Virus record (IMG/VR): IMGVR_UViG_3300024999_000046 | Length of the DNA stretch: 63,831 bases | Origin: an uncultured virus (IMG/VR IMGVR_UViG_3300024999_000046) | Taxonomy: Duplodnaviria; Heunggongvirae; Uroviricota; Caudoviricetes | Reading direction: 5' to 3' (one strand) | Shown here: positions 1 through 63,831 of the stretch, piece after piece | Numbering within the stretch: position 1 is the first letter of the stretch | How the letters are laid out: the number at the start of each line of letters is the position of its first letter | Translations under genes and position numbers: made by a program | Notes under the pieces: model-generated | What the model saw: the letters and a program-made list of their open reading frames with translations, nothing else | What the model was told of the DNA's origin: nothing | Databases searched by the model: none

Positions 1-1273
1 TCTGTCCATTGTAATCACACCATTCTAATTTTTTTCCTTGTTCTAAATATCTTCTAATTGTCGCAGAACTCTTTTTTAATTTTACAGATATTTTAATAAT
101 ATCTAACCCGTTATTCCATAAATCACAAGAAACTTTAACTAAACTTTTTAATCCTATTTCATGACATTTTAACCAATCAATATCTTCTTCTTTAAAATTA
201 AGTAATTGTGGTAAATCAGAATTCATAATGCTATGCCTAATCCATTTAATATCAGACCTTCTACAATCCAATATTATGTAATTTTTAATATTATTACTTC
301 TAGCTAACCACTCTTTATCAAAATCACTATTCTGCGTTTCTGTTAATGACCTCCAATTACTTTTTACTTCTTCATAATGTTGAATTCCATGAGTTTCAAT
401 TATGCAATTAATTTTTTCTATATAGTTATCATATTTATAACTACCACACCATTTTAAAGTAGTTTTATTTAATTGAACTATAAAATCCTTATTTAATAAT
501 TGCTCTAAAAATCCGAACAAAAACTTTTCTGGATATGAACCTCCATCTGAACATTTGGGACAACAAACTCCGTTTCTTATTAAATCATACATCGCACTCT
601 CTTTTTCATATCCGCAATCGAGACATTTAATAGGTAATTTTCTTTCTGCAATAGAATATTTTGAAGCGTCTTCCTTATTGGTTAAATATTTTACTAATTC
701 CGGATGAGTAATTATTATTTTATTGCATTGATCACAATAAATAAAATTTTTACTAAGATCATGTCTTATAGAATTGATAATGCTTTTTTGCTCTGATTTA
801 TGTTCTGGATAATTTAAACAATTAAACCAATATCCTTTCCCATTTAAACCACGGGAATTAAAATCTATATCTTCAGGTCGAATTACATTACCATCCTTAT
901 CAATATTTAACTCATAATCCCACCTTGATAAAATCCAATCGGCTAATTCTTTAGTTAATTTATAATAACACCATTGTTTAAAAGATAATCTAATGTTATT
1001 ATTTTTAATATTAACTGCACATTTTTGGCAGTAGTATTTACCATTGTTTTTACTAGTACTCCTTTTATAATAGAACCATTTTAAATTTATTATAGGTTTA
1101 TTACAATAGTCACCATCACATTTTATATTTACGAAAACATTTGAACCATCGGATAAATCTTCGACTTTAACTTCAAATTCATCTTTATATTTTGTAAATA
1201 TATGTCCTTTTGATTCATACCATTTTTTATTATTTGAACTCCATTTTGTAATTGCAACTTTATTTATTATCAA
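1..1273 (-). CDS. Partial (runs off window) Zn-ribbon + Vsr/DUF559-like putative homing endonuclease
   Basis: Manual translation from TTG at 1273 (SD AGGAG about 1286-1290): several CxxC pairs, 'SYPEKF', 'YDNYIEKINCIIETHGIQHY', C-terminal HTH-like 'SATIRRYL'; absent from ORF track. Confidence 0.65.
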   Translation of the reverse strand, partial: MIINKVAITKWSSNNKKWYESKGHIFTKYKDEFEVKVEDLSDGSNVFVNIKCDGDYCNKPIINLKWFYYKRSTSKNNGKYYCQKCAVNIKNNNIRLSFKQWCYYKLTKELADWILSRWDYELNIDKDGNVIRPEDIDFNSRGLNGKGYWFNCLNYPEHKSEQKSIINSIRHDLSKNFIYCDQCNKIIITHPELVKYLTNKEDASKYSIAERKLPIKCLDCGYEKESAMYDLIRNGVCCPKCSDGGSYPEKFLFGFLEQLLNKDFIVQLNKTTLKWCGSYKYDNYIEKINCIIETHGIQHYEEVKSNWRSLTETQNSDFDKEWLARSNNIKNYIILDCRRSDIKWIRHSIMNSDLPQLLNFKEEDIDWLKCHEIGLKSLVKVSCDLWNNGLDIIKISVKLKKSSATIRRYLEQGKKLEWCDYNGQ

Positions 1274-1385
1274 TCATTAATTCAACTCCTATCAGTTTCT
1301 CTTTTAATTCATTCCAATTGATACAATCTGTACATGAAACTTTAGTATCTTTATCCACTCATCTCCACATCCTTTAATTTAATAT

Positions 1386-1577
1386 TTATTTTACTACTTT
1401 TAATTCCAATGCCACATGTTCTGGATAACCAGTAATTCTGTATTTATTGATGTCAACCACTTTATAGTTTTTACTTTCATCTTTGATAGTGATTTGATCG
1501 TTGAGGTCATAGTTAGGAATATTTGAAGTATACGCGGTTACTACTTCGTTCTTTGAGTTGTATAGTAGAATATCCAA
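1386..1577 (-). CDS. Hypothetical protein
   Basis: ORF track; SD from upstream gene end. Confidence 0.55.
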   Translation of the reverse strand: MDILLYNSKNEVVTAYTSNIPNYDLNDQITIKDESKNYKVVDINKYRITGYPEHVALELKVVK

Positions 1578-1769
1578 TTAGTTTTTCTCCTTTAATTCTG
1601 ATTCTAATGAACCATTTTCATCTTTTACCTTACAGGAATAACAAATGTTTTTATTATATTCTGTACGATATGATCTTGATTGTGGTTTATTACATTCATG
1701 GCAAGTTAATTTAGGTGATTTGATTCCATCTGGGATTATGCTTCTTCCTGAGAGATATTTGTATTTCAT
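1578..1769 (-). CDS. Small Zn-finger hypothetical protein
   Basis: CHEC...CYSC; SD AGGAG. Confidence 0.6.
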   Translation of the reverse strand: MKYKYLSGRSIIPDGIKSPKLTCHECNKPQSRSYRTEYNKNICYSCKVKDENGSLESELKEKN

Positions 1770-2617
1770 TTTGTTTTCTCCTTTATATTCTAATAAATTA
1801 TATTTCTTCTAACACATTAATCCACTTGTAATTAACCATAGTCTAATTATGTATGGCATTTGTTTTACTCCCTCCTACATCATTTAAAGTTTTTATTTTA
1901 TTTAACAACTTCTAAATGAGTTTTTTGACTTTCTTTGTCTTGCTTATTAAATATATTTGTAATATTTTCAAATGTTCTCTTATATATATCTAATTCTGAC
2001 TCTAATTGTTTAACCCTCTCTCTTAGTTCTTGATTTTCCTTTTTAATTTTAAAAATATCAGTCTTCATAATGTATCCTTCCTTTTAAGATAAAATAGGTT
2101 TTTCGAATGATTATTCTTTCTCCTCTTTATATATTTTTATCAATTCTTCTCTGCAATATTTACAAGACTTTTCTAGTTGAAACATTCCCAACAACGCAAT
2201 CCAGATCCACAATCGTTATTTTAATTGTAACCTAATGCCTATCTCAATAGGTTACAGTCTTATATTATAGGTATCGTTTATTGATTGATGACAAGAATAA
2301 AGATAGTCCTCTATCTATATGAGGTTTTTGTTTTTCAAATATTTGTTGAGTAGATTCAAGCATTTGTCTAATCCCTCGTGCAGGTTCGGTAATTTTATCT
2401 TCAAAATCTTTCATTGCATAATAATTTTGACAGATATCTTTAATAATATTGTTAGTAATTGAATTTGATAGTTTATTCTCTCGATTTACCATATTGAGTA
2501 TGTCTTCTAAAGGTTTTATATTTAACCAATCCTTTATTAATTTATTATATTAAATGCTTGATAGGAAAGCATTAATACCTAATGAATATAGCATTAATAT
2601 CATTATTTTATTTTATT

Positions 2618-2992
2618 TTATTTTTCATATTTATCTTTTAGTTTTAAATATGTTTCATATTCCTCATCAACTTCACTCTTTATTTCCCTATTCCAACATT
2701 CGCTACAGATTTTATATTCTTTAAGAAAATCTTTCTCAAATTGTTTTTCATCATCATAATCCTTTAATTGAATATTTTCATGATCTATTTCTTGATATTT
2801 ACAATCTCCTTTTTTATTTTTTAATTTAAATGCTTTTTCAAATTCTGTACCAGTTAAGCATTCAAAGGACATAGGGCAATAATCATAAATTAACAATTTA
2901 TCTCCCGAACTATTTTCTCCACTTCTCCATTTTATAAAGTCTGCTTCTTTATCATTTTCAAGAACATACTCCCATAATTTTATTTTACTCAC
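2618..2992 (-). CDS. Hypothetical protein (CP...CxxCWN motif)
   Basis: ORF track; motif shared with 5298..5522 (CP...CEKCWD). Confidence 0.6.
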   Translation of the reverse strand: MSKIKLWEYVLENDKEADFIKWRSGENSSGDKLLIYDYCPMSFECLTGTEFEKAFKLKNKKGDCKYQEIDHENIQLKDYDDEKQFEKDFLKEYKICSECWNREIKSEVDEEYETYLKLKDKYEK

Positions 2993-2998
2993 ATCCTT

Positions 2999-3694
2999 CT
3001 ATAATTTTATTCCAACACTATAATCAACATAATAACTAGTAGTCCCTTGTTTATTATCCTCACACCATTTATTTAATAAAACTTGAAGTTCTTTTTGATC
3101 ACTATCTGAAATATTATCCATAGCATCTTCATGTAAATCACTACAAGCATCTTCAATAATACCAGAAGCATCTATAGATAATTCAATTGAATTTGTTCCG
3201 TAAATTCTTAAACTTCTACGACTTATCAGTTCTTCTTCATTGTCACTTTCTTTATCTTCTATCCATTCTTCTAAATCTTCAACCATAAGATATTTATCAT
3301 AATTATCTATATAAATCATAATAAAATCATTTATTGCTTGTTCATAAGATATTTTCTTTGCTTTATTCCATGTTTCTAAATCTTTATTGTAGCGCTCTTG
3401 AAGACGCTCTAAATTTGCCAGTTTACAATTACATTTAGAACTTCCTCTGTCAAGAATTTTATCACAATGTAAACATTTACTTTGTACTCCATTATAGCAA
3501 TGTCTGCAACCTATAATAACTTGTTGCTTATGTGGAAAATGAATTTTGCTATTTTCACTTTTTAATCCAAATGGATTATCATCTACTTGTAATCCAGTAC
3601 CTCCACAATGAGAACAGATAATTTCATGTTCTTGAAGGTCTTTTTGAAGTTTTAAATTGAACAATACATCAATTTGTTCATTTCTTATTGGCAT
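2999..3694 (-). CDS. Hypothetical protein with DnaJ-type CxxCxGxG zinc finger
   Basis: CSHCGGTG, CRHCYNG; SD AGGAG. Confidence 0.65.
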   Translation of the reverse strand: MPIRNEQIDVLFNLKLQKDLQEHEIICSHCGGTGLQVDDNPFGLKSENSKIHFPHKQQVIIGCRHCYNGVQSKCLHCDKILDRGSSKCNCKLANLERLQERYNKDLETWNKAKKISYEQAINDFIMIYIDNYDKYLMVEDLEEWIEDKESDNEEELISRRSLRIYGTNSIELSIDASGIIEDACSDLHEDAMDNISDSDQKELQVLLNKWCEDNKQGTTSYYVDYSVGIKL

Positions 3695-3714
3695 TTATTT
3701 TTACTCCTTTCTAA

Positions 3715-4044
3715 TTAGTTAATCACAGGATATTCATATTTTTGTATTTGAAATTCCTCTGGAACACATGACGAATGAAATAAACGATATTTCATCCAAT
3801 CTAATATTTCTTCTTGCTTCTCAAATATCATCCATCTTGAATCATCAACAATTATTAATTGATCAAATATATGACCTCTAACTTTATCTACACTAGATAT
3901 AACCATATAAGTTGTTTCATCTTCCATTAATACTCTATCTTTTCTTTTGATATATGGTTTAGAAGATATATCATTTTCTACAATTTCTCTAAGTGCTTTA
4001 CACGACAAATCATAGTTATATCCTACTATTGCTATATGTAAAAT
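3715..4044 (-). CDS. Hypothetical protein, probable ATT start
   Basis: Frame of 3715..4008 extends to ATT 6 nt after AAGGAGTG. Confidence 0.55.
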   Translation of the reverse strand: MLHIAIVGYNYDLSCKALREIVENDISSKPYIKRKDRVLMEDETTYMVISSVDKVRGHIFDQLIIVDDSRWMIFEKQEEILDWMKYRLFHSSCVPEEFQIQKYEYPVIN

Positions 4045-4057
4045 TTATTTCACTCCT

Positions 4058-4525
4058 TTATAACAAAATTTCATAAACAGAAACATAAAACATATCAACT
4101 TTATAATCAGCATAACTTACAGTTCTCTTCTGAAAATAAACTTTTATATCGCTATCATCTTTAGGTGTTAGCCAATAATACTTAACATGCTCACTATACT
4201 TTGGATCATTGATTCTGTATTCTTGACCTAATTTTACTTTAAGATTTGATTTAATTACTTGAGATTTATCGAATTCAATGAACGCACCATAATCACCTAT
4301 GACAATTCGATTATAACCATTTGATATTAGTGTGCCGTCTGTGCTATGTATTTTGGAATTAATGTCACCATTTATGTTTAATTGAGGTGGAAGATTATCT
4401 AGATATTTCTGTCTTACTTCTTCTGATAGAGATGATTTGAGTTTGCGATATTTATATTTCAAAGATAATTCTTCTTGGAATTGTAGTAAATTTTCTATGT
4501 GATAGTCACTCCTTTTTGCTCTCAA
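4058..4525 (-). CDS. Hypothetical phage protein (SD points to ATA start at 4498)
   Basis: 155-aa ORF; AAGGAGTG lies inside the annotated 5' end. Confidence 0.65.
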   Translation of the reverse strand: MRAKRSDYHIENLLQFQEELSLKYKYRKLKSSLSEEVRQKYLDNLPPQLNINGDINSKIHSTDGTLISNGYNRIVIGDYGAFIEFDKSQVIKSNLKVKLGQEYRINDPKYSEHVKYYWLTPKDDSDIKVYFQKRTVSYADYKVDMFYVSVYEILL

Positions 4526-4747
4526 TCTTATTAATAATCTCTAAAATTTCTATACATGCCTTTTTATAACCCTTAGACCAAATATAAGTGCTTTCATTAT
4601 AATATTCTTTAGAAAAATTATTAATATGATTAATTAGCCATTGTTTAAGTTCTTTCATTTATGGTTCTCTCCTTTCTTTTTATAATCACCTCCTTTCTGT
4701 TGATTTAAATTTATGATGGTTCATTGGTGATTTTTATAGTTTAGAGT

Positions 4748-4969
4748 TTATAGTTCGTCTCTGATGAAATTGATAAAGTCTTGTATTTTACATTCTTCAC
4801 AAAGTTCAGTAAACGTGCCGAATTGTTGTTGATCACAAGAAATATATTCTCCGCATTCACCACAATGTATTTCTCCACTACAACCAAAACCAGAATCTAT
4901 AGATTTGCCTTTATTTGAACAATAGAAATTACAGAATTGTTCTTTAAGTTCTAATAATTTATTTTCCAT
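4748..4969 (-). CDS. Cys-rich hypothetical protein
   Basis: ORF track, SD AAGGAG. Confidence 0.55.
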   Translation of the reverse strand: MENKLLELKEQFCNFYCSNKGKSIDSGFGCSGEIHCGECGEYISCDQQQFGTFTELCEECKIQDFINFIRDEL

Positions 4970-4973
4970 TTAC

Positions 4974-5282
4974 TTACTCCTTTATGAATTCAATAATATC
5001 CATTAGCGCATAAGTTCTTGAAGCGTCTTTTTCAATATCCCAAACCTCTAATAACCATTGATCTTTTTTATGGTAATCCGTGTTCCCATAATAGATATTT
5101 TGAGGAATAATAGTTCTGATTGATGTAATTCCTTGATAGTTTTTGTATTTTACTTTGATTGAAGTAGTTGGACTATAATGAGGACATGAATCTTTATGGT
5201 TTAATAAACATCCTTCACCAAAAGATTCTTCCCAGTCAGGCGAATAACAAACACCACCGTCAAAATGTACACATGGTTTCAT
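4974..5282 (-). CDS. Small WYL-like domain protein
   Basis: 'IKVKYKNYQGITSIRTIIP...QWLLEVWDIEKDASRTYALMDI' resembles WYL/SH3 fold. Confidence 0.6.
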   Translation of the reverse strand: MKPCVHFDGGVCYSPDWEESFGEGCLLNHKDSCPHYSPTTSIKVKYKNYQGITSIRTIIPQNIYYGNTDYHKKDQWLLEVWDIEKDASRTYALMDIIEFIKE

Positions 5283-5297
5283 ATTTATGCAACTCCT

Positions 5298-5522
5298 TTA
5301 CGCTTCAATATATTCTTTATCCCAACACTTTTCACAAGTAATGCCTCTACATCCTTTTATATATCCATACTCCCCAATTTTAGTATCCTCATCTAAATCA
5401 TCATTGCCACAGTCAATAAAATATGGGCAACAATCTGTGATATATGTATCAGATTTTAAAAATTCACTTGAGAATACTATTCCATTTGGATATTTAATAT
5501 ATGCTTTTTCTAATCTTTTCAC
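5298..5522 (-). CDS. Hypothetical protein
   Basis: ORF track, SD AAGGAG. Confidence 0.55.
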   Translation of the reverse strand: MKRLEKAYIKYPNGIVFSSEFLKSDTYITDCCPYFIDCGNDDLDEDTKIGEYGYIKGCRGITCEKCWDKEYIEA

Positions 5523-5651
5523 GATAATCTCCTTTTCAATTAAAATTTCACTTTCATCGGATTGTCTGATTTTGAAACCCTTTATGCCACTAGGGTTTCA
5601 AGGTTGGGATAAAATGTAATTAAGCACTTTATCCCAAATATTTGTAAATTT

Positions 5652-6254
5652 TTACTTAATAAATTGTTCTACTGCAATTTTACTCCAACTTTCTAATTCT
5701 CCATCAAAATTTAATAAACTATCTTTAGAAATCCAATCTCCAACCAATGTCTCTGTTTCTTTGACACTAACCTCTAATCCCGAAACTTCTACTACATATA
5801 CAAGGCCCAAATGTACTGAGTCAACTTCTGTATTATTAGAACAAATCATGCCGATAAGATCGATGGATTTGATGCTTGATTTAATATCAATTTCTTCATC
5901 TAGTTCACGCATCATTCCTGACTTTATGTAATTATTATCTGTACCATCTACACGCTCTAGATGCCCTCCTACGCCTAGAGAATACTTTCCAGTAAGTCTT
6001 ACATCACCTTCAAGTCTACGAGTGATGAAATAGCTATCATGGCATTTGACTAGGCAATAAGGAATGATTTGACGATGCTCAAAGTTTAACTCTGCGTCAT
6101 ATCTATGAATAAATTTACCTACTGAATTGAAAATATTACTATATTTATTATCCTTGTCTAATTCTACAAATGTATCAAAGTCCTTTGTTAATTCATTACT
6201 TACTACAAATACTTCTACATCACCATATTTAGCTTTTAATTGTTCTTTATTCAT
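5652..6254 (-). CDS. NUDIX-family hydrolase (YmaB/COG4112-like)
   Basis: RQIIPY, SLGVGGH, GMMRELDEE Nudix-like box, VHLGLV. Confidence 0.8.
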   Translation of the reverse strand: MNKEQLKAKYGDVEVFVVSNELTKDFDTFVELDKDNKYSNIFNSVGKFIHRYDAELNFEHRQIIPYCLVKCHDSYFITRRLEGDVRLTGKYSLGVGGHLERVDGTDNNYIKSGMMRELDEEIDIKSSIKSIDLIGMICSNNTEVDSVHLGLVYVVEVSGLEVSVKETETLVGDWISKDSLLNFDGELESWSKIAVEQFIK

Positions 6255-6294
6255 TTTTAATTTCCTCTTTTCATTTAATTATTTTTTTAGATTA

Positions 6295-8880
6295 TTAGGA
6301 ACACTTGCTATAAAAGCAATTAGGACACGTTCGACAACCCTCTGTCATACCTAGTTCATGACCACATTCAGGGCACTTGGTTGAATCTTGATTTTCAATT
6401 TGAATCACTTTAGTCTCTTTTACTATTGCTACTTTTAAATCTTTACCCTTAATAAAGTCTCTAATAGCATTTCCAATTGCATCAGCACATGATCTAGAAT
6501 CCAATCCTTTCTCTTTTCTCATCATCATGCTTACTGGGCATCTAACAGATTTAAGTTGATCAATAATTACTTCAGGATGAATATTTGATTTAAGTGCCAA
6601 TGAAGTCATTCTTGATAATGCTTCTGTTAGTCCCTGACATCCTCCTTGTGTTGCTGATTGAGAGAATATTTCTCTAAGATTTCCTTCGTCATCGTAACAT
6701 AAGAATAACCAAAAACTACCACAACCACTAGACACTTTAAATCTTTCTGCATGTGCATATTTTAATGTTTCAGCAGGAACAATAAAATCTTGTTTGGAAA
6801 TTTCTATTTCTTCTGTTTCTCCAACACTTAATACTTGATTAGCTCTACAACCATCGCGATATACGGTCACACCCTTGATTCCATTCTTTGCTGCCATTAG
6901 ATACACATTTCCTACATCTTCAACAGTTGCATCATTTGGCAAATTCACAGTTTTGCTAATACTTAAGCATATGTATTTTTGAATTTGTGCCAATACTTTC
7001 ACATGCCATTCAGGAGAAATATCATTAGCAGTTACAAATATATCTTGAATTTCTTGTGTGAAAATATCATCTAAACCTTTAATAGATCCCTTATTTTCAT
7101 TAATTTTATCTAGTATTTCCTTTGTGTATAAGTTGTTCTCTTTTAGATAATTTTCAAAGACGCTATCCGCAACCATATATTCATCATTTTCTTTATCCCT
7201 ACGCTTATAGACCAAAGCAAATTGAGGTTCAATTCCTCCTGTTGTGTCAGCTATAAATGCAATACTTCCATTAGGAGCAATACTTGTCATACTAGAACAT
7301 CTAACTTTAAGATTTTCTTCTTCCCATTTACTACCTTTCCAAGCAGGATATATTCCTCTTTCTTTTCCTAGTTTTATATTATAATCTAAACATGTTTTCT
7401 TAATAAAACCGTACAATTCATCAACAAAATCTAAGCATTTTTGAGAGTTATAAGGTATTTTTAGTTCGTAAAGCAATTGAGCAAAACCCATTGTACCTAA
7501 TCCAATTGGTCTAATTAAGTGTGTAATTGTTTTTATTTTCTCAAGAGGAAGTTTATTCATTGTAATCATATCATCTAGGAATCTGAAAGTTAATTCAATA
7601 TTTTCTTTTAGTTTAGACCAATTTACTTTTCCTTTATCAATTACCCTTTTGAGGTTTACGGATGCTAAGTTACAACTTGAATAGGGAATATTAACATATT
7701 CATGACAGTTGTGGACTACTAAACCTTCTACTATTCCCCAATGAGTTAATGGCTCTGAGAAATCATAAACTTTTTGTTTTCCTAAATCAACAATTGATAT
7801 TACAGTTGGGTTTATAGCTTGAAAAGCTAATAAACTTTTATTTAATGTGTTTTCTGCTTCACATTTACCTCCGTTGCTTAACATAAAAATATGATTAGGG
7901 GTGCATTTAATTTTTCTATCATTGCTTAATGTCAATTCAACAACGTCTTTTTCTCCACTGTACCAAACATTACCATCAGATATATCACCGTTCGAATTAA
8001 TAACTTTAACTTCTTTTTCTGCCAATTCTTCAAATGTTTTATAGCCATCCACTGTTAATAATCTCATGTCTGAGGTAAAGCAAGGATTTCCGTATACTGT
8101 TGGATATAATTGGGGATTCATATTCCCTGCGTCCATATTCGACTGGTAACTCAAGCCGGGTTCTCCTGTTTTCCATGCACACAACATAATTTCATTCCAC
8201 AGATCAATTGCTTTAATTGTTTGATATACTAATCCATTAAATTTTAAATTCCAATCCTCATTGTTTTCTACTGCTTCAACAAATTCATCTGTAATACTAA
8301 CAGAGATATTCATATTTTTCAAATCTTCTGTATCATCCTTCGAGTGAATGAAATCAAAAATTTCGGGATGATCACAAGGCAAATCAATTTTTAATGCACC
8401 ATTTCTTTTATTTCCTTGTTTTACTCTGTTTACAACTTCATTAAAAACATGCATGAAAGAACATACTCCTGAAGCATTAGAACCAGATGACTTACATAAT
8501 GAACCTTTAGGACGAATCTTTCTCATGGAGAATCCTGCTCCACCTGACATTTGAAAAATCTTTGCACATTCTGCTACTGTAGAAAAAATACCTTCAATAT
8601 TATCTTCAATATCTACTACAAAACAAGAACTTAAAGATTGTGATGGAGTTCCAGCATTAAAAATACAAGGACTAGAAGGAATAAATTCCATATCTTTGAT
8701 TTTATTATAAAATTGTTTTATGTAATAAGGAATATCCTTTTCATTTTCAGCTTGAGCAATACTTGTTGCTATTCTTTTAGATATATCAGACCAAGAGTGT
8801 TCAATAAATTTATCATCATTATCTCTTAAATAGTATCTTTTTTCTAAAAGTTTTTCTACATTGTCGTTCATTTTAGTCAA
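6295..8880 (-). CDS. nrdJ: Class II (adenosylcobalamin-dependent) ribonucleotide reductase with intein, C-terminal TSCPD and Zn ribbon
   Basis: PSSP..FNAG, LSSCFV, GGAGF, GEPG, NP|CHE, SCNLAS, RPIGLG, SIAPNGS, SISKTVN, KGVTVYRDG; C-terminal SCADAIG and CPECG. Confidence 0.92.
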   Translation of the reverse strand: MTKMNDNVEKLLEKRYYLRDNDDKFIEHSWSDISKRIATSIAQAENEKDIPYYIKQFYNKIKDMEFIPSSPCIFNAGTPSQSLSSCFVVDIEDNIEGIFSTVAECAKIFQMSGGAGFSMRKIRPKGSLCKSSGSNASGVCSFMHVFNEVVNRVKQGNKRNGALKIDLPCDHPEIFDFIHSKDDTEDLKNMNISVSITDEFVEAVENNEDWNLKFNGLVYQTIKAIDLWNEIMLCAWKTGEPGLSYQSNMDAGNMNPQLYPTVYGNPCFTSDMRLLTVDGYKTFEELAEKEVKVINSNGDISDGNVWYSGEKDVVELTLSNDRKIKCTPNHIFMLSNGGKCEAENTLNKSLLAFQAINPTVISIVDLGKQKVYDFSEPLTHWGIVEGLVVHNCHEYVNIPYSSCNLASVNLKRVIDKGKVNWSKLKENIELTFRFLDDMITMNKLPLEKIKTITHLIRPIGLGTMGFAQLLYELKIPYNSQKCLDFVDELYGFIKKTCLDYNIKLGKERGIYPAWKGSKWEEENLKVRCSSMTSIAPNGSIAFIADTTGGIEPQFALVYKRRDKENDEYMVADSVFENYLKENNLYTKEILDKINENKGSIKGLDDIFTQEIQDIFVTANDISPEWHVKVLAQIQKYICLSISKTVNLPNDATVEDVGNVYLMAAKNGIKGVTVYRDGCRANQVLSVGETEEIEISKQDFIVPAETLKYAHAERFKVSSGCGSFWLFLCYDDEGNLREIFSQSATQGGCQGLTEALSRMTSLALKSNIHPEVIIDQLKSVRCPVSMMMRKEKGLDSRSCADAIGNAIRDFIKGKDLKVAIVKETKVIQIENQDSTKCPECGHELGMTEGCRTCPNCFYSKCS
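7708..8082 (-). mobile_element. 125-aa mini-intein in nrdJ (no endonuclease domain)
   Basis: Starts CFTSDMRLLT, block B 'CTPNHIF', block F 'VYDF', ends 'VVHN' followed by Cys; splits the NPCxE active-site motif. Confidence 0.92.
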
Positions 8881-8928
8881 TTATGCATCCTCCAATATAT
8901 TTATTTTATAAAATTATTTCAAATGATA

Positions 8929-9423
8929 TTACTTATACATTCCAACACGTTCTTCTAAATCTTTTTCCGCATATTCTAATTCTTTCATAGTATCTTTAAC
9001 TATAACATTCCAAACATTTTTTATAGCAAGTTTTTGGAGTTTATTCCATTCTACTTCAAAGTTATCTTTAGCATCAATTAAAATTTGTTCTTTTTCTTTT
9101 AGCAGTTTACCAAATTTTACCCATACCTCTTCACCATCGAGTTCGTAATTACCTAACTGAATATAATCCCATCCATAATCACCGCTACAAAGAAAAGTAT
9201 TAATATTAACAAAATTACCCAATAACCTAATTTGTCCATACTCTTTTAATATTCTAATAATGTCTTTCTTTTTATCTTCGAGGCAAATTCCAATGCTGTC
9301 ATTCTTTATAAAATACAAGACGTATGGTTTAAGCTTTTCTTCAATTTCATCGTGCATTGTTTTTCTATTATATTTTTCACTTTCATAAAGCATATCATCG
9401 AAGTCGAACGCTTTTAATTTCAT
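8929..9423 (-). CDS. Hypothetical protein (start reassigned to ATG after SD)
   Basis: AAGGAG at about 9433-9438 precedes ATG 9423. Confidence 0.6.
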   Translation of the reverse strand: MKLKAFDFDDMLYESEKYNRKTMHDEIEEKLKPYVLYFIKNDSIGICLEDKKKDIIRILKEYGQIRLLGNFVNINTFLCSGDYGWDYIQLGNYELDGEEVWVKFGKLLKEKEQILIDAKDNFEVEWNKLQKLAIKNVWNVIVKDTMKELEYAEKDLEERVGMYK

Positions 9424-9741
9424 GTGTATAATCTCCTTTTTATTTATCCCATAAAAATCTTCTTTCAAGGGAAATGTCATGCCCTGTAACCCTACTATAG
9501 ATTGATTCTTAAAATTTGATAATTACCTAAAACCATTTTATCTCTACTTTCCCCAATCATACAACACGCTCTTTGCATCAAAACTAACATTATTAGATAA
9601 TACTCTTAATTGCTCCCATTCTTCTTTATTTAAATTAGGGAATTTATCCAATAATACCTTTAGTTCTCTAACTTCATCAAAGATATCCATACTACTAAAA
9701 TCCAATTGCATCACCTCCCTTCATTACTTCATTACTTCTAA

Positions 9742-9999
9742 TTATTTCCAATGATTATTTTTCTTCAAAATATCAACAACATCTTTAGCATAATCCTCAT
9801 CCACATTAATCACTAAATACCTATTCCCTGTATTCTTATTGAATTTATATCTACTGATTCTAATGTTTTTAAGTATTCTCGCTAAATCTATCCTATCTTG
9901 CTCTGAAGCATGTTTAACCATATCTTCTTGTTTAATAATGAAGTATTTATTGAAATCTGTTCCACTTAAATTAAGATTATTCAAAATTCTTTTATTCAC
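9742..9999 (-). CDS. Hypothetical phage protein
   Basis: ORF track. Confidence 0.6.
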   Translation of the reverse strand: MNKRILNNLNLSGTDFNKYFIIKQEDMVKHASEQDRIDLARILKNIRISRYKFNKNTGNRYLVINVDEDYAKDVVDILKKNNHWK

Positions 10000-10207
10000 C
10001 TTCTTCTTTCACAATATCTGGAATTAATTCTGGTTTGATCATCTTACTCCTATCTCCATAGAACCATTGGAAATTATTTTCCAAAAAACATAAATTGTGA
10101 AATCTTATGTATGCCTGATCATTTTGTTCAGGAGTAGCATTATATCTATGACAAATATCTTTTTGAATACAGTTGTTTATTGCTTTACACATCGACAAAC
10201 TTGCCAA
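9992..10207 (-). CDS. Small Cys-rich phage protein
   Basis: MC...C..KD.CHRY pattern. Confidence 0.55.
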   Translation of the reverse strand: MASLSMCKAINNCIQKDICHRYNATPEQNDQAYIRFHNLCFLENNFQWFYGDRSKMIKPELIPDIVKEEGE

Positions 10208-10209
10208 AC

Positions 10210-10416
10210 TCAGTCTTCCATCCTCTCATTCTTTATTTCTGATTGATTTTCTAATGATTCAAGTATTACCTTTTTATAGTAAGAATCTTTATTAGAATCT
10301 TGATCAACAATAAACACATAATTTACTTTATCAGTGTAATTATTTTCATATTCTTCATGACTACATTGAATCCAATCGCCATCTCTACCATGAAGAATTT
10401 TAGGATTATCATTCAT
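10210..10416 (-). CDS. Hypothetical protein, paralog of 10536..10685
   Basis: SD AAGGAG; 'NPKILHGRDGDWIQCSHEEY'. Confidence 0.6.
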   Translation of the reverse strand: MNDNPKILHGRDGDWIQCSHEEYENNYTDKVNYVFIVDQDSNKDSYYKKVILESLENQSEIKNERMED

Positions 10417-10535
10417 ATGTATTTACTCCTTCTGTGTAGCAAGAATTTAATTAGTTGAATGAATAATCTGCGAGATTAAATCCTTGCTATTTATTTTATG
10501 ATTTGTGTTGATTAATTATGACTGTTTAGGATGAT

Positions 10536-10685
10536 TTATTGACTAATCTTTTTGAGGTATGTAGTAGAATTAGTTAATGTGCTAGGAATAAACATGAAGT
10601 TTGCTTTGTCTAAGGAATTGTACTCTTGGGCAGAGCATTGTGTCCATTGACCGTCGATGCGATTGATGATTTTTGTGGGATTCAT
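10536..10685 (-). CDS. 49-aa hypothetical protein, paralog of 10210..10416
   Basis: Manual: MNPTKIINRIDGQWTQCSAQEYNSLDKANFMFIPSTLTNSTTYLKKISQ; SD AGGAGG; own promoter. Confidence 0.65.
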   Translation of the reverse strand: MNPTKIINRIDGQWTQCSAQEYNSLDKANFMFIPSTLTNSTTYLKKISQ

Positions 10686-10715
10686 TTTTGTTTTTTACCT
10701 CCTCTCTATGTTTAT

Positions 10716-10744
10716 ATTGTAACATTTATGGGCATGGAAGTCAA
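10716..10744 (-). promoter_or_regulatory. SigA-type promoter
   Basis: TTGACT-17-TACAAT. Confidence 0.65.
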
Positions 10745-10771
10745 ATATATTTATTTATTAATTCAACTAAT

Positions 10772-13054
10772 TTATTTTTTTGTATAATCCATAAGCAACT
10801 GTTGTAAATGAGTTTGCTTAGTCGATACACTAGTATGAGTAGTTGCATATCTTAATGCCTTATTTTCCGCACATAATACACAATATTCCTTTGCTCTAGT
10901 TTGCATAGTATATACCATTTCTTTCGTAAGTAATTTATAATGAGTATAATCCAAGGCTGCGATCACATATTTGATTCCCGATCCCTGCATCTTATGGCAA
11001 GTTCCTGCATATCCGAGAGCAATATGTTTCAAATGGGCTTTAGGAATGTATATATTGCCTTTATTATTGAAATTGACAACCAATGTTCTCCTATGAATAT
11101 CCATACCTACGACTATTCCTAAATCACCATTGAAAATGGGAACTTCATCACCATTCTCATTTAATGCTTCATAGTTATTTTTATTGTTTAATACTTTATC
11201 TCCAATAAAAATAGTAAAAGGATATTTTGAACCTTCTCCAATTAGTAATTTTGTACTAACATTTGTATCAATTGCAATATCTTGTAGTAAATTATTGAGA
11301 TAATAGGCACTTGCTTTTCCTCTATTTTTCATTGGAACTATTACTTGAATATCAAAAATATCATCTGTTTTTGGCAATAGTTCTTTGAAGTGTGCTACAA
11401 CTCTTTTAGGAGTAGTATCTTTATTTGTGTAAATGTCTAATTCAAAATCTTGCAACTCCCCTCTAATTTCTTTACCAATAAAATTTTTATCAATTATTTG
11501 CTTTTTGTCCTTTATCTTTATACTCTCTGTAACTATGGCTGATTTTTCTGCTTGCCTATGTATCTGTGTTAATTTCACTACTTTAATATAACCACTCTCT
11601 ATCATATCGAACATCACATTTCCTACTCCAATGGCCTCTAATTGATGTTCATCTCCTAGCATAATTAGTTTAGATCCCGATTCGATAGCTTGAATTAATT
11701 TATAATAAATATCTGCTCCCACCATAGACCACTCATCTAAGATAATAATATCTTTAGGCAGTTTATTGCTTTTATTATAAACAAAACCAATTTTAGGATT
11801 ATACCCAAGCAATCTATGTATTGTGTATCCATCTTCACCAGTAATATCACTCAAATTACAAGAAGCTCTACCTGACAAAGCTGTTTGAGCAAAAGTATAA
11901 TTATCCTTAAATACTTCTAACATTCCTGCTACAGTACTGCTCTTGCCCACACCTGCCCCACCAATTATTGCTACAACTTGATATTCTAATATTGCTTGAA
12001 TACCTTCAATTTGTTCATCTGTAAATTCCCAACCTTGTCTCTCTTCTAACCCTTTAATCTTTGTTTTCCAATCACCAATCCCAAATGTATTTTCAACTGA
12101 GTTTAATCTATGGAGTTCTTCAGCAATATTTTTTTCTAATTTGAAATATTTCATCAATCCTACTCTGTCTTTATCTTCATTAGTCCATATTATTTTCTTA
12201 TCATTCATTTCTTTCAATGCTTCAGATAAAATTTCTTGTGGTAAATCAGCACTAATTGATCCATCAACAGCATCTAATAAATCATCAATATCTACCCATG
12301 TATTGCCTATGTTTGCTTCTTCATAAAGATAGTATTTAACATATGCTTTAATTCTGTTGATTGAGTATTCTCCCAATCCTCCTTCTAATGCCATTTCATC
12401 TGCTGTTTCCCATCCTATTCCATCCACTTCATCAATTAATAAGTATGGATTTTCATTGATTTTAGAAATGACTGTATTAGGACTTCCAAAATAATCAACT
12501 AATTTATCAATCATATGTTTGGTTAAACCATATTTATCTAATTCAACATATGCTTCAGAATAATCTTTACCATTTTCATACTTTTCTATTAGCTTTAATG
12601 CTGTAGGAACGGCAATTCCTTTAATGGTGCATAACGCCTTAACGTCTTTATTCTCTAATATTTCCATTGGATTTTCAAATGCTTTGAATATATCTACACA
12701 TTGTTTTTCAGGAAGTATTTTTTCTAAAAATTTATACTGATCAGATTTATTGGTTAATTTTATATCTGTACACATAAATAATACTTGATATTGCAATCCA
12801 AACTTTTCATTGTCAACCTCTTTGCCTGTTACAATATAGATTTCATCATCGTTAATTTCACACATATTTCCAGTTAATGTAATAGTCCCCCATTTATTTG
12901 TTTGAGGTTCGCCTTGCAAAACATCTAATACAGTAGCAGAGATTATACCGAAATCTCCACTACCGATTATCTTGTCTTTAGGAAACATTTGTTTTGATAA
13001 ACGGACTTTACACTTTACTAATATATCTTCATAATCTTCTTCCAAATGTATCAC
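10772..13054 (-). CDS. recD2: RecD2/TraA-like SF1B helicase
   Basis: N-terminal OB and HhH region, Walker A GGAGVGKS, TIHRLL, DEWSM, GDEHQL, HRQA, FNGDLG, CHKMQGS. Confidence 0.9.
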   Translation of the reverse strand: MIHLEEDYEDILVKCKVRLSKQMFPKDKIIGSGDFGIISATVLDVLQGEPQTNKWGTITLTGNMCEINDDEIYIVTGKEVDNEKFGLQYQVLFMCTDIKLTNKSDQYKFLEKILPEKQCVDIFKAFENPMEILENKDVKALCTIKGIAVPTALKLIEKYENGKDYSEAYVELDKYGLTKHMIDKLVDYFGSPNTVISKINENPYLLIDEVDGIGWETADEMALEGGLGEYSINRIKAYVKYYLYEEANIGNTWVDIDDLLDAVDGSISADLPQEILSEALKEMNDKKIIWTNEDKDRVGLMKYFKLEKNIAEELHRLNSVENTFGIGDWKTKIKGLEERQGWEFTDEQIEGIQAILEYQVVAIIGGAGVGKSSTVAGMLEVFKDNYTFAQTALSGRASCNLSDITGEDGYTIHRLLGYNPKIGFVYNKSNKLPKDIIILDEWSMVGADIYYKLIQAIESGSKLIMLGDEHQLEAIGVGNVMFDMIESGYIKVVKLTQIHRQAEKSAIVTESIKIKDKKQIIDKNFIGKEIRGELQDFELDIYTNKDTTPKRVVAHFKELLPKTDDIFDIQVIVPMKNRGKASAYYLNNLLQDIAIDTNVSTKLLIGEGSKYPFTIFIGDKVLNNKNNYEALNENGDEVPIFNGDLGIVVGMDIHRRTLVVNFNNKGNIYIPKAHLKHIALGYAGTCHKMQGSGIKYVIAALDYTHYKLLTKEMVYTMQTRAKEYCVLCAENKALRYATTHTSVSTKQTHLQQLLMDYTKK

Positions 13055-13063
13055 TCCTTTAAT

Positions 13064-16000
13064 TTATTCCACTAATTGTACTCTATCATTTTGAAGAATT
13101 AATTCATTGTCTTCTCTGACTTCTACAATTTTAGATAGAGCATGTTGATAAATACTGTTTTTGTATCTTTTTGGTTTAAAGATATCTCCTCTTCTGAATC
13201 CCGTGACCATGATCAAACTACCTCTAGAAAACCATCCATTTTCCAATACTACTTTTTTGATTTTACCATTCTCATCTGCTATTCCTACATCTTTAGATAT
13301 GGTTTTATCATAGAAAGAGAATTGACCTGCATAAAATTTTAATGTTACAACCCCAGTAGGTGTTAATATAGTTACTGAGTGTTTATTTTTGTCTCTATCT
13401 AATACAGTCCCTACAATTCTATTTAATTGAAATTTGGGATATTGTAATCCTTTGTATTTAGTGAATCCGATTACTACAGGTTCTTCAGGTAAATTATTAA
13501 AATCTACTACTCCATATTTTTCTTGATCAATGTCTGCAAGTTCATGTCCAGCTTCCTTGCTATAAAAACTCATGCTTGCCATTTCCCAAGAACTAATATT
13601 CCCCTGCATATTCTCATTTTTAATATTTTGAAAAATATTATTCGTATATGTGTATATGCATTCTTCTGTATTTATCCATTTATTTAATTGAGCAATTTTA
13701 TTTTTATAAATAGATTCAAAAGATCCCTTACGTGGGGTTCCCAACGCTATTAATAAATATCCTTCTTCATCATATTTATAATCTTTGTTTTCCTCCATTT
13801 CATTAGCAAAATTCTCCAAAAAGAAATTATTTGCATATTCGGTGTCCTCTTCGTTGAATTGATCGTGTATTTTGTGCCAAGTAATGGTTTTTGTTTGCTC
13901 ATCTTTTTGCTTTGGCATACTCATTAAATATTCTCTAAAATTGTAAAATTTTATTTCATCTTTTAAATTAGAAGGTATAATTCCCATTTCTGCAATTTTA
14001 GAGATATCTTTAGAGTTTAATTTTTGTTTTGAAGGATTTAATAGTCGTAAATAGTTTTCCAATATTTCTTCTCTTGGTTTATTTTCAATTTTATCAAATG
14101 CTCCTGCCTTAATTAGCATTATTGTTTGACCTTCTGCTACTAAAGACCTCATTTGTGTTTTGCCAGTTTTTAAAGTCACCTCTTTTTTTACCAAAACTAA
14201 TCTATTATGAAAATCTTCTAAATTTGCATATGGTCTATTTTGCATTATAGTTTGTGCTGTTTCGTTGTTGATTTTCATAATTCCTTTGAATCCAAAAATA
14301 ATTTCATTGTTTTCTTCATTGGGTAAAAATCCTTGTTCTGCTTTATTTACATAAGGCAACGATATATTGATTTTTTTTGCTTGTAATTTGCCGATTGCTT
14401 TTGCAATTTCTCCATAATTGGTGGTTCTTTCTTTTGCTTCAATATCGGAATCATCACAGGTTTCTCTATCAACTGCTCCTGATTCCACCATTAAAACTGC
14501 TGTATTCCAATAGATAGGGGGATAGTAATAAACCAAATTCAATTGCTGAATGAGAATAATTGTATACGCCACGGCATGAAGTATGGAAAATGAATATCCC
14601 AACTGTAAGGCTATTTGTTCATTCCAAATATATTCTAATAAAATTTTAGGAGCATTAGCTTTTTCTCCCCATTCAAAAAACAGTGTTTTAGCATCATCAA
14701 TTAGTTTTTGTTGTTTTTTAGCTACGCCTTTTCTCAATTTATTACTCTCTATTACTCCAAATCCTGCAACATCGCTATCCATAGTTAAAAGCATCATTCG
14801 CTCTTGGCTTGAACATACTCCATTATCTTGAAGCAAATGTCTTTCCATTATGTTAATTTGTTCTTCATTTAATCCGAACTTTTTCATGTCCTTATACCAT
14901 TCAGAAATATTATTTTTATATCTAACGAATTTCTCTAATGGTTGTTCTCCATTTTCCACCATTAACCTCATAACTGTATTTCCGTTAGAAGCATCAATTA
15001 AATTTTGCGGTTGAATTAATTTAATTGCTTGCTCCCCGACTGACGATTCAAATTGGAAACAAGAGAGTAATTCACCTCTACACAAAATATCCCACATTTC
15101 TTTTGATTTGAAATCTATAACGTCTGGATGTAGATATTTATTATATGTTTTTCTCAAACTTCCTTGCCATTCAATTTTGTTATTTTTAACTAGCATCTCC
15201 ATTGTTAATTGAAGCATTGATTCTGTTTTGGTATTTAAGAAGTCATATTTTAAATTTGATACTTGTTCTGAATCGTGTAATTCATATGCAGATATTAATT
15301 CTCCACTTGGACTTCTCATTACTGAATTATGTTTTGTGATTGGTTCATTGAGTATCAAAATTCCGCAAGCGTGGGTTGATCTTTTATTAATCAATCCTTC
15401 AATTCCTAGAATGACATTTAGTAAATTTTTATCCGTATACTCGCTTACCATATTTCTAAATTCGGTTACTGCTTTTCTTCCATTGTCTGGATCTCCATAG
15501 AAACAATCATGAATGCTCCACACTTTTCCTCTTTCTACAGGTACTAAAGAACTTAGATATAATGCAACATCATTGTTGATATGTAATCCTCTGCAAGCTG
15601 TTTGAATAGCTGATTTAGATGTTTCTGTTCCAAAGGTGCATACCCTTATCGCATCTCCACCAATGCTTTGATAATATTTTACTACTTTATCCATTACTAC
15701 ATCTTTTTTATGAGAACTATAATCTATATCAATATCAAAAATGTCCGGCCTCTCTGCACTCATAAATCTCCAATGAGGCATTTCAACACCTTGTTCTAAT
15801 GGATTTACTTGAGTAATGCCTAATAGATAATTGATAATATATCCATTAGCAGATCCCCTTCCTGGCCCAACAAATGATTCAGCTTCTTCCCAAATAATAT
15901 CTACATTTTTTTGCATAGTATTTAGATATGCTCCCATTGGTTGATGTTTAGCCTTGCTTGCTCCTGTGATTTCTTTACATTCAATATTAACTCTTTCTAA

Positions 16001-17143
16001 TACATCGTCTAATTTTTCTTTTTTGATTTCTCTTTCTGCTATTCCTTTAAATGTTTGAGTAATCAAGAAAGTATGTTGCTCTTCTTTATCTTCATAAAGT
16101 TCTTTTATATATGGATAATTACTTAATATTTTTTGATTAACTGGATACCACTCTGATTTTTCAGGTAATTCCCTCAAAGGAATAATAGATTCAGCAAAGA
16201 AATCATATCCTACAACTTTATCAGCAATTTCTTTAGTATTTAATATTGCTTTTTCAATATCCTCAATTTCTAAATAATCCATATTCTTAAATATCTCATC
16301 CACTGTAAAAAAATGAGTTGTGCTATAAAACATATCTACTTCACGATTATTGTTTAAATCATCTTCTGAAGTTAAGAATGCTTTATGAATTTCTCTATCT
16401 TTTGCTGTTAAATAATGTGCATCGGTTGTCACTATCCATTTTATATTGTAAGCCTTTGCTACTTTTACCGCCATTTTATTGAAGTCTATTTGTTCCTGTT
16501 GTAAAGAGGGTTGGAGTTCGATGTAGAAATCTTCTCCAAATAAATCAAGACACCAATTTAAAAAGTCATCCAATTCATCTTTTATTTGTTCTTGAATCTC
16601 TTCATTTTCTTCTTGTAATAGACTCAAAATCAAGTGTGGTAACATTCCTCCAAGACAGGCACTTGATGCTATCAAATGCCCTTTATTTTCTCCTAAAATT
16701 GATTCTATATCACTATAGAAAGTAGGAACTCTTTCAACACCTTTATAGCTGAATAATCTCGTCCATGCTCTAGTGGATAGTTCTCTCATTTGCTCATGAC
16801 CTTCATTATCCTTGGCTAAAATTAAAAAATGATAGAATTTAGGTTTTTTATTTTGATCCTTCGTTTCTTCATACATTATTTCTTCATCAACTAAATATAT
16901 TTCATTCCCTAGAATTGGCTTAAAATCTCTATGTATCTTATCTTTAGATTTTAATTCCTTTACTGTATTTAAAAATTTAATGTGAGAACTAACAGATTCA
17001 TGCTCGGTTACTGCCATTGCCATATTTCCTAGTTCAGCAACATATAGAATCATATCTTTGACTTTATTTATGGCATCGCGAAAACGGGTGTTGCTATATT
17101 CTGTATGAGTGTGTAAATGAACAAAATCACTATCCTGTAGCAA
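13064..17143 (-). CDS. dnaE: DNA polymerase III alpha subunit (YorL-like)
   Basis: PHP 'HLHTHTEYS', GPGRGSA, DIDID, THACG, KYDFL, GYSFS..HA. Confidence 0.95.
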   Translation of the reverse strand: MLQDSDFVHLHTHTEYSNTRFRDAINKVKDMILYVAELGNMAMAVTEHESVSSHIKFLNTVKELKSKDKIHRDFKPILGNEIYLVDEEIMYEETKDQNKKPKFYHFLILAKDNEGHEQMRELSTRAWTRLFSYKGVERVPTFYSDIESILGENKGHLIASSACLGGMLPHLILSLLQEENEEIQEQIKDELDDFLNWCLDLFGEDFYIELQPSLQQEQIDFNKMAVKVAKAYNIKWIVTTDAHYLTAKDREIHKAFLTSEDDLNNNREVDMFYSTTHFFTVDEIFKNMDYLEIEDIEKAILNTKEIADKVVGYDFFAESIIPLRELPEKSEWYPVNQKILSNYPYIKELYEDKEEQHTFLITQTFKGIAEREIKKEKLDDVLERVNIECKEITGASKAKHQPMGAYLNTMQKNVDIIWEEAESFVGPGRGSANGYIINYLLGITQVNPLEQGVEMPHWRFMSAERPDIFDIDIDYSSHKKDVVMDKVVKYYQSIGGDAIRVCTFGTETSKSAIQTACRGLHINNDVALYLSSLVPVERGKVWSIHDCFYGDPDNGRKAVTEFRNMVSEYTDKNLLNVILGIEGLINKRSTHACGILILNEPITKHNSVMRSPSGELISAYELHDSEQVSNLKYDFLNTKTESMLQLTMEMLVKNNKIEWQGSLRKTYNKYLHPDVIDFKSKEMWDILCRGELLSCFQFESSVGEQAIKLIQPQNLIDASNGNTVMRLMVENGEQPLEKFVRYKNNISEWYKDMKKFGLNEEQINIMERHLLQDNGVCSSQERMMLLTMDSDVAGFGVIESNKLRKGVAKKQQKLIDDAKTLFFEWGEKANAPKILLEYIWNEQIALQLGYSFSILHAVAYTIILIQQLNLVYYYPPIYWNTAVLMVESGAVDRETCDDSDIEAKERTTNYGEIAKAIGKLQAKKINISLPYVNKAEQGFLPNEENNEIIFGFKGIMKINNETAQTIMQNRPYANLEDFHNRLVLVKKEVTLKTGKTQMRSLVAEGQTIMLIKAGAFDKIENKPREEILENYLRLLNPSKQKLNSKDISKIAEMGIIPSNLKDEIKFYNFREYLMSMPKQKDEQTKTITWHKIHDQFNEEDTEYANNFFLENFANEMEENKDYKYDEEGYLLIALGTPRKGSFESIYKNKIAQLNKWINTEECIYTYTNNIFQNIKNENMQGNISSWEMASMSFYSKEAGHELADIDQEKYGVVDFNNLPEEPVVIGFTKYKGLQYPKFQLNRIVGTVLDRDKNKHSVTILTPTGVVTLKFYAGQFSFYDKTISKDVGIADENGKIKKVVLENGWFSRGSLIMVTGFRRGDIFKPKRYKNSIYQHALSKIVEVREDNELILQNDRVQLVE

Positions 17144-17783
17144 TATCTAATTCCTCCTCTTCCTTCTTTATTATGCTGTCTATAAATAAATCAGATTTAG
17201 TATTTGTCTCTTGAAGAAACACTACCCATTCGTCCATAGTCATATCTCTTTTCCCTAAATTTTCGAATAGTGTTAAAAATTGATAATTATTTATTTCTTG
17301 TGTACCACCTTTGGATTTTGGCACAATATGATCGACTGAAGGTTTATACCAATTATAAAAGGTATTATTTGAATTTATTTTATTCTCTTTAATCCAATAC
17401 AGATAAATTAAATTAAATTGCTTATCTATGTAAAACTTCTCAATGAACTGTTTGTAAAATATTATATCTTGGTTTGTTGGGTTACAATGCACAAACGCCT
17501 TATGTAAGAAAGCATATTTTTTAAAATCATCAAATTTATCTACATATTCAAATTCTATAGGTATTTTAGTTGTTGCTACTAGATGGGCTTTTTCTCTAAT
17601 ACAACCACAACTTTGCTGTATGCGTGCTTTCCCATTAACAGCCCTTTGTTCTATTACTATTTTATTACCACAGTCACATTGAAATAACCACTCTCTCGTT
17701 TTTCTACCACTCTTCCTTTCTGGAACCAAAGAAATAGCTACTAGTTTCCCAAATCTTTTCCCCTCAATATTTATTGGTATCAT
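17130..17783 (-). CDS. Free-standing HNH homing endonuclease
   Basis: N-terminal 'GKRFGKL...WLFQCDCGN...SCGC'; C-terminal 'SVDHIVPKSKGG...NYQFL..EN'. Confidence 0.75.
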   Translation of the reverse strand: MIPINIEGKRFGKLVAISLVPERKSGRKTREWLFQCDCGNKIVIEQRAVNGKARIQQSCGCIREKAHLVATTKIPIEFEYVDKFDDFKKYAFLHKAFVHCNPTNQDIIFYKQFIEKFYIDKQFNLIYLYWIKENKINSNNTFYNWYKPSVDHIVPKSKGGTQEINNYQFLTLFENLGKRDMTMDEWVVFLQETNTKSDLFIDSIIKKEEEELDIATG

Positions 17784-17836
17784 TGTTAATTTTATCTCTC
17801 CTTTATTGTATCACATAATATTATTTATTTCAATAT

Positions 17837-19648
17837 TTAAAACTTAAAATCTTTTTCCTTACTTGCATTGAATGCAATTACTTCGATTTGAGGGAATTCC
17901 ATTCCATTCCATTTATTAATTGAAAATTCTCCAATAATATCTAATTTAACTTTATTGTTTTTCTTAGATAATCCTTTATGATTTTTCATAATCATTTCAT
18001 TGTACAGATTTTCACCTGCAAACTTTTTAATAAATACTATTTTATTATTCCCTATTGTTTTTTCAAATCTAATCAAATTTCTTTTATCTCCTATTAATTG
18101 AATATCTTCTACTTTGAGCGACACATCTGTAATAGCAAAAATTGGTTTCTTCAATGTATTTCCCCAAATATCTGCCCATTGACCTACTTGAAGAATATGT
18201 TTTTCTTTTAATCTTCCAATAGGGATTTCATAATCTACCATATAAACATCTTCTATATTTACATCTTTAAACATTTCATTTAATTTATTTTGTGTATCTT
18301 GAATTTTACTTTCTTTAATCTTAAACCCTCCGGCATTGGGATGACCTCCTAACATAATAAAAGTATCAATTTCTCTCAATACATCCATAAAGGATTCTAC
18401 AGGGAATAGGTCATAACTTCTAAAACTTCCTCCAAATATTAATTCCTGTTCTTTATTTTTTAATTCGTCTTTATGCATTTGTTTTAAGATAATTATCGGA
18501 CGTTTATAAATACTCGCCAACTTGTTAGCAACTAACCCCGAAAAGGATTTTTCTAATATATCAGTAGCATTAACTATAATTATTTTATTATTATTTAATT
18601 TCTGCGATTCAATTATTTCTACCAAATCTTCCATTGATTTTTTGACTAATTTATCTTGTCTGGCTTTAATATTAGTAGTTTCCCGAATCATGCACTCTTG
18701 CAAGGTTTGTATTATTATTTCTGGTTTAGGATCTGTCTTGCATTTTCTTCTTGGTTGATATTCTTTTTTCTCTTCTTTGCCTAAGAATGCATTTATTAAA
18801 TCTTTTCTTTCTTCAGCATTGCCTATTCTTGTAACTGCATTAACAAAAGGTGCAATCTTCCATCCAACGAATGAAAAGTTAATATTCTCTCCTTCAATAA
18901 CCTTATTTTTTACTAGAAATTGTTTCATAAATTCATTATTTATCTTTTTTAAACCTTCTATTGCTAAATATCGTGTTTCATAATTTCTCAAGTCCATAGA
19001 GTCTGCTATCATGCCTATTGCTACTAAATCTAAATTATTTTCAGCAAAATTAAATCCAAATTTTTTATCATATTCTTTAATAAATTTATAAACTACTCCT
19101 GCACCAGACAATGTAATATTGGGATATTGACCATCTTGGCAATTAATAACTACTGCATAAGGATTAATTTCTTCTATTTCGTGATGATCCAAAATTAGTA
19201 TATCTACGTCTCTTGTTTCCACTAACTCTTTACATTGTTTAACATCTGAAGAACCTGCATCTGGTACAATCAATAAATTGAAATCATATTCTTCAAGACT
19301 TTTCACTACAATTCCATGCACTTTCTTTTCGTTCATAGAATGTGTAATTATGATATTTGGATTAATATTCAAGATATAATTATCAATTATTGTGCCTGAT
19401 GTAGTGCCATCAACGTCCACATCAACTATAATATGTATTTTACTATTATTTTCAATGTGCCAATGAAGCATATCTAATCCTCTATCCATATTTTTAAATA
19501 ACATTCCATCATGTACGGAAGATTCACTTACATTTAGCATTTTTTTTGGATTTTCCACACCTCTATTTTTCAATAAAATATCTAACAGTTCATTTTCACT
19601 AATTAAATCGTAACCTCGATTTAACACCTTGTATTTTATAATAAACAT
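17837..19648 (-). CDS. recJ: RecJ-like DHH exonuclease (YorK-like)
   Basis: DVDVDG, PDAGS, LDHH, LSGAGV, GMIAD, GGHPNAGG. Confidence 0.9.
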   Translation of the reverse strand: MFIIKYKVLNRGYDLISENELLDILLKNRGVENPKKMLNVSESSVHDGMLFKNMDRGLDMLHWHIENNSKIHIIVDVDVDGTTSGTIIDNYILNINPNIIITHSMNEKKVHGIVVKSLEEYDFNLLIVPDAGSSDVKQCKELVETRDVDILILDHHEIEEINPYAVVINCQDGQYPNITLSGAGVVYKFIKEYDKKFGFNFAENNLDLVAIGMIADSMDLRNYETRYLAIEGLKKINNEFMKQFLVKNKVIEGENINFSFVGWKIAPFVNAVTRIGNAEERKDLINAFLGKEEKKEYQPRRKCKTDPKPEIIIQTLQECMIRETTNIKARQDKLVKKSMEDLVEIIESQKLNNNKIIIVNATDILEKSFSGLVANKLASIYKRPIIILKQMHKDELKNKEQELIFGGSFRSYDLFPVESFMDVLREIDTFIMLGGHPNAGGFKIKESKIQDTQNKLNEMFKDVNIEDVYMVDYEIPIGRLKEKHILQVGQWADIWGNTLKKPIFAITDVSLKVEDIQLIGDKRNLIRFEKTIGNNKIVFIKKFAGENLYNEMIMKNHKGLSKKNNKVKLDIIGEFSINKWNGMEFPQIEVIAFNASKEKDFKF

Positions 19649-19654
19649 CTCCCT

Positions 19655-20797
19655 TTATTTTATCATTTCTCTCAATTCTTCTAGATCATCTATGTAATGT
19701 CGTTCTCTATATAGTTCTTCAAATGTTTCTTTTCCAAAATCTATCGGTGAGTCCTTGTATCCAATTCTAAAATCCCAACACACTATTATTGAAACATTGC
19801 AATATGGTATAAGCATTTCTGATATTTTTATTAATCCTTTGATGTAATTCTCATACTCTTTCCATGCTTTAGAATTTCTATCAATATTCTCATCATCAAT
19901 TAATTCTATTTGATATTGTTTATCAAAACAAATTGTTACTTCTTCTACTCCTAATGAAAGCAACAAATCTCTTTGATGTAATGAAAATGACATTCCACAT
20001 AGGGCAAGGCTTATGTTGTTTTCTTGACCAAAATAACTTCCGTAAAGCATAACTGCTTTTTCAGACTCAAATAATATTGCTTTCTTTATTTTTCTTATGT
20101 TTTCTTGATTTTGATATATTCCAAACAAATTAAATGCAATTGGATATCTATAAGTTAGTCCTTGAATAGTGATTGGTATATATTTTTTGCCACTATTCAC
20201 TTGGTATTGTAGAAAATTTCTTCCCCTTATCCCTACTAAATTTCCATTGATATCGGGATGGGGAATTATACATTTAAATTGATTCATACAAAATTTTATT
20301 TGAAAAATATTAGCAATTTCATCTGTGATCCCTTCCTTATACCATGACATAGGCATATAATCATCGAACATATTTAATATATACTTATTGTAGGAGGGCA
20401 ATTTAACTAATTGTTTTTCTTTTTTATGCAGATGGAGTTTTAGAAATTTTAAATCTTCATTCTCAATTTCTTTTTTTTGTAGACCTTTTTTCTTTTTAGT
20501 GAAATTAGTTATGTTTTTAAACTTGCAAAGGTAAGCAAATGCCTCTTGAAAAATAATATTTTTAGTAGACATAATTAAATCAAAAAGACTCATTGAACCA
20601 CATGAAGTATAACATTTGAAGAACTTACTATCTATATAGTAATAAAGTTTATGACTTTTTCCTCCATGACATACGGTTGAAAAAAGTAATACGTTGTCAT
20701 TGTTTTTGTCTTTTCTAGGACTCCCCGAACCTAAATCATTTAAAATGCTAATAACATCTTCTGTTGTCACCAACTCCATTAATTCATCTCTGTCCAT
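19655..20797 (-). CDS. DNA primase (YorJ-like)
   Basis: Zn finger CH...CYTSC, IRGR, TOPRIM 'FESEK...FD', position next to helicase. Confidence 0.8.
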   Translation of the reverse strand: MDRDELMELVTTEDVISILNDLGSGSPRKDKNNDNVLLFSTVCHGGKSHKLYYYIDSKFFKCYTSCGSMSLFDLIMSTKNIIFQEAFAYLCKFKNITNFTKKKKGLQKKEIENEDLKFLKLHLHKKEKQLVKLPSYNKYILNMFDDYMPMSWYKEGITDEIANIFQIKFCMNQFKCIIPHPDINGNLVGIRGRNFLQYQVNSGKKYIPITIQGLTYRYPIAFNLFGIYQNQENIRKIKKAILFESEKAVMLYGSYFGQENNISLALCGMSFSLHQRDLLLSLGVEEVTICFDKQYQIELIDDENIDRNSKAWKEYENYIKGLIKISEMLIPYCNVSIIVCWDFRIGYKDSPIDFGKETFEELYRERHYIDDLEELREMIK

Positions 20798-20799
20798 TA

Positions 20800-22404
20800 T
20801 TAATCACTCGTTTCAATGACTTTATCTTCTAATTCAATTAATGTTTTATCAATTGATATTGGTTCATAGTCTCTATTTGTACAAAATAAATCAATAGTTT
20901 TCATATTCCCTAAGTTTTGATAGCACCATATTTTAACTTCTTCAGTAATTTCTCCAAATCTATTTTTATATACTGTATAACATACGTTAGGCACTATGGT
21001 TTTATTTAATCCTTTTGCTTTTGGAATCAAAGGTTGAATAAAATCAAGTTCTTTTTTTGTTGGTGCAAATACGGTAATGCCTACATCACATTTATTGGGA
21101 AGTGATCTAGCACCTTTTACAGCTCTTTGATCTCTAAATCCATCTACTCTTGCTCCATCAGTGGTTTGTGTAAATCCAAAAATAATAATATCATAATCCG
21201 TTGCTAGTGTTTTTGTATTGGAGGAAAGACTTAATAATACCTGATCTTCTCTGGCAGTCATTCCCTTAGTTAATTGAACATACTCAGAAGTTAATGCTAT
21301 AGTTAATTCAAGATAATCAATAGCTAAAGCATCTAATCCTTCATTAATTTTATATCTATCTACTGTATTTCTTATGTATGCTAGGTCATAATTTGGTTCA
21401 TCTTCTAAAAACAATTTTGTATTTTTAACATATTCAATAGCTTTATCGACTCTGATTTCTTCTTCTTCTGTCATGATATTTTTCTTAATCTTAAATTCTT
21501 CTACTCCGCTAACAAATGCCCACATCATAGGTTCTAATTCTTCATAGATTTTCATTTCTGTTCCTATATATAATCCAACATTATTTTGTCCATTTGGATT
21601 GGGAACAAAATCATTTTTATCAAAATCCCATAAATGTGAACAACATATTAAGAGCAATCTCTCTATAGCAACGCGCGTCTTGCCTTTTCCACTATCCCTT
21701 GTTTCTAGGAAAAATCCACCTTTTAATGCTCCTCTTGTAAGTGTATTTAAATATTTACTTTCTAGTCCATATCCATAACAAGGGGATTCCTTCATTTTTA
21801 CTCTTAATTCATCTGCATAATCTCCAGCTTTTCTACGTTTTGTTGAATCTCTTATTAAAAACTTTTCTTTGACGTTGAAGTTTTTCCTATCAAAATGTTG
21901 TTGAACTTCACTTAGTGTCATAGATTCGAATTTTTCTTGCTGTTGCTTGATAATTATATGGTCTATCTCATCCATATCTAAGATTCCAGATACATCTGTT
22001 CCTTCATTCATATAACTTCTTAGTAGCGATAATTTTCTTAGCTTATTATAATAATATTCATAATTTGTATTGTTACCATCTTCGTATATTTGAGATAACC
22101 ATTCAATATTTTTTTCATTATCAAAAATCATTTTATATGACTTAGGATCATTTGTGTTTAAGTATGTTTCTATATCTGCTATTTTTACTTCATTCAATCC
22201 TTGAAGAGACAAATTATATACACAAGTATGAATTAATTGGTGTAATCCATTTGGAAAATCGTCTTTATGTAACGCATATTTTTTATCTTTTAATAAATTT
22301 GGACTCTTCATTATACAACCTAATACTTGACAAGAGGTTCTTTTATCATGATATTTTTCAATTTGCTTCTTAGTTATCTTCATCCTGTTCCTCCTCCCAG
22401 TCAA
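20800..22404 (-). CDS. Replicative DnaB-like helicase (YorI-like); likely start 22383
   Basis: SGKGKT Walker A, TEM, IDYL, TQ, KNRFG. Confidence 0.85.
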   Translation of the reverse strand: MTGRRNRMKITKKQIEKYHDKRTSCQVLGCIMKSPNLLKDKKYALHKDDFPNGLHQLIHTCVYNLSLQGLNEVKIADIETYLNTNDPKSYKMIFDNEKNIEWLSQIYEDGNNTNYEYYYNKLRKLSLLRSYMNEGTDVSGILDMDEIDHIIIKQQQEKFESMTLSEVQQHFDRKNFNVKEKFLIRDSTKRRKAGDYADELRVKMKESPCYGYGLESKYLNTLTRGALKGGFFLETRDSGKGKTRVAIERLLLICCSHLWDFDKNDFVPNPNGQNNVGLYIGTEMKIYEELEPMMWAFVSGVEEFKIKKNIMTEEEEIRVDKAIEYVKNTKLFLEDEPNYDLAYIRNTVDRYKINEGLDALAIDYLELTIALTSEYVQLTKGMTAREDQVLLSLSSNTKTLATDYDIIIFGFTQTTDGARVDGFRDQRAVKGARSLPNKCDVGITVFAPTKKELDFIQPLIPKAKGLNKTIVPNVCYTVYKNRFGEITEEVKIWCYQNLGNMKTIDLFCTNRDYEPISIDKTLIELEDKVIETSD

Positions 22405-22909
22405 AATTCAATGGTAAAGGGCTTTTAGGAATTGATATTTTATCAGCGATTTTGGTTTTTATTTGAACTGATTTTTCTTCTCCTTTAAACTCTTCTGCAA
22501 AGTCTTGAAGATTAAACATCTTACTATAGTGTTTCTTTGCTTTATCATAGAAATATGGGATAATTCCTAATCCGGTATCCTCTAACACATCATTCTCTAA
22601 AATTTTATAATAGTATTGCAAAGTATAATACATGCCAATATTGGTATATTCATATTCTGCTCTATAGTTTTTCATTTGTTGAAACATCATACCTGTTGGT
22701 TTGTCGATACTATATAGCTTACATATGTAGTCAAAGAGTAAATCCCAATCATTTTTATATAAAGCAGATTCTTCTTCTTTTGCTTCTAAACAAGTTTTAC
22801 AATATCTTTTATTACTTTTAATAATTGTTTCATCTTTTGGAAACAATTCTTCGCAAACAACACATTTTAACTTTTTAATAGGTTTATCTTTTATAATTTT
22901 TATTGACAT
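22370..22909 (-). CDS. Zn-binding replication protein (YorH-like)
   Basis: CVVC...YCKTC, 'GLGIIPYFYD'; synteny. Confidence 0.65.
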   Translation of the reverse strand: MSIKIIKDKPIKKLKCVVCEELFPKDETIIKSNKRYCKTCLEAKEEESALYKNDWDLLFDYICKLYSIDKPTGMMFQQMKNYRAEYEYTNIGMYYTLQYYYKILENDVLEDTGLGIIPYFYDKAKKHYSKMFNLQDFAEEFKGEEKSVQIKTKIADKISIPKSPLPLNFDWEEEQDEDN

Positions 22910-22927
22910 ATAATCACCTCTATTTTA

Positions 22928-22958
22928 AATAGGGAGTAGATAAAAACTACTCCCTATT
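22928..22958. terminator. 12-bp stem hairpin between YorG-like and YorH-like genes
   Basis: AATAGGGAGTAG...CTACTCCCTATT. Confidence 0.55.
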
Positions 22959-22976
22959 ATTTTATTTATGCTATTA

Positions 22977-24008
22977 TTATTCCTCGTCTTCTAACTTTTC
23001 AAGCAACTCTTCTAGGTCTTGTTTAATTCTCATTAAAAGTTGCAATTGTTTCTTTGTAGTTTCACTAACAGCAACATCCTCACCTAAATGCTCTGTTACA
23101 ATATCTGCATATTCTTCAAGTTTATCTAATTCCTCAAATTGTGCAAATAATTCTCCGATAGATTCTTTTAACTCTTCATGAGTAGGTTCTTCTCCTTCGT
23201 AAATTTCTCTTTGTGCCTTATAATCTACATCGTCTTTTTGTCCAGACATTTCTTTCTCTTTAATTAATCCTGCAATGATGGCTTGTTCTAGATTCTCTGC
23301 TGTAAAATCTTCAATAACAGAATCCGTGTAAATATTTCTACTTCGAGCAAAAAAATCGTCTGTTTCTGCTAAATAACCACTAGAATTAACAGGTGTTCCA
23401 TCATCGTCAACTCCATTGGATTTTAAATATACTACATAATCAGAGTTATTTCTCATAGGAGCAATATTTCTTTCGTCTCCTTCAATAATAAATTTTTCTT
23501 TGTCTTTATCAAATTTTTCATGACCAAGAAATAATACTGTAAAACCAAGTTTTAATAGTGTATTAACTTGAGTAAACATTTCATCTTGATATTCTTGCCA
23601 TAAGCCATATCCCTTGTTGCCTGTTTTAATACTTGTTGAACCAAATTTTTCAGTTATGTAATCTCTACACCATCTGCCCATAGTTTCCATTCCATCACAA
23701 ATAATAGTAACCTGTTCTTGCTGAACAATTTTTGCCCACTTTTTACCACCCAATGTTTTCAAATGTCCTGTGAAATCGCTCCATTTGTTAGCTTTTAGTA
23801 CAATAGCACCACTAATTCCATTCAAACCTTCCTCAAAAGGAATAAAAACTGGATTTTTAAATTTCGATGCTTGATAAGTTTTTCCCAAATTATTATAACC
23901 ATAAATAGTAATGATTTTCCCTCTTAAATCAGTAGTTATTTTGCTCACCTTGGCCTTGTCCTTGAATGTTAATTCAACTAAACTCAATAAATCATTTGAA
24001 ATTGCCAT
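22977..24008 (-). CDS. AAA_24/Sak4-like ATPase (YorG-like)
   Basis: IYGYNNLGKT, FEEG, GKGY-like 'NKGYG', FLGH, ARSR. Confidence 0.8.
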   Translation of the reverse strand: MAISNDLLSLVELTFKDKAKVSKITTDLRGKIITIYGYNNLGKTYQASKFKNPVFIPFEEGLNGISGAIVLKANKWSDFTGHLKTLGGKKWAKIVQQEQVTIICDGMETMGRWCRDYITEKFGSTSIKTGNKGYGLWQEYQDEMFTQVNTLLKLGFTVLFLGHEKFDKDKEKFIIEGDERNIAPMRNNSDYVVYLKSNGVDDDGTPVNSSGYLAETDDFFARSRNIYTDSVIEDFTAENLEQAIIAGLIKEKEMSGQKDDVDYKAQREIYEGEEPTHEELKESIGELFAQFEELDKLEEYADIVTEHLGEDVAVSETTKKQLQLLMRIKQDLEELLEKLEDEE

Positions 24009-24098
24009 TAATTAAATTCCCCCTAATATTTTATTTATATTTAATTATTATTAATTGTTGCATTAAATAAGAGAAGGGGATTTCTCCCCTATTATTGG

Positions 24099-25115
24099 TT
24101 AAAACTTGGGTCTTTCGCGCTTAGGCTTATCTCCACTTGTACCCGATGCACTTGCACCTGATTTATTGCCCATACCTTTACCCTTTTTATCTTTGCTATC
24201 AACCTCTTTGTTTTTCTCTTCTTCAATTGCGACATCACGTTCGATTTTTGCCTGTTTAATTAATTCCATATCGAATTCTTTATCTTCATCCTCTTGGATA
24301 TCTGCTCCAACGACAACTAATTCATTGATATATTCTTTATGTTCTTCTACTTTTGCTCTGCCTAAACCTCCTCCTTTTGTAGTTTTAGTGATAATGGATT
24401 TATAATTGATGTCTCCCCATACATTAAGTGTCATTCCTTCTTCAACTTGAGCAAGAATATCCTCTCCAAAATCGAACTCTTCACCATCATCATTCAAGGT
24501 GATTCCTACAACAACCTCCATAGGAATAACTTTCCCACCATAAATAGGTGTCCATCCACTTACAATAGCTCTTCCAGTGGGTTCGTCTTGTTTTGTTTCT
24601 TCCTTAACAGAAGTCACAAACATTTCAATATCAAATGTTGCCTTATAGTCCTCTGGTTTAATCGAAGAATCAATTGTAACATTACCAAAACCTAAGTCGA
24701 TATTCACCTTTGTTTTTACTTCTTCTGTTTCTTTAACCTTGAAAATGTCTTCATTAAAGCGAGGAGTGAATTCCTTCTGTCCTTGTATTCTTACCTTGGC
24801 TACATTTTCACGATCCTCATCATTTTTACACGATGCTAAAGTAAAATAATCTTCATTAATTAATTTTTGTAATGTCTCAAACGATTTCTTAACTTTGCCT
24901 TTTTTATTTTTTTCTGCTACAAAAACTTTAATTTCAATTTCTGAAAAATCACCAGTATTGATAACCAAAGATCCGTTAATATAATTTCCCTCTTTATTTT
25001 TATTTAGATTTAACTTTTGTTCCTTAACTTCTCCAACTAAAGTAATGTCGTTGATCGCTTGTCGTAATTCAGTGTTGTTTTCATTGTTTTCCATATTATG
25101 TATTCCTTCTTTCAA
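24099..25115 (-). CDS. Putative ssDNA-binding protein (YorF-like)
   Basis: Tandem OB-like segments, flexible tail ending in F; synteny. Confidence 0.6.
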   Translation of the reverse strand: MKEGIHNMENNENNTELRQAINDITLVGEVKEQKLNLNKNKEGNYINGSLVINTGDFSEIEIKVFVAEKNKKGKVKKSFETLQKLINEDYFTLASCKNDEDRENVAKVRIQGQKEFTPRFNEDIFKVKETEEVKTKVNIDLGFGNVTIDSSIKPEDYKATFDIEMFVTSVKEETKQDEPTGRAIVSGWTPIYGGKVIPMEVVVGITLNDDGEEFDFGEDILAQVEEGMTLNVWGDINYKSIITKTTKGGGLGRAKVEEHKEYINELVVVGADIQEDEDKEFDMELIKQAKIERDVAIEEEKNKEVDSKDKKGKGMGNKSGASASGTSGDKPKRERPKF

Positions 25116-25269
25116 TTATATTTATTTTATTATTTACTACACATGATCTTTAAAATATAATTGAAAGAGGTGGACTTTTATTAAATTTGATAGGTCTTCT
25201 GCATTTACCTTTATTCTTCAACCAATCAATCCTTTCTTATTAATAAATTATTTTTTTAACCTCTTAATC

Positions 25270-25299
25270 ATTATACCACACTACTCATACCAATGTCAA
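25270..25299 (-). promoter_or_regulatory. SigA-type promoter for replication operon
   Basis: TTGACA-18-TATAAT with TG. Confidence 0.7.
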
Positions 25300-25527
25300 A
25301 TATATTTATTTTACAATTCATAAAAACATTCAACATCTCATTTTCCTACATAATCACATAAAATCTCACTTTCGAGGGATTTGATATATAGAATAATAAT
25401 TTACACCTATTTAATGACCGCAAACCCTACTGTAGCAACGGTTACAGGACTATTTTAGTGATTTTTATGAGAATTAGAGTTTTTGGTCATTTTAGGCATT
25501 AACCCATAAAATCAAAATTTCTTGAGG

Positions 25528-26190
25528 TTATTTAATATCATCTTTCCAATTAGTATCCATAGCACCTACACTTCGATAATTACAAACCGACTTGCTCAAA
25601 CTAGTATAAAGTGAATCTGTCCCAACACTATTAGCAGTATAATTTGAAGCGAATTGTCCACTAATTCCAAAACTCTGAGCAGTTCCTACAGCATCAATAT
25701 TTGCACCTAAGAATAAGAATTGCCAATCATATGTGTTAGTTTGATGCTCAATCATTTCTTTAATTTTCTTTCGACTAAATTCTTTACTCTGATTTTCTTG
25801 TCCATCAGTTGTGATAACAAATATTACTTTACTTGGTTTATTGTCTTCATCTAATTTATTGAGTCTATCCCCTACGGTATTAATTGTTTTTCCAATTGCG
25901 TCTAATAATGCTGTCATACCTCTTGCTGAATATTCTTTTGTGGTCATAGGTTTTACTGTTTTAATATCTACTCCATTGTGTAGAATTTCATATTGGTCAT
26001 CAAATAGAATTGTAGTTAATAATGCCTCTCCATATTCTTGCTTTTGAGTTTCAATAAATGAGTTAAAACCTCCAATTGTATCAGCGACTAGAGAATCCAT
26101 AGAACCAGAACGATCTAAGATAAAGACGATTTCAGTTAAATTGTTTTTCATATTATTTTCCTTCTTTCTTAATTTTCTCAAGAGCATCAT
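25528..26190 (-). CDS. vWA domain protein (likely start 26151, MKNNLTEIVF)
   Basis: MIDAS DRSGS, GMTALLDA, ITTDGQEN, FLFLGAN. Confidence 0.85.
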   Translation of the reverse strand: MMLLRKLRKKENNMKNNLTEIVFILDRSGSMDSLVADTIGGFNSFIETQKQEYGEALLTTILFDDQYEILHNGVDIKTVKPMTTKEYSARGMTALLDAIGKTINTVGDRLNKLDEDNKPSKVIFVITTDGQENQSKEFSRKKIKEMIEHQTNTYDWQFLFLGANIDAVGTAQSFGISGQFASNYTANSVGTDSLYTSLSKSVCNYRSVGAMDTNWKDDIK

Positions 26191-26863
26191 TTAATTGTTT
26201 CAGAAAATGTGCAGGATCATCATTGGAATCTAGAGTTAAATTGATTGTAATATTATTAATAATGGGAGTTTTAGATTCTTTTACATTTTCTTCATCTTTC
26301 TCAACTTCTTCTACCCAATCCCATTCTTCTGGTTCATTATCTCCTAAAACATCAGAAATAACTCTTACGCAACCATTACGTTGTTTAATAGCTACAATGT
26401 CCCAATCATCATTTTCTGGAGTTAATTCTTCGTTATAATCATCTAATGATATTCCATCACCACTGTATCCTTCCGCTATATCAATTTTATCATAGAAGAT
26501 AAAATCACCTTCAAGGTCATTCAATAAAGCGAATAGAACTCCATTTCTCATTTTAAACAACATAGAACTATTTAAATCAAATTTCTTCATTTTAACATTC
26601 CTACTTTCATTATTATTCTCTTGATTTGCGTTTACTTCATTTTCTATGTATGGTTCAAAATCTTCTGGTAAGAAAAAATCACCTTTATTTGATCTTTCTG
26701 TGGATTCTAAAACGATATAATGAGAACAAATCTCTGATACGAATAAATATGGTTGGTTTTCACTCTGTGCATACTTCCACTCGATACTACCATCTAAATT
26801 TCCACAATAACTTTTTGAATGAGGAGTTACCTTCATTCCCACAATAACATGTTCTCTTTTCAA
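26153..26863 (-). CDS. Hypothetical protein
   Basis: ORF track, SD AAGGAG. Confidence 0.6.
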   Translation of the reverse strand: MKREHVIVGMKVTPHSKSYCGNLDGSIEWKYAQSENQPYLFVSEICSHYIVLESTERSNKGDFFLPEDFEPYIENEVNANQENNNESRNVKMKKFDLNSSMLFKMRNGVLFALLNDLEGDFIFYDKIDIAEGYSGDGISLDDYNEELTPENDDWDIVAIKQRNGCVRVISDVLGDNEPEEWDWVEEVEKDEENVKESKTPIINNITINLTLDSNDDPAHFLKQLNDALEKIKKEGK

Positions 26864-26893
26864 TTTATCTAACTCCTTTCTATAATTTATCCC

Positions 26894-27169
26894 TTACTGA
26901 GCAAATTGACTTAATTTCTCTCTTAATTCCAAATGTGTATTAATTTTTGCTTCTGCTTCATTTTTAACATGCTGTGTATTAACTAATTCCAATTCCAATG
27001 CATCAATTTTCTCTTGACTCTGAATTTTAGATTGATTTAACATCTCATTTGCCTTATCAATTTCCAGAATTGCTTGCTTAAACATAGATACTGCATTGTC
27101 TACTACTCCTACTGCTTTTTCAATCATCATGGAAGGTGTTAATACTACTTTTCTTTTTAAAATTGGCAT
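26894..27169 (-). CDS. Coiled-coil hypothetical protein
   Basis: ORF track. Confidence 0.6.
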   Translation of the reverse strand: MPILKRKVVLTPSMMIEKAVGVVDNAVSMFKQAILEIDKANEMLNQSKIQSQEKIDALELELVNTQHVKNEAEAKINTHLELREKLSQFAQ

Positions 27170-27172
27170 TAT

Positions 27173-27444
27173 TTATCCTTCTTTCTTAAATTTATTTTTA
27201 TTAAACTTTAACCACTCATTATAACCATCTGACATTTTACCTAATATGTATTCAGTATTTCTTGTCTGTGCTATCATATTACTTAAATCTAACTTTACAA
27301 TTCTTGAAGTTGTAACCTATGAACCATCAGGAAATCTACCTAATTCATCATCAAATATTTTACCTTCTAAATATTTAACTTGACATTCTGGCGGTTGATA
27401 GGGATCTAAACCACCACAACACTCCAACTTTCTAATTTTGGCAT
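27173..27444 (-). pseudogene. Disrupted phage gene (1-nt frameshift plus in-frame TAG)
   Basis: MPKLESWSV / shift near 27419 / CGGLDPYQPPE...GRFPDGS*VTTSRI...TRNTEYILG; TAG at 27317-27319. Confidence 0.7.
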
Positions 27445-27848
27445 ATATTTAACTCCTCTCCACAACTCTAAACAACACACCATTATTACTCTTATGAAAC
27501 TTGAACAATTCATTGCCATTATGCAAATCGTTTTGAATATAATAATACTCAGAATCTTCTTTCATGATTACTCTGTATGTATCTTTGCTAAACGTGTAAT
27601 AATCCTTTAGAAATACTAGTTTTTGCAATAATATCACCTCCTTTTATTTTATTAGTAATTATTGCATCAAACAAACACTACAAGAACAACCCATACAATC
27701 ACCTTCAAATCCCATAGTTTCACATTTATCTGCGTCTTCTTGCATTTCTTTAGTCATTTTCTTTACTACATATCCATTTTCGTGAAGCAATTTAATTGCT
27801 TCTTCAATTTTATTTTCCATGTTTTCACCTCCTCATTCAAAATAACTG

Positions 27849-28208
27849 TTAATATATCATTATCATAACTTCTTCTAATTGTTTTAATGAAGATACTTTA
27901 TCTATAAAGATTCTTTTTCCTTCTTTTGTTCCTTTGTATTCTCCATATGATTTCCATTGTTTTAACCATTCTTTTGCTAAATTATCAAATATTTTAGTAT
28001 GGTCTTTTGAATTTTCTGCTATCCAATATGTACTTACTAAGTGTTCGTCTTCATGATCTTGTGAGACATATGGAACATTTATTATTCTTGTTACTTCTAG
28101 GGGATTTTCCCATTTTTCTTTGCCAATTTTCCAATTAATAATTTTATTGTCCTTTAAAAGAACACTCGCATATATATAATGTGGATATATTTCTACCCAA
28201 CTTTTCAT
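27849..28208 (-). CDS. Hypothetical protein
   Basis: ORF track, SD GGAGG. Confidence 0.6.
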   Translation of the reverse strand: MKSWVEIYPHYIYASVLLKDNKIINWKIGKEKWENPLEVTRIINVPYVSQDHEDEHLVSTYWIAENSKDHTKIFDNLAKEWLKQWKSYGEYKGTKEGKRIFIDKVSSLKQLEEVMIMIY

Positions 28209-28235
28209 AAAATTACCTCCAATATATTTATTTTA

Positions 28236-28799
28236 TTATTTAACAAACTCTATGTAATTCCTCCAAAATAACAACTCTGAACTACTTCTATATGCCACTC
28301 TTTCCAAACAATCAGCACAAAACTTCTTATACTTTTCTTCACTTTTAAATCTACTATCAATTTTTCTTTTGGCTCTTTTAACCAATTCAACTCCCTGTAT
28401 ATCAGGAATTCTTTGTGAATATTTCTTTAATTCAAAGATATCAAAATCTACCTCAATTAATCCAACAGATGTAGGTAAAATATTAACTGGAATAGTATTT
28501 ACTGTGCTTATAACATAACTCATTGCAGGAGCACAACAAAACCCATTATTATAATCACTTAAACTTGCTTTTGCTTCTATGCCTTTAATATCATAGTGAT
28601 ATTTACCTCTGCCTTCTGATATCTTTTTCAATCCTACACAATCTATAATTTCTTTTCTCTTTTTACCAATATCTAAGTCCCACATACCATGAACTTCAGT
28701 CCCTATCATTTTATATCCCCAACCGAATAATATGTATTTTGATATTTCTTTTAGTAGAAAATGTGTTTCTGATTCATTCTTTGGCCTATTAAAATTCAA
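28236..28799 (-). CDS. PD-(D/E)xK nuclease-like protein (MmcB-like)
   Basis: 'ES.THF.LK', 'EV...IIDCVG...GIEAKASLSD', 'VGLIEV'. Confidence 0.6.
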   Translation of the reverse strand: MNFNRPKNESETHFLLKEISKYILFGWGYKMIGTEVHGMWDLDIGKKRKEIIDCVGLKKISEGRGKYHYDIKGIEAKASLSDYNNGFCCAPAMSYVISTVNTIPVNILPTSVGLIEVDFDIFELKKYSQRIPDIQGVELVKRAKRKIDSRFKSEEKYKKFCADCLERVAYRSSSELLFWRNYIEFVK

Positions 28800-28845
28800 T
28801 TATGTTTTATCACCTCCTCGATTCTTATATATTCTCTACTTACTC

Positions 28846-28874
28846 ATTATAACATTTTACTTCCTACATGTCAA
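28846..28874 (-). promoter_or_regulatory. SigA-type promoter
   Basis: TTGACA-17-TATAAT with TG. Confidence 0.75.
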
Positions 28875-29066
28875 ATAATTATTTTAGCATTTATGAATAA
28901 TTTTACTCATCATTCCCTTCAATTTTTGCATATGCTTTAATACATCTTTTACATGTGTAAACATAAACTCATATTAGATTTTAAATATGCAATATGTATG
29001 ACTCCACCTTTTGTTGCCTGTGCTTTCTTTAAGTCCATTGTTAACCTTCTTTCTTTTGGGAATTAA

Positions 29067-29834
29067 TTACTGTACGATATTTGAAAATTTATTTATATCT
29101 TTATACTTATATGATTTATTAGATTTCTCATCTTTAATATATAATTTATAATCTTCTGTCAACCATTTTATTATTTTATTATACCTATCTTCTGTAAAAA
29201 ATTCCTGCTTTCTATACCAATCCTCAAAATTAAAATTCCATTTGTGACAATTACATGATTTACAAGCAGGTATGCAATTACTTAAATCATTAGCACCATT
29301 CTCATCATTATGATCTTTATGAAATCCACCTAATTTAGTAACTCCTTTATGTGTAATCCAATGTTCTGTAATCGGTAAACCACAATATGCACATTTATAA
29401 TCAAAATACTTTTGACATGCTTCCCATTCTTTTATACTAATTATATGTTTTCGTTTATTTCTAGAATATTCGTTACATTTTTCAGGATTTCTTCTTCTCC
29501 AACTAGATGAACTTTCATAATGTTGTTGAGGATGTTCATGTCTCCACCTAAGTGTTAATTTATTTCTTTCTTTAAGTTTTGCTTTTTGGTATATTCTTTG
29601 TTTTCTATAAATCTCCTCTTTATTATTTGCTATTCTTTTGCTTGTTGCTTCTATAGAACATTTTTTACACCATGAACTAAATCGATCAGAAGTTTCTTTT
29701 GTTTTATAGAAATATTCCTCAGTCATTGGAAACCACTCTTGATGATCTTTCTTAGTACATTGTTTATATTCTACTCCGTCAATTGTCTTATGCGTCAAAT
29801 TATAATTATATTGATTTCTCTCTTCTCTTGTCAA
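29067..29834 (-). CDS. HNH endonuclease
   Basis: CAYCG...HKDH...GANDLSNCIPACKSCNCHK. Confidence 0.85.
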   Translation of the reverse strand: MTREERNQYNYNLTHKTIDGVEYKQCTKKDHQEWFPMTEEYFYKTKETSDRFSSWCKKCSIEATSKRIANNKEEIYRKQRIYQKAKLKERNKLTLRWRHEHPQQHYESSSSWRRRNPEKCNEYSRNKRKHIISIKEWEACQKYFDYKCAYCGLPITEHWITHKGVTKLGGFHKDHNDENGANDLSNCIPACKSCNCHKWNFNFEDWYRKQEFFTEDRYNKIIKWLTEDYKLYIKDEKSNKSYKYKDINKFSNIVQ

Positions 29835-30925
29835 AATACATCTCCTTTTTAAATATTAATTATTTTACCATTCCCATTGATTTTCAACTGTCTCAGGTAA
29901 TAAACTTAACATATCTCTGACTGTCAACATATTAATTACTCTTTCTTCTGCATTGGCATATGTATCTAAAACTCCACCTCTTGTAGCAACATATTCAAGA
30001 ATTTCTTGATCCTTAATCAACCCTAAATATTCCATTGCCACGCCAAGACAAGAACTTTTAAAAACATCACCTTCTTTTAAATCTTCTCTATTCATCTCTT
30101 CACTTCTACAAAAATCTTCAATGACTAATTCACAATATTGTTTTTTACTAATCATAAATATTTTCCTCCTAATATTTATTTTATATTTAATCAACTCGTA
30201 TACCCAATTGACAAAATGGACATTGATCATATTCATGAAATATATCATGTTCTCCACAATACAAAAATCCTACTTTTTGAGCGAATTTATCAAAAGTTTT
30301 CATAATAAGTTGATCATAATTTCCAGTTGTAATTTTTGCAATAATATTTAATATAGGCATTCCTGCATCCTCTTCTAACCATTTTCTTTCACTATCATGT
30401 TCTCCTCTAAAAAATTCTTCTCTTGTGTATGTAGCAATAAATTCCAAAGGTGTTTGGTAACTCAATTCTACTATTTTCTTCATTAATTAAACACTCTCCT
30501 CAATTTTCGTTGATTTTAACAATCCTTTTTCAATAAACATATCTCTAACAACTTCTCTTAACTGAGATTCTACAATGTATTGAAAATTACTTTCGGAATA
30601 TAAACTGTCAATCTCATTTTCAATATAGTCTAAAAACATTTCTTGAATTGTTTCATCTGGAATAGAATTTATAGCTTTTGTAATTTTACTGCTTAAAGCT
30701 TTTTTATGGTTTTCTTGTAGGGTAATTGTTTCCATTTTTATCCTCCAATCTTATAAATAATCTCTCTAACTTCACAATCATCGAAATCATCAAGGTCTTC
30801 CACTTCTTCTACTTCAACAATTGTTCCATATTCATCTAAAATCACTGTAGCAGTTCCCCAAAATACACCTTTGATCTTTGCTTTAACTTTTTGTTGCAAT
30901 AGTGCTTACCTCCTATACCTCTTCA

Positions 30926-31237
30926 TTATTTAGACTTAATCACTGTATCTACTTTCAAATTTGAATATGCATCACTGTAAAGATATTTTCCAATCATATC
31001 TTCTTTGCTAGAAATTTCAAAATCAACATTAAATTTATAATTGTCATATACAGTATGTTTTGTCAGTCGATTATTGACTTCATCAAGCAATATTAATACA
31101 ACACCATTTGTATCAGAATTGACATCAATAATTTTAAATTTCTCAGGTTTCTTTGCAATGTCTGCTCCACAACCAGTTAAAGTTATGGATAATACTGCTG
31201 TAATTATTAGTAAGCTTATTTTTTTGATAATATTCAA
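30926..31237 (-). CDS. Putative lipoprotein
   Basis: KK + hydrophobic core + lipobox LTGC. Confidence 0.65.
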   Translation of the reverse strand: MNIIKKISLLIITAVLSITLTGCGADIAKKPEKFKIIDVNSDTNGVVLILLDEVNNRLTKHTVYDNYKFNVDFEISSKEDMIGKYLYSDAYSNLKVDTVIKSK

Positions 31238-31290
31238 CTCCTTTCCATTTCCCGTAAATGAAATAATTCAAGCTATCTATGTATATATTC

Positions 31291-31319
31291 ATTATAAACT
31301 ACGCATACTTTAAAGTCAA
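31291..31319 (-). promoter_or_regulatory. SigA-type promoter
   Basis: TTGACT-17-TATAAT. Confidence 0.65.
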
Positions 31320-31330
31320 TTAATTATTTT

Positions 31331-31933
31331 TCAGTTATTGATTGGCTCAATATGTATATCAGATTCAATTTCATTGCCCCACGAATCCCATCCATCAGCT
31401 TTTTGTCTAGCAAATAATTCAACTCTAGGCAAATCTCCACATAATTCTATTATCTTATCTCTTACAATATCAGGTTTCTTGCTATGTTGTTCTATTGGCG
31501 TATCTATAACAGAATGAACACTTGCTGACATGCGTTTAGGCTTACCTTTTGTTGCCAACAAACATATCTCTGCATTTGCTCTAGTCCAGCTTCCCATACC
31601 CCAAAACCAACTATCCGCTTTTTTATTTTTCTTTACCCATGTAAACGCACAAGTTTTATATTCAAAACCCCAAGCACTAATTACATCAAAACATTCATTA
31701 AGTTTGGGCATTGTAACCCACATAAACAAAATACAATCTTCTGCTGCTAATTCTTTTATAGGCAGATTATTGATATCTTTAGAATCCATTACATCATATT
31801 TGCATCCTGCACCTCTATTACCAGCAAGTGCTTTATCTCTATAACTCCAAGGAGGATCTGCATATATAATATTATACTTTTTAATGTTTATTCCCTCTTT
31901 CTTAATTATATTTATCTTATTTGTAGTTCCCAT
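31331..31933 (-). CDS. MT-A70-family adenine methyltransferase (SD points to ATT start at 31885)
   Basis: IIYADPPW, LFMW, WGFEYKT, TRANAE, HSKKP, ELFAR, GWDSWGNE. Confidence 0.9.
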   Translation of the reverse strand: MGTTNKINIIKKEGINIKKYNIIYADPPWSYRDKALAGNRGAGCKYDVMDSKDINNLPIKELAAEDCILFMWVTMPKLNECFDVISAWGFEYKTCAFTWVKKNKKADSWFWGMGSWTRANAEICLLATKGKPKRMSASVHSVIDTPIEQHSKKPDIVRDKIIELCGDLPRVELFARQKADGWDSWGNEIESDIHIEPINN

Positions 31934-32015
31934 AAATATGTATTTACAGACTAGTTATTTAGTGTATTTTTTGATATGATTAAATTTAAATATTTGATTT
32001 TGAGGAGATAGATAA

Positions 32016-32768
32016 ATGAGTCAAATTACTCAAATTCAAGCAGTTATTGAGACGATGAAACAAAAAGGTGGTTATGCCACTCTTTTAGACTTATACAGAG
32101 AAGTGCCAAAAGTAAAAAATGTAAATTGGAATACTAAAACCCCAGACGCAAGTATTAGAAGGATAGTTCAAGATTTAAGACATTTCTTTAAAATTAAGCC
32201 AGGACTTTGGGCTTTAAATGATTTTAAAGATAGATTACCAGATAGTATAAGTGGCTTAATTGAAAACGGTGAGCAATGTGAAAAATATGATTTCAATTTG
32301 CATTCTTATAATCAAGGATTATTAATTAATTCAGGCAATATGTTAGGATTTAAAACCTATATCCCTGCTCAAGATAAAAGTCGTAAGTATCTAGACAAAA
32401 CATTAAAAGATTTGGCAAGCTTAACTACATTACCACCATTTACGTATAACACAATCCTTAATAGAATTAAATCTATTGATGTAATATGGTTAGACGGTAA
32501 TAATGATAATCTTTTTCCTAGTAAAGTTTTTGAAGTAGAAAACTCCACTGATTTTATTAAATCCCTGAATAAATTTAACGAACTTAAAAATTTTACTATA
32601 GAAATGATTATTGTAGCTCCAGATTATAAAGAGAAATTATTTTACGATACCCTTAATTGGGACATCTATAAGAAATTGAAGAATCATGTTGTATTCTGGG
32701 ATTATGATAAATTAGAACAGTCATACAACCAATGTGCAAGAAAACAAATGGAACATATGTTTTTTTAA
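32016..32768 (+). CDS. Winged-HTH + PD-(D/E)xK putative restriction-like endonuclease
   Basis: SD GAGGAG; N-terminal 'TKTPDASIRR..Q...FFKIKPGLWAL' (HARE-HTH-like); C-terminal 'IDVIW...FEVENST'. Confidence 0.7.
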   Translation: MSQITQIQAVIETMKQKGGYATLLDLYREVPKVKNVNWNTKTPDASIRRIVQDLRHFFKIKPGLWALNDFKDRLPDSISGLIENGEQCEKYDFNLHSYNQGLLINSGNMLGFKTYIPAQDKSRKYLDKTLKDLASLTTLPPFTYNTILNRIKSIDVIWLDGNNDNLFPSKVFEVENSTDFIKSLNKFNELKNFTIEMIIVAPDYKEKLFYDTLNWDIYKKLKNHVVFWDYDKLEQSYNQCARKQMEHMFF

Positions 32769-32814
32769 ACTATCAATGAACAATATTTCTATAGCATCAA
32801 ATTTGGAATTTAAG

Positions 32815-33039
32815 TTATCTAAATTTATGACATATCGCACAAAAAGTTTCACTAAATGGTTGTGATGTATAGTCCCAAGCATCTAAATCATCTCCCCATT
32901 TATGAGTGCATTTATTTTGGATAGCATTAAGTTTTTGTCTACGAAGATTGTCTAAATTATCTCGTTCTTTTCTGTACCATTCATCAACATTTAGTCTTTC
33001 TTCTTGTAGTGGATGGAGTTTGATTTTACTAGAAATGAT
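32815..33039 (-). CDS. Small Zn-binding hypothetical protein with non-ATG (ATC/ATT) start
   Basis: AAGGAGG then ATC ATT TCT...; C-terminal CTHKW...CAICH; no in-frame ATG/GTG/TTG near the SD. Confidence 0.5.
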   Translation of the reverse strand: MISSKIKLHPLQEERLNVDEWYRKERDNLDNLRRQKLNAIQNKCTHKWGDDLDAWDYTSQPFSETFCAICHKFR

Positions 33040-34038
33040 AATTATTCCTCCTTGGATTATTTTTGTATTCTATACTTATCTTTTATCTTAAAAATATATT
33101 CCTCTACAATAATTTTCCCATTTGCATATTGTTCAATTAAACTAACAGTGTATTCACTAGGTTCTAGACCTTCAATTACCATAGATGCTTTGATACTTGC
33201 TATGATTTTATTATGTTCAGTCATTTATAGAGCACTATACCATAATTCATATGTAAGTAATTGAACTTCTAATTCTTCAATAATCACTTTTAATAAATTT
33301 TCATTACCATAATATCTACTTAAATCTGCTTTCTTACCTGATCCATCTCTATGCTCACAAATAGTAAAACTATAAATGCCATCTGCATAATAAACACCAC
33401 CATATGTTTTACTTGGTTTTATTCCTTTTAGATTATTAATTGCTTCCTTGGTTGTTTTGATAAGTTGACTTAATTCTTGACCTCTTTTTAATTGTTCATT
33501 TGTCATTTAAATTCCTCCAATATTTTATTTATAGAATGAAACTGTACTTTTATTTTGGCAAATCAAATGACCTAATAGGCAACATTAAATGAATTCTCAT
33601 TGACGTTACTACAATGTCAAAGTGACCTCCCCAATTTATAATTTCACATTGTCCTACTTCTTTTACAGAATCTATGGCATTTTCTAACAACAATTTTAAT
33701 TCTTCCAATTGTTGATCATTGATATTATAAGCACTTATATATGGTAATAAATGAGAATAGTGTAGAGATTTGGAGCAAGTGCATATTTCATTTAGATGTT
33801 CATTCATTATAATTTACCACCCCATTCTACTTCTTTAAATACTTTTTCAGCGTCTCTTAACAAACCATCAGAATCAACACTCAAAACTGTAAAAACATCT
33901 GGAAAAACTTCTTCTACAAATTTAAGAGTATTTAACATTTCTCGATATGATATCATTAAAGTTTCATACAAGTCTTCTCTAATCATATTGTATTCTGTAA
34001 CTTTTTTCATATTGGCATCAAACTCCTCTTTCCTTGGA

Positions 34039-34647
34039 TTATTTATTTTTACTATCAAAATAATTGCTTAAAGATTCACCATACCATTCCCAATTATCCA
34101 CTCCTCCATTTTCTAATGCAGTTAATATTTCATCTCTATGTATAAGTTCATCATATTCTTCTTTGGAAATGGTATTTTTAGTATTTTTAACTTTAATATT
34201 GTTACCTGTAATTGCATTAATTAATTCAGATACAGAACTATTGATCTTAGATTTTACTTGGTTTTGAATATTTGAATATAAAACATTGTATAATTTATCA
34301 ATCGTTTCAGATTTGATTTCATCAATAATATTTTCCTCTGCAAGATTAAATGCATTTGTCATATCCTTACTAAATGTATCTTCATATTTCTTTTTATATT
34401 CATCTTTAATTTCTGAAATTAACTTCTGATATACCTTTTCCTTAATTTCTGTTTTAATTTCATCTCTGATTTCATATTCATCTTTATATGTAAGAGATAT
34501 CTTATTTTTCATTTCTGTTTTAACCTGATTAATTGCACTAGAGGTAATATCATCAAAAGTTGCTTCTGACATTTCTTTAATTACCCCTAACTTAATTCCC
34601 TCAAAAACCTCTTTAAAATCAAATTCAAATTTAAGTGCTGTGCTCAT
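34039..34647 (-). CDS. Hypothetical phage protein
   Basis: C-terminal 'LTALENGGVDNWEWY' motif typical of phage proteins. Confidence 0.65.
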   Translation of the reverse strand: MSTALKFEFDFKEVFEGIKLGVIKEMSEATFDDITSSAINQVKTEMKNKISLTYKDEYEIRDEIKTEIKEKVYQKLISEIKDEYKKKYEDTFSKDMTNAFNLAEENIIDEIKSETIDKLYNVLYSNIQNQVKSKINSSVSELINAITGNNIKVKNTKNTISKEEYDELIHRDEILTALENGGVDNWEWYGESLSNYFDSKNK

Positions 34648-34935
34648 TTTATTAACTCCTCCTTATTTAATAATTTTACATTATTTTGATATTTTACTAG
34701 TTTTATAGATGCGTTATTATCGTCTAAATATGCCTCATAAGATTCTTCACACCACATTCCTTCACAAGAAGAATATCCAGAAGGCATAACACAAGACTTA
34801 TGTTCTCCATAATCGGTTTGATGACAATAATCACAAATTGTTTCATCGTCACACATTTCTTCAAATGATTTTAGTATCATACTTTGCTCCTTTCTTCATT
34901 TGTATTTACCTTGAAATTCTTTTTTCGTTTGCCTA

Positions 34936-35199
34936 TTATTTCTTCTTTCCACTACCGTTACATTTTTTGCAGGTTTCGCGAGAATTACTTTGGTATCCAT
35001 CATCACAATACACTCTTCCAGTACCTTCACAATGCAAACACGCTTCATTTAACTCCATATTTACTTCTAGGGCTTGTTTGTATTTATTGATTTCTTTTTC
35101 ATAAGATTCCTCTATCTTTTTTACTTCTATAATTTTATCGTTCTTTAATTTATTAATTTTTGATTGTAGTTGTTTAATTACCTCTACCAAATCAATCAT
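34936..35199 (-). CDS. Coiled coil + DnaJ-type zinc finger protein
   Basis: CLHCEGTG, CKKCNGSG. Confidence 0.6.
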   Translation of the reverse strand: MIDLVEVIKQLQSKINKLKNDKIIEVKKIEESYEKEINKYKQALEVNMELNEACLHCEGTGRVYCDDGYQSNSRETCKKCNGSGKKK

Positions 35200-35761
35200 A
35201 TTTACTCCTTTCTTTCATTACTATCAATTCAGTTTTTTATGTTATATTTATTATTCTCCTGAATTAATGAATATACAATTATTATCATAACTAATAATCG
35301 AAAATACATCATTGTCATTACGTTTTTCACTTAAAAGTAATGCTTGCCATAACTCATTAAGTATTCTAATTTCATCCATATTTTCTGGTTTTAATGTTGT
35401 GCCATACCACATTTGTTCAACTTTCATTTATTCTTCTTCCTTTCTTAAATCCAAACAAAGGTTAATTTGATGTGATTTTGATTCCGCAATTTGAGCAAAA
35501 TTCGTCTTCTCCAAATATTAAGAGTTCATAACTGTGATCACATTTTTCTGCAAAACAAATACTCCAAGTGAAATCATCCACTCTTACTATGTTTAGTTTA
35601 AAATTTTCTTGAATATATGGATGTCTTTTTATATCATTCATTGTAAATGCATCTACTTCAATTTTTAATCCTACTTCAACTTTTACACCATATACAGAAT
35701 AAGTTTCATTGTTCATCTTATCTTATTTCCTTTCTACCCTTTAAAAGATTAGCTTTATGCC

Positions 35762-35814
35762 ATGTTATGTTTCCTGAAAGTATTGATAATAGCCACTTTC
35801 AGGAAACATAACAT
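35762..35814. repeat. Perfect 20-bp inverted repeat, 13-nt loop
   Basis: ATGTTATGTTTCCTGAAAGT...ACTTTCAGGAAACATAACAT. Confidence 0.9.
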
Positions 35815-35824
35815 TATATTTTGA

Positions 35825-36538
35825 TTAATACTTTCTTAACTCTTCCAACTTTTTACGTTTCATCTTCATAACTTTTTCATCTGCTCTAATATCCGCTTTC
35901 ATAAATGCAATATCATATCCTCTTTGAGCATCGTAGGTATCTTGAGGTAAAGGTTTAGAATATCCTCTAGAACCATCAGGAAGCTCTACAAGAGTCAATT
36001 TTCCTTTTCTAGTAGTTTTAATACCATCAACAATTGTAATAAACTCAATCTCTTCTTCTTTAATAATAGGTTTTAAAATTTCAAAATAATTTAAGAACTC
36101 ATCTTCTGAAATACCAAACCCCATTCTGCTATTTGCACACATTACAACAGAATTTACAATTTCTTTTACTTCAAATTCATCTCCGATATAATTAAATCCT
36201 GGCAATTCCTTAATTTGTTTTACTTTCATACCTACATCAATTTTAACGTTCATTTTATTTCCTTCTTTATTTTCTTTATTCTCATTGGACAAAAACTCTA
36301 AATTCTCAAATCTAAAACATAGTTTACCATTTGAATTATCAATCTCTTGAAAATTTTCGTCATAATACTTTATAGTGAATCTATGACCTCCTACACCAAA
36401 ATCTCCTTTAACTGTTCCTATTTTTCCTATGTAATCTTGAATATTCATATATTTACCAAAACCACTCCAATTATCAAAATTAACAATTTTAACTTTTCTT
36501 CCTGTATAATCTAAATCCTCTAAGTTCATATTAATCAT
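35825..36538 (-). CDS. Hypothetical protein
   Basis: ORF track. Confidence 0.6.
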   Translation of the reverse strand: MINMNLEDLDYTGRKVKIVNFDNWSGFGKYMNIQDYIGKIGTVKGDFGVGGHRFTIKYYDENFQEIDNSNGKLCFRFENLEFLSNENKENKEGNKMNVKIDVGMKVKQIKELPGFNYIGDEFEVKEIVNSVVMCANSRMGFGISEDEFLNYFEILKPIIKEEEIEFITIVDGIKTTRKGKLTLVELPDGSRGYSKPLPQDTYDAQRGYDIAFMKADIRADEKVMKMKRKKLEELRKY

Positions 36539-37745
36539 TCTCCTTCTTATAATTTAATTTCTTCTCTTTTGCCCACTGTTTGATAAAAGCATCTTCTGTT
36601 TGAGTTGGTCTTCTATTTGCAAATCCTTTTGCTTGGGAAATCGTTTTATCCTTGACTTCAATTGTAATTAATGATTCACCTAAACTTTCCTTTCTTCTCA
36701 TAAATAATATGAGAGTTTTATTATCCAAAACTTTATCAACATAACTAGCAACGCAATGAGATTGGTTTATACCCTCATCCACAATATCTACTGTTGAGGT
36801 AGGAAGGATTATTGAATAGTCTCCTTTTTGATACAATAATTCTTTCTGATTTTCTACTACATTTAGCAAAACTAAATCTTGACTGTGTTTTTTATATGTG
36901 TTGTATTTTAGCGTAATAATGTCATGATCAGTTGCTAAATGTTTGGGGTATTTTTCTTTTATTTCTCCATATAATTTAATCTGCATATCTAAATAATCAA
37001 TATATTGCTGAAGTCTATTATGATTAAACTCTCCAATTCCTTGAGTATATAAATCGTGACAAATATATTCTACAAATCTATTGAAGTTTAAACTATATTT
37101 TGCAGTCATAGTAACAAATTCTTTATATTCCGTTCCATATAAATTAATTCTTACATTAGACTCCGCAATCGCATCAATAAATATTTTTGCATTGTTAAAA
37201 TTAATAATTTTTTCAACTTGTGAAGCAATATGTATAATATCTCTAAAATTTCTGCCTGTATTATAAGTTTTTTCATAGCAATATCTAAATAACTTTATAT
37301 TTTGCTCTACTACTTCTTTGAAGTCTTTACATTCATAATTAGGTAAATAGAAGCCGTGCTTATACATTGTTTGCATTGCAGTATTGCCTATTAGTTCAAG
37401 CATTTTATCGAAATTATTACTTACCTTTGTTTTATTCCACCAATCTACTTTGTCTAAATCATGATACGATTCATTAAGTATATGGTTAAAGAATCCTCTT
37501 AGTTTTGGTTCAGTCAAAGGAGAAATTATGTCTGTTTTATTGTCTTTGATATAGAAATTACTCTGACTTACTAGGACTACTAGGTTCATATTAGATGATT
37601 TTGTTTTCTTATTGATTACAAAATCAGTGTTATTTTGTAAGATTACTTCATATTTGTATTTAGCTTGAGCAACTTGTCTCTTTTTAGGGGTTTGAACGAA
37701 GTTTGGTACTTCTACCACAAAATCTTTTACTTTTACTGCTTCCAT
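36531..37745 (-). CDS. PcfJ-like domain protein
   Basis: YIDYLDM...YPKHL..HD, 'EGINQSHCVASY', 'ILFMR', 'TIEV', 'QAKGFANR'. Confidence 0.85.
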   Translation of the reverse strand: MEAVKVKDFVVEVPNFVQTPKKRQVAQAKYKYEVILQNNTDFVINKKTKSSNMNLVVLVSQSNFYIKDNKTDIISPLTEPKLRGFFNHILNESYHDLDKVDWWNKTKVSNNFDKMLELIGNTAMQTMYKHGFYLPNYECKDFKEVVEQNIKLFRYCYEKTYNTGRNFRDIIHIASQVEKIINFNNAKIFIDAIAESNVRINLYGTEYKEFVTMTAKYSLNFNRFVEYICHDLYTQGIGEFNHNRLQQYIDYLDMQIKLYGEIKEKYPKHLATDHDIITLKYNTYKKHSQDLVLLNVVENQKELLYQKGDYSIILPTSTVDIVDEGINQSHCVASYVDKVLDNKTLILFMRRKESLGESLITIEVKDKTISQAKGFANRRPTQTEDAFIKQWAKEKKLNYKKEND

Positions 37746-37783
37746 TTAATCATTCCTTTTCTTTATTACTCATTTAAAACAGA

Positions 37784-38641
37784 TTATCTATAGGACTCCA
37801 TATAGTCCTTAATGTCTTCTTTCAAATCTTTTTTCTTGATTTTTGTAGCAATTACTTCTATAGTATTTCTCATTTCATCAACACTCCATAATTGATGATA
37901 AAACTTTCCAGTATTACCATCTTTTTTCTTAACTACCCTATAAGGTAATTTATCCTCTATGTAATCTTTATACCCTTCTGCCATCCATAGTTTTATGAAT
38001 TGTAACATAGTTTCACTGAAAAATTCCTGCTTTCTATACCAATCTTCCATATCATGCTGATGTTTATAACTATTACATCTTTTACAAGATGGTACAGAAT
38101 TTCTTAGATCATTGTATCCATCGCTCACAACATGTTCTTTATGTAGTTTTTGTTTATATATTCTTAAATGTTCTTCTTCTGTAATCCCACAGTATGCACA
38201 TTCACAACCAAATATTTCTAAACAATTATCCCATTCCTCTTTGGAAATATCGTGCTTTCTTTTATTTTTTGAATACTCTCGTATTCTATCTGGATTCTTT
38301 TTTACAAACCTTTCATGATCACTAATCATTTTTTCTCTATTATGTTCTCTGTTGTATTCCCTGTGAGCTTGATGTCTATCATTATAAGCTTGTTTATTTG
38401 CAAGATAGTGATCTGCATTCCATTTTCTTGCTCTTTCAATATTGTTATTTCTGTTTTCTCTAGCTTTATCAATTAGACATACTCTACATCCTGGAGTTAA
38501 CCCTAATTCTGGTTTTGATTTGTTTATCATATAGAAATTGTCAAATGTTTCTTCTTTCCATTCTTCGCATATAGTACACATCTTTTCAATTATATTATTA
38601 ATATTTCTTCGCTTCAACCAATATATTTCTTTTCTAGTCAA
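37784..38641 (-). CDS. HNH endonuclease, paralog of 29067..29834
   Basis: CAYCG...HKEH...NDLRNSVPSCKRCN, shared EDWYRKQEFF. Confidence 0.85.
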   Translation of the reverse strand: MTRKEIYWLKRRNINNIIEKMCTICEEWKEETFDNFYMINKSKPELGLTPGCRVCLIDKARENRNNNIERARKWNADHYLANKQAYNDRHQAHREYNREHNREKMISDHERFVKKNPDRIREYSKNKRKHDISKEEWDNCLEIFGCECAYCGITEEEHLRIYKQKLHKEHVVSDGYNDLRNSVPSCKRCNSYKHQHDMEDWYRKQEFFSETMLQFIKLWMAEGYKDYIEDKLPYRVVKKKDGNTGKFYHQLWSVDEMRNTIEVIATKIKKKDLKEDIKDYMESYR

Positions 38642-39510
38642 CTTTATTTATCACTCCTTTAACCTAAATTCATTTTGTATTTATTAAGATAATACGTTAA
38701 TTCTTGGTAATCATAGAAATCATTAATATCTCTGTATCCATTATCAGAAGATACAAGAACAAAATAAGTATCTCTTTCTGCATCTTTAAATGGTATTAAT
38801 AATCTTAATATATGTTTTGAGTTGTTTATATTTTCAGTAATTATTAATTTCCCTTCTTTATTCATTGGGATAGCATATACGCCTTTAAATCGTAATAGAT
38901 TATTCATTACATTTTCTTTGGTAATTTCAGTATAGTCAAATAAATCTTTAGTTATTTCGTAAACATCGTGTCTTGATATTTTATATGCACATGCATTTGC
39001 AATTACTTCAAATGTTTCATCATTTTTATGAAAACATGTATCACAAGTCAAACCATAATCACTTGATGAGCAATTCTTTAAATCGTAATCTACAGGACAT
39101 CCAAATTTCATATATTTTCTCCTTCTTAAAACTAAGGTGTAATATATTTATATTACAATTATATACTACACCTTAAACACAATCAACTAAACCAAACCAA
39201 ACCAAAAATCTAGCAACCTTAAATCAACTCCACTGTTACTCTAATCTTATGCACAGACAATTCTTCTGAATAATTATTTTTACATTTATTACAATAATCA
39301 GATGCTTCATCCTTAGAATTAAATTTCTTTGCTCTCATAGGATCAGTGATTAATATTGAACTTTTAATATTGTGATTGACAAATGCTTTACCTAATTCAT
39401 TACCTAAGACATAAAAAGTGTCGATATAACCGCTTAATAATCTTCTCATAATATTTACTGTCTCCTTTCGTATTGGGATACAGTAAATATTATTTATCAA
39501 TTACATATTA

Positions 39511-39540
39511 ATTATACCATAAAAGTATAATAAATTGCAA
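39511..39540 (-). promoter_or_regulatory. SigA-type promoter
   Basis: TTGCAA-18-TATAAT with TG. Confidence 0.55.
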
Positions 39541-40658
39541 AAATTATTTTCTTTGGTAAATTAAAGTTTGCAAAAAGACTTTAAATCATCTAAAGAATAA
39601 GTTTGAGAATGGCACTTGAAATCTTTGGAATTATTATCGGTTAACACAATTTCTAACATATGACCGTCTTCAATTATCTCAGATTCAGAATTAATAATTA
39701 CAACTTCGTCTCCATTTTCAAAATATTGCAGACTATCAAATTCAGGTACTTCGAAACTATAATCTATTAAAGTTTCTTTATCTAATAATCCCCATCCATG
39801 ATAATAGATTTCTTTATCCCACATGCTTTCAATATTAATGATTTTTACTTTATCACCGATTTGCATATTTAATCCTTCTTTCTTACAATTCTAATAATCC
39901 ATGGATAGTCAGAGTTCATCTGGATATTTTTACTAGCCCATATGCAAAATAAATTCCCATATCGTCATCTGTAGCTAAACAATCTCTGTTTTTGTTATAC
40001 TCCAATTTAGTAATATAGTGTCCATGAATTATTTTTCCTTCATAACCATCTTCCATAACATGTGGCATTGAAATAATATCTCCTTCTTTTAAAACATTTC
40101 CATAAATATCTTTAATTTCTTTCATTATTATCTATCCTTTCTAACACATTAAAATATTCATTTGATTGCTTGAATTATATACCCATATTTATCTTTTCTA
40201 TATTCTGCTTTAATTAAATATTCTTCCCCTATCCTATTTGCATTTTCTTTAAATTTATCAAGTTCAACAACCTCTTCTGCATAAAACATACCTTCTGGAT
40301 CATCTCTATAATCCCAAACACCACCTAACTTTTCATTTCCTTCCTCATCAATAATAATCTCTAGTGCCATACCTAACGGATGAAGAAATTGTCTATTTAA
40401 TTCTTGTAAATATCCTTGTTCTCTGAATTCTTTGATATTAATTCTTTTAACTTCAGACATTTTTACTCTCCTTTATTTATATATTTTTCTAAAACTTCAT
40501 TAAGAATTTTACTATCAATAACAAAATCATCATAATAAAGATTTGATTTACTTCTCTGCCCTCTAATTACAAATTCAGGGCAATCTTCATATGTCTCTGA
40601 TTCCTTTGGTTGTGGACGCATACTGCAAATATCCCCTATGCATTCTCTCTTATCTCTT

Positions 40659-40998
40659 TTACACCAATTCATAATATTCTTCGTCTTCATACTTGCAAAA
40701 ATCTACTCCACTTTCTGTAATTTCTCTAAATACATCTTCAAAAGGTTCTCCCCATCTGAAACAATCTCTTTCATATGGAGCGTCTTCCATAAGCATTTTT
40801 ACAAAGTATTTTTACAAAGTATTCTGCGAACTCTTGTCTTTTACCTGGTTTAACCTTTGCGAATGGACTTTCTCCATCATCAGCTATATTTTCAGGACTA
40901 TTATGAAATAACCATACTAAATCTTTTAGACTTATTTCCATTTTAAGTTTATCGTTGGTAATTTTAAATTTTAATAAGAAGTCATTAAATTCTTTCAT
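40659..40998 (-). pseudogene. Gene frameshifted by a 13-bp tandem duplication
   Basis: TTTTTACAAAGTA repeated at 40796-40808 and 40809-40821; removing one copy restores a 108-aa ORF ending ...YEDEEYYELV*. Confidence 0.8.
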
Positions 40999-41042
40999 TA
41001 TTTATTTCTCCTTTTTTTATTTTAATCATTGAGTTATTTGTC

Positions 41043-41492
41043 TTATATCTCTTCTAATCTTTTCACCCACAATTGATTAACATCATAAAACTTATCAAAA
41101 AATTCTTCCTTAGAAATTTCCACATACGATGTTCCATTCATTTTATCTACAATATTATTACCCTTGCCCCATGCACCAGAAAATATATCATCTTCATGAA
41201 ATGGCATTTTAGAGTTTTTATATGGATAATTAAACCACATAGCAGGATATTGATATTCATTAAATAATGGCGATCCATTAATCTGAACTTTAGCTTTATC
41301 AATATCTATAATTATGCAATAAGATACAACTTTTTCTCCTTTTGATTTCTTGAAACAACGACCAATATTTTCTTTGCATTTTTCTTGAAGTAGTATTTGA
41401 TATTGTTGCTCGATGGTGTATTGTTTATTTCTTAATTCTGATAATTCATTATTAATTTGTTTTCTGACTGTTTCTAATTCTTCAATTGTCAT
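41043..41492 (-). CDS. Hypothetical protein
   Basis: ORF track, SD AAGGAG. Confidence 0.6.
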   Translation of the reverse strand: MTIEELETVRKQINNELSELRNKQYTIEQQYQILLQEKCKENIGRCFKKSKGEKVVSYCIIIDIDKAKVQINGSPLFNEYQYPAMWFNYPYKNSKMPFHEDDIFSGAWGKGNNIVDKMNGTSYVEISKEEFFDKFYDVNQLWVKRLEEI

Positions 41493-42733
41493 TGTATTAG
41501 TCTCCTTTTACGATAAAGTGTATCTTCTATTTGACTAAGCATTCTTTACTTGGATCACATGATTTATAGTCACTTGGAGACACTTGATTCTTTGTACATC
41601 CATAACTATATTCATTGCTATCATGACCATAATAGATCATATCGTAATGCCCACACTTACTTGAAATTTCACTTGGAGATAAATATGTACTATCATTTTT
41701 CTTTTTAGTTTCTTCAATACATCTCCAAGCACATGAGTATTTAAGATTCTTACAAATATCGCAATTCCTATCATCTTGATAATCTCCGTAACAACGCATA
41801 CCATTCATATTATTTAATTTCTCCTTTCTTAAAAGTAATTAAAAGTTAAATTTCATACTATATTGTAATTTTAGAAACCCTTATGTAGTGCGGTTTACAG
41901 TGTTTGTTACTTTTCTAAATCCCACAACTTTTCATATATTTCAGGTGTAATGCCTTTAGATTTTAAATATTCAAATGCATCTGATATATTTCTATCATTT
42001 GGAAGATCAAATGGATATAAAGGAATTTTTTCTGAATTAATTAATTCCAATTCATCTTCTTTCCAAAGAGTTAACCCTAAACAATTTGCTTTTTCATCGT
42101 CAAATAATATTTTATAAGGATAGTCATCTTTTATAATATCAATAATTATACCAGTTTTATATAGAAGATATTTAGGATCTGAATCAGATAATTTTATAAC
42201 CTTTATCCTATTATTTACTTTAAAGTTCATATCCTTACTCATCTCCTAAATATTCATTCATTTTGTTTCTAAATTCTATGACTAAGTTCTTAATATCACT
42301 TTTCATTTGTTCTTCTGCTTTTTCTAAAACATCTCTCGAAGCTCCCTCTGCAACACCATATGTTTTCTTCAACGCTTTTTGTAATGACTCTGTATCCTCA
42401 TCAGTTGATCCATATCCATCGCTATACATATCACTTTCAAGTAATGCCCCATAAAGTAAAATATCTGTTTTTGTCATTGTCATTATTTTATCATCCTTTC
42501 TTATTTTTATTTAAATACTCCTATGCCATTCTTTTAAAGCAAGTATGAATTCTTGCTCTTTATCTGTTAGATATGTTCCATCTTCAAAAAGGCTGGAAAT
42601 TAATTCTGCTTTTAGTTCAAAAGAAGCATTTAGAAATTTTTCAAATAATTGTTGTTTTTCTTCTTGAGACAAATTATCTTCTAAATCCATTTTTTAATCA
42701 TCCTTTCTTAATGTTAAATTGATTAGTAATTTT

Positions 42734-42942
42734 CTAACCTCTAAAATATTTATCCGTTTCATCAAATGTCAAATATAATACAACATCTCCATATACTTCT
42801 ATCTCATCATCATCTGTTTGCTCACCTCTATAATAATTTCCCACTATAAAGTTGGACTATGTGGTATAGGGTTAATTAATTTCATATAACTTTCTTTTAA
42901 TACCTCCAACAATTGTTCTCTTGTCATATTTTCAAAATCCAT
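42734..42942 (-). pseudogene. Small gene with 1-nt frameshift
   Basis: MDFENMTREQLLEVLKESYMKLINPIPHS / NFIVGNYYRGEQTDDDEIEVYG...; SD AAGGAG. Confidence 0.5.
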
Positions 42943-42979
42943 TTTTAATTCTCCTTAATCCAATTGAATTGGTTTTTAA

Positions 42980-43312
42980 TTATATATTTCCTTTATTTTT
43001 TATATAATTATTAAATATTTTATTACTAACTTCCATAGATTTCTTTTGCTCAGGATTATCTGGATGATAACTTCCCAACCACTCATCTGGAGATTTCTTC
43101 TTTGCATAAAATCTATCTTCATAAGATTTAATTGCTAATTTAGACTGTAAATCAGTTTTCTCTTTGTCAGTACAGTATCCAGTAAGCGTTTCTATGCTTT
43201 TATCTGCAAAGAAAAGCAGATTTTGAGCCATAATACAAGCAAGTCTTACTTCTTCATAATCTGGTCTTTTACCATCTTTTAAATCAATAATAATATCAAG
43301 ATAACTTCTCAT
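42980..43312 (-). CDS. Hypothetical phage protein
   Basis: ORF track, SD AGGAGG. Confidence 0.65.
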   Translation of the reverse strand: MRSYLDIIIDLKDGKRPDYEEVRLACIMAQNLLFFADKSIETLTGYCTDKEKTDLQSKLAIKSYEDRFYAKKKSPDEWLGSYHPDNPEQKKSMEVSNKIFNNYIKNKGNI

Positions 43313-43432
43313 TTTTTATCCTCCTAGCAAATTGGTATTTTATGCTATTTATGTATTAGGAATATGGAGCATATGGAAGCATGAGTGAGAATGAGAGAGA
43401 TAGATTTTCATGCTTCTATATTATTTTTAGAA

Positions 43433-43906
43433 TTACTCTTTTATTTCAGTTTGCTTAATAAGTATTTCAAACAATCTTTTATCTTCTTCACTCATCTTAT
43501 TAAAAGTGTTTAACAACTCAATAACTCTTTCAATTTTATATGTATTAAGACTTTCTAAAGTTTTATTAACTTCTTTAATTTTATCAGTGATAGGATTTAA
43601 TTTATTTTTTGTATCTTCAATCTTCAAGTACATCTTAGATGATATATCTCCAATATCTTCAAATAATTTTCCTAGTTTATCATTTTGGTCTTCATATATT
43701 TTTTGAAGTTCTGTTTTATACTTTAGTGAGAACGCCTTGAATCTTAATAAATCATCATCTAATGATTCAATGTCCTGAGTAATACCTAATTTTCTATCTT
43801 TGATTAATTCATCAACAATTCTAAGTTTTTCATGATCTGAATCTAAACTCTCAAAAATAGTTTTTACCTCTTTGGACACCCATATTAATTCTTTTTGCTC
43901 ACTCAT
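43433..43906 (-). CDS. Coiled-coil hypothetical protein
   Basis: ORF track. Confidence 0.6.
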   Translation of the reverse strand: MSEQKELIWVSKEVKTIFESLDSDHEKLRIVDELIKDRKLGITQDIESLDDDLLRFKAFSLKYKTELQKIYEDQNDKLGKLFEDIGDISSKMYLKIEDTKNKLNPITDKIKEVNKTLESLNTYKIERVIELLNTFNKMSEEDKRLFEILIKQTEIKE

Positions 43907-44578
43907 TTTTGATCTTCCTTTCTTATTTAAGTTTATTTACATTTTTCAATACAAGTAAAAATTAATTCTCTAAGTTTTTCAAACTCTCTTCCAGTTAATG
44001 GATTATAATGATATTCATCATAATATCTATCTCCATAATACTTTCTCATTTCTTCTTCTACAATTAGTTTATTATCATCTACCATTTTTGGTCTTCCTTT
44101 CTTTCTGATAATTTAATAATTATCTCAATTGATTCATTCTCATGTAAAATATCAATTCCTAAAGATTCTAAATAGTTGTCTATACCACTTAAAAAGTCTT
44201 CATCTATAATTTTACCATTTTTGTCTTCTGCATACCAATAAGCATTTTCATCATTTTTAACAATTCCTTTGAAGTCTATTGTTAACATAATTTATCCATC
44301 CTTTCTTTCCCTAAAATTGTTCATTTACTTTGTTAATATTATACTTTTTATAAATATCAGCTAAATCACCTACCAGATTAAGAGCATCCCTTTGTGCTTC
44401 AACATCAAAAAGATGTTTAAATCCTATATCTTTAGCATTATTATGTTTTTTCATGTATATATTTACTACTTTTAAAATCTCATCATCTAATTCTGTAATG
44501 TATCCCATCCATGATCTCAAAATTTATCATTTCCTTTCTTTATCATATGAATTCGATATTTTCTGGTAAATTAATTAA

Positions 44579-44771
44579 TAAGGACTAACGGCTACAAAAG
44601 TGAAACAATAAGCAAAAAGCCTTTTGTAGTTTTAGTTTGACCGGAACCAGTTAGTCCTTAAACATAGCATTTAGTAAATTGAGCATTACCCAGTTTTATT
44701 ATTAATCACACAGTTTGGGATTCTGTTTCTATTGTGACTGGATCTGTTTTTTCATTCCCTCGCTCAATTTA
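44579..44771. ncRNA. Candidate structured non-coding element (two nested multi-stem domains)
   Basis: TAAGGACTAAC/GTTAGTCCTTA enclosing CTACAAAAG/CTTTTGTAG; TAAATTGAGC/GCTCAATTTA enclosing CCAG/CTGG and TCACA/TGTGA; no ORF. Confidence 0.45.
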
Positions 44772-44805
44772 GTTTATTCATAAAATATTAATATTTTTAA
44801 TTGGT

Positions 44806-45219
44806 TTACAAATGACATATTAAAATCTCAATATCTGTATCTTTGAATACTTCTTGAATAATTTCTCTAGTTTTACCCCATTGCAATCTATCCAGACCGC
44901 ATCCTATTTTTGGCATAGCAATAAATTTAATTTCTTTATCTAATGCTAATTCTCTCATCATAAGCACTGCACCTTCAAGAGAACTATAAGTAGGTTTATT
45001 CCAATACTTTGCTTTTGTAATGAGGTTATATACTCTGCCGATTTGAATACACATTGGATACTCAGGATCACATTGAAGTAATTTATTTCTTAACTTAAAT
45101 TTATTCTGAAATTCAACTGCAATTCCTGCACCCATAGCACAATCTTCTGAGATACAATGTGCTAAATAGTATTTTTTATCAACTTCAAACAGATTACGTT
45201 TCTCTTCTTTAAGTATCAT
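44806..45219 (-). CDS. Macro domain protein (Poa1p/TARG1-like)
   Basis: LAHCIS.D.AMGAGIA, YNLITK, MPKIGCGLD.L.W. Confidence 0.88.
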   Translation of the reverse strand: MILKEEKRNLFEVDKKYYLAHCISEDCAMGAGIAVEFQNKFKLRNKLLQCDPEYPMCIQIGRVYNLITKAKYWNKPTYSSLEGAVLMMRELALDKEIKFIAMPKIGCGLDRLQWGKTREIIQEVFKDTDIEILICHL

Positions 45220-45277
45220 TTATATTAATCCTTTCTATTGGGAGAATAGGTTTTACCCTATCTCCCTATCATTATTT

Positions 45278-47272
45278 TTATTTAATATATTGCATGAGAA
45301 ATTCCTCACTCACACATTTAACTCCATCGGCAATCGCCTTGTCGGCCTTACCACTTTTACTCATATCTCCACCGCATACGAGCATGTCTAAGCTCTTTTT
45401 ATAACCACTTGATAGGATTGCTCCAAGTGCTTCTACTTTGACCTTTAGATCATCTTTTTTGAGGGCAAACTTACCTGTTAGGTAAATTGTTTTTCCTTTA
45501 AATGGATTTTCTTCCACGTTTAACACTTCCTTCTTTTCTTCTTTAATGATATTCAATAAACATAATAAATCAACTGTTTGTAGATATTTTTTATCATCCA
45601 TAAAATAGTTATAAACGTTTTCTGCCGTAATAGGGCCAAAATCCTCAACTTTCAATAATTCTTTTATGTCTGCTGTCATAATTTGAACAATATCGTTATT
45701 GAAATGCTTACATAAATCTTTACTACCTCCTAATCCAACTCCTTCTATACCAAGACCATATACAAACGCATCTAATTTAGCTTTTTTACAGTTTTCAATT
45801 GCTTGAATCAGGTTGTTATATTTCTTAATTCCAAACTTGGGTAACTTAACAATCTTATCCTTCTTACTTTCCAAACTAAACAAATCCAAAACATTATTAA
45901 TGATTCCATTCTCAACAAATAAAGATGCTGTTTGCTCACTGAATCCATCAATATTCATTGCCTGTAAAGTTCCAAAGTGAGATATAGATTTTACAATTTG
46001 TGCTTGACAATTCAATGAATTCCTACAGAAGTAATGAACTCCATCTTGAACTAATTCACTTCCACATGATTGACAATGTGTAGGCATTTTAATCTCTGGC
46101 ATATCATCTATAACACTATCTTTTACAACTCCTAATATCTCAGGGATAACGTCATTAGACTTTCTCAAAAATACTGTTGCTCCAATTTTTACACCTTTGC
46201 GTTTAATATCATCCATACTATTTAATGTTGCATAACTAACAGTAGATCCCATTAAATCTACAGGCTCTAAAGTTCCTCTAGGAGTTACTTTTCCAGTTCT
46301 TCCAGTTCTAAATTCAATATCTAATAATTCAGTAGTTGCTTCTTCTGAAAAATATTTATATGCGATTGCCCAATTAGGGAATTTCGTAGCAAATCCCATC
46401 ATTTCTCTTGTTTTGATATCATTGATACTTACTATTACTCCATCAATTTCATAATCTAAATTAGGTCTAAGTTCTTCGATTAAAGCAATTTTCTCCTTAA
46501 CTTCTTCAATTGTATTACATAGATAATAATCTTGATCAACTGGTAATCCCATTTTAATAATAAACTCCATCATTTCCATGTAAGTATTGAATTTTAATCC
46601 TTCACTGTATCCAATATCATAAAAGAAAGCATCTAGATTTTTGTTTGCTGTTTCTTTAGCATCTAGATTTTTAATTGCTCCTGATGCTCCATTTCTTACA
46701 TTTTTCAAAGGAATTTTAGCAGTTTCATTATACTTATCGAATACACTTTTCTTCATATATGCTTCACCATGAACTTCTAATAAAATGTCACTATCAATAC
46801 TTAAAGGAATTGATTTGATTGTTTTTACTTGTGCTGTAACTAATTCACCTTTGATTCCACCAGTTCCTCTTGTTGCAGAAGATAATAATACGCCTTTGTA
46901 TGTATTATTGATTGACAGACCGTCAAACTTTTTCTCAATAACATATTGAATAGCAGGTAAATTATTTTGCTTTACAAAAGATAACATTTTATTATGCCAA
47001 ATATCAAGTTCTTCTTCATTTTGCGCTTTGTCCATTGAATAAAGTCTAGATTTGTGCTCATGTTTTTCAAATTTGTCTAATACAATATCTCCAATTCTTT
47101 GTGTCGGACTGTCAGGCAATATGTAATTTAATTTCGCTTCCAAGGCTTCTAACTTTCGATATAAGACATCATATTCTGTATTTGTTATACTTGTGTCGCT
47201 GAGAGTGTAATACTCGTAAGAGTGCTTGTTTAACTTTTTTACTAATTCTTGCATTTGAATTTTTTCATCCAT
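45278..47272 (-). CDS. ligA: NAD-dependent DNA ligase
   Basis: KFDGLS, EVHGE, DGVIV, AIAYK, GRTG, VIP, Zn finger, BRCT. Confidence 0.95.
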   Translation of the reverse strand: MDEKIQMQELVKKLNKHSYEYYTLSDTSITNTEYDVLYRKLEALEAKLNYILPDSPTQRIGDIVLDKFEKHEHKSRLYSMDKAQNEEELDIWHNKMLSFVKQNNLPAIQYVIEKKFDGLSINNTYKGVLLSSATRGTGGIKGELVTAQVKTIKSIPLSIDSDILLEVHGEAYMKKSVFDKYNETAKIPLKNVRNGASGAIKNLDAKETANKNLDAFFYDIGYSEGLKFNTYMEMMEFIIKMGLPVDQDYYLCNTIEEVKEKIALIEELRPNLDYEIDGVIVSINDIKTREMMGFATKFPNWAIAYKYFSEEATTELLDIEFRTGRTGKVTPRGTLEPVDLMGSTVSYATLNSMDDIKRKGVKIGATVFLRKSNDVIPEILGVVKDSVIDDMPEIKMPTHCQSCGSELVQDGVHYFCRNSLNCQAQIVKSISHFGTLQAMNIDGFSEQTASLFVENGIINNVLDLFSLESKKDKIVKLPKFGIKKYNNLIQAIENCKKAKLDAFVYGLGIEGVGLGGSKDLCKHFNNDIVQIMTADIKELLKVEDFGPITAENVYNYFMDDKKYLQTVDLLCLLNIIKEEKKEVLNVEENPFKGKTIYLTGKFALKKDDLKVKVEALGAILSSGYKKSLDMLVCGGDMSKSGKADKAIADGVKCVSEEFLMQYIK

Positions 47273-47320
47273 TTCTTTATTCCTTCTTTCTTAAAATATA
47301 GACATTATTTGTCTTACCTA

Positions 47321-47349
47321 ATTATGCCACAAATAATGTCAGATGTCAA
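47321..47349 (-). promoter_or_regulatory. SigA-type promoter for ligA
   Basis: TTGACA-17-CATAAT with TG. Confidence 0.7.
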
Positions 47350-47952
47350 ATATTTATTTTATAATTTATACAAACATAATACTAAACTAATTCTACACTC
47401 AATTTTAATATTATTTGCTCACTCCAATTATGGTCACATTCTCTACATGCCAAATATAATCCTATTGGCGTATTTACATCGGGATAACTTAAATAATTTT
47501 CCCATAAATATTCATATCCACACTCAGGACAAATAACATTAATCTGTACTTCTGGAAGATAGAATCTTTTGACTTCTATTTCTCCTTTTGGTTGGCCTAA
47601 TATTTCTATAGACATATTTATTCTCCTTTCACTTAGAATGAAATCACAAACTTATTCTAGTTTACAATTTTATTAATTTCTAAATATTTCCCTTTCGTTT
47701 CTAAAGCATATTCTAATTTCTTTTCTAATTCAATTGAATATTGGACATTATCTAAATACAAAGTTAATAATTGATTAACTGTATAAGGTGTAGCAAATCC
47801 AGTTCTTTCTACATTATCTTTTACTTGAAACACAAATTTATTTACTTTCTCTAGGTAGTTACTCATAATATATCTTACTCCTTCCGTTAAAACTTCTCTT
47901 TCATGCTATTTATCTAATTCTAAACCCCTTATATACCAAGGATTTCAAGGTT

Positions 47953-48075
47953 TTACTTTAACCAATAATACAATATAAACCAACCTGGAGGAGTTAGAAA
48001 CAATATAACCGCAAGTAATGCAATTATTTGTATAATATCAGTCCATATTTTATAAAGAAATTGCCAACAATTCAA
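47953..48075 (-). CDS. 40-aa membrane peptide
   Basis: Manual: MNCWQFLYKIWTDIIQIIALLAVILFLTPPGWFILYYWLK; TTG start after GGAG. Confidence 0.5.
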   Translation of the reverse strand: MNCWQFLYKIWTDIIQIIALLAVILFLTPPGWFILYYWLK

Positions 48076-48528
48076 TAGTTTTCACTCTCCATATCTTCAT
48101 CTGATATTTTCCTAACTTCAACTTCAAAACCTAATATTTCTAATAACTTAATCCATGCTCCATTAGGAATTGAATGTCCTTCATGTTTGAAATCTTCACC
48201 TAAATTCATTCTTAATACTTCCCAATCTCCAGATTCAGGGAAGATTAATTCAATTAATGGTTTGCTCATTTATTATTCCTCCATTTCCTCAATTTCATCT
48301 GCACTAATTTTTAAAATATATTTAGTTTCTTTAAATTGACTTCCATTCACTAACCAACATAATTGTCTTGCATGAGTTTCTGTCACAAAATCAGCAATAA
48401 ATGTGTCATTAGAATCATAAAGTGACCATTCTTCATACATTTCATCAAAAACCATTTTGATTGGTGGAAGCAAATTTTTGCTTTTGTCCAACATTTATTC
48501 ATCCTCCTTTCAAATTCTGATTTTATAG

Positions 48529-49263
48529 TTAATCATCTATAAGAGTTTTATTTTTAATCATTTCTAATCTATTTTTAGCGTATTGAATCATATAATTCAG
48601 CCGTTCGGTTTCCCTTTTATAAAACTCTTGTAGTTCATCTACAACTATAATTTCACCATTTCTTTCCTCATACCTATCACACATAAAACATTCACTAGAT
48701 ATATTTAATCCACATTTACCTTCCCCATCACCAAACGCACTTCTAAAACATTTTGATCCTTTAGACCCATCACCATATACTTTTAATTTTACATTTCTGC
48801 AAAGTGGAAACCTATCATTATATGCTTTAATTTCTTGTGGAGAATACATTCCATATTCTTTACATTTTTCATGAGGAAGAATATCTAACTTATAATTAAT
48901 CCAATCTTGTGATTCCATATTATAATGAGCACAAGCACCATATGAATAATGATTATAAAATAACTCTTGTCCTGCTAACGGCATTTGTTTTACAAATTGA
49001 TAAATTTCTTTTTCATATTCATACCATTCACCATTCATATCATATGATCCATACTTATCATGATTTCCGCATACTTTAAATTTCCACCATTCAGAATTAG
49101 TAAGTTTTAAACATTCATCGCATAAATCAATTTGAGTTGAAAAATTATCAAAACTACTTCCCCATCCTAATGATCTTATATTTATATTATGTACTTCTGT
49201 TTCCTTTAAGCAATTACAACAAGTATTACCAATATTAGTGATTGCAATATTTTTATTATTCAT
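48529..49263 (-). CDS. Cys-rich hypothetical protein
   Basis: ORF track; CCNC, 'GWGSSFD', LCDEC. Confidence 0.65.
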   Translation of the reverse strand: MNNKNIAITNIGNTCCNCLKETEVHNINIRSLGWGSSFDNFSTQIDLCDECLKLTNSEWWKFKVCGNHDKYGSYDMNGEWYEYEKEIYQFVKQMPLAGQELFYNHYSYGACAHYNMESQDWINYKLDILPHEKCKEYGMYSPQEIKAYNDRFPLCRNVKLKVYGDGSKGSKCFRSAFGDGEGKCGLNISSECFMCDRYEERNGEIIVVDELQEFYKRETERLNYMIQYAKNRLEMIKNKTLIDD

Positions 49264-50507
49264 TAATCAACCTCACTTTATATTTTATTATTTATTGATG
49301 GCAGCATGAATTACATTTTTCGAGGGGTACTAAACATCCAAATTATTTGACCAATCAATATCATTCCAATTACCTTCTCCTCCTATTTCTAAAATATCTT
49401 CGAATAATTTACACCTTCTAATTAGATCATCTCTAACTTCTTGAATTTTCTCAAGCAATTTACATTCTATATTTATATTTATTTTATATGTTGAATTTAA
49501 AGTAGTTATTTCTGAACATATGGGATATAAATAATCTGTACAATAACCACTACATTTTTTACCTATACATTTCATTTTAATCCTCCTCTAACGGGCAGTC
49601 GCCATCCCTAGAATCAGAATATAGACCAATCCATTCTGAACCAGTTACAGAACCTTTAATTTTACAATATTCTCCTTCATGTAAAGTACATGGACTACAA
49701 TCTATAGGTAATTTATCAACAATCACTTTAGATATTTTTATTACATTTATCTTTTCTTCCTCGACATCAACCCATATATTTTTACCATTTACAAGAGATT
49801 TACAATTGAAACAATAAAACTCGCAACTATTTTCATCGTCTGTTTCAATGGAAAGAACATATTTTTGCTCACCTTCGTCATAATGCTTAATTGTTTCCTC
49901 GTCCCATAATTTAGCATTTCCATACTCGTTACATTCTGGACACCTATATTGTTTTGCATAACTCAATATTATTTACCTCCTTAATTTTAATCCTTCACCT
50001 TAAACAAATATAGAATCCCATCCCTAATCGTCATTCCATTTTCTAAAGAATATTTAATAATCATGTCTTCATTCGCTTTCATAAACTCAAATACCTCTTC
50101 CTCATCTTCATACCAATATTCAGAATCTTGCCAATTATAAGGATTTAATTTAATCATTTTAGCTCATCTTTATTCTTCGCATGATAAACAATTACTTTAT
50201 CCAAAATACAATTATATTCTCTCAATTGTTTTTCCATTTGCAATATTTTATCTGGTAAAGGACATTCTGGATTCTCACCAAAGATAAATGTTTCTAATTC
50301 ATGACAAAATCCTGTATTTACTGACATGAACGGCATTCTACAATTTTCTCTAATACATTTCATAATTTGTTTTGCTCCTTTGTGTATAATAATTGATTAA
50401 TTGGATATTATAATTTTGTTAACTAAATTCGCTCGTCCTACATCCATACCTTGCTTTTACGAGCAGGGTCTTTTTAATTAGAAGTATAGAAAGTAAGGAG
50501 TAACACT

Positions 50508-50600
50508 ATGAGTTTTAGGAAAATTGTGATTGTAATCTTAGGTTTGATAATTGTTGCCACTCCATTTATAGGCATGTTGATTTATTACTTGACTAAATAA
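50508..50600 (+). CDS. 30-aa hydrophobic membrane peptide on the counter strand
   Basis: MSFRKIVIVILGLIIVATPFIGMLIYYLTK; SD TAAGGAG; upstream TG-TATAAT at about 50383-50390. Confidence 0.65.
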   Translation: MSFRKIVIVILGLIIVATPFIGMLIYYLTK

Positions 50601-51038
50601 CCGCCTTTATAGTTTCACATATTCATAAATTCTACCATAGAAACTTTTACAGGGAATCTCATATTCCATACTTTTTCTTTCAACTCTTTAATTTTACCTT
50701 GTTTTAATAATCCTTGATAATATTCATCTTCTTCTTTACAAGTCACATATCCACCAATAAAACAAGGAGTAAAACCTAACTCAATTTTTATTTGATTACT
50801 AATTCCATAGACACCGCATTCACCCATGTATTCTTCAAAACTACAAGTTCCATAACACATAATTATTTACCTCCTAGTTACAGTAATCCACTTCTAACCG
50901 CTTTATCATATCCACTACTAATATATTCTGGTTCTTTTCTTTGAATTGTTTCTTTATAACCAAAACCACAATGAGGGCACCAATTATTGTCATATGCATG
51001 TTTAACTTCTGGTTTAATATTGAATCCACATGATAGAC

Positions 51039-51215
51039 TTATTTAATATTATCTCTAATCCACTCTAACCATTTGTCATCTTCAGGAAAGAATACATCTC
51101 TATTCCCTGATTTATTAAGATTATAAATTAATTGGCCTAGTCTTAGGTCTGGACTTTGTTTCCAGCACTCTCTTAATGCTTCAATGATTTCATCAATTCT
51201 ATTGGGGTCTCTCAT
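51039..51215 (-). CDS. 58-aa phage protein (MRDPxRID...PDLRLGQL family)
   Basis: Manual: MRDPNRIDEIIEALRECWKQSPDLRLGQLIYNL... Confidence 0.65.
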   Translation of the reverse strand: MRDPNRIDEIIEALRECWKQSPDLRLGQLIYNLNKSGNRDVFFPEDDKWLEWIRDNIK

Positions 51216-52059
51216 TTATTTCATCCTTCCTTCTACAATTTCCAATCAGAAATTTTATCTCTAACCATATCTTTTAATCTTTCATGTACCATATAATTTA
51301 CTTCTCCATCATCTACAAGTTGATATCTCACACTTTCTGCAATTGCTTCTGGCAACAGTTTATCAATTTCCATTTCAATTATTTTTTGAATATTTTCATT
51401 AGACATTTTATTTTTAATAATATCTTTGATGATTTGCTCTAATCCTTTTTCTTGAATTATAGTTTCAATTTCATCTTTGATAATTTGTGTTAACATTTTA
51501 TTTCCTTCTTTTCAATTATTATTTAAATACTTTCATTTTCTTTAGTTAACCAAGCAATTTCCATATCTAAATATTCTTCTTCTGGGACAATATAATAAAA
51601 TTTCTTACCTAATTTTTCTGGTGTTCTATTTTTACTTTCTGCTTTTAATATTAAAATATCTTGATAAAATTTAGATGATAGAAACATTCCTCCAATACCA
51701 ATACATAATCCGATGGCAATCCCCTCTAATATCATATAATTACTCCCTTATTCCATTTAAAAATAGTCATTTGTTTGGGTTATAATTATACATTGATTTT
51801 AAGTTTTCTATTTCTTCTTCTAATCTAATATTATTTACTTTATCATAATCTACTTTTGGAAAACTAGATTGAATTTCATTAATTTGTTTTTCTAATTCAT
51901 CTAATTTCGGATGTAATTTTAATTCTTCTTTTGCGTCATCACAATCACAAATGTATAAATTATAACAACCTTCACCATGAGATAAGGGATATAATTCTTT
52001 ATGACAGTAAGAACATCTTGTAGAGAGATATCCAGAAAAATTTTGAGTATTTCTTGTCA

Positions 52060-52492
52060 TTACTTCACCAACTCCTTTCTAACAATTTCACTAGCAATTT
52101 TACCATCATAAGTACCACCATAGGAGTTCTTCAGTACAGACATAACTTTACCAATTTGCACTTCTGAATTAATATCTTTCAATGCATCAATAATATCTCT
52201 AACAACACTTTCTAACTCCTCTCTACTCATTTTCTGAGGTAAATACTTACTCAAAACTTTAATCTCATTATCAACATTACTTGCATCTTTATTGTTTTTC
52301 AAAAGAATTGTTTGAATTTCATTTGCACCTTTAATAAATTTCTCAATGACTTGCAATACTTCTTGGTCTGTAGATTCTCTGTTTCCAAGGTTCTTACCTA
52401 TCATAGAGGCTTCAGAATATAGTGTGGTTAATAAAAGTTTGTCGAGCCTTACGAGCGATAAGAGCATCTGATTTAATTTGATTGATTAACAT
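52060..52492 (-). pseudogene. Frameshifted GatB/YqeY-family gene
   Basis: ATG at 52492 gives MLINQIKSDALIARKAR, out of frame with LLTTLYSEA...EIKVLSKYLPQ...GKVM..LK..YGG.YDGK. Confidence 0.75.
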
Positions 52493-52533
52493 TTATTTAT
52501 TTTCCTTCTTTCTTTCATTTAAAATCTAATCGT

Positions 52534-54375
52534 TTAAATTGAACTTCCTAAAATACTCAATATTGTATTCATATAGTCATCTTTATTTTTATGCTCTAAG
52601 AGTCTAAGTTCTTCAACAATATTATAAAGATTTCCCAAAATAAATTTATAATCATTAATATCCAAATTGACTTCTAAATCATCTCTTAAATTAGTCTGAT
52701 CAATAATTTTCCTATCAACATAAACTTTATTTGCTTCAATATTTCTAATTACGAATACATTATCTTCAACAATTTGAGTATTAATATCTAAACTTTCTAC
52801 CTTTATATTCTTTGTAACGGATAAACTGCCTATTACAAAAGCATTATAAGATAGTCCTACAATCCTACTTATCATATCAAATAGCATTAATGCCCTATGT
52901 TCTTTAATATTTAACGATGTATCTGATAACACTCCAGTTATTATTACATCTTCAATTAGTTCTGAAATATGTAATACATTATCAGAATCTTTCATGTTTT
53001 TAAGAATTTCTTCCTCAATTTTATTTCTTGCAATAATTATTTTTAAATTATAATGTTTTACTATATTGAGTTTATATTCATATTTCTCAACTTCTGAAAA
53101 TCCAATATAGAATACTGGCTGATCATTGTTTAGAATAATCTCTCCTTGTTTTACAGTTGTTTCATTATCCTTAATCTCTGGTTTTTCTACATATCCATCA
53201 GAATAAGAACTCCTACCTTGATGTACTATAATTCCTTTTGCTTTTGGAGGTTGAGTTTTAATTTTAGCATCAATAGTTACTTCTTCAAAATTAGATTCAT
53301 TTTGTTGATTTGATTCTTTTCTTAAATGTAATTCATAATCTTTAAAATTATTAATTCCTTTATTTTTGCCTTTTGCTATGGCAACACCCCTTAAATATTC
53401 TAAGTCCTTTTCATCACTACTTTTAAATGTAAGGAATTTAATCATATTTTTAATTTCTTTCTTGTTTACATAATAACTAATTGCACTTGTAAATTCATTA
53501 ATTTCATCTTCGTCACCTTCAAGCATTGTTTCTGCACATAGTTTTTCAGCATAAGTCTTAACTATATTTCTAAAATCATAAAATTTACTATCCTTAATAA
53601 CATCTTTTCTGTCTGGTGAAGTTAAATTTAATGCTTTATCACTAATATGTAAGTCTCCTTTAAGATAAGGTGTGCTTTCTAGTTTAGTTACTAATCTTCC
53701 TTTATAAAAGATGTTTAAATTATCTCCCCATCCATAATTATTGTTGAGTGCAATCCAACCTTTAAAACTTTCTGCGTCTTCTATAGGTAATTTATAGATA
53801 CTGTCATCACCTTGAGTTAAATCCTTTTTCTCCTGTAGATCATCATTATAATAAATATCTAACTCATGAATATATCTTCCCAATAATCTTGCTCTTTCTT
53901 GAATATCAGATGAAGAAGCCACATTAAAATCAAAATTATTTAATACAAGTTTAAATCCCTCATAATGTCCTTTGATCTCTTCAACTTTAATTTCAGTATC
54001 ATTTGTTTGAATCATATTTTCAACATCAAATGTAATTAATTTATTTCCTGTATATATTTGAATGAAATTACTAACTGTAATATTACTAAAGAAACCCATG
54101 CCGAAGGGATTTTCAGTTGATTTAATATCATCATCCCATTCACTTTCAGCAATAGAAAATAGGGCTTGAGGTTTAGTTAAGATTTGTCCATTGTTTTCAA
54201 TAATTACTGTTTTTTCATAATAATCTACTGTTATTTTAACCTCCGTTGCCTTTGCTCTTTGAGCATTTTGAATATCTTCATCAAGAAAACATAGGGTATC
54301 TTTAAATGTACTTTGACGAAGTAATTTTAATTGATTAATTACATTGACCTGTAATTGTACTTTGTTTTCACTCAT
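52534..54375 (-). CDS. GHKL (HSP90/MORC-like) ATPase domain protein
   Basis: E.IQNAQRA, IENNG, FGMGFFS; 'LTSPDRKD' in the S5-like region. Confidence 0.75.
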   Translation of the reverse strand: MSENKVQLQVNVINQLKLLRQSTFKDTLCFLDEDIQNAQRAKATEVKITVDYYEKTVIIENNGQILTKPQALFSIAESEWDDDIKSTENPFGMGFFSNITVSNFIQIYTGNKLITFDVENMIQTNDTEIKVEEIKGHYEGFKLVLNNFDFNVASSSDIQERARLLGRYIHELDIYYNDDLQEKKDLTQGDDSIYKLPIEDAESFKGWIALNNNYGWGDNLNIFYKGRLVTKLESTPYLKGDLHISDKALNLTSPDRKDVIKDSKFYDFRNIVKTYAEKLCAETMLEGDEDEINEFTSAISYYVNKKEIKNMIKFLTFKSSDEKDLEYLRGVAIAKGKNKGINNFKDYELHLRKESNQQNESNFEEVTIDAKIKTQPPKAKGIIVHQGRSSYSDGYVEKPEIKDNETTVKQGEIILNNDQPVFYIGFSEVEKYEYKLNIVKHYNLKIIIARNKIEEEILKNMKDSDNVLHISELIEDVIITGVLSDTSLNIKEHRALMLFDMISRIVGLSYNAFVIGSLSVTKNIKVESLDINTQIVEDNVFVIRNIEANKVYVDRKIIDQTNLRDDLEVNLDINDYKFILGNLYNIVEELRLLEHKNKDDYMNTILSILGSSI

Positions 54376-54776
54376 TTTATTAATCTCCTTCTTATTTTAC
54401 TTATTTATATAAATATCCAATTCTACTGCAACAAATCAACCAATACTAGCCTATGTTTTAAAATAAAATCTAAAATATCTTGATAATAAATATCTTCTGG
54501 ACAATTTTCACTAACAAATTTAAGTAATTCTTTATCAATATCTTCGATAATTTCATATTCACCCTTATAAACTTTTGCATATCCGCTTTCATCTCCAAAA
54601 TCTACTCCAATAGAACCATCATCATATACTCTATCATCTTCAACAGTATAAATCTTCCCAATATACTTACTAATATCTGAGGCATTACTACTAGATGGAG
54701 CATTTGCGATAATTTTTACTTTCATTATTTTCTCTCCTTTATTATTTAATATCAATTTCACTTAAATTATGGTTTA

Positions 54777-55247
54777 TTACTTTACTAATTTAAAAGGATT
54801 AGTATGTAATGGCTTTCTATCCTCTACAGCATCATAAAACTCTTCATATTCCTCATACTCTTCATATTCCTGATTTTCATTATATTCACCATAATAACTT
54901 TTCCAAGGATTATCATCATAGTTCCATTCCCCACTAATTTTCCACTCTTCAAATAAAGATTGGTGTAATTCATGGTCTGAAATAAAAGCTGGAACATATG
55001 CTTTTTCACCCATAAAATTATCAGGCACTATTAAAAATTCTTTTACTATTTTTTCCAAACATGTTTCACACAATGTCACATCCCATGGATATTCATATTT
55101 ACTTGCTTGATTAAATTCAATATGAAAAGATTGAGTTGTGTCATTATGATTTGATTCAAACCATATTCCACATTTATGACACTGAGTAGCCACTACCTCA
55201 TCTACTTCTTTTGTTACTTTTTTAGTGATTCTCATATTAATCTTCAC
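54777..55247 (-). CDS. Hypothetical protein with CxxC pairs and EEY repeat
   Basis: ORF track. Confidence 0.6.
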   Translation of the reverse strand: MKINMRITKKVTKEVDEVVATQCHKCGIWFESNHNDTTQSFHIEFNQASKYEYPWDVTLCETCLEKIVKEFLIVPDNFMGEKAYVPAFISDHELHQSLFEEWKISGEWNYDDNPWKSYYGEYNENQEYEEYEEYEEFYDAVEDRKPLHTNPFKLVK

Positions 55248-55730
55248 ACTCTTTCCTAATTATTTTCTTTAAAGATTATACGAATAAGAATTATAAATTA
55301 AGGGTGTATTGGAAAGTTTTATGAAAATATTTTATGTATCCTCAGTGATATAATTTCTCACTTTTAAATTCCACCATAAGACATGTATCTAAGTCAATAA
55401 TCTCATATTTTTTATTTCGTCCGTGTTTTACTAACATCTCCTTTTGTAATTTCTTTAAAACTTTTAACTTGTCAAAGAAATCTTTATATGGTTCCACAAT
55501 ACAATCCCTCATTGCTAAACTACTCATAATTTTAACAACTCCTTAAATTTTATTTTTATATTTACTAATTTGTTCACATGATATGCAAATCATTAAAAAT
55601 AGTTACCTTTTTCATAAATTTTATCAAAATAAGCATTTAAAATCGTGTTTCTATTGGGTCAATCAGATTGGGTAGTAAATAGAAGTATGAGTGAGATATA
55701 TAGAGAATGAGAGAGGTAAAATGGGGTATT

Positions 55731-56423
55731 TTACAATAAAGTATGATTTTTGATTAATAAATTCTTATTCTTTGATATTAAACGGTCATATTCTCTACTA
55801 GTCCTGCCTGTTTGCTTAATTGTCTTTTCATAACCATATAATCCTAGTTGCAAGCTATTTTCTATCCTGACTTCTAAAGAATGTTCATCCGTAATTCCTT
55901 GTGTTTTCCAGTAATCTTGGAGATAAACAATATTGCCTATTCCAGCCCTTATATTGTGATCTTGATTCCATACATCGAAAAATGTATTCTTAGGCAAAGA
56001 ACAATACTTTATAGCTCTCTCACGATGCGTAGGAATAAATCTATTGTTGAGTTGGAATAATCCCATGTCTATTGAATGGTTAGTATTATGATTTATTGCT
56101 TTTGGATTAAATCTACTTTCCTGATACATAATTGATAAAACCATATCATAAGATAAATTATTTTTTACACAAAGTTCATAAACAAGATTTTGATATTTTT
56201 CAGATAATGCAATTTCATAATTTGGTTTTATATTTGTTTCATTAATTAGAATATTTATCTCTTTCGGTAATATGTATACCTCTCTAAATTTTTCAAGAAT
56301 ATTTGAATTAGTAATGTTTATATGGTTTATGCTTGATAAATCTTTTGGATTTTCCTTAATGATAACCCCTTGACTAATTACTAAAGAACACAATACCATT
56401 GGAACAATAAATTTCATCCTCAT
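55731..56423 (-). CDS. Lytic transglycosylase (SLT domain) with N-terminal signal/anchor
   Basis: IMYQESRFNPKA, DMGLFQLN, NIRAG. Confidence 0.8.
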   Translation of the reverse strand: MRMKFIVPMVLCSLVISQGVIIKENPKDLSSINHINITNSNILEKFREVYILPKEINILINETNIKPNYEIALSEKYQNLVYELCVKNNLSYDMVLSIMYQESRFNPKAINHNTNHSIDMGLFQLNNRFIPTHRERAIKYCSLPKNTFFDVWNQDHNIRAGIGNIVYLQDYWKTQGITDEHSLEVRIENSLQLGLYGYEKTIKQTGRTSREYDRLISKNKNLLIKNHTLL

Positions 56424-56478
56424 CTAAACACTCTTTTCTAAATATTATTTTAAGATTTAACAACTAGGAGGAAGGGGT

Positions 56479-56913
56479 TTACACCCCAACTTTACGCATC
56501 TCTCTGTAATCAGTAATAGCACTTTTAGTTCCATTAAAATCAAACATAGGAGAATTAATTGTTCTTTCCCTAATTTCTATGTGTTTAAATGGACAAGATT
56601 TGATATTGCCCATCTTATTCTCTTTTCTTAAAACTTCTAACATATCAACATTTTCAATATGGAAGGTAATTACAAATTTTATTTTCATTCCCTTATCTTG
56701 AAGAGACTTCAATTTTATTTCAGCATCTAATTTGTCCGTATATGTATAGTATCCATTTGTAAGTTGTTCGGAGTAAGAATAGATATTCTTCCCACTTTGT
56801 TTATCATATGAAACTGAATTGACCCCAACATAATTTCCTTCACTGTCTTTAAGTGCAAATACTTTTAATTCTGTCATTCCATCTTCTCCTCTATAATTTT
56901 TTAGTGAAACCAA
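56479..56913 (-). CDS. Hypothetical protein (likely start 56877, MTELK)
   Basis: ORF track; SD GAGGAG. Confidence 0.6.
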   Translation of the reverse strand: MVSLKNYRGEDGMTELKVFALKDSEGNYVGVNSVSYDKQSGKNIYSYSEQLTNGYYTYTDKLDAEIKLKSLQDKGMKIKFVITFHIENVDMLEVLRKENKMGNIKSCPFKHIEIRERTINSPMFDFNGTKSAITDYREMRKVGV

Positions 56914-56941
56914 ACGTTTGATCCTTTCTAAGCTTGTTTTA

Positions 56942-56955
56942 GGAACGTATATTCG
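56942..56955 (-). promoter_or_regulatory. Putative LexA/DinR SOS box downstream of a SigA promoter (56972-57000)
   Basis: CGAATATACGTTCC vs Firmicute consensus CGAAC-N4-GTTCG; promoter TTGCTA-17-GATAAT. Confidence 0.5.
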
Positions 56956-57100
56956 CCCTTTGCCTAATTACATTATCCCACTTTGTCTACAAAATAGCAA
57001 AACAAAAATTAATCTTTTATAACCATTCTTTCGACAATATATCTTAAAATACTATATAATTATTTTAATATTATCACACCCTTTTAATTTCAATGGATTG

Positions 57101-57134
57101 AGTCTATAGTCCCATTAACTTGGGACTATAGACT
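57101..57134. terminator. Perfect 14-bp stem overlapping the repressor stop codon
   Basis: AGTCTATAGTCCCA-ttaact-TGGGACTATAGACT. Confidence 0.65.
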
Positions 57135-58116
57135 GTGTTTGTTTGTATGTTTCATACATTTCTTTTAATCCTTGCCATCCCCTTTCATCTAATTGTAAAT
57201 CTCTAAATAATTGTCTAAAGTTTTCTGATGTCAATTCGCCAACTTCATTTTCTTTCTTTAAGCATCTGTCTAATAATCCAGATTGAAATACTAAAGTAGG
57301 ATTTAAGAATTTAATTCCAGTATATTGTCTAAAATTCTTAAATCTTGCACCAATGTTTCCTACAGTTATCCTTTCTTCAGTATTGTTCTTTCTTCCGATT
57401 GTACGTAAAATATATGGAGTATCTTTAGTTGGTAAAATAGCAAATCTACCATCATCTAAACCATTTAATTTATGATAAGTATCTTCCAAACAAGCCATTT
57501 GTAAAATCTCCATAGTTCTAGGATCTACAGTTATCGGTCTTGATTGAGGAAATAAGATTTCACCGTAAGGATCTCTAGTAACAATAATTGTATTTGATTC
57601 GGGAATAAGATCAGTCTTTTTAATATTTCTTAATTCTTCAAAAGTATGATCTTTAATTGGTCTTCCCCTTACAGTCTCAAATAATAGTGCCACAACCGAC
57701 TTATCAGCGTAATTATAAAGCATGTCGCAATAATTATACATTTGTTCTCTAGTAATATAGGAAAGCTTTTGAGCTACTTGATGAATATATTTTGGTAAAT
57801 CTTCTTTTTTATCAACTAACTTAAGAACATTCATAGAACTATGGTTTTCTGCTAAACACCAGTCTAAATATTGCATAATGATTGTATAAGCAACACCTAA
57901 TGATTTAAGAGACTTTTTCTTCATTCCAATTAGTAATTCTTTTACTTCTTCATAACTAAATTTACATAAGTCTTTGTTTTTCTCATGTTCGAACCTGCTA
58001 ACGTTTTTTAAAATTGAGGTATTTGTCATCCGAGTGCTTTCATTTGGATATTTTTCATTAAGAAAACGATTCTTTTGCTCTTCATTAAATAATGTTCTTT
58101 CAATAGTGAATGACAT
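57115..58116 (-). CDS. YopR/MrpR-like master repressor (degenerate tyrosine-recombinase fold)
   Basis: Blocks FNEEQK, NKDLCKF, YLDW, YITREQ, NYADKSVVALLFE, FLNPTLVFQSG parallel SPbeta YopR as I recall it; no HxxR catalytic motif. Confidence 0.82.
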   Translation of the reverse strand: MSFTIERTLFNEEQKNRFLNEKYPNESTRMTNTSILKNVSRFEHEKNKDLCKFSYEEVKELLIGMKKKSLKSLGVAYTIIMQYLDWCLAENHSSMNVLKLVDKKEDLPKYIHQVAQKLSYITREQMYNYCDMLYNYADKSVVALLFETVRGRPIKDHTFEELRNIKKTDLIPESNTIIVTRDPYGEILFPQSRPITVDPRTMEILQMACLEDTYHKLNGLDDGRFAILPTKDTPYILRTIGRKNNTEERITVGNIGARFKNFRQYTGIKFLNPTLVFQSGLLDRCLKKENEVGELTSENFRQLFRDLQLDERGWQGLKEMYETYKQTQSIVPS

Positions 58117-59480
58117 TATGATACCTCCTCCTTATTTTCGGAATTAGAAATAATATCCTTGAAATAATCTAAAATCTTTTTAAAGGTAGATCGATTGACA
58201 TTATTTTCAATTCCAATTTTTCTCCAAATTTTATTTGACTTATTGAAGTCCAAAGATTTTAAAACTTTTAAAAACTTAGGCTTCCAATCATCACCATGCT
58301 TTTGTTTCATCAAATCTCCTAATATAATATATCCCATAAACATATTATCATGCGCCATATAAGTGTTTTCTCTGGTGTTTGATAATAATTCCAATTTAAA
58401 TTTAGAGTGATAAAGACCAATGACATTATTAAATATTTCAATAATATCATTCTCAACTTCTTCTGTTCTAATAGCTGGTTCCTCTTTAAGATCATAAATA
58501 AACTCAATTGTTTTTGATAGAGTATCAAACGTCATTAATTTGTTTTCAATTTTTAATTCTTTTTCGTTTAAGGCTATGCGATTAAACATATCGTTCTTGC
58601 TTTGGTGACTGTTTATAGCTTTAGCTACTTCCATGTTTGGATTAGCTGTATCTTTAAAATCGACCCATTCTGTTTGAATTGGGGCAGCTAAACTTTCTTG
58701 TTTTATTATTTGATTCGCACGTTCTTCTGTGACATGATGAATATATATTGACGTAACCCTATCAATTTCCGGCTTAATTTCAACTACTTTTACCATACCA
58801 CAAGTACGATTGGCCCCATCAATTATATCTACGAAAGTCGTAATATTATCTGGTTCAATTAATAAAGTTCTAGCTTTTGCGTCATATTTAAATTTCTCTT
58901 GTCCATTTATCTTTCTAATATTCCATATAATGGCGTTCGGGCAGAAAGTATTATCTAACATTGATGACGTAATTTCCGTAACTTTTTTACCACCAACATT
59001 AATTGATTCAACAATCTTATCACCACTTCTTCTTTTAAGAAGTTGTCTTTGAGTATTGGGATTGTAAGTTAATAAACCATTCCCCATATAAACCCCAACA
59101 TTTTGATAAGTGTCTTTGGTGCATAAAAATTGAGTTGCGCTAATTTGATCAACATTATGAAGTAGAATATATTTAACTTTTTCTTTTTCTAACTTTTGGT
59201 ATGTTTCAGCAAAAGACAATTCAATTTCAGTAAAATATTCATCTGGATCTATTTCTGGTTTGCGAGTATATCCATAGAGATACTTTGTAAATAAACACAA
59301 TTCTGTTTCTGATACATAAACCAAAGGAATTGCTTTAGTAAATATACCTGTTGTCCTACCCCTTGGAATCCCTCTTTCTAATAATTTAATTATTACTTGC
59401 TCTTGAACTTGATTGTCATTTGAATAATCTTCAATTACCAAATCAAGAACATCCTCAAGAACTTGACGGTCTTTTTTCAT
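58116..59480 (-). CDS. YopQ-like DndB/DGQHR-family protein (start reassigned to MKKDRQ)
   Basis: 'YNPNTQR', 'IIDGANRT' DGQHR-like motif; SD AAAGGAGG; translationally coupled to the YopR-like gene. Confidence 0.75.
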   Translation of the reverse strand: MKKDRQVLEDVLDLVIEDYSNDNQVQEQVIIKLLERGIPRGRTTGIFTKAIPLVYVSETELCLFTKYLYGYTRKPEIDPDEYFTEIELSFAETYQKLEKEKVKYILLHNVDQISATQFLCTKDTYQNVGVYMGNGLLTYNPNTQRQLLKRRSGDKIVESINVGGKKVTEITSSMLDNTFCPNAIIWNIRKINGQEKFKYDAKARTLLIEPDNITTFVDIIDGANRTCGMVKVVEIKPEIDRVTSIYIHHVTEERANQIIKQESLAAPIQTEWVDFKDTANPNMEVAKAINSHQSKNDMFNRIALNEKELKIENKLMTFDTLSKTIEFIYDLKEEPAIRTEEVENDIIEIFNNVIGLYHSKFKLELLSNTRENTYMAHDNMFMGYIILGDLMKQKHGDDWKPKFLKVLKSLDFNKSNKIWRKIGIENNVNRSTFKKILDYFKDIISNSENKEEVS

Positions 59481-59572
59481 AATAATTCCTCCTTTGAATA
59501 TATTAATTTTACATAGCTTTGACACAATCATGTCCACAAATAGTATATAATATTTTGCTATGTAATATTACC

Positions 59573-59601
59573 ATTATAAAACTATTATACTCAAAGGTCA
59601 A
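59573..59601 (-). promoter_or_regulatory. SigA-type promoter for the repressor operon
   Basis: TTGACC-17-TATAAT. Confidence 0.65.
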
Positions 59602-59651
59602 GAGAAATAGACATAATATATTTATTTTAGTGAAATTTATTATTAAAAATT

Positions 59652-60443
59652 TTAATAAAACATATTCTCATAAGTTTGTAACTTCATTTGTTCTTTACAC
59701 AGTAAATTGTTGATAAACATCAATAGTAAAGTTATGAAAATTATTGGCACACAAGTTATCCCAATGATAATATACAATTTTTCTATAAATTGTATATAGA
59801 TTAAAATATTGTTTCTCTCTATTAATTTTACAATGTAAGAAACTAAAGAAATTCTAACTAATACCATTAAAAGTAGACTATATATAAAGAACTTGTTTTT
59901 AACTATGGAGTTGAATAACTCAATTTGAACTGTACTATTTCTTCTCATTATTACAAATGAAATGACACATAAATACAATACTCTTGCAGGAAGACCTAAT
60001 AGAAAGTTGTAGTATACATTAGCATTAAAAAATGATATTGGTCTATCTAACAATGAGGCAATTAAGGGACAATATGAATATTCTACTAGTCCTACAATAA
60101 CGAATCCTGCTATTGTGTAGATTGCTGTCTTAAGGATTAATAAAATGTTAATGTCGTAACTGTTATTTATAACTATAAATTCCATGAGTAAAATCATAAT
60201 AATCATAGTTGAAATCATCATATTTTGCTGGGGTACAATTATTATGTATTTTAGGATATTTATCATTATGGATACTGGAAGCACAGCTAATGCAATCCAT
60301 TTTAGGCTTTTATTCCACATGTAAATGTCTAGAAGATTATTTAGTTTTAGGAATATTAGAGTTATTATTACGACGAAGGATTCTTCTGGGATTGATGTGA
60401 AGATTATGTTTAGGAAAATGTGGGGTAGGGATAGTGTTTGCAT
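59652..60443 (-). CDS. Multi-pass membrane protein, AgrC-sensor-like without kinase domain (paralog 2)
   Basis: About 7-8 hydrophobic segments, 'SIPEE' motif, no HisKA/HATPase motifs; adjacent to agrB. Confidence 0.7.
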   Translation of the reverse strand: MQTLSLPHIFLNIIFTSIPEESFVVIITLIFLKLNNLLDIYMWNKSLKWIALAVLPVSIMINILKYIIIVPQQNMMISTMIIMILLMEFIVINNSYDINILLILKTAIYTIAGFVIVGLVEYSYCPLIASLLDRPISFFNANVYYNFLLGLPARVLYLCVISFVIMRRNSTVQIELFNSIVKNKFFIYSLLLMVLVRISLVSYIVKLIERNNILIYIQFIEKLYIIIGITCVPIIFITLLLMFINNLLCKEQMKLQTYENMFY

Positions 60444-60488
60444 ATGGGTGCGCTCCTTTTTATTTTATTTAGTTAGATTGTATTTTAT

Positions 60489-61139
60489 TTAAGAATCTAA
60501 CTTTGAGTATACGATTTGTCCTATTTTACATACGCTAAACAATTCTAATAATAATCCGAAACAACTAGAAATTACAATTATTTTTAAATTAAAAAAAATG
60601 AAGACAATCATTAATATAGACCATATTAGTAAAAAATATAATGATTGCCTTTTAAGTTTTTTTATTTGCAAAATATCTATAATTCTATTGTTAGGGGTAT
60701 CCCTCGGACAATATCGAATACTTATATATAAACCAATAATTAAACATGTCATAAACAGCCACAATACGGATGATTGAGTCCAATAACAAAGAGTAAGTGA
60801 AACTACTAAAGCAGAACCTACAAATTGTGTAAAACTGACTATTATACAACCATTGTACGTATTCATATGATAACCACCAGCAGCAATAATTCTTAAGGAT
60901 GAAAATGTTAATATAATAGATAAAATTGATATTATAGAATTTAACATATTACCTACTAAAATACCTAAAATAACAGTGAAACATATTAATAAAAATCCTT
61001 TATATAAAGCACCTATTGGGAGCATCCATCCATATGTGAAGACTTCAATCTGATCTTCTACGGTTGGATATTTAGTGTTTGGTACATTCGAAGCTAACCA
61101 TTTAGCCAAATAATTTGAAACTCTTTCCACTAAACTCAT
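60489..61139 (-). CDS. agrB: AgrB peptide-processing protease
   Basis: 'EVFTYG', 'LRIIAAGGYH......C' with catalytic His/Cys, 'P.DTPN', multiple TMs. Confidence 0.92.
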   Translation of the reverse strand: MSLVERVSNYLAKWLASNVPNTKYPTVEDQIEVFTYGWMLPIGALYKGFLLICFTVILGILVGNMLNSIISILSIILTFSSLRIIAAGGYHMNTYNGCIIVSFTQFVGSALVVSLTLCYWTQSSVLWLFMTCLIIGLYISIRYCPRDTPNNRIIDILQIKKLKRQSLYFLLIWSILMIVFIFFNLKIIVISSCFGLLLELFSVCKIGQIVYSKLDS

Positions 61140-61166
61140 TAAATTATTTAATCTTCCTTTCTTTAA

Positions 61167-61940
61167 TCATGCAAATGCTACATGCTGACTTGCACTACGA
61201 TTGTAATTATTTTGATATTGGAATGTTTTCTGCTTGTTCATATTCATTAAGTATTGAACTGCTTCTTGTTCGTTCATTTTAAGATGGATAACTCCTTGAG
61301 CCTTAAGCATCGCAACTTCTACCAATAACATTATCTCTGAAGGACATTCCGATACTTTTTGAACTATCCCATTTTGACTGAGCCTCCTTTTTGACACACA
61401 GCGAATTTGTTCACAACTAATAATTGATTCTTGGGGCAATCCACAGTTTTTGGCCTCAACATGGGTAGGGAGCTTTGCCTTGGATTTTCTACTGGTGAGA
61501 GGTAAAATAATAGAAGTTGATGAGAAATGATTGCCCACATCGTTTTGTATAACTAAACATAAACGATTACCACCATATTCTGAATCAATGACATCACCCA
61601 AACCAACATAACAAAATGTTCCTCTTCGAACTTCAATGTTTTTAATTTGTTCCATATCATTGTTTACATAATTAGAGTAACCACAAGCTAAAGTTAAATC
61701 TTTTAATGAAACTCTACCTTCAGATGTATCTGCAATAATTTTAAGAAATTTAATGTCTGGATAAGAATTTATTTTCGCATTAAGTATATTAGCTAAATAA
61801 TCTGCATTAGTTTTACAATCAGCAGCAAATCCATTGGTTGTTCTATGCCCTTTTGCAGTCATAACGTAATTTGCCAATTTTTTAAAATCTTTCTTTGCGT
61901 TTTCCTCAGTAGTAACCTTTTTCATTAATTTGTTAAACAT
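61167..61940 (-). CDS. XRE-like HTH fused to MazF/PemK endoribonuclease (start reassigned to MFNKL)
   Basis: C-terminal half 'RRG...SEYGGNRLCLVIQNDVGN...PLTS..KAKLPTHVE...EQIR..SKRRL' parallels B. subtilis NdoA/MazF; N-terminal HTH-like segment; SD AAGGAG. Confidence 0.85.
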   Translation of the reverse strand: MFNKLMKKVTTEENAKKDFKKLANYVMTAKGHRTTNGFAADCKTNADYLANILNAKINSYPDIKFLKIIADTSEGRVSLKDLTLACGYSNYVNNDMEQIKNIEVRRGTFCYVGLGDVIDSEYGGNRLCLVIQNDVGNHFSSTSIILPLTSRKSKAKLPTHVEAKNCGLPQESIISCEQIRCVSKRRLSQNGIVQKVSECPSEIMLLVEVAMLKAQGVIHLKMNEQEAVQYLMNMNKQKTFQYQNNYNRSASQHVAFA

Positions 61941-62005
61941 AATAACGCATCTCCTTTTCATAATAACATATTTCATTTTCCTTGATACTTAACTTTATAT
62001 CTATA

Positions 62006-62033
62006 ATATTATCACAAATAAGAGATATGTCAA
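62006..62033 (-). promoter_or_regulatory. SigA-type promoter for HTH-MazF, agrB and membrane gene
   Basis: TTGACA-16-TAATAT with TG. Confidence 0.55.
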
Positions 62034-62057
62034 TATGTTTTATAAAATTATTTTTAA

Positions 62058-62093
62058 TTTTATAGGGGAGACTTTTTAGTCTCCCCTATAAAA
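62058..62093. terminator. Perfect 16-bp stem directly after agrD
   Basis: TTTTATAGGGGAGACT-tttt-AGTCTCCCCTATAAAA; no clear U-tract, so may be a stabiliser. Confidence 0.65.
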
Positions 62094-62102
62094 GAGTTTG
62101 TC

Positions 62103-62222
62103 CTATTTCAGACAACTAGGTTTTTTAGGCTGATAAGAAAATGCAAAAGAGAACATATGCGATGCATATAATGCGGAAGCAGACAATAAACCAGCAAGAG
62201 CAATGTACATTTTATTTTTCAT
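62103..62222 (-). CDS. agrD: AgrD-type cyclic lactone autoinducer precursor (39 aa)
   Basis: Manual: MKNKMYIALAGLLSASALYASHMFSFAFSYQPKKPSCLK; SD AAAGGAGGTG; leader + ring + YQPxxP tail typical of clostridial AgrD; near agrB. Confidence 0.9.
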   Translation of the reverse strand: MKNKMYIALAGLLSASALYASHMFSFAFSYQPKKPSCLK

Positions 62223-62268
62223 AATTTTCACCTCCTTTACTTACTTTTTTATACATAACAAATGTTTT

Positions 62269-63060
62269 CTAATCATTAAGATTATCATACATTTGATGTA
62301 CACGTTTTTCTATTCCAACTACATAATTAATCATATACCATAGAATTATTAAAAATATAGTTGGGAGACTTAAACACCATCCTATAATAAATATTTGTTC
62401 CAATATTGGTAAATTACATGTAATCAAAATATTATTATAACCTATTAATTTAACTACATAAATTAAAAAGAATATCAAAAATATTACTATAAAAATTATA
62501 ATGTGAGTTAATGTTTTGTTTTTAAAAATGATATCATATAATTTCACATTAACTTGTTCATTAACTTTAACTATAAAAAATGTGACTAATGAAAATTCTA
62601 AAATCCTGCAAGGTATTACTAATAAAAACATATATAATATATTCTCATTGAAAAAATTATATGATATTTTTAATAATGAAAATGTTAATGGCATATATAA
62701 TAGTTCTATGGAAGTGATTATTATAAATACAATCATTGTATATATAATAGTTTTGGCAATAAGTTTTCTTTCAGGATCAATCGATAATGTTTTAATAATA
62801 TAGTAAATTGTTGCACAAAATGTAATTAAAGAAATCATAGTAATCCACAATTTAGGTAAAATTATTATGTATTTAAAAACATTTATACAAACTGACATTG
62901 ATAATGAAGGAATCATGATCCATTTTATATTGTATTTCCACATTCTTATATCTAATAAGTCAAACCTTTTAAATAATATTAGCGTCATACAAGTTGCGAA
63001 TATTTCTTCGGGAAGAGAGATAAATATTGTACTTAATAAAGCATGGATTATGTTTTGCAT
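62269..63060 (-). CDS. Multi-pass membrane protein, AgrC-sensor-like without kinase domain (paralog 1)
   Basis: 263 aa like 59652..60443; shared 'S(I/L)PEE', 'LLDI.MW...KWI', 'KYIII.P', 'P.R.L'. Confidence 0.7.
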   Translation of the reverse strand: MQNIIHALLSTIFISLPEEIFATCMTLILFKRFDLLDIRMWKYNIKWIMIPSLSMSVCINVFKYIIILPKLWITMISLITFCATIYYIIKTLSIDPERKLIAKTIIYTMIVFIIITSIELLYMPLTFSLLKISYNFFNENILYMFLLVIPCRILEFSLVTFFIVKVNEQVNVKLYDIIFKNKTLTHIIIFIVIFLIFFLIYVVKLIGYNNILITCNLPILEQIFIIGWCLSLPTIFLIILWYMINYVVGIEKRVHQMYDNLND

Positions 63061-63098
63061 ATGTCATTACTCCTTTTATTTTTATTATCTTTAAGATA

Positions 63099-63127
63099 AT
63101 TTTACCATATGCAAAACACCATGTCAA
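63099..63127 (-). promoter_or_regulatory. SigA-type promoter for membrane paralog 1 and agrD
   Basis: TTGACA-17-TAAAAT with TG. Confidence 0.7.
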
Positions 63128-63137
63128 TATTTATTTA

Positions 63138-63734
63138 TTAATTTATATTAAGAAATTTAACTGAATGATAGACAATTATAAAAGCAAATAATCTACATAA
63201 AATATCACCTATTGATAAAATTGATGTTCCGAAATCGAATACATCTGATAAAAATATCAATCTTGTTGTATGGCCTCCAAGAACATAAAATTCACTAAAC
63301 TTAGAGGCATTCATAATCATATCATACTGTGTGTAACCAGTTGAATAAGACACCGATGGAAAAATTGGCATGAGATTATTGTTAAAATGCATTACAATCT
63401 TATTCAATGTAAAGCCACACAAGAGACTACAACAAGCAATAATATACTCCTTATACTTCTCATGCCTAAACAAAACATCAAGTCCCAGAATCATGTATGA
63501 TCCTAATATAGCATTTTTTATTATGTGTTGATATTGAAGAAAATAGTAATTTTGATTCATTATCGTGTATTGTAGGTAGACATAGAATATTGACATAATT
63601 ATTACTGGATAGATGCTCCATATTTTTAGTATTGGTTTTATATTGTACGATTCTTTATGTATTTGGAGTTTTCCTAGTTTTATGTATAGTTTTGTTTTTA
63701 TAAGAATCAGACTAAATATTAATGTCTCAACCAC
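63138..63734 (-). CDS. DUF5317-like membrane protein
   Basis: 'G..LN..V...N...MP', 'T.L.FLSD', 'LSIGD'. Confidence 0.7.
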   Translation of the reverse strand: MVETLIFSLILIKTKLYIKLGKLQIHKESYNIKPILKIWSIYPVIIMSIFYVYLQYTIMNQNYYFLQYQHIIKNAILGSYMILGLDVLFRHEKYKEYIIACCSLLCGFTLNKIVMHFNNNLMPIFPSVSYSTGYTQYDMIMNASKFSEFYVLGGHTTRLIFLSDVFDFGTSILSIGDILCRLFAFIIVYHSVKFLNIN

Positions 63735-63831
63735 TTACTGGCACTTCCTCTTTATCTATTTTTCTTAATTCACCAAAATCATAATTAATTGTATATTCGC
63801 GACACTCTAATTTCTTTTCTTCTATGTATAT
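63727..63831 (-). CDS. 3' end of an upstream gene (partial)
   Basis: Open frame ...IHRREKKLECREYTINYDFGELRKIDKEEVPVSG* overlapping the DUF5317 start. Confidence 0.45.
   Translation of the reverse strand: MYIEEKKLECREYTINYDFGELRKIDKEEVPVSG

Follow-up and report, generated by a model that had tools for sequence, protein, structure and literature searches.

Positions 57,101 to 63,734 of a 63,831-nucleotide stretch of viral DNA (the window) hold a gene cassette encoded on the minus strand of a large clostridial SPbeta-like phage. The nine elements that the initial annotation had placed here are all found, co-oriented and where it placed them, and matches to Pfam, NCBIfam, PHROG and structures bear out its gene content. 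In minus-strand order they are a DUF5317 gene, memA, agrD, a hairpin (with a promoter), HTH::MazF, agrB, memB and homologs of yopQ and yopR (mrpR). The features of the region are:

63138..63734, minus strand: DUF5317 membrane protein, 198 aa, first cassette gene (PF17248, E 4e-16)
63099..63127, minus strand: promoter-like TTGACA-17-TAAAAT with TG, before memA (consensus scan, 11/12 matches)
62269..63060, minus strand: MemA, seven-helix membrane protein of a new family, 263 aa (no Pfam, NCBIfam, PHROG or PADLOC match)
62103..62231, minus strand: agrD precursor, 42-aa ORF (TIGR04223, 19.5 bits against a cut-off of 19, E 8e-4)
62058..62093, minus strand: terminator-like hairpin 3' of agrD, 16-bp stem (read from the sequence)
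62005..62033, minus strand: promoter-like TTGACA-16-TAATAT, TG-extended, ahead of HTH::MazF-agrB-memB (consensus scan)
61167..61976, minus strand: predicted XRE-type HTH::MazF fusion, 269-aa ORF (PemK, E 5e-19)
60489..61139, minus strand: AgrB peptidase/cyclase, 216 aa (PF04647, E 6e-24)
59652..60443, minus strand: MemB, 263 aa, paralogous to MemA (38% identical, E 1e-45)
59573..59601, minus strand: promoter-like TTGACC-17-TATAAT, before the yopQ homolog (consensus scan, 11/12 matches)
58116..59537, minus strand: YopQ (SroE)-like DndB/ParB-type protein, 473 aa (DndB, 32.5 bits against 29.1)
57115..58116, minus strand: YopR/MrpR-like master-repressor homolog, 333 aa, tyrosine-recombinase fold (MrpR_N_CB, E 1e-18)
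57101..57134, no strand assigned: hairpin, 14-bp stem, at the end of the yopR homolog (terminator scan, called on the plus strand)

The YopQ-like protein matches phrog_5732 (E 4e-60) and, by tblastn, SPBc2 yopQ (24.8% identity over 83% of the query, E 1e-16) as well as 29 further SPbeta-like records. The YopR-like protein scores 68.3 bits for MrpR_N_CB (cut-off 27) and 22.8 bits for MrpR_C_cat, under the cut-off of 27, and matches phrog_5830 (E 5e-51). Its matches in the PDB include 9rd5 (E 3e-21) and the YopR/MrpR entries 8bj6 and 8a0a (E 2e-10 to 3e-10), and the YopR/MrpR chains cover residues 9-310. The yopM-yopR (sro) operon is reported to control lysogeny, with YopR as the repressor (PMC8612738, PMC10516654). 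The gene order in SPBc2 is yopK(aimR)-yopL(aimP)-stem-loop-yopM-N-O-P-yopQ-yopR-stem-loop, and that of the window is memA-agrD-stem-loop/promoter-HTH::MazF-agrB-memB-yopQ-yopR-stem-loop; the final hairpin matches the SPBc2 stem-loop 3' of yopR in position. The cassette thus has the place and layout of aimR-aimP...yopQ-yopR, as had been proposed.

The start of agrD is likely the ATG at 62222, judging from the ribosome-binding site, which would give a 39-aa precursor with a predicted ring Ser-Phe-Ala-Phe-Ser and a YQPKKP tail. When 11 phage AgrD sequences are aligned, a Ser (Cys in phage L007) lies five residues ahead of an invariant Gln and is followed by four variable ring residues; the tail is conserved and terminates in an invariant Cys. 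Autoinducing peptides (AIPs) are described in both serine-lactone and tail-less forms (primer PMC12312760). AgrB carries a His91 and Cys98 pair (H-x6-C) that is invariant in 16 phage and bacterial homologs, and a tblastn search with the window AgrB gave no match in 50,697 deposited phage genomes. The agrD and agrB genes fall into separate predicted transcription units. A stem follows agrD in all 10 aligned relatives with differing stem sequences, i.e. with compensatory changes; the hairpin of the window is not among the calls of the automatic terminator scan. The -35 element TTGACA before HTH::MazF is kept in 9 of 10 aligned relatives (TTGCAT in L013).

The fusion protein likely starts at the ATG at 61940. 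Its PemK/MazF domain (residues 117-220, Pfam) matches Bacillus EndoA/YdcE-type MazF by profile comparison with the PDB (E 1.5e-29 to 3e-29), and residues 114-231 of the structure model match MazF (Z 16.2). The domain keeps an Arg and a Thr aligned with EndoA Arg25 and Thr48, which we take to be the catalytic residues. The N-terminal domain has no sequence-level support in Pfam, and the structure model supports an XRE-type HTH: residues 26-103 match XRE HTH proteins (Z 9.5, 9.3 and 8.8; for the first, 74 residues align at rmsd 2.7), and of the 50 structural matches listed roughly three in four are XRE/Cro-type, with HigA and HipB among the matches. This architecture resembles MazEF toxin-antitoxin systems and XRE-antitoxin fusions in having a MazF domain near B. 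subtilis EndoA and an HTH fold common to HigA- and HipB-type antitoxins, but here HTH and MazF form a single chain, the gene lies inside an agr cassette, and no MazE antitoxin is recognisable nearby. Full-length homologs of the fusion occur in 19 related contigs. Relatives encode, in addition to the fusion, a separate MazF of its own upstream of the cassette.

By sequence, MemA and MemB are members of a single new family, which we call Mem. The family has 220 representatives, of which 150 were listed; none of these exceeds 326 aa or is fused to a kinase, and a search among longer proteins found no Mem member. The MemA structure model (pLDDT 81, pTM 0.74) has no relative among solved and viral structures, and comparison with AgrC sensor domains encoded in the same bacterial genomes as Mem proteins detects no similarity (hhalign probability 1% and 13%). 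MemA is a candidate AIP receptor or a candidate AgrD maturation factor. The receptor role is suggested by gene context, and the close adjacency of mem and agrD would be just as compatible with a role in maturation or export.

A cassette with identical gene set and order is found in 20 further viral contigs, a recurrence that makes the arrangement more than chance. The contigs share six to eight cassette genes at a protein divergence of 25-60%. YopQ and/or YopR homologs lie downstream in 19 of the 20, the last contig stopping short of that point, so the expected linkage to yopQ/yopR holds. MemA is encoded in all 20, DUF5317 (59.8 bits in the window against a Pfam cut-off of 25) in all except L108, and MemB in 12, with a remnant in L001. 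The divergence of MemB follows yopQ/yopR and not agrD. The relative G006 (complete, 167-kb) encodes a large serine recombinase, compatible with a temperate life; none was found in G002 and G003, two other complete relatives.

The initial annotation had noted the lack of an aimR-like TPR gene, AgrC kinase and AgrA in the window. This holds, as no ORF of at least 160 aa has a Pfam or PHROG match to TPR/AimR-like proteins, AgrC-type kinases or LytTR. Five related phage records, three of them rated 100% complete, have nothing above cut-off for HATPase_c_5 or LytTR and no match to SPbeta AimR. Nor do relatives have an AimR-sized ORF in the sequence that precedes the cassette, covered for up to 10 kb, where a complete arbitrium locus might have lain.

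The cassette shares with canonical agrBDCA (Staphylococcus, Clostridium) an AgrB with the conserved His/Cys pair, an AgrD whose ring motif has five residues and whose C-terminal tail is conserved, and a hypervariable, co-diversifying block. Unlike agrBDCA, the cassette lacks AgrC and AgrA, has instead a 250-326 aa seven-helix family and an XRE-type HTH, and is ordered mem-agrD with agrB ahead or behind. Phage phiCDHM1 of Clostridioides difficile, a phiCD119-like myovirus, also has agrB and agrD, but its agr3 locus is described with an AgrC kinase; the present cassette is kinase-less, belongs to another phage lineage and has a fixed place at the repressor locus. With arbitrium (SPbeta, phi3T) it shares the place directly upstream of yopQ-yopR, the succession of candidate receptor gene, small peptide gene, hairpin and operon ending in the YopR/MrpR repressor, and, as arbitrium is described, a link to MazF and a swappable specificity module beside conserved repressor genes. 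It differs in that no AimR-like TPR protein was found in it, and in its predicted AgrD-type cyclic lactone made via AgrB, where arbitrium uses a linear hexapeptide. Moreover, MazF is phage-encoded and HTH-fused here and a host protein in arbitrium. With a membrane protein as candidate sensor, sensing would be extracellular, whereas arbitrium senses its peptide after import.

Bacterial chromosomes contain similar loci. Of 28 bacterial loci with mem, 26 have an agrD-like ORF immediately after it and 14 have an adjacent AgrB; a profile recognises a convergent XRE regulator in 14 loci, and Pfam adds one in L047 to make 15. By sequence relation, the XRE neighbours and the HTH of the fusion are not detectably linked (hhalign probability 0.9%). 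Kinase-less agrBD loci without adjacent agrCA are described for C. perfringens (agrBD) and C. difficile (agrD1B1) (primer PMC12312760), but the bacterial loci found here add a seven-helix protein between agrB and agrD and the convergent XRE regulator. Judged by gene context, Mem regularly accompanies agrD in those bacterial agr loci that lack a kinase and carry an XRE regulator. The phage module appears to be a captured bacterial four-part system; the co-occurrence of mem-agrD, AgrB and XRE genes in bacteria suggests that the phage captured a kinase-less Agr module and fused its XRE part to MazF. The initial reading is partly supported: gene content and position stand, and the module would comprise Mem and XRE besides AgrBD.

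Across 11 phages, which are related and partly from one metagenome series and in which linked genes may co-vary without a functional tie, pairwise identities correlate between memA and agrB (rho 0.87), between memA and HTH::MazF (0.83), and between agrD and memA, agrB or HTH::MazF (0.53-0.59), whereas all four genes are uncoupled from yopQ/yopR (-0.22 to -0.07). Phages L004 and L007, for example, share 96% identity in YopQ, but 38% in AgrD, 31% in MemA and 24% in AgrB. MemA, agrD, agrB and the MazF fusion diversify jointly and independently of yopQ/yopR, as expected for swappable specificity modules and for a matched signal/receptor set.

We tentatively propose, at somewhat less than even odds, that the cassette is a self-contained, phage-encoded, kinase-less Agr-type peptide-signalling module feeding an SPbeta-type lysis-lysogeny switch. 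AgrB, with its catalytic His and Cys intact, would cleave and cyclise AgrD into a five-residue serine-lactone ring, which would build up outside cells as infections multiply. MemA, encoded directly 5' of agrD, would bind the peptide and signal to the XRE-HTH::MazF fusion, whose gene follows the agrD hairpin under its own promoter. The MazF RNase and/or HTH DNA binding would then tip the downstream YopQ/YopR(MrpR) repressor system towards lysogeny. The initial annotation had cited a role of MazF in the arbitrium decision of SPbeta-family phages, and in phi3T MazF is indeed reported as central to arbitrium output, its activity promoting lysogeny (PMC10769878), a path like the one proposed here. 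Peptide production, the MemA receptor role, coupling to the MazF fusion and the lysogeny effect are each what we infer from this arrangement, and replacement of arbitrium by an Agr module would be its evolutionary reading.

A somewhat unlikely alternative is that the cassette only makes a signal. AgrB and Mem, the latter as a leader peptidase or exporter like MroQ, would produce an AIP for AgrC- or VirS-type kinases of the host, the host's reading of it informing the phage indirectly or host quorum sensing being manipulated or jammed, with the MazF genes serving separately. The pairing of mem with agrD, kept also when agrB lies at another site of the genome, fits this, as do the lack of similarity of Mem to AgrC sensors, the canonical AgrB genes beside AgrC-type kinases in the same bacteria, the precedent of host-derived agr genes on phiCDHM1, and the description of S. 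aureus AIP maturation as needing a second membrane protease, MroQ, with the exporter unknown (primer PMC12312760). However, Mem has no match to CPBP/Abi or other protease families and no invariant His, the MemB paralog is retained in 12 of 20 contigs, and an XRE partner is conserved beside the module in bacteria and within it in phages. The strong differences in AgrD, AgrB and MemA between phages with 96% identical YopQ are also hard to reconcile with a signal reader encoded by the host and not passed on together with the cassette.

An improbable reading is a toxin module gated by a peptide, serving superinfection exclusion, abortive infection or prophage addiction and with no lysis-lysogeny role; XRE::MazF and the free MazF would then be toxins tuned by a secreted kin-recognition peptide. 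In relatives each cassette comes with two MazF genes, antitoxins often contain XRE HTH domains (HigA and HipB are among the structural matches above), PHROGs classes the MazF families as moron/host-takeover, and homing endonucleases and accessory genes crowd the region. None of the eight proteins tested matches a PADLOC defence model, though, and the position directly ahead of the repressor pair is strict in 19 of 20 contigs and recurs in the cultured phage c-st, where MazF lies two genes ahead of yopQ/yopR without agr genes. Because phi3T MazF itself is reported to belong to the lysogeny decision, the toxin reading and the signalling module that we favour may overlap. Accidental insertion of agrBD, membrane proteins and MazF into an accessory-gene hot spot, with no joint function, is disfavoured and very improbable: homing-endonuclease insertions at several points and the two alternative positions of agrB in relatives point that way, but the same six to eight genes persist despite their divergence, co-diversify en bloc, and recur as agrB, mem, agrD and XRE neighbours in bacteria.

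If the signalling module is read correctly, the cassette may be a new way in which phages communicate ahead of the choice for lysogeny. What is new is the Mem family, directly 5' of an agrD-like gene in nearly all of the bacterial loci as well.

The agr-type cassette of the window lies on the minus strand, in the early/replication arm of a large SPbeta-like phage whose host is a low-GC Firmicute. All large genes of the window share this strand, and they encode the DNA polymerase III alpha subunit, RecJ, DnaB-type and RecD2-type helicases, a primase, a ribonucleotide reductase with an intein-like insert, an NAD-dependent ligase and many HNH/homing endonucleases, at a G+C content of 26-32%. The ribonucleotide reductase large subunit (6295-8880) carries the insert (Intein_splicing, 29.3 bits, below its cut-off) together with a TSCPD domain, and the C-terminus of a 202-aa protein (34039-34647) resembles the T7 gp5.9 RecBCD-inhibitor family (E 1.9e-16). 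Megablast of the window against deposited phages gave no match, and none of the PADLOC defence models matched (8 proteins). The window sequence was found in four groundwater-metagenome DNA runs, all of one study, and there was no RNA run among the runs listed. The nearest virus record (G001) lacks the cassette region.

All cassette elements named in the initial annotation are present in the window. The genes and signals that frame the cassette are the following, and our literature search found no mention of DUF5317 in published work.

DUF5317 gene, minus strand: DUF5317 protein (PF17248, E 4e-16)
memA, minus strand: 263-aa membrane protein
memB, minus strand: second 263-aa membrane protein, 38% identical to MemA
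63127-63099, minus strand: promoter-like site before memA, consensus match
62093-62058, minus strand: hairpin after the agrD stop codon, 16-bp stem
62033-62006, minus strand: promoter-like site before the fusion gene, TTGACA-16-TAATAT, with TG
59601-59573, minus strand: promoter-like site before yopQ, consensus match
Hairpin closing yopR: 14-bp stem

The promoter-like sites, which are consensus matches rather than mapped transcript starts, and the hairpins point to three likely transcription units, (DUF5317-)memA-agrD, HTH::MazF-agrB-memB and yopQ-yopR. The stem after agrD is kept, with varying sequence, in all ten aligned phage intergenic regions, and the -35 element TTGACA of the fusion promoter in nine of the ten (TTGCAT in the related contig L013). 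A perfect A/T palindrome (62041-62064, 10-bp arms, 4-bp spacer) lies 7 bp upstream of this -35 element and is a possible operator. Similar, non-identical palindromes occur in three relatives (L007, L008 and L011) and were not found in five others; A/T-rich palindromes before the -35 element show no consistent conservation across the aligned relatives. No SPBRE-like repeated operator was recognized, as the window has no 11-mer that recurs and no repeat family found in 56400-63831 was convincing.

The predicted peptide-processing protein is AgrB (PF04647, 84.9 bits against a cut-off of 23, E 6e-24). Its His91 and Cys98 (H-x6-C) are invariant in 16 phage and bacterial homologs, and we take them to be the counterpart of the catalytic His/Cys pair of staphylococcal AgrB. 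The agrD gene scores just above its cut-off (TIGR04223, 19.5 bits against 19). Given its ribosome-binding site, the ATG at 62222 is probably the start, which agrees with the relatives and gives a product of 39 aa. The ring and tail motif is kept in all 11 aligned phage copies: a hydrophobic leader is followed by Ser (Cys in L007) and four variable residues, an invariant Gln within (H/Y/N)Q(P/S), and an invariant Cys in the C-terminal tail. A profile built from the phage AgrD sequences picks up agrD-like ORFs in bacterial loci. The autoinducing peptide (AIP) of C. perfringens is described as having a five-residue ring, and serine-lactone AIPs exist (PMC12312760); by analogy, the peptide predicted for the window would be a Ser-Phe-Ala-Phe-Ser lactone. 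A tblastn search of 50,697 deposited phage genomes with the window AgrB found nothing.

The C-terminal part of the fusion protein is predicted to be a MazF/PemK domain, both by fold and by catalytic-type residues. Residues 117-220 match PF02452 (PemK, 68.9 bits, E 5e-19), the domain matches the B. subtilis-type EndoA among PDB profiles (E 1.5e-29), and residues 114-231 of the structure model superpose on MazF (Z 16.2, rmsd 1.8-1.9). The predicted domain retains an Arg and a Thr aligned with EndoA Arg25 and Thr48, presumably the catalytic residues of that enzyme. The helix-turn-helix (HTH) that had been named at the N-terminus is borne out by the structure model and is not demonstrable from sequence: Pfam has no match for the window protein and, among 10 members, gave weak, unrelated matches to four families, and the PDB sequence profiles gave no match. 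Residues 30-100 are modelled as five helices (pLDDT 85-93) resembling XRE/Cro-type domains (Z 9.5 for an XRE regulator, 9.3 for CapH, 8.9 for C.AhdI, 8.8 for SinR and 8.7 for ImmR), with 61-74 residues aligned in the XRE regulator matches at Z 9.5, 9.3, 9.1, 8.9 and 8.8. The N-terminus is thus modelled as an XRE/Cro-C1 HTH with a five-helix HTH_3-type fold. For the fusion, the ribosome-binding site makes the ATG at 61940 the probable start, in agreement with the relatives. The last 45 residues of the fusion (61167-61300) extend beyond the MazF fold and are predicted to be disordered (pLDDT ~33), yet all 11 homologs compared share an Asn-Asn and a terminal Ala there. E. coli MazF is reportedly modulated by an asparagine-rich pentapeptide, and the tail could be a built-in regulator.

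The cassette is followed by homologs of the SPbeta repressor pair. The YopQ homolog matches phrog_5732 (E 4e-60) and, by tblastn, yopQ of the SPbeta reference SPBc2 (24.8% identity over 83% of the query, E 1e-16), and its gene adjoins the yopR homolog with a 1-base overlap. Its 30 matches among deposited phage records are all to SPbeta-like phages, of Bacillus (24), Geobacillus (2), Psychrobacillus (1) and Clostridium (3, c-st/D-1873), and the same query against 399 scored genomes of a Clostridia sample gave only three distant matches and no pointer to the host. The YopR homolog has the core-binding domain of the MrpR repressor (MrpR_N_CB, 68.3 bits against a cut-off of 27, E 1e-18), remains below the cut-off for the catalytic domain (MrpR_C_cat, 22.8 bits against 27), and matches solved YopR/MrpR chains over its full length (E 2e-10). 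It is a tyrosine-recombinase-like protein and a candidate repressor of the MrpR/YopR type. Brady et al. report that the operon adjoining aimP controls lysogeny, is conserved in SPbeta-like phages with arbitrium, and encodes the repressor YopR (PMC8612738); Kohm et al. describe MrpR/YopR as a repressor of recombinase fold (PMC10516654).

The order in SPBc2 is yopK (AimR), yopL (AimP), a stem-loop, yopM, yopN, yopO (HTH), yopP (integrase-like), yopQ, yopR and a stem-loop. On this map, the cassette occupies the same slot as arbitrium, as had been proposed, and shares its layout of a large gene, a small peptide gene, a hairpin, an operon and yopQ-yopR. In phi3T, according to Zamora-Caballero et al., AimX and YosL inactivate host MazF, and once AimP has shut off aimX, MazF activity favours lysogeny (PMC10769878). 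The cassette brings its own MazF, whereas arbitrium of phi3T acts on that of the host. In the cultured clostridial phage c-st (L051:5183-9377; record 22935-27129), which has no agrB, agrD or Mem, the second gene before the yopQ/yopR homologs encodes a 220-aa MazF that is extended at its C-terminus; therefore, the MazF-repressor neighbourhood is older or wider than the agr cassette. An unassigned 218-aa protein also directly precedes the c-st yopQ/yopR homologs, and a P22 antirepressor-like gene lies before it and the MazF. The c-st protein CST025 was considered as a Mem homolog and rejected (hhalign probability 0.3%).

The sensors of the known peptide systems were not found. As the initial annotation had noted, the scanned ORFs of the window, which ends at 63831, have no TPR/AimR, HATPase_c_5 or LytTR match (Pfam/PHROG; the unscanned ORFs are all shorter than 160 aa). 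The search was extended to five related phage records, three rated 100% complete (227, 230 and 167 kb) and two partial (121 and 150 kb). None of the five has a match above the cut-off for an AgrC-type kinase (HATPase_c_5/HPK10) or a LytTR domain (AgrA), with one sub-threshold LytTR fragment of 16.3 bits in G005, and the SPbeta AimR query, a test of low sensitivity, had no match in them. The stretch upstream of the cassette in two relatives (L004 and L014; as far as 10 kb) contains no AimR-sized ORF, only small ORFs, PTH2, DUF5662, DUF1385, MazF and an endonuclease. A 34-aa ORF fragment at the window end (63727-63831) had no match in related loci. Thus, the cassette has the AgrB and AgrD of a canonical agrBDCA locus but neither its AgrC kinase nor AgrA, and it has the position of arbitrium upstream of the yopQ-yopR operon but not AimR. 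Among the three complete-rated relatives, a large serine recombinase occurs only in the 167-kb G006; a PF07508 search of G002 and G003 (227 and 230 kb) found none, and these two may use a different integration route or persist as plasmid prophages.

A kinase-less arrangement of this kind also recurs in bacteria. We fetched 28 loci of bacteria and metagenome-assembled genomes (MAGs) that encode homologs of MemA and MemB (the Mem family), including Ruminiclostridium cellobioparum and R. hungatei (L022, L023 and L030) and Clostridia MAGs, several from one MAG series. In 26 of them an agrD-like ORF begins no more than a few tens of bases past mem, and in 14 AgrB lies immediately upstream of mem. 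Profile searches place a convergent XRE (HTH_3) gene, 114-141 aa long, just downstream in 14 loci, and Pfam adds one of 214 aa in L047. Given these neighbourhoods, AgrB, Mem, AgrD and XRE form a recurring kinase-less bacterial module. The order in L022-L049 (for example L030:4577-7584) is a divergent TM2/zinc-ribbon gene, agrB, mem (~315 aa), agrD and the convergent XRE gene; mem-agrD pairs sometimes stand alone, and L045 has two tandem mem genes. Where AgrB does not adjoin the pair, it is encoded elsewhere in the genome (five of five tested), and two of these separate loci (L053 and L056) have AgrB followed by a convergent XRE gene, without mem. The same genomes also have canonical AgrB adjoining AgrC-type kinases. 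DUF5317 is found in two of five bacterial genomes, in single copies away from the mem loci. The phage cassette appears to be this bacterial module, its XRE part joined to MazF in a single chain. Comparison of the fusion HTH with the bacterial XRE neighbours gave an hhalign probability of 0.9%, and a phmmer match of the L047 XRE protein to the fusion was not confirmed by BLASTP.

Mem is the recurrent partner of agrD in these loci. A profile of 17 phage Mem proteins, searched against 1.84 billion proteins at E up to 1e-3, returned 220 representatives; the 150 listed span 56-326 aa, so none of those 150 is fused to a kinase, and a separate word search found no homolog among longer proteins. There was no Pfam fit among 25 diverse members. 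The MemA model (pLDDT 81, pTM 0.74) has seven long helices, and hydropathy and the positive-inside rule suggest that the N-terminus is outside and the C-terminus inside. Conserved polar residues lie in or near the helices (Pro17-Glu18, Asp37, Lys103, Glu119, Arg152, Lys204 and Asn245), and per-column entropy on the hydropathy topology showed no clear hot spot on the extracellular side. The fold searches gave no named relative (Foldseek best E 2.5 in PDB and 0.39 in BFVD; best Z 7.5 in the wide VIA search, to generic helices; only GPCR-fusion matches at chance level among PDB sequence profiles; only unnamed clusters in the ESM Atlas). No solved AgrC-sensor structure matched the model, and hhalign of Mem with nine AgrC-type N-termini from mem-bearing genomes was non-significant (probability 1% (A3) and 13% (A4)). 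A Pro-Glu in helix 1 of Mem is conserved. Two phage and 25 other members had no CPBP/Abi Pfam match at E up to 0.1-1, and no CPBP/Abi (MroQ-type) protease was among the structural matches listed for MemA. The sequences argue against a CPBP-type metalloprotease because no His is invariant; little else is excluded.

IMG/VR searches with YopQ, the fusion protein and the AgrB alignment yielded 20 distinct cassette-bearing contigs, which are not independent since most come from one metagenome series (four from other samples). L012 proved to be the same contig as L003, and six loci retrieved with the fusion query (L015-L020) were rejected because they matched the MazF domain only and had no other cassette gene. 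All 20 contigs have MemA, agrD, the fusion and agrB, 19 have DUF5317 (absent in L108) and 12 have MemB; L001 has a MemB remnant split by an inserted 537-aa ORF, an HNH/homing-endonuclease insertion. The proposed linkage to the repressor pair holds across the relatives, with yopQ and/or yopR downstream in 19 of 20 contigs (L106 ends before this point). Nineteen contigs also encode, upstream of the cassette, a free-standing MazF (126-143 aa; not found in L114), and no MazE antitoxin was recognized among 11 small ORFs upstream of it. The place of agrB is after the fusion gene in most contigs, and an alternative layout with agrB before DUF5317 is seen in L007, L008, L113, L117 and L118. The cassette is broken up at several points by homing endonucleases, and related HNH/homing-endonuclease genes, two of which were scanned (phrog_4538 and phrog_559), have insertion points in and around it that vary from phage to phage:

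L004:3886-5622, HNH/homing-endonuclease gene
L001:7094-8707, HNH/homing-endonuclease gene
L008:3931-5532, HNH/homing-endonuclease gene
L010:6590-8143, HNH/homing-endonuclease gene
Window 2-1273, HNH/homing-endonuclease gene

Pairwise identities among 11 phages (55 pairs, Spearman) show that MemA, AgrB and the fusion diversify together (0.81-0.87). AgrD follows them (0.53-0.59) and DUF5317 does so in part (0.32-0.51); none of the five tracks YopQ or YopR (-0.22 to -0.03), a pair whose own identities correlate at 0.87. MemB tracks YopR (0.68) and YopQ (0.49), based on 15 pairs. For example, L004 and L007 have YopQ proteins that are 96% identical, and share only 38% identity in AgrD, 31% in MemA, 24% in AgrB and 36% in the fusion. 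This is the pattern expected of a matched set of signal, sensor and effector that is swapped blockwise among phages, and Agr specificity groups and arbitrium variants diversify in the same way. The pattern is supportive rather than decisive, because linked genes of related genomes co-vary anyway.

We tentatively read the cassette, with somewhat less than even confidence, as a self-contained phage signalling system, in which AgrB would produce the lactone peptide, MemA would be its sensor, the XRE::MazF fusion the output and the YopQ/YopR switch the target. In the strongest rival, which we consider possible and on balance doubtful, Mem would serve in maturation or export of the peptide, and the signal would be read by host kinases. 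Gene context alone cannot separate the two; specificity shifts with the cassette between phages that are otherwise nearly identical, which favours a cassette-borne receptor. An improbable alternative is a peptide-gated toxin or exclusion module, which overlaps with self-contained signalling since MazF is a lysogeny factor in phi3T. Chance co-location of the cassette genes is very unlikely.

Phage agr genes are already known from phiCDHM1, with AgrC, and kinase-less agr loci are known in clostridia (PMC12312760). What appears to be new is that these elements come together at the SPbeta switch locus, that the Mem family is a fixed partner of agrD, and that an XRE domain is fused to MazF. We found no published account of the SPbeta switch being linked to an agr cassette, or of a seven-helix/XRE partner for agrBD, which is not proof of absence. 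To our knowledge, few phage-phage communication systems have been recognized, with arbitrium as the model. A broader proposal, which we regard as speculative and rather unlikely in full, is that clostridial SPbeta-like phages count infections by a cyclic lactone peptide, which the kinase-less MemA senses outside the cell and passes on to XRE::MazF to set lysogeny. Such a system would be unrelated to arbitrium in mechanism although it stands in its place, and Mem with XRE would supply the receptor pathway that kinase-less clostridial agr loci have been missing.

If this is true, the SPbeta-type repressor locus takes interchangeable communication modules, the second with a chemically different signal (a cyclic Agr-type peptide), phage signalling reaches the anaerobic Clostridia, and a phage-borne MazF is tied directly to the decision, complementing the host-MazF mechanism of phi3T. 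The cassette yields testable hypotheses on phage communication and on kinase-less Agr sensing. The Mem family is a concrete candidate for sensing, or for AIP trimming or export, in clostridial agrBD loci that lack AgrC and AgrA, a long-standing gap that is open to testing as harmless and cultivable Ruminiclostridium species carry the module.

Follow-up and report, generated by a model that had tools for sequence, protein, structure and literature searches.

An agr-type cassette that carries a MazF gene

The window (the whole stretch of viral DNA that was analysed, 63,831 nucleotides) has 28% G+C, and according to PHROGs its genes are those of a large temperate phage of the SPbeta-like type: they include a YorL-type DNA polymerase, a RecJ-like exonuclease, a primase and a DnaB helicase, as well as an exonuclease V, a ribonucleotide reductase, an NAD ligase and many HNH endonucleases. 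At its right end lies a cassette whose genes are all on the minus strand, and which combines membrane proteins, agr-type genes and a gene encoding a MazF fused to a helix-turn-helix (HTH) domain, hereafter HTH-MazF. The cassette is located directly upstream of a YopQ(SroE)-like and a YopR/MrpR(SroF)-like gene. From right to left, the features are the following:

63138..63734, minus strand: DUF5317 membrane protein (PF17248, E 4e-16), syntenic in 15 of the 17 related loci
62269..63060, minus strand: memA, a polytopic membrane protein of 263 aa without kinase domain
62103..62231, minus strand: agrD-like precursor peptide of 42 aa (TIGR04223, 19.5 bits for a cut-off of 19)
62058..62093, minus strand: hairpin with a perfect 16-bp stem and without U-tract, between agrD and the HTH-MazF promoter
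62006..62033, minus strand: predicted sigma-A-type promoter, TTGACA-16-TAATAT with a TG extension, before HTH-MazF, agrB and the second membrane gene
61997..62028, no strand assigned: inverted repeat ATATCT-N20-AGATAT across the HTH-MazF promoter, a candidate operator
61167..61940, minus strand: HTH-MazF coding sequence, 257 aa plus stop
61671..61907, minus strand: XRE-like five-helix HTH, residues 12-90, from predicted structure and without Pfam match
61632..61688, minus strand: linker, residues 85-103, consensus ACGYSNYxNNDMEQIKNI
61296..61631, minus strand: MazF/EndoA-type endoribonuclease domain, residues 104-215 (R126 codon 61563-61565, T149 codon 61494-61496)
61170..61295, minus strand: C-terminal extension, residues 216-257, with a helix (224-234) and then a disordered Asn-rich tail ending in ..VAFA
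60489..61139, minus strand: agrB (PF04647, E 6e-24), with GGYHMNTYNGC containing the His and the Cys
59652..60443, minus strand: memB, a second 263-aa membrane paralog, present in some relatives only
58116..59537, minus strand: DndB-like protein of the YopQ/SroE type (PF14072, E 6.5e-8; phrog_5732, E 4e-60)
57115..58116, minus strand: MrpR/YopR(SroF)-like repressor of integrase fold (PF22822, E 1e-18; PF22823; phrog_5830)

YopQ is presumably the DndB-like gene that adjoins YopR in SPbeta, and we take arbitrium to lie just upstream of the YopQ/YopR operon in the SPbeta-like phages of Bacillus. MrpR is the same protein as YopR, the master repressor of SPbeta (PMC10516654), and YopR has also been named SroF (10.1101/2025.11.27.690993), according to the available parts of these two papers. 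The cassette is placed in the region that controls lysis and lysogeny in a clostridial phage of the SPbeta-like type. As far as position 63831, where the window stops, none of the cassette proteins was recognisable as AimR, AimP or AimX.

Among the members of an agr locus, the AgrB peptidase and the AgrD precursor were found, and the AgrC kinase and the AgrA LytTR regulator were not: the cassette proteins gave no profile match to HisKA, HATPase or LytTR. The 263-aa membrane proteins belong to a family, called mem263 below, with 117 representatives at E <= 0.001. None of these exceeds 326 aa, and none of the 31 that were scanned passes a Pfam cut-off. DUF5317 is not named in the literature searched.

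The list of open reading frames in the window gives the HTH-MazF frame as 61167..61976 on the minus strand, with 269 aa. However, the coding sequence is likely to be 61167-61940, and the in-frame upstream ATG at 61976 an improbable start, because the ATG at 61940 (MFNKL...) is preceded, 8 nt upstream, by a AAAGGAGA box, and because this start agrees with the N-termini of the relatives in the alignment of 26 family members.

HTH-MazF is transcribed together with agrB as one operon, from its own strong predicted promoter, whose -35 and -10 elements are also kept by related loci. The agrB gene starts 27 nt past the HTH-MazF stop codon and has its own ribosome binding site. Two further good sigma-A-like promoters are predicted, one before memA (63127-63099) and the other before the YopQ-like gene (59601-59573). 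As for the inverted repeat, a related pattern, AGATAT-N(10-40)-ATATCT, precedes the start codon by no more than about 70 nt in 10 of the 17 related loci. The repeat is short and AT-rich, the pattern count of the window is reached by 12 of 100 shuffles, and the arrangement of the repeat in the window differs from that of the other loci. The hairpin between agrD and the promoter is kept in nine loci, where compensatory changes affect 4 of 10 pairs and every pair remains intact; it has no U-tract and was not predicted as a terminator.

The four parts of HTH-MazF

HTH-MazF is composed of an XRE-like HTH, a conserved linker, a MazF with an intact active site and a C-terminal extension. The sequence-only reading had proposed a fusion of HTH and MazF, and this architecture is upheld by Pfam and PDB matches for the MazF and by the predicted structure for the HTH. 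The AlphaFold model of the full-length protein, built on 26 family members, has a mean pLDDT of 77.5.

Pfam PemK_toxin (PF02452) matches residues 105-208 with an E-value of 5.5e-19 and 68.8 bits, for a cut-off of 23.1, and the match spans positions 1-102 of the 109 in the profile. Among PDB sequences, phmmer returns EndoA/YdcE of B. subtilis (E 2e-20, residues 103-199). The model of the domain is predicted to adopt the SH3-like barrel fold of MazF, Kid and CcdB: when residues 102-219 are superposed on MazF structures, Foldseek gives a TM-score of 0.88 with 4mdx (rmsd 1.8, 43% identity), and VIA-align, over 111-113 residues, gives Z scores of 16.4-16.2 with MazF-mt1 and with the MazF of S. aureus. 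The likeness to the B. subtilis MazF (EndoA/YdcE; 1ne8, 4mdx, 4me7) is one of common fold and family, at 42-43% identity; unlike EndoA, HTH-MazF has an N-terminal HTH domain and linker of ~100 residues and a C-terminal extension of ~40 residues.

In a gap-free alignment with chain 4me7_A of EndoA, R126 is matched with position 25 and T149 with position 48, an Arg and a Thr which we take to be the catalytic residues of EndoA. These are the Arg of GGNR (in EYGGNRLCLV) and the Thr of PLTS (in LPLTSRKS) that had been singled out from the sequence as their equivalents, and both are present. R126 is invariant in all 26 family members, as are S150 and R151, and T149 is at least 90% conserved. Other residues conserved in EndoA are also kept (S120, E121, G124, Q132, N133, P158, T159, H160 and E177), and the PTHV and EQIR segments are conserved between HTH-MazF and the EndoA-type MazFs. 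The retained Arg and Thr predict a catalytically competent domain. UACAU sites are not enriched in the genes of the window (93 observed for 83 expected, z 1.1; 93 in antisense).

The protein also shares 47% identity with the MazF encoded on the chromosome of a Clostridium metagenome-assembled genome (MAG) that contains a related prophage. It differs from the chromosomal MazFs of Firmicutes in being phage-borne, in the absence of an adjacent mazE, and in sharing an operon with agrB.

The N-terminal domain is likely an XRE-type HTH, to judge from its modelled structure. Five predicted helices (12-30, 35-41, 46-53, 63-72 and 79-85) compose a lambda-repressor-like fold, and residues 20-90 reach a pLDDT of about 85-93 in the full-length model. 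Residues 10-90 align with 2ofy (Z 10.5, rmsd 2.6, 76 residues), C.AhdI (9.4) and CapH (9.2), and then with ImmR, SinR, the 434 and P22 repressors, HigA and HipB, with Z scores down to ~7; the range of 7-10.5 is one that the structure-alignment tool flags as possibly a common helical arrangement, and nearly all the matches come from one family, XRE. Pfam finds no family on the N-terminal part of the window protein, and on those of 12 members it finds HTH_DeoR alone, in one member (E 0.027), with no match of the HTH_3/HTH_31 type. Among PHROGs, phrog_18248 ('transcriptional regulator') matches HTH-MazF with an E-value of 7.6e-4 only, and the best ESM Atlas score for the N-terminal part is 0.86, with HTH_3 on 17% of members, which we treat as a lead only. 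Folded alone, the domain yields a poor model (pLDDT 52), whose matches are again of the XRE family, with Z at most 7. Because no sequence profile recognises the domain and the lone fold is a poor model, the HTH call rests on prediction.

Conservation is highest in the linker, where mean identity is 0.79, against 0.66 for the N-domain and 0.58 for the MazF domain. Nine of its residues (A85, C86, G87, Y88, S89, Y91, N94, D95 and I99) are invariant in the 26 members, and it is modelled with a single short helix, at 95-100. Median pairwise dN/dS is 0.16 for the N-domain, 0.12 for the linker, 0.22 for the MazF domain and 0.27 for the C-terminal extension, values computed with dS near saturation and 40-67 of 91 pairs usable per region. 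Purifying selection acts on all four parts of the protein.

A search of the protein database returned 50 relatives at E <= 1.2e-67, with 51-100% identity, 47 of which cover at least 95% of the query. When residues 1-103 served as query, 53 proteins were found and PF02452 was carried by 51 of them. The remaining two, pieces of 148 aa, come from tiny contigs (731 and 1429 bp). No shorter stand-alone homolog of the N-domain was found. Within reach of our searches, the N-domain thus appears to exist solely fused to MazF, as an obligate fusion.

The family is rare in species genomes, with one locus in the scan. A scan of metagenomes, in which 80 loci were retained, gave mostly canonical chromosomal MazFs and just two family members (L022 and L023). 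Among deposited phages, blastn with 59400-63831 gave no match, and 57 records matched at the protein level, none of them covering 80% or more of the query. One phage match that seemed to run into the N-domain turned out to be a 153-aa MazF with a spurious upstream extension, and was discarded. The nearest virus record, a 36-kb fragment, has no MazF match. Sequencing runs containing 59400-63800 comprise DNA runs from two studies and no RNA run. Taking the protein, IMG/VR, genome, metagenome and phage searches together, the family was met in this agr-type cassette only.

Related loci, a second MazF and the antitoxin

Seventeen related loci were compared: 14 from IMG/VR, one from the Clostridium MAG and two from metagenome contigs. 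The IMG/VR loci amount to 11 distinct ones, because L006-L009 give identical values. A mem263 protein is encoded upstream of HTH-MazF in all 17, and agrB downstream of it in the 16 that extend far enough. An agrD-like reading frame was present between mem263 and HTH-MazF in each of the 15 loci examined, window included, always with the conserved C-terminal tail ..QPxxPxC(L/M/F)(K/E). The position between agrD and agrB that the sequence-only reading had reported, and the co-occurrence with agrBD on which it had made its proposal depend, are therefore seen in the window and in the homologous loci alike.

Downstream, YopQ-like and MrpR-like genes follow in 14 of the 15 long loci, and in the remaining one the sequence stops past the YopQ-like gene. 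In the stretches that separate AgrB from the YopQ-like gene, the related loci contain genes resembling homing endonucleases and one for a small conserved protein, and inspection revealed neither a kinase nor a LytTR regulator there. Divergence is uneven along the cassette: locus L001 has 88% identity in HTH-MazF but 25% in MrpR, and L011 and L012 have 96% in MrpR but 54% in HTH-MazF. The cassette modules are thus mosaic, and HTH-MazF shows no sign of close co-evolution with the repressor. PADLOC defence models recognised no family among the eight proteins scanned.

A free-standing MazF paralog, MazF2, is encoded 0.1-2 kb upstream of DUF5317 in 13 of the 14 IMG/VR loci and in the MAG; the window stops at 63831, short of the expected position. 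MazF2 has 126-140 aa, is 30-41% identical to the MazF domain of the fusion, and retains the Arg and a Thr or Ser at the catalytic positions. No conserved small gene lies beside it in the related loci. HTH-MazF had been described as an orphan, and this holds in the sense that no MazE is found in the window; it does not hold as regards MazF itself, as a second phage MazF accompanies it in 14 related loci.

The C-terminal extension is modelled with one extra helix followed by a disordered tail. The end of this tail is hydrophobic and of a recurrent type: 24 of 26 family members finish in [AVSC][YFC]A, followed by no more than one further residue, and MazF2 ends similarly, in ..N(V/I)(A/V/S)YA(N) or the like, in nine of the ten copies read. 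The chromosomal MazF of the Clostridium MAG, which stands in an alr-mazE-mazF arrangement, has no such tail. As both phage MazFs share the ..A(F/Y)A tail and the chromosomal MazF of the MAG is without it, we regard it as phage-specific. The SsrA tag of the same MAG is ANDNLALAA. The phage tail resembles this host tag, and we infer a likeness to a degron of the ClpXP type.

No MazE-like gene had been noticed next to HTH-MazF, and wider searches agree. Neither the 10 neighbouring proteins nor 81 further reading frames of the window match an AbrB, RHH or MazE family at E <= 0.01, and tblastn of the window with the MazE of a Clostridium host reaches a best E-value of 0.5. The canonical type II mazEF layout, with an AbrB or RHH antitoxin gene adjacent upstream, is absent at HTH-MazF. 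A suspected likeness of the linker or tail to the segment of Firmicute MazE that binds MazF could not be reproduced: with residues 70-112 and 197-257 as queries, phmmer retrieved no MazE from the PDB, and the best PDB match of an N-part profile is an unrelated antitoxin, at E 0.47. Compared with a host MazE directly, the N-part and linker give E 0.02 by BLASTP, in a single comparison, and E 0.38 by hhalign, values that do not establish a likeness.

In type II toxin-antitoxin systems, the DNA-binding domains of antitoxins autoregulate. HTH-MazF resembles the XRE-antitoxin systems (of the HigA, HipB and MqsA type) and single-chain fusions in that an XRE fold precedes the toxin domain; the structures matched by its N-domain include HigA and HipB, and the layout suggests that it too may be autoregulated. 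It differs from the HigA, HipB and MqsA type in that toxin and HTH form one polypeptide. In the part of Makarova 2009 available, the tables give AbrB, RHH, MazF/ccd and XF1863 as partners of MazF, and not XRE.

Possible roles of HTH-MazF

Two known phage systems invite comparison. We take phage phiCDHM1 to contain agrB and agrD together with an agrC kinase, and to lack a MazF. It is a C. difficile phage with agr-type quorum-sensing genes (PMC3901668, in the portion available), and the present phage resembles it as a clostridial phage carrying such genes, but here the kinase is absent and HTH-MazF sits between agrD and agrB. The second system is the arbitrium-MazEF circuit of phi3T and SPbeta. 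The sequence-only reading took as its starting point a pro-lysogeny effect of host MazF activity in arbitrium phages, and the available parts of the work on phi3T bear this out: lysogeny needs MazF activity, and AimX and YosL inhibit the host MazF (PMC10769878; bioRxiv 10.1101/2023.04.27.537455). Likenesses include the SPbeta-like backbone, the neighbourhood of YopQ/YopR-type genes, and a secreted-peptide system beside a MazF activity, which in phi3T is pro-lysogeny according to the same parts. In contrast to phi3T, agrB and agrD serve here as signal genes, the phage brings its own MazF with an HTH attached, and the window revealed no MazE-like inhibitor comparable to AimX or YosL.

MazF toxins and phage-borne agr genes are known, and HTH-MazF in such a cassette is a new combination in the arbitrium/MazF setting. 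In the main texts of the literature searched, neither the HTH-MazF fusion nor an agr cassette in SPbeta-like clostridial phages is described.

The reading that we favour, at somewhat less than an even chance, is that HTH-MazF is a self-contained regulator-RNase and constitutes the cytoplasmic arm of an agr-type lysis-lysogeny module of the phage. The MazF dimer would pair two HTH domains, and the paired domains could then bind the inverted repeat at their own promoter, which would lead to autoregulation as with the antitoxins of type II systems. In place of a separate MazE, the RNase may be restrained by the attached N-terminal part and linker, by turnover via the SsrA-like tail, or by both. 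Where the RNase activity prevails, it would cut transcripts of the phage or the host and bias the outcome toward lysogeny, so that the phage-encoded HTH-MazF would play the part that host MazF plays for phi3T. The peptide signal would have a bearing on HTH-MazF. The sequence-only reading had proposed it as the cytoplasmic effector of the cassette, either gated by the membrane proteins or modulating host MazEF; such a gating and such an action on host MazEF are hypothetical.

A further proposal, which we consider rather doubtful, is that a kinase-less agr-type system has replaced arbitrium. The 263-aa membrane proteins would sense the signal, and the antitoxin-less HTH-MazF would be the output, its activity or stability being controlled by the signal, possibly via the SsrA-like tail, such that lysis or lysogeny is chosen without host MazEF.

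The phage represents a distant branch, in Clostridium, of the type to which the Bacillus arbitrium phages belong, with a different peptide system (agrB/agrD, with neither kinase nor response regulator) at the equivalent place and an HTH-fused MazF of its own. If the link between cassette and MazF is functional, an RNase arm would be recurrent in the lysis-lysogeny decisions of phages, and not a peculiarity of phi3T; HTH-MazF would be an example of a toxin restrained without a separate antitoxin; and a single protein with clear mutants would give a tractable entry to kinase-less agr signalling. If it is not, HTH-MazF nonetheless represents a MazF architecture that is new and limited to a single phage lineage.

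HTH-MazF could also be a plain prophage toxin serving addiction, defence or superinfection exclusion, that is, a single-chain XRE-MazF toxin-antitoxin in a variable region, with no role in signalling or in the choice between lysis and lysogeny. As PHROGs files MazF-like genes under 'moron, auxiliary metabolic gene and host takeover' (phrog_1936, E 1.6e-15), a role in addiction or defence unrelated to signalling is conceivable, and the MazF2 paralog near HTH-MazF in 14 loci and the mosaic make-up of the cassette point the same way, as does the common use of XRE domains as DNA-binding modules of antitoxins (Makarova 2009, available part). However, HTH-MazF always stands between agrD and agrB and shares an operon with the latter (16 of 16 loci), no PADLOC defence model matches, and the family is found in this cassette only; we judge this explanation unlikely.

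Alternatively, HTH-MazF may be a transcription factor that stands in for an AgrA-type response regulator, the MazF having been domesticated for dimerisation or partner binding and its RNase activity being irrelevant or lost. The cassette has no recognisable AgrA/LytTR regulator or kinase, an inverted repeat lies at the promoter, and the N-domain and linker are better conserved than the MazF domain, all of which is consistent with such a role. Yet an invariant Arg, a kept Thr and many EndoA-conserved residues are unexpected in a dead enzyme, and we find this possibility distinctly unlikely.

Least probable of all, in our opinion, is a decoy that binds host MazE and so frees host MazF, or that forms mixed dimers with host MazF or phage MazF2: the protein does resemble a Clostridium host MazF whose gene adjoins mazE, has no cognate antitoxin of its own that we could find, and has a precedent in phi3T_93, which binds MazE and raises active MazF (PMC10769878, available part), but a decoy has no need of conserved catalytic residues, and the N-domain and the tail would be left unexplained.

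Among the related loci, memA and AgrD co-vary, with identities of 69% and 64% in L006 and of about 40% elsewhere.

The AgrD-like peptide and the membrane proteins flanking it

The ring-forming residue of clostridial AgrDs is Cys. Among the AgrD-like peptides of the window (62103-62231) and the related loci, this position is occupied by Ser in 14 of 15 loci (for example, ..SFAFS-YQPKKPSCLK) and by Cys in locus L013 only, a replacement which suggests that the predicted signal is a lactone rather than a thiolactone. Two paralogous polytopic membrane proteins of 263 aa lie on either side of the agrD/HTH-MazF/agrB core:

62269-63060, memA
59652-60443, memB

Across loci, AgrD identity and memA identity rise and fall together, and such sequence covariation is the pattern expected of a receptor. 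The family of these membrane proteins (117 representatives, the longest at most 326 aa) contains no kinase domain and has no Pfam family; one Atlas neighbor cluster is automatically named 'sensory transduction protein kinase' (score 0.88), which is taken as a lead only.

A hairpin, UACAU sites and a second MazF

The intergenic DNA upstream of the HTH-MazF fusion contains a conserved hairpin:

62058-62093, between agrD and the promoter of HTH-MazF, lacking a U-tract

In the nine loci compared, 4 of the hairpin's 10 pairs carry compensatory changes. It might either terminate transcription with the help of a factor or affect RNA stability. UACAU is absent from the YopQ-like and MrpR-like genes (57115-59537, 2.4 kb), for which shuffles give an expectation of about 4.4 sites, and exceeds expectation in the three upstream cassette genes, a comparison of small numbers.

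A free-standing MazF paralog of 126 to 140 aa is found upstream of the cassette in 14 relatives (L001-L012, L014 and L015), with no conserved antitoxin gene beside it:

L004:3727-4113, example of the second MazF

It shares with the fusion the C-terminal tail ..(V/I)AYA(N). This paralog is known from the relatives, its expected position being beyond the window end.

Other genes of the window and its relatives

A conserved small protein (118 to 145 aa, motif ..WVIKDQDGNF..), matching no family, occurs at two placements:

Window 56479-56913, after MrpR
L001:8434-8790, L003:5703-6110, L005:8736-9134 and L013:7651-8088, between agrB and the YopQ-like gene

Where it lies is reminiscent of the region that holds the antirepressor in SPbeta-like phages. 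Another protein, without a PHROG family, has a sub-threshold GHKL ATPase match only (HATPase_c_3, E 1.3e-3, 19.2 bits, below the 25-bit cut-off):

52534-54375, 613-aa protein

Many HNH or homing-endonuclease genes are scattered within the replication module (1-40000), for example:

2-1273
17130-17783
29067-29834
37784-38641

The cassette region of relatives is also split by large endonuclease-like insertions.

Follow-up and report, generated by a model that had tools for sequence, protein, structure and literature searches.

In classical agr loci, agrD is located next to agrB, and the specificity groups of staphylococcal agr are defined by a hypervariable agrB-agrD-agrC segment, in which the signal gene is partnered by AgrB and the sensor kinase AgrC. 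Phage peptide signaling is represented by the Arbitrium system (AimP/AimR), which consists of a linear phage peptide and an intracellular receptor. Agr genes on phages have been on record since 2014. [quoted passage not shown] In bacteria, a four-gene clostridial agr operon is represented by CPE1563-CPE1562-agrB-agrD of C. perfringens (Vidal 2009, PMC2706048). Serine rings are known as well and, according to PMC12312760, include RIPT[STGFF] of S. pseudintermedius, GBAP of E. faecalis, and the predicted Agr2 peptide of C. difficile. In the description of the C. thermocellum AgrD Clo1313_2818, the leader is cut at A24/S25, the lactone is formed between S25 and F29, and Y30 and P35 follow, and the tail-free cyclic pentapeptide is stated to have been detected by LC-MS/MS (Verbeke 2017, PMC5322536). 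Tail-free clostridial thiolactones are reported to rearrange to homodetic cyclopeptides, and the fate of tail-free serine lactones, in the words of the same report, “remains to be clarified” (Molloy et al. 2021, PMC8251862).

The window analysed here, by which is meant the whole stretch of 63,831 nt from an uncultured virus, was low in GC (26-31%) and carried at its right end, on the minus strand, a module in the order DUF5317, TM263a, agrD, HTH-MazF fusion, and AgrB. The features of the module are as follows.

63138..63734, minus strand: membrane protein of the DUF5317 family, opening the module (PF17248, E 4.2e-16)
63099..63127, minus strand: promoter-like site before TM263a and agrD (TTGACA, 17 nt, TAAAAT, with TG), resting on 11/12 consensus matches only
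62269..63060, minus strand: TM263a, a polytopic membrane protein of 263 aa between DUF5317 and agrD
62229..62238, minus strand: Shine-Dalgarno sequence of agrD, AAAGGAGGTG, in which GGAGG occupies 62231-62235 and is separated from the ATG by 8 nt
62103..62222, minus strand: agrD ORF, with the ATG at 62220-62222 and the stop TAG at 62103-62105, encoding a 39-aa precursor with a leader (residues 1-24), a predicted ring (S25-F-A-F-S29), and a tail (Y30-QPKKPSCLK)
62058..62093, no strand assigned: hairpin with a perfect 16-bp stem (62058-62073 / 62078-62093) and a 4-nt loop, 9 nt past the agrD stop
62006..62033, minus strand: promoter-like site before the MazF fusion and AgrB (TTGACA, 16 nt, TAATAT, with TG), resting on 10/12 consensus matches only
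61167..61976, minus strand: HTH-like/MazF fusion of 269 aa (PF02452, MazF/PemK endoribonuclease, E 5.2e-19, residues 117-220)
60489..61139, minus strand: AgrB, the membrane peptidase/cyclase acting on AgrD (PF04647, E 5.9e-24, model positions 2-184 of 185)
59652..60443, minus strand: TM263b, a paralog of TM263a (also 263 aa, 37% identity) located after AgrB and present in some relatives only

Like phiCDHM1 and the Paenibacillus phages as presented in PMC3901668, the phage encoded both AgrB and AgrD; unlike phiCDHM1, which carries a histidine kinase, no kinase was found in the phage family of the window, and a polymorphic cassette is not known to have been described for those earlier phages. 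DUF5317, another small, polytopic membrane protein, AgrB, and an AgrD tail of the form [YH]QPxxPKCL were shared with the clostridial four-gene operon, but in the phage the gene order was changed, HTH-MazF was inserted, the second membrane protein was of 263 and not 161 aa, and the ring contained mostly Ser. By the description of PMC5322536, the peptide of C. thermocellum (Acetivibrio/Hungateiclostridium thermocellus) resembles that of the window in Ser25, the five-residue ring, Tyr30, and Pro35; it is a bacterial peptide for which that description reports no agrB or agrC nearby, whereas the gene of the window is phage-borne and accompanied by AgrB and a co-varying membrane partner. As in the staphylococcal agr groups, a sharply bounded hypervariable segment comprised the signal gene and part of the membrane partner with conserved flanks, but the phage AgrB was outside the cassette (100% identical between the loci L007 and L008), and the partner was kinase-less and belonged to no recognised family. 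The likeness to Arbitrium is in concept only, namely a phage-encoded peptide, presumably secreted, with many specificity variants; the proteins are unrelated. Serine rings and phage agr genes were thus known already, and what is new is the kinase-less module with an HTH-MazF fusion and a polymorphic signal/partner cassette.

The earlier note on this DNA had picked out an unannotated 39-aa ORF with a strong Shine-Dalgarno sequence and a 16-bp downstream hairpin, all of which were present as described. The product was MKNKMYIALAGLLSASALYASHMFSFAFSYQPKKPSCLK, and its sole Cys, residue 37, was in the tail, where the note had also placed it. An alternative 42-aa ORF started with GTG at 62231, and the use of this form is unlikely since its start codon is located inside the Shine-Dalgarno sequence. 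Shine-Dalgarno sequences preceded agrD in 6/6 loci inspected and in nearly all of the metagenome loci. The only other match to the AgrD motif in the window was interrupted by stops, so that a second agrD was not present there. The stretch itself was present in four DNA sequencing runs of one groundwater study, and no RNA run was listed as containing it.

The hairpin behind agrD had a folding energy of -24.8 kcal/mol (70-nt stretch), and downstream GC hairpins of differing sequence were found in 6/6 loci inspected, at the same place in L001 and L005-L008. In the window and these relatives the pairing was kept while the sequence differed, and all stems contained GGGAGG / CCTCCC and were without a T tract. 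Since the T tract was absent and the terminator scan of 59500-63831 gave 0 sites, a canonical intrinsic terminator was ruled out and the element is regarded as a conserved hairpin, which could be involved in the stabilisation of the RNA 3' end or in attenuation, or could be a boundary of cassette recombination.

Seven IMG/VR loci, on contigs of up to 230 kb, contained relatives of AgrB; about 1 kb upstream of agrB, each of the seven had an ORF of 38-39 aa carrying the motifs of the window peptide, and the gene order was that of the window. Scanning metagenomes with the TM263 alignment yielded 58 loci, in 47 of which TM263a was followed by an AgrD ORF led by a Shine-Dalgarno sequence, the other 11 being matches to TM263b only or cut contigs. 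An ORF that matched in size, motifs, and location was present in 7/7 related viral loci and 47/58 metagenome loci, and this conservation beyond chance confirmed agrD as a real gene. The module was also present in one bacterial MAG contig (13.9 kb, Clostridium sp. MAG), and the scan of genome contigs with the AgrB alignment yielded a single true locus (L008) besides a spurious one (L009). Altogether, some 50 loci of large tailed phages, of up to 230 kb, contained the module of DUF5317, TM263a, agrD, HTH-MazF, and AgrB, which is newly described here. The assignment to tailed phages was based on the portal, the 1609-aa tape measure, and the tail proteins of the 230-kb relative (PHROGs, run on 36 of the 61 ORFs with 300 aa or more); the Terminase_6N and tail-sheath models of Pfam matched nothing in the two complete relatives, each of which contained exactly one AgrD match. 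Deposited phage genomes gave no megablast match to 59000-63831, and the AgrD and AgrB of the window gave no tblastn match in 50,697 deposited phage records. The nearest virus record (G001) had no match to the module, which carries no weight as this record is a 20%-complete fragment, and TM263a as a single query found nothing in viral contigs. A literature search turned up no work on agr genes of jumbo phages.

The identification of the peptide as AgrD, which the earlier note had proposed, was supported by a family model and by the gene context. The window peptide passed the NCBIfam model TIGR04223, which is the curated model “AgrD family cyclic lactone autoinducer peptide”, with 19.8 bits against a cut-off of 19 (E 6.6e-4), a margin of 0.8 bit, and 6/6 phage homologues tested also passed it with 19.9-31.3 bits; the Pfam AgrD model gave no match to the window peptide at E <= 1. 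With the 42-aa GTG form as the query, a 90%-identical protein of 39 aa was found in the protein collection. An AgrD profile built from six peptides and run against 1.84 billion representatives gave 34 proteins at E <= 1e-3, one of which, the 168-aa repeat protein P0025, was left out before alignment. The remaining matches were 38-46 aa long, nearly all with the motif A-S-x4-[YHN]-Q-P-x-x-P-K-C-L-K, and two carried the source name “cyclic lactone autoinducer peptide”. Q31-P32 was invariant among the aligned relatives, and P35 was present in 37 of the 38. In addition to these motifs, the precursor was short, its hydrophobic/amphipathic leader being followed by a core and then by a charged tail with P-x-x-P, and AgrB (PF04647) was present in the same module in all complete loci, though agrB was not adjacent to agrD. 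Judged from these sequence features, the window peptide is an AgrD and a new member of a known peptide family.

The nucleophile of the ring was assigned by alignment. The earlier note had placed Ser25 as the nucleophile, with five ring residues before QP, and the QP-anchored alignment agreed with this placement, as Ser25 was located six residues before Q31 in the column that contained the ring Cys in homologues. The C. perfringens ring that it gave as an example, [CLWFT], is also printed in PMC12312760. Among the 38 aligned relatives, this position was Ser in 34, Cys in two, Thr in one, and Tyr in one; because the alignment stemmed from a profile seeded with Ser-type peptides, the Ser majority is partly circular, and the informative part is the presence of Cys or Thr at exactly that column (3/38 rows). 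The metagenome scan with the TM263 alignment was independent of the AgrD profile and, together with the window, L007, and L008, extended the 47 loci to 50, with 39 distinct AgrD sequences of the phage module, in which the nucleophile position was Ser in 32 and Cys in seven. The interchange of Ser and Cys within one homologous module supports the ring assignment, and S-F-A-F-S is the best prediction for the window. The residue before Ser25 was Phe in the window peptide versus Ala in 31/38 relatives, which makes the cut site of the leader and any exocyclic tail uncertain.

A second gene order was also observed, in which AgrB immediately preceded DUF5317, the stop and start often overlapping (L035, L037, L039, L042, L043, L046-L048, L052-L056, L067, L071). 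All but one of the Cys-ring phage AgrD were found in this order, the exception being L063 (ring CHFWF) with the first gene order, and the second order also contained a separate subgroup of Ser rings with W as the last residue (S-x-x-x-W-HQ[PS]).

It was also considered that the gene might be a decayed or unprocessed AgrD relic, or that a ring might be formed by another route, such as through the tail Cys37, with Ser not being the nucleophile. The marginal TIGR04223 score and the presence of Cys37 in 29/38 relatives are in line with this reading, but the ORF, the Shine-Dalgarno sequence, and the motifs were maintained in some 50 loci despite numerous changes, both synonymous and in the ring, which makes it very improbable. 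Cys37 as the nucleophile was rejected, since it was replaced with A, M, R, I, or L in 9/38 relatives and was equally present in Cys-ring bacterial AgrD. Moreover, the known Agr chemistry, as outlined in PMC8251862 and PMC10196373, releases the tail before cyclisation.

The agrB gene of the window was intact and located about 1 kb downstream of agrD, with the MazF fusion in between. R83, G89, H91, and C98 were invariant in five phage AgrB, and PMC10196373 names R70, G75, H77, and C84 among the key residues of S. aureus AgrB, where cleavage needs the Arg and Gly and the His and Cys are catalytic; the R, G, and H-x6-C spacing of the phage proteins fits G75/H77/C84 of S. aureus in terms of motif spacing, not of structural alignment. 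Compared with four related phage AgrB, the window protein contained an 8-residue insertion (about residues 64-71) and an extra Ala before GGYH.

With these components, it is probable that the phage agrD is functional and is converted by AgrB into a five-residue lactone closed at Ser25, with TM263a as the cognate partner. In this process, as drawn from Agr systems already characterised, the phage AgrB, with the putative catalytic residues Cys98 and His91, would cut between S29 and Y30 and keep the peptide as an acyl-enzyme, and the hydroxyl of Ser25 would then attack the acyl-enzyme to form the ester of the five-residue lactone ring. The amphipathic leader (residues 1-24) would be removed after ring closure. 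If the leader were cut directly before Ser25 as in C. thermocellum, a free amine would be generated, which could allow an O-to-N acyl shift to the head-to-tail cyclo(SFAFS). In view of the report of Molloy et al. cited above, this rearrangement, which the earlier note had raised, is a reasonable question and not a finding. The neutral monoisotopic mass calculated for cyclic SFAFS is 539.238 ([M+H]+ 540.245; linear form +18.011), and an ester would not differ in mass from its amide isomer.

A marked pattern in the module was the joint variation of TM263a and agrD. Between L007 and L008, 3.9 kb of DNA was 95-100% identical, with the exception of the last two thirds of TM263a plus agrD, where identity fell to 56-75%; this patch started about 120 nt into TM263a and stopped just past agrD. 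In modules of the L007/L008 type, the rings SWLFT and SWLWS stand against each other. At the protein level, AgrB was 100% and the MazF fusion was 97% identical, and TM263a and AgrD were 68% and 82% identical, respectively. In 34 locus pairs with MazF fusions at least 90% identical (from 47 non-identical loci; pairs not mutually independent), TM263a was 37-78% identical where the rings differed (31 pairs) and 92-100% identical where the ring was shared (three pairs). Among the same-ring pairs, TM263a was 89-100% identical in 9/10, even where DUF5317, MazF, or AgrB was only 73-88% identical, with lows of 73-79%; in the exception, L020/L008, the ring was common but the rest of AgrD was not. The per-position entropy of TM263a placed the variation after about residue 50, with no finer localisation. 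The comparison of ring variation with the membrane paralogs that the earlier note had proposed was run, and co-variation was strikingly present, with TM263a tracking the ring across locus pairs. TM263a and agrD therefore form a hypervariable cassette, the parts of which vary together between nearly identical flanks including AgrB. As TM263a and agrD are adjacent, joint recombination could link both without a functional tie, yet DUF5317 also adjoins TM263a and did not follow its variation. The location of this cassette in a conserved module argues for TM263a as the cognate partner of the peptide.

TM263a itself had no match in Pfam, PHROG, or NCBIfam, and its best 50 homologues (183-287 aa) contained none with a domain or a name. 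Its Atlas cluster had 637 members, 76% of which were viral among the 216 with a phylum recorded; a second Atlas match was named “putative sensory transduction protein kinase” (0.88) and serves as a lead only. The structure predicted from 59 sequences had a pLDDT of 82.6 and about seven long helices, and the model from nine sequences was unusable (pLDDT 49.5). Foldseek with the TM263a model gave 0 matches at E <= 1e-3 in PDB and BFVD, and VIA-align wide gave a best Z of 7.2, with helical hairpins only. The leads from BFVD were two phage membrane proteins of about 160 aa, with TM-scores of 0.69 and 0.60 on the target. These searches showed no recognisable sensor, protease, or transporter fold and no output domain in TM263a. 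By hhalign, TM263 was collinear with 17 TM161 proteins over 141 columns without significance (E 0.023, prob 2%), and the comparisons with a single TM161 and with one AgrC-like kinase (prob 0.6%) were not significant either. The complex prediction of TM263a with the AgrD precursor gave a score of 0.02 (mark 0.32), which counts neither for nor against an interaction. TM263a would most likely be the sensor of the peptide, and a role as a leader-processing or export factor is less likely.

On the sensing side, the AgrC-type ATPase domain PF14501 and the LytTR domain PF04397 were found in 0/5 related phage records, two of which were rated 100% complete, and the 54 ORFs of the window scanned with Pfam contained no kinase or LytTR domain. 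The AgrC-type kinase and the AgrA-type LytTR regulator, which belong to canonical agrBDCA, were thus absent from the window and the five relatives as far as scanned. Since neither a kinase nor a regulator was found, a private receptor pathway is something that we infer, and the “private phage channel” of the earlier note is a plausible proposal.

The same absence of PF14501 and PF04397 from the five related phage records and the window ORFs is also compatible with a signal directed at the host, in which the peptide released by infected cells would act as an agonist or antagonist on the host Agr receptor of neighbouring cells and TM263a would be a processing or export helper. The peptide might then steer sporulation, toxin, or defence programmes, which is itself compatible with the best explanation. 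The cross-inhibition by non-cognate AIPs in staphylococci is presented as established in PMC12312760. In addition, the tail YQPKKPSCLK and the hydrophobic aromatic ring of the window peptide resembled the AgrD of the putative host genus (16/16), which followed the pattern C[FWY][WF]xx-YQPEEPKCLREK. However, a fixed host receptor would not obviously require a hypervariable phage membrane partner, and the host assignment is itself indirect. Host manipulation is therefore possible but held tentatively.

The bacterial counterpart of the module was found in the genus of the Clostridium sp. MAG. AgrB was present in this MAG, which contained the module copy, and in 21/29 other genomes of the genus, and 17 of the 30 loci examined there contained, in this order, DUF5317, a 161-aa membrane protein, AgrB, (AgrD), and a GGDEF protein, an arrangement that resembles the four-gene operon of C. 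perfringens (PMC2706048). CPE1563 of C. perfringens is presumably the DUF5317 protein, judging from these loci. All 16 AgrD detected in the genus contained a Cys ring and the tail YQPEEPKCLRE/DK. The earlier note had set the serine of the phage peptide against the thiolactone signals of the host, and the putative host genus was consistent with this, as all 16 were Cys-type. Seven phage variants were themselves Cys, in view of which the ring sequence, and not O versus S, looks like the specificity variable. Between the phage module and the bacterial operon, AgrB was 26% and DUF5317 38% identical. The phage module is accordingly an old, rearranged derivative of the bacterial DUF5317-TM161-AgrB-AgrD operon, with TM263 in the slot of the 161-aa protein, and the host of the phage is most likely a Clostridium. 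In nearly every one of these loci of the putative host genus (L010, L072-L087, L097), a gene for a 405-aa GGDEF diguanylate cyclase was located after agrD, which hints at a link between this DUF5317-TM161-AgrB-AgrD type of agr and c-di-GMP. A full-text search of the literature found no paper on DUF5317, and the present loci draw attention to DUF5317 and the second membrane protein, which belong regularly to clostridial agr operons but have gone unstudied.

A further reading takes agrD and its neighbour as a peptide and immunity pair. A small variable peptide gene beside a variable polytopic membrane protein is the usual layout of bacteriocin and immunity genes, and the arrangement of agrD and TM263a fits it. 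The cyclic peptide would then inhibit competitors or uninfected cells, TM263a would provide immunity or export, and the hypervariability would reflect an arms race. A toxin-type gene (MazF) is located within the module, and the synthetic cyclic pentapeptide of C. thermocellum is reported in PMC5322536 to have slowed growth at 50 uM. Nevertheless, the peptide fits a signalling family with a dedicated AgrB, and Pfam, PHROG, and NCBIfam gave no bacteriocin-family match for any protein of the module, so that this reading is improbable. The signal from phage to phage is ranked first, though as a preference held with reserve, followed by the host-manipulating signal, which is a lesser possibility, and by the inhibitory peptide with immunity, which ranks well below.

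In its widest form, the phage-to-phage reading would mean that clostridial tailed phages of about 230 kb have their own polymorphic peptide language, with a distinct cyclic pentapeptide, mostly closed through serine, for every phage lineage, a cognate TM263a as its kinase-less receptor, and HTH-MazF as the output; taken as a whole, this picture is doubtful. If it is true, TM263a would be a new class of receptor (seven-helix and kinase-less) for Agr-type peptides, the phages could count infections by kin and adjust their development, and the shift from Cys to Ser would help to separate the phage and host channels. In contrast to the phage agr genes known since 2014, the present set consists of 39 AgrD precursors paired with matching TM263a variants and no kinase. 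With so many natural variants and no kinase, it becomes testable who senses a phage Agr peptide and whether tail-free serine lactones persist or rearrange.

The candidate output gene was consistently linked to the cassette, as the HTH-MazF fusion was always 3' of agrD. In PHROGs, the fusion matched MazF-like proteins and, weakly, a transcriptional regulator at residues 28-101, and no separate antitoxin gene was seen beside it. In relatives, a stand-alone MazF-like ORF of about 135 aa was located upstream of DUF5317 (e.g. L001:50-472, L007:1524-1928). Directly after the agr module, 57115-59537 on the minus strand encoded a DndB-like protein (PF14072) and an MrpR-type recombinase (PF22822/PF22823), and this pair adjoined the module in nearly all relatives, with about 80% conservation in some loci and 22-30% in others.

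Elsewhere in the window, replication genes were recognised with PHROGs, including those of DNA polymerase, RNR, primase, helicase, NAD ligase, and a RecJ-like exonuclease. The minus-strand ORFs at 31331-31933, 44806-45219, and 52060-52467 encoded an MT-A70 methyltransferase, a Macro-domain protein (a marginal match, 22.2 bits where the cut-off is 22), and a YqeY-like protein, respectively. The 202-aa ORF at 34039-34647 (minus strand) contained a C-terminal match to the phage T7 gp5.9 family of RecBCD inhibitors (PF25708, E 1.9e-16). HNH/homing endonuclease genes were numerous both in the window (2-1273, 17130-17783, 29067-29834, 37784-38641) and in the 230-kb relative (L101-L106), and in the latter a large PHROG 8308 gene was apparently split (L102:9189-10844, 11859-12821).
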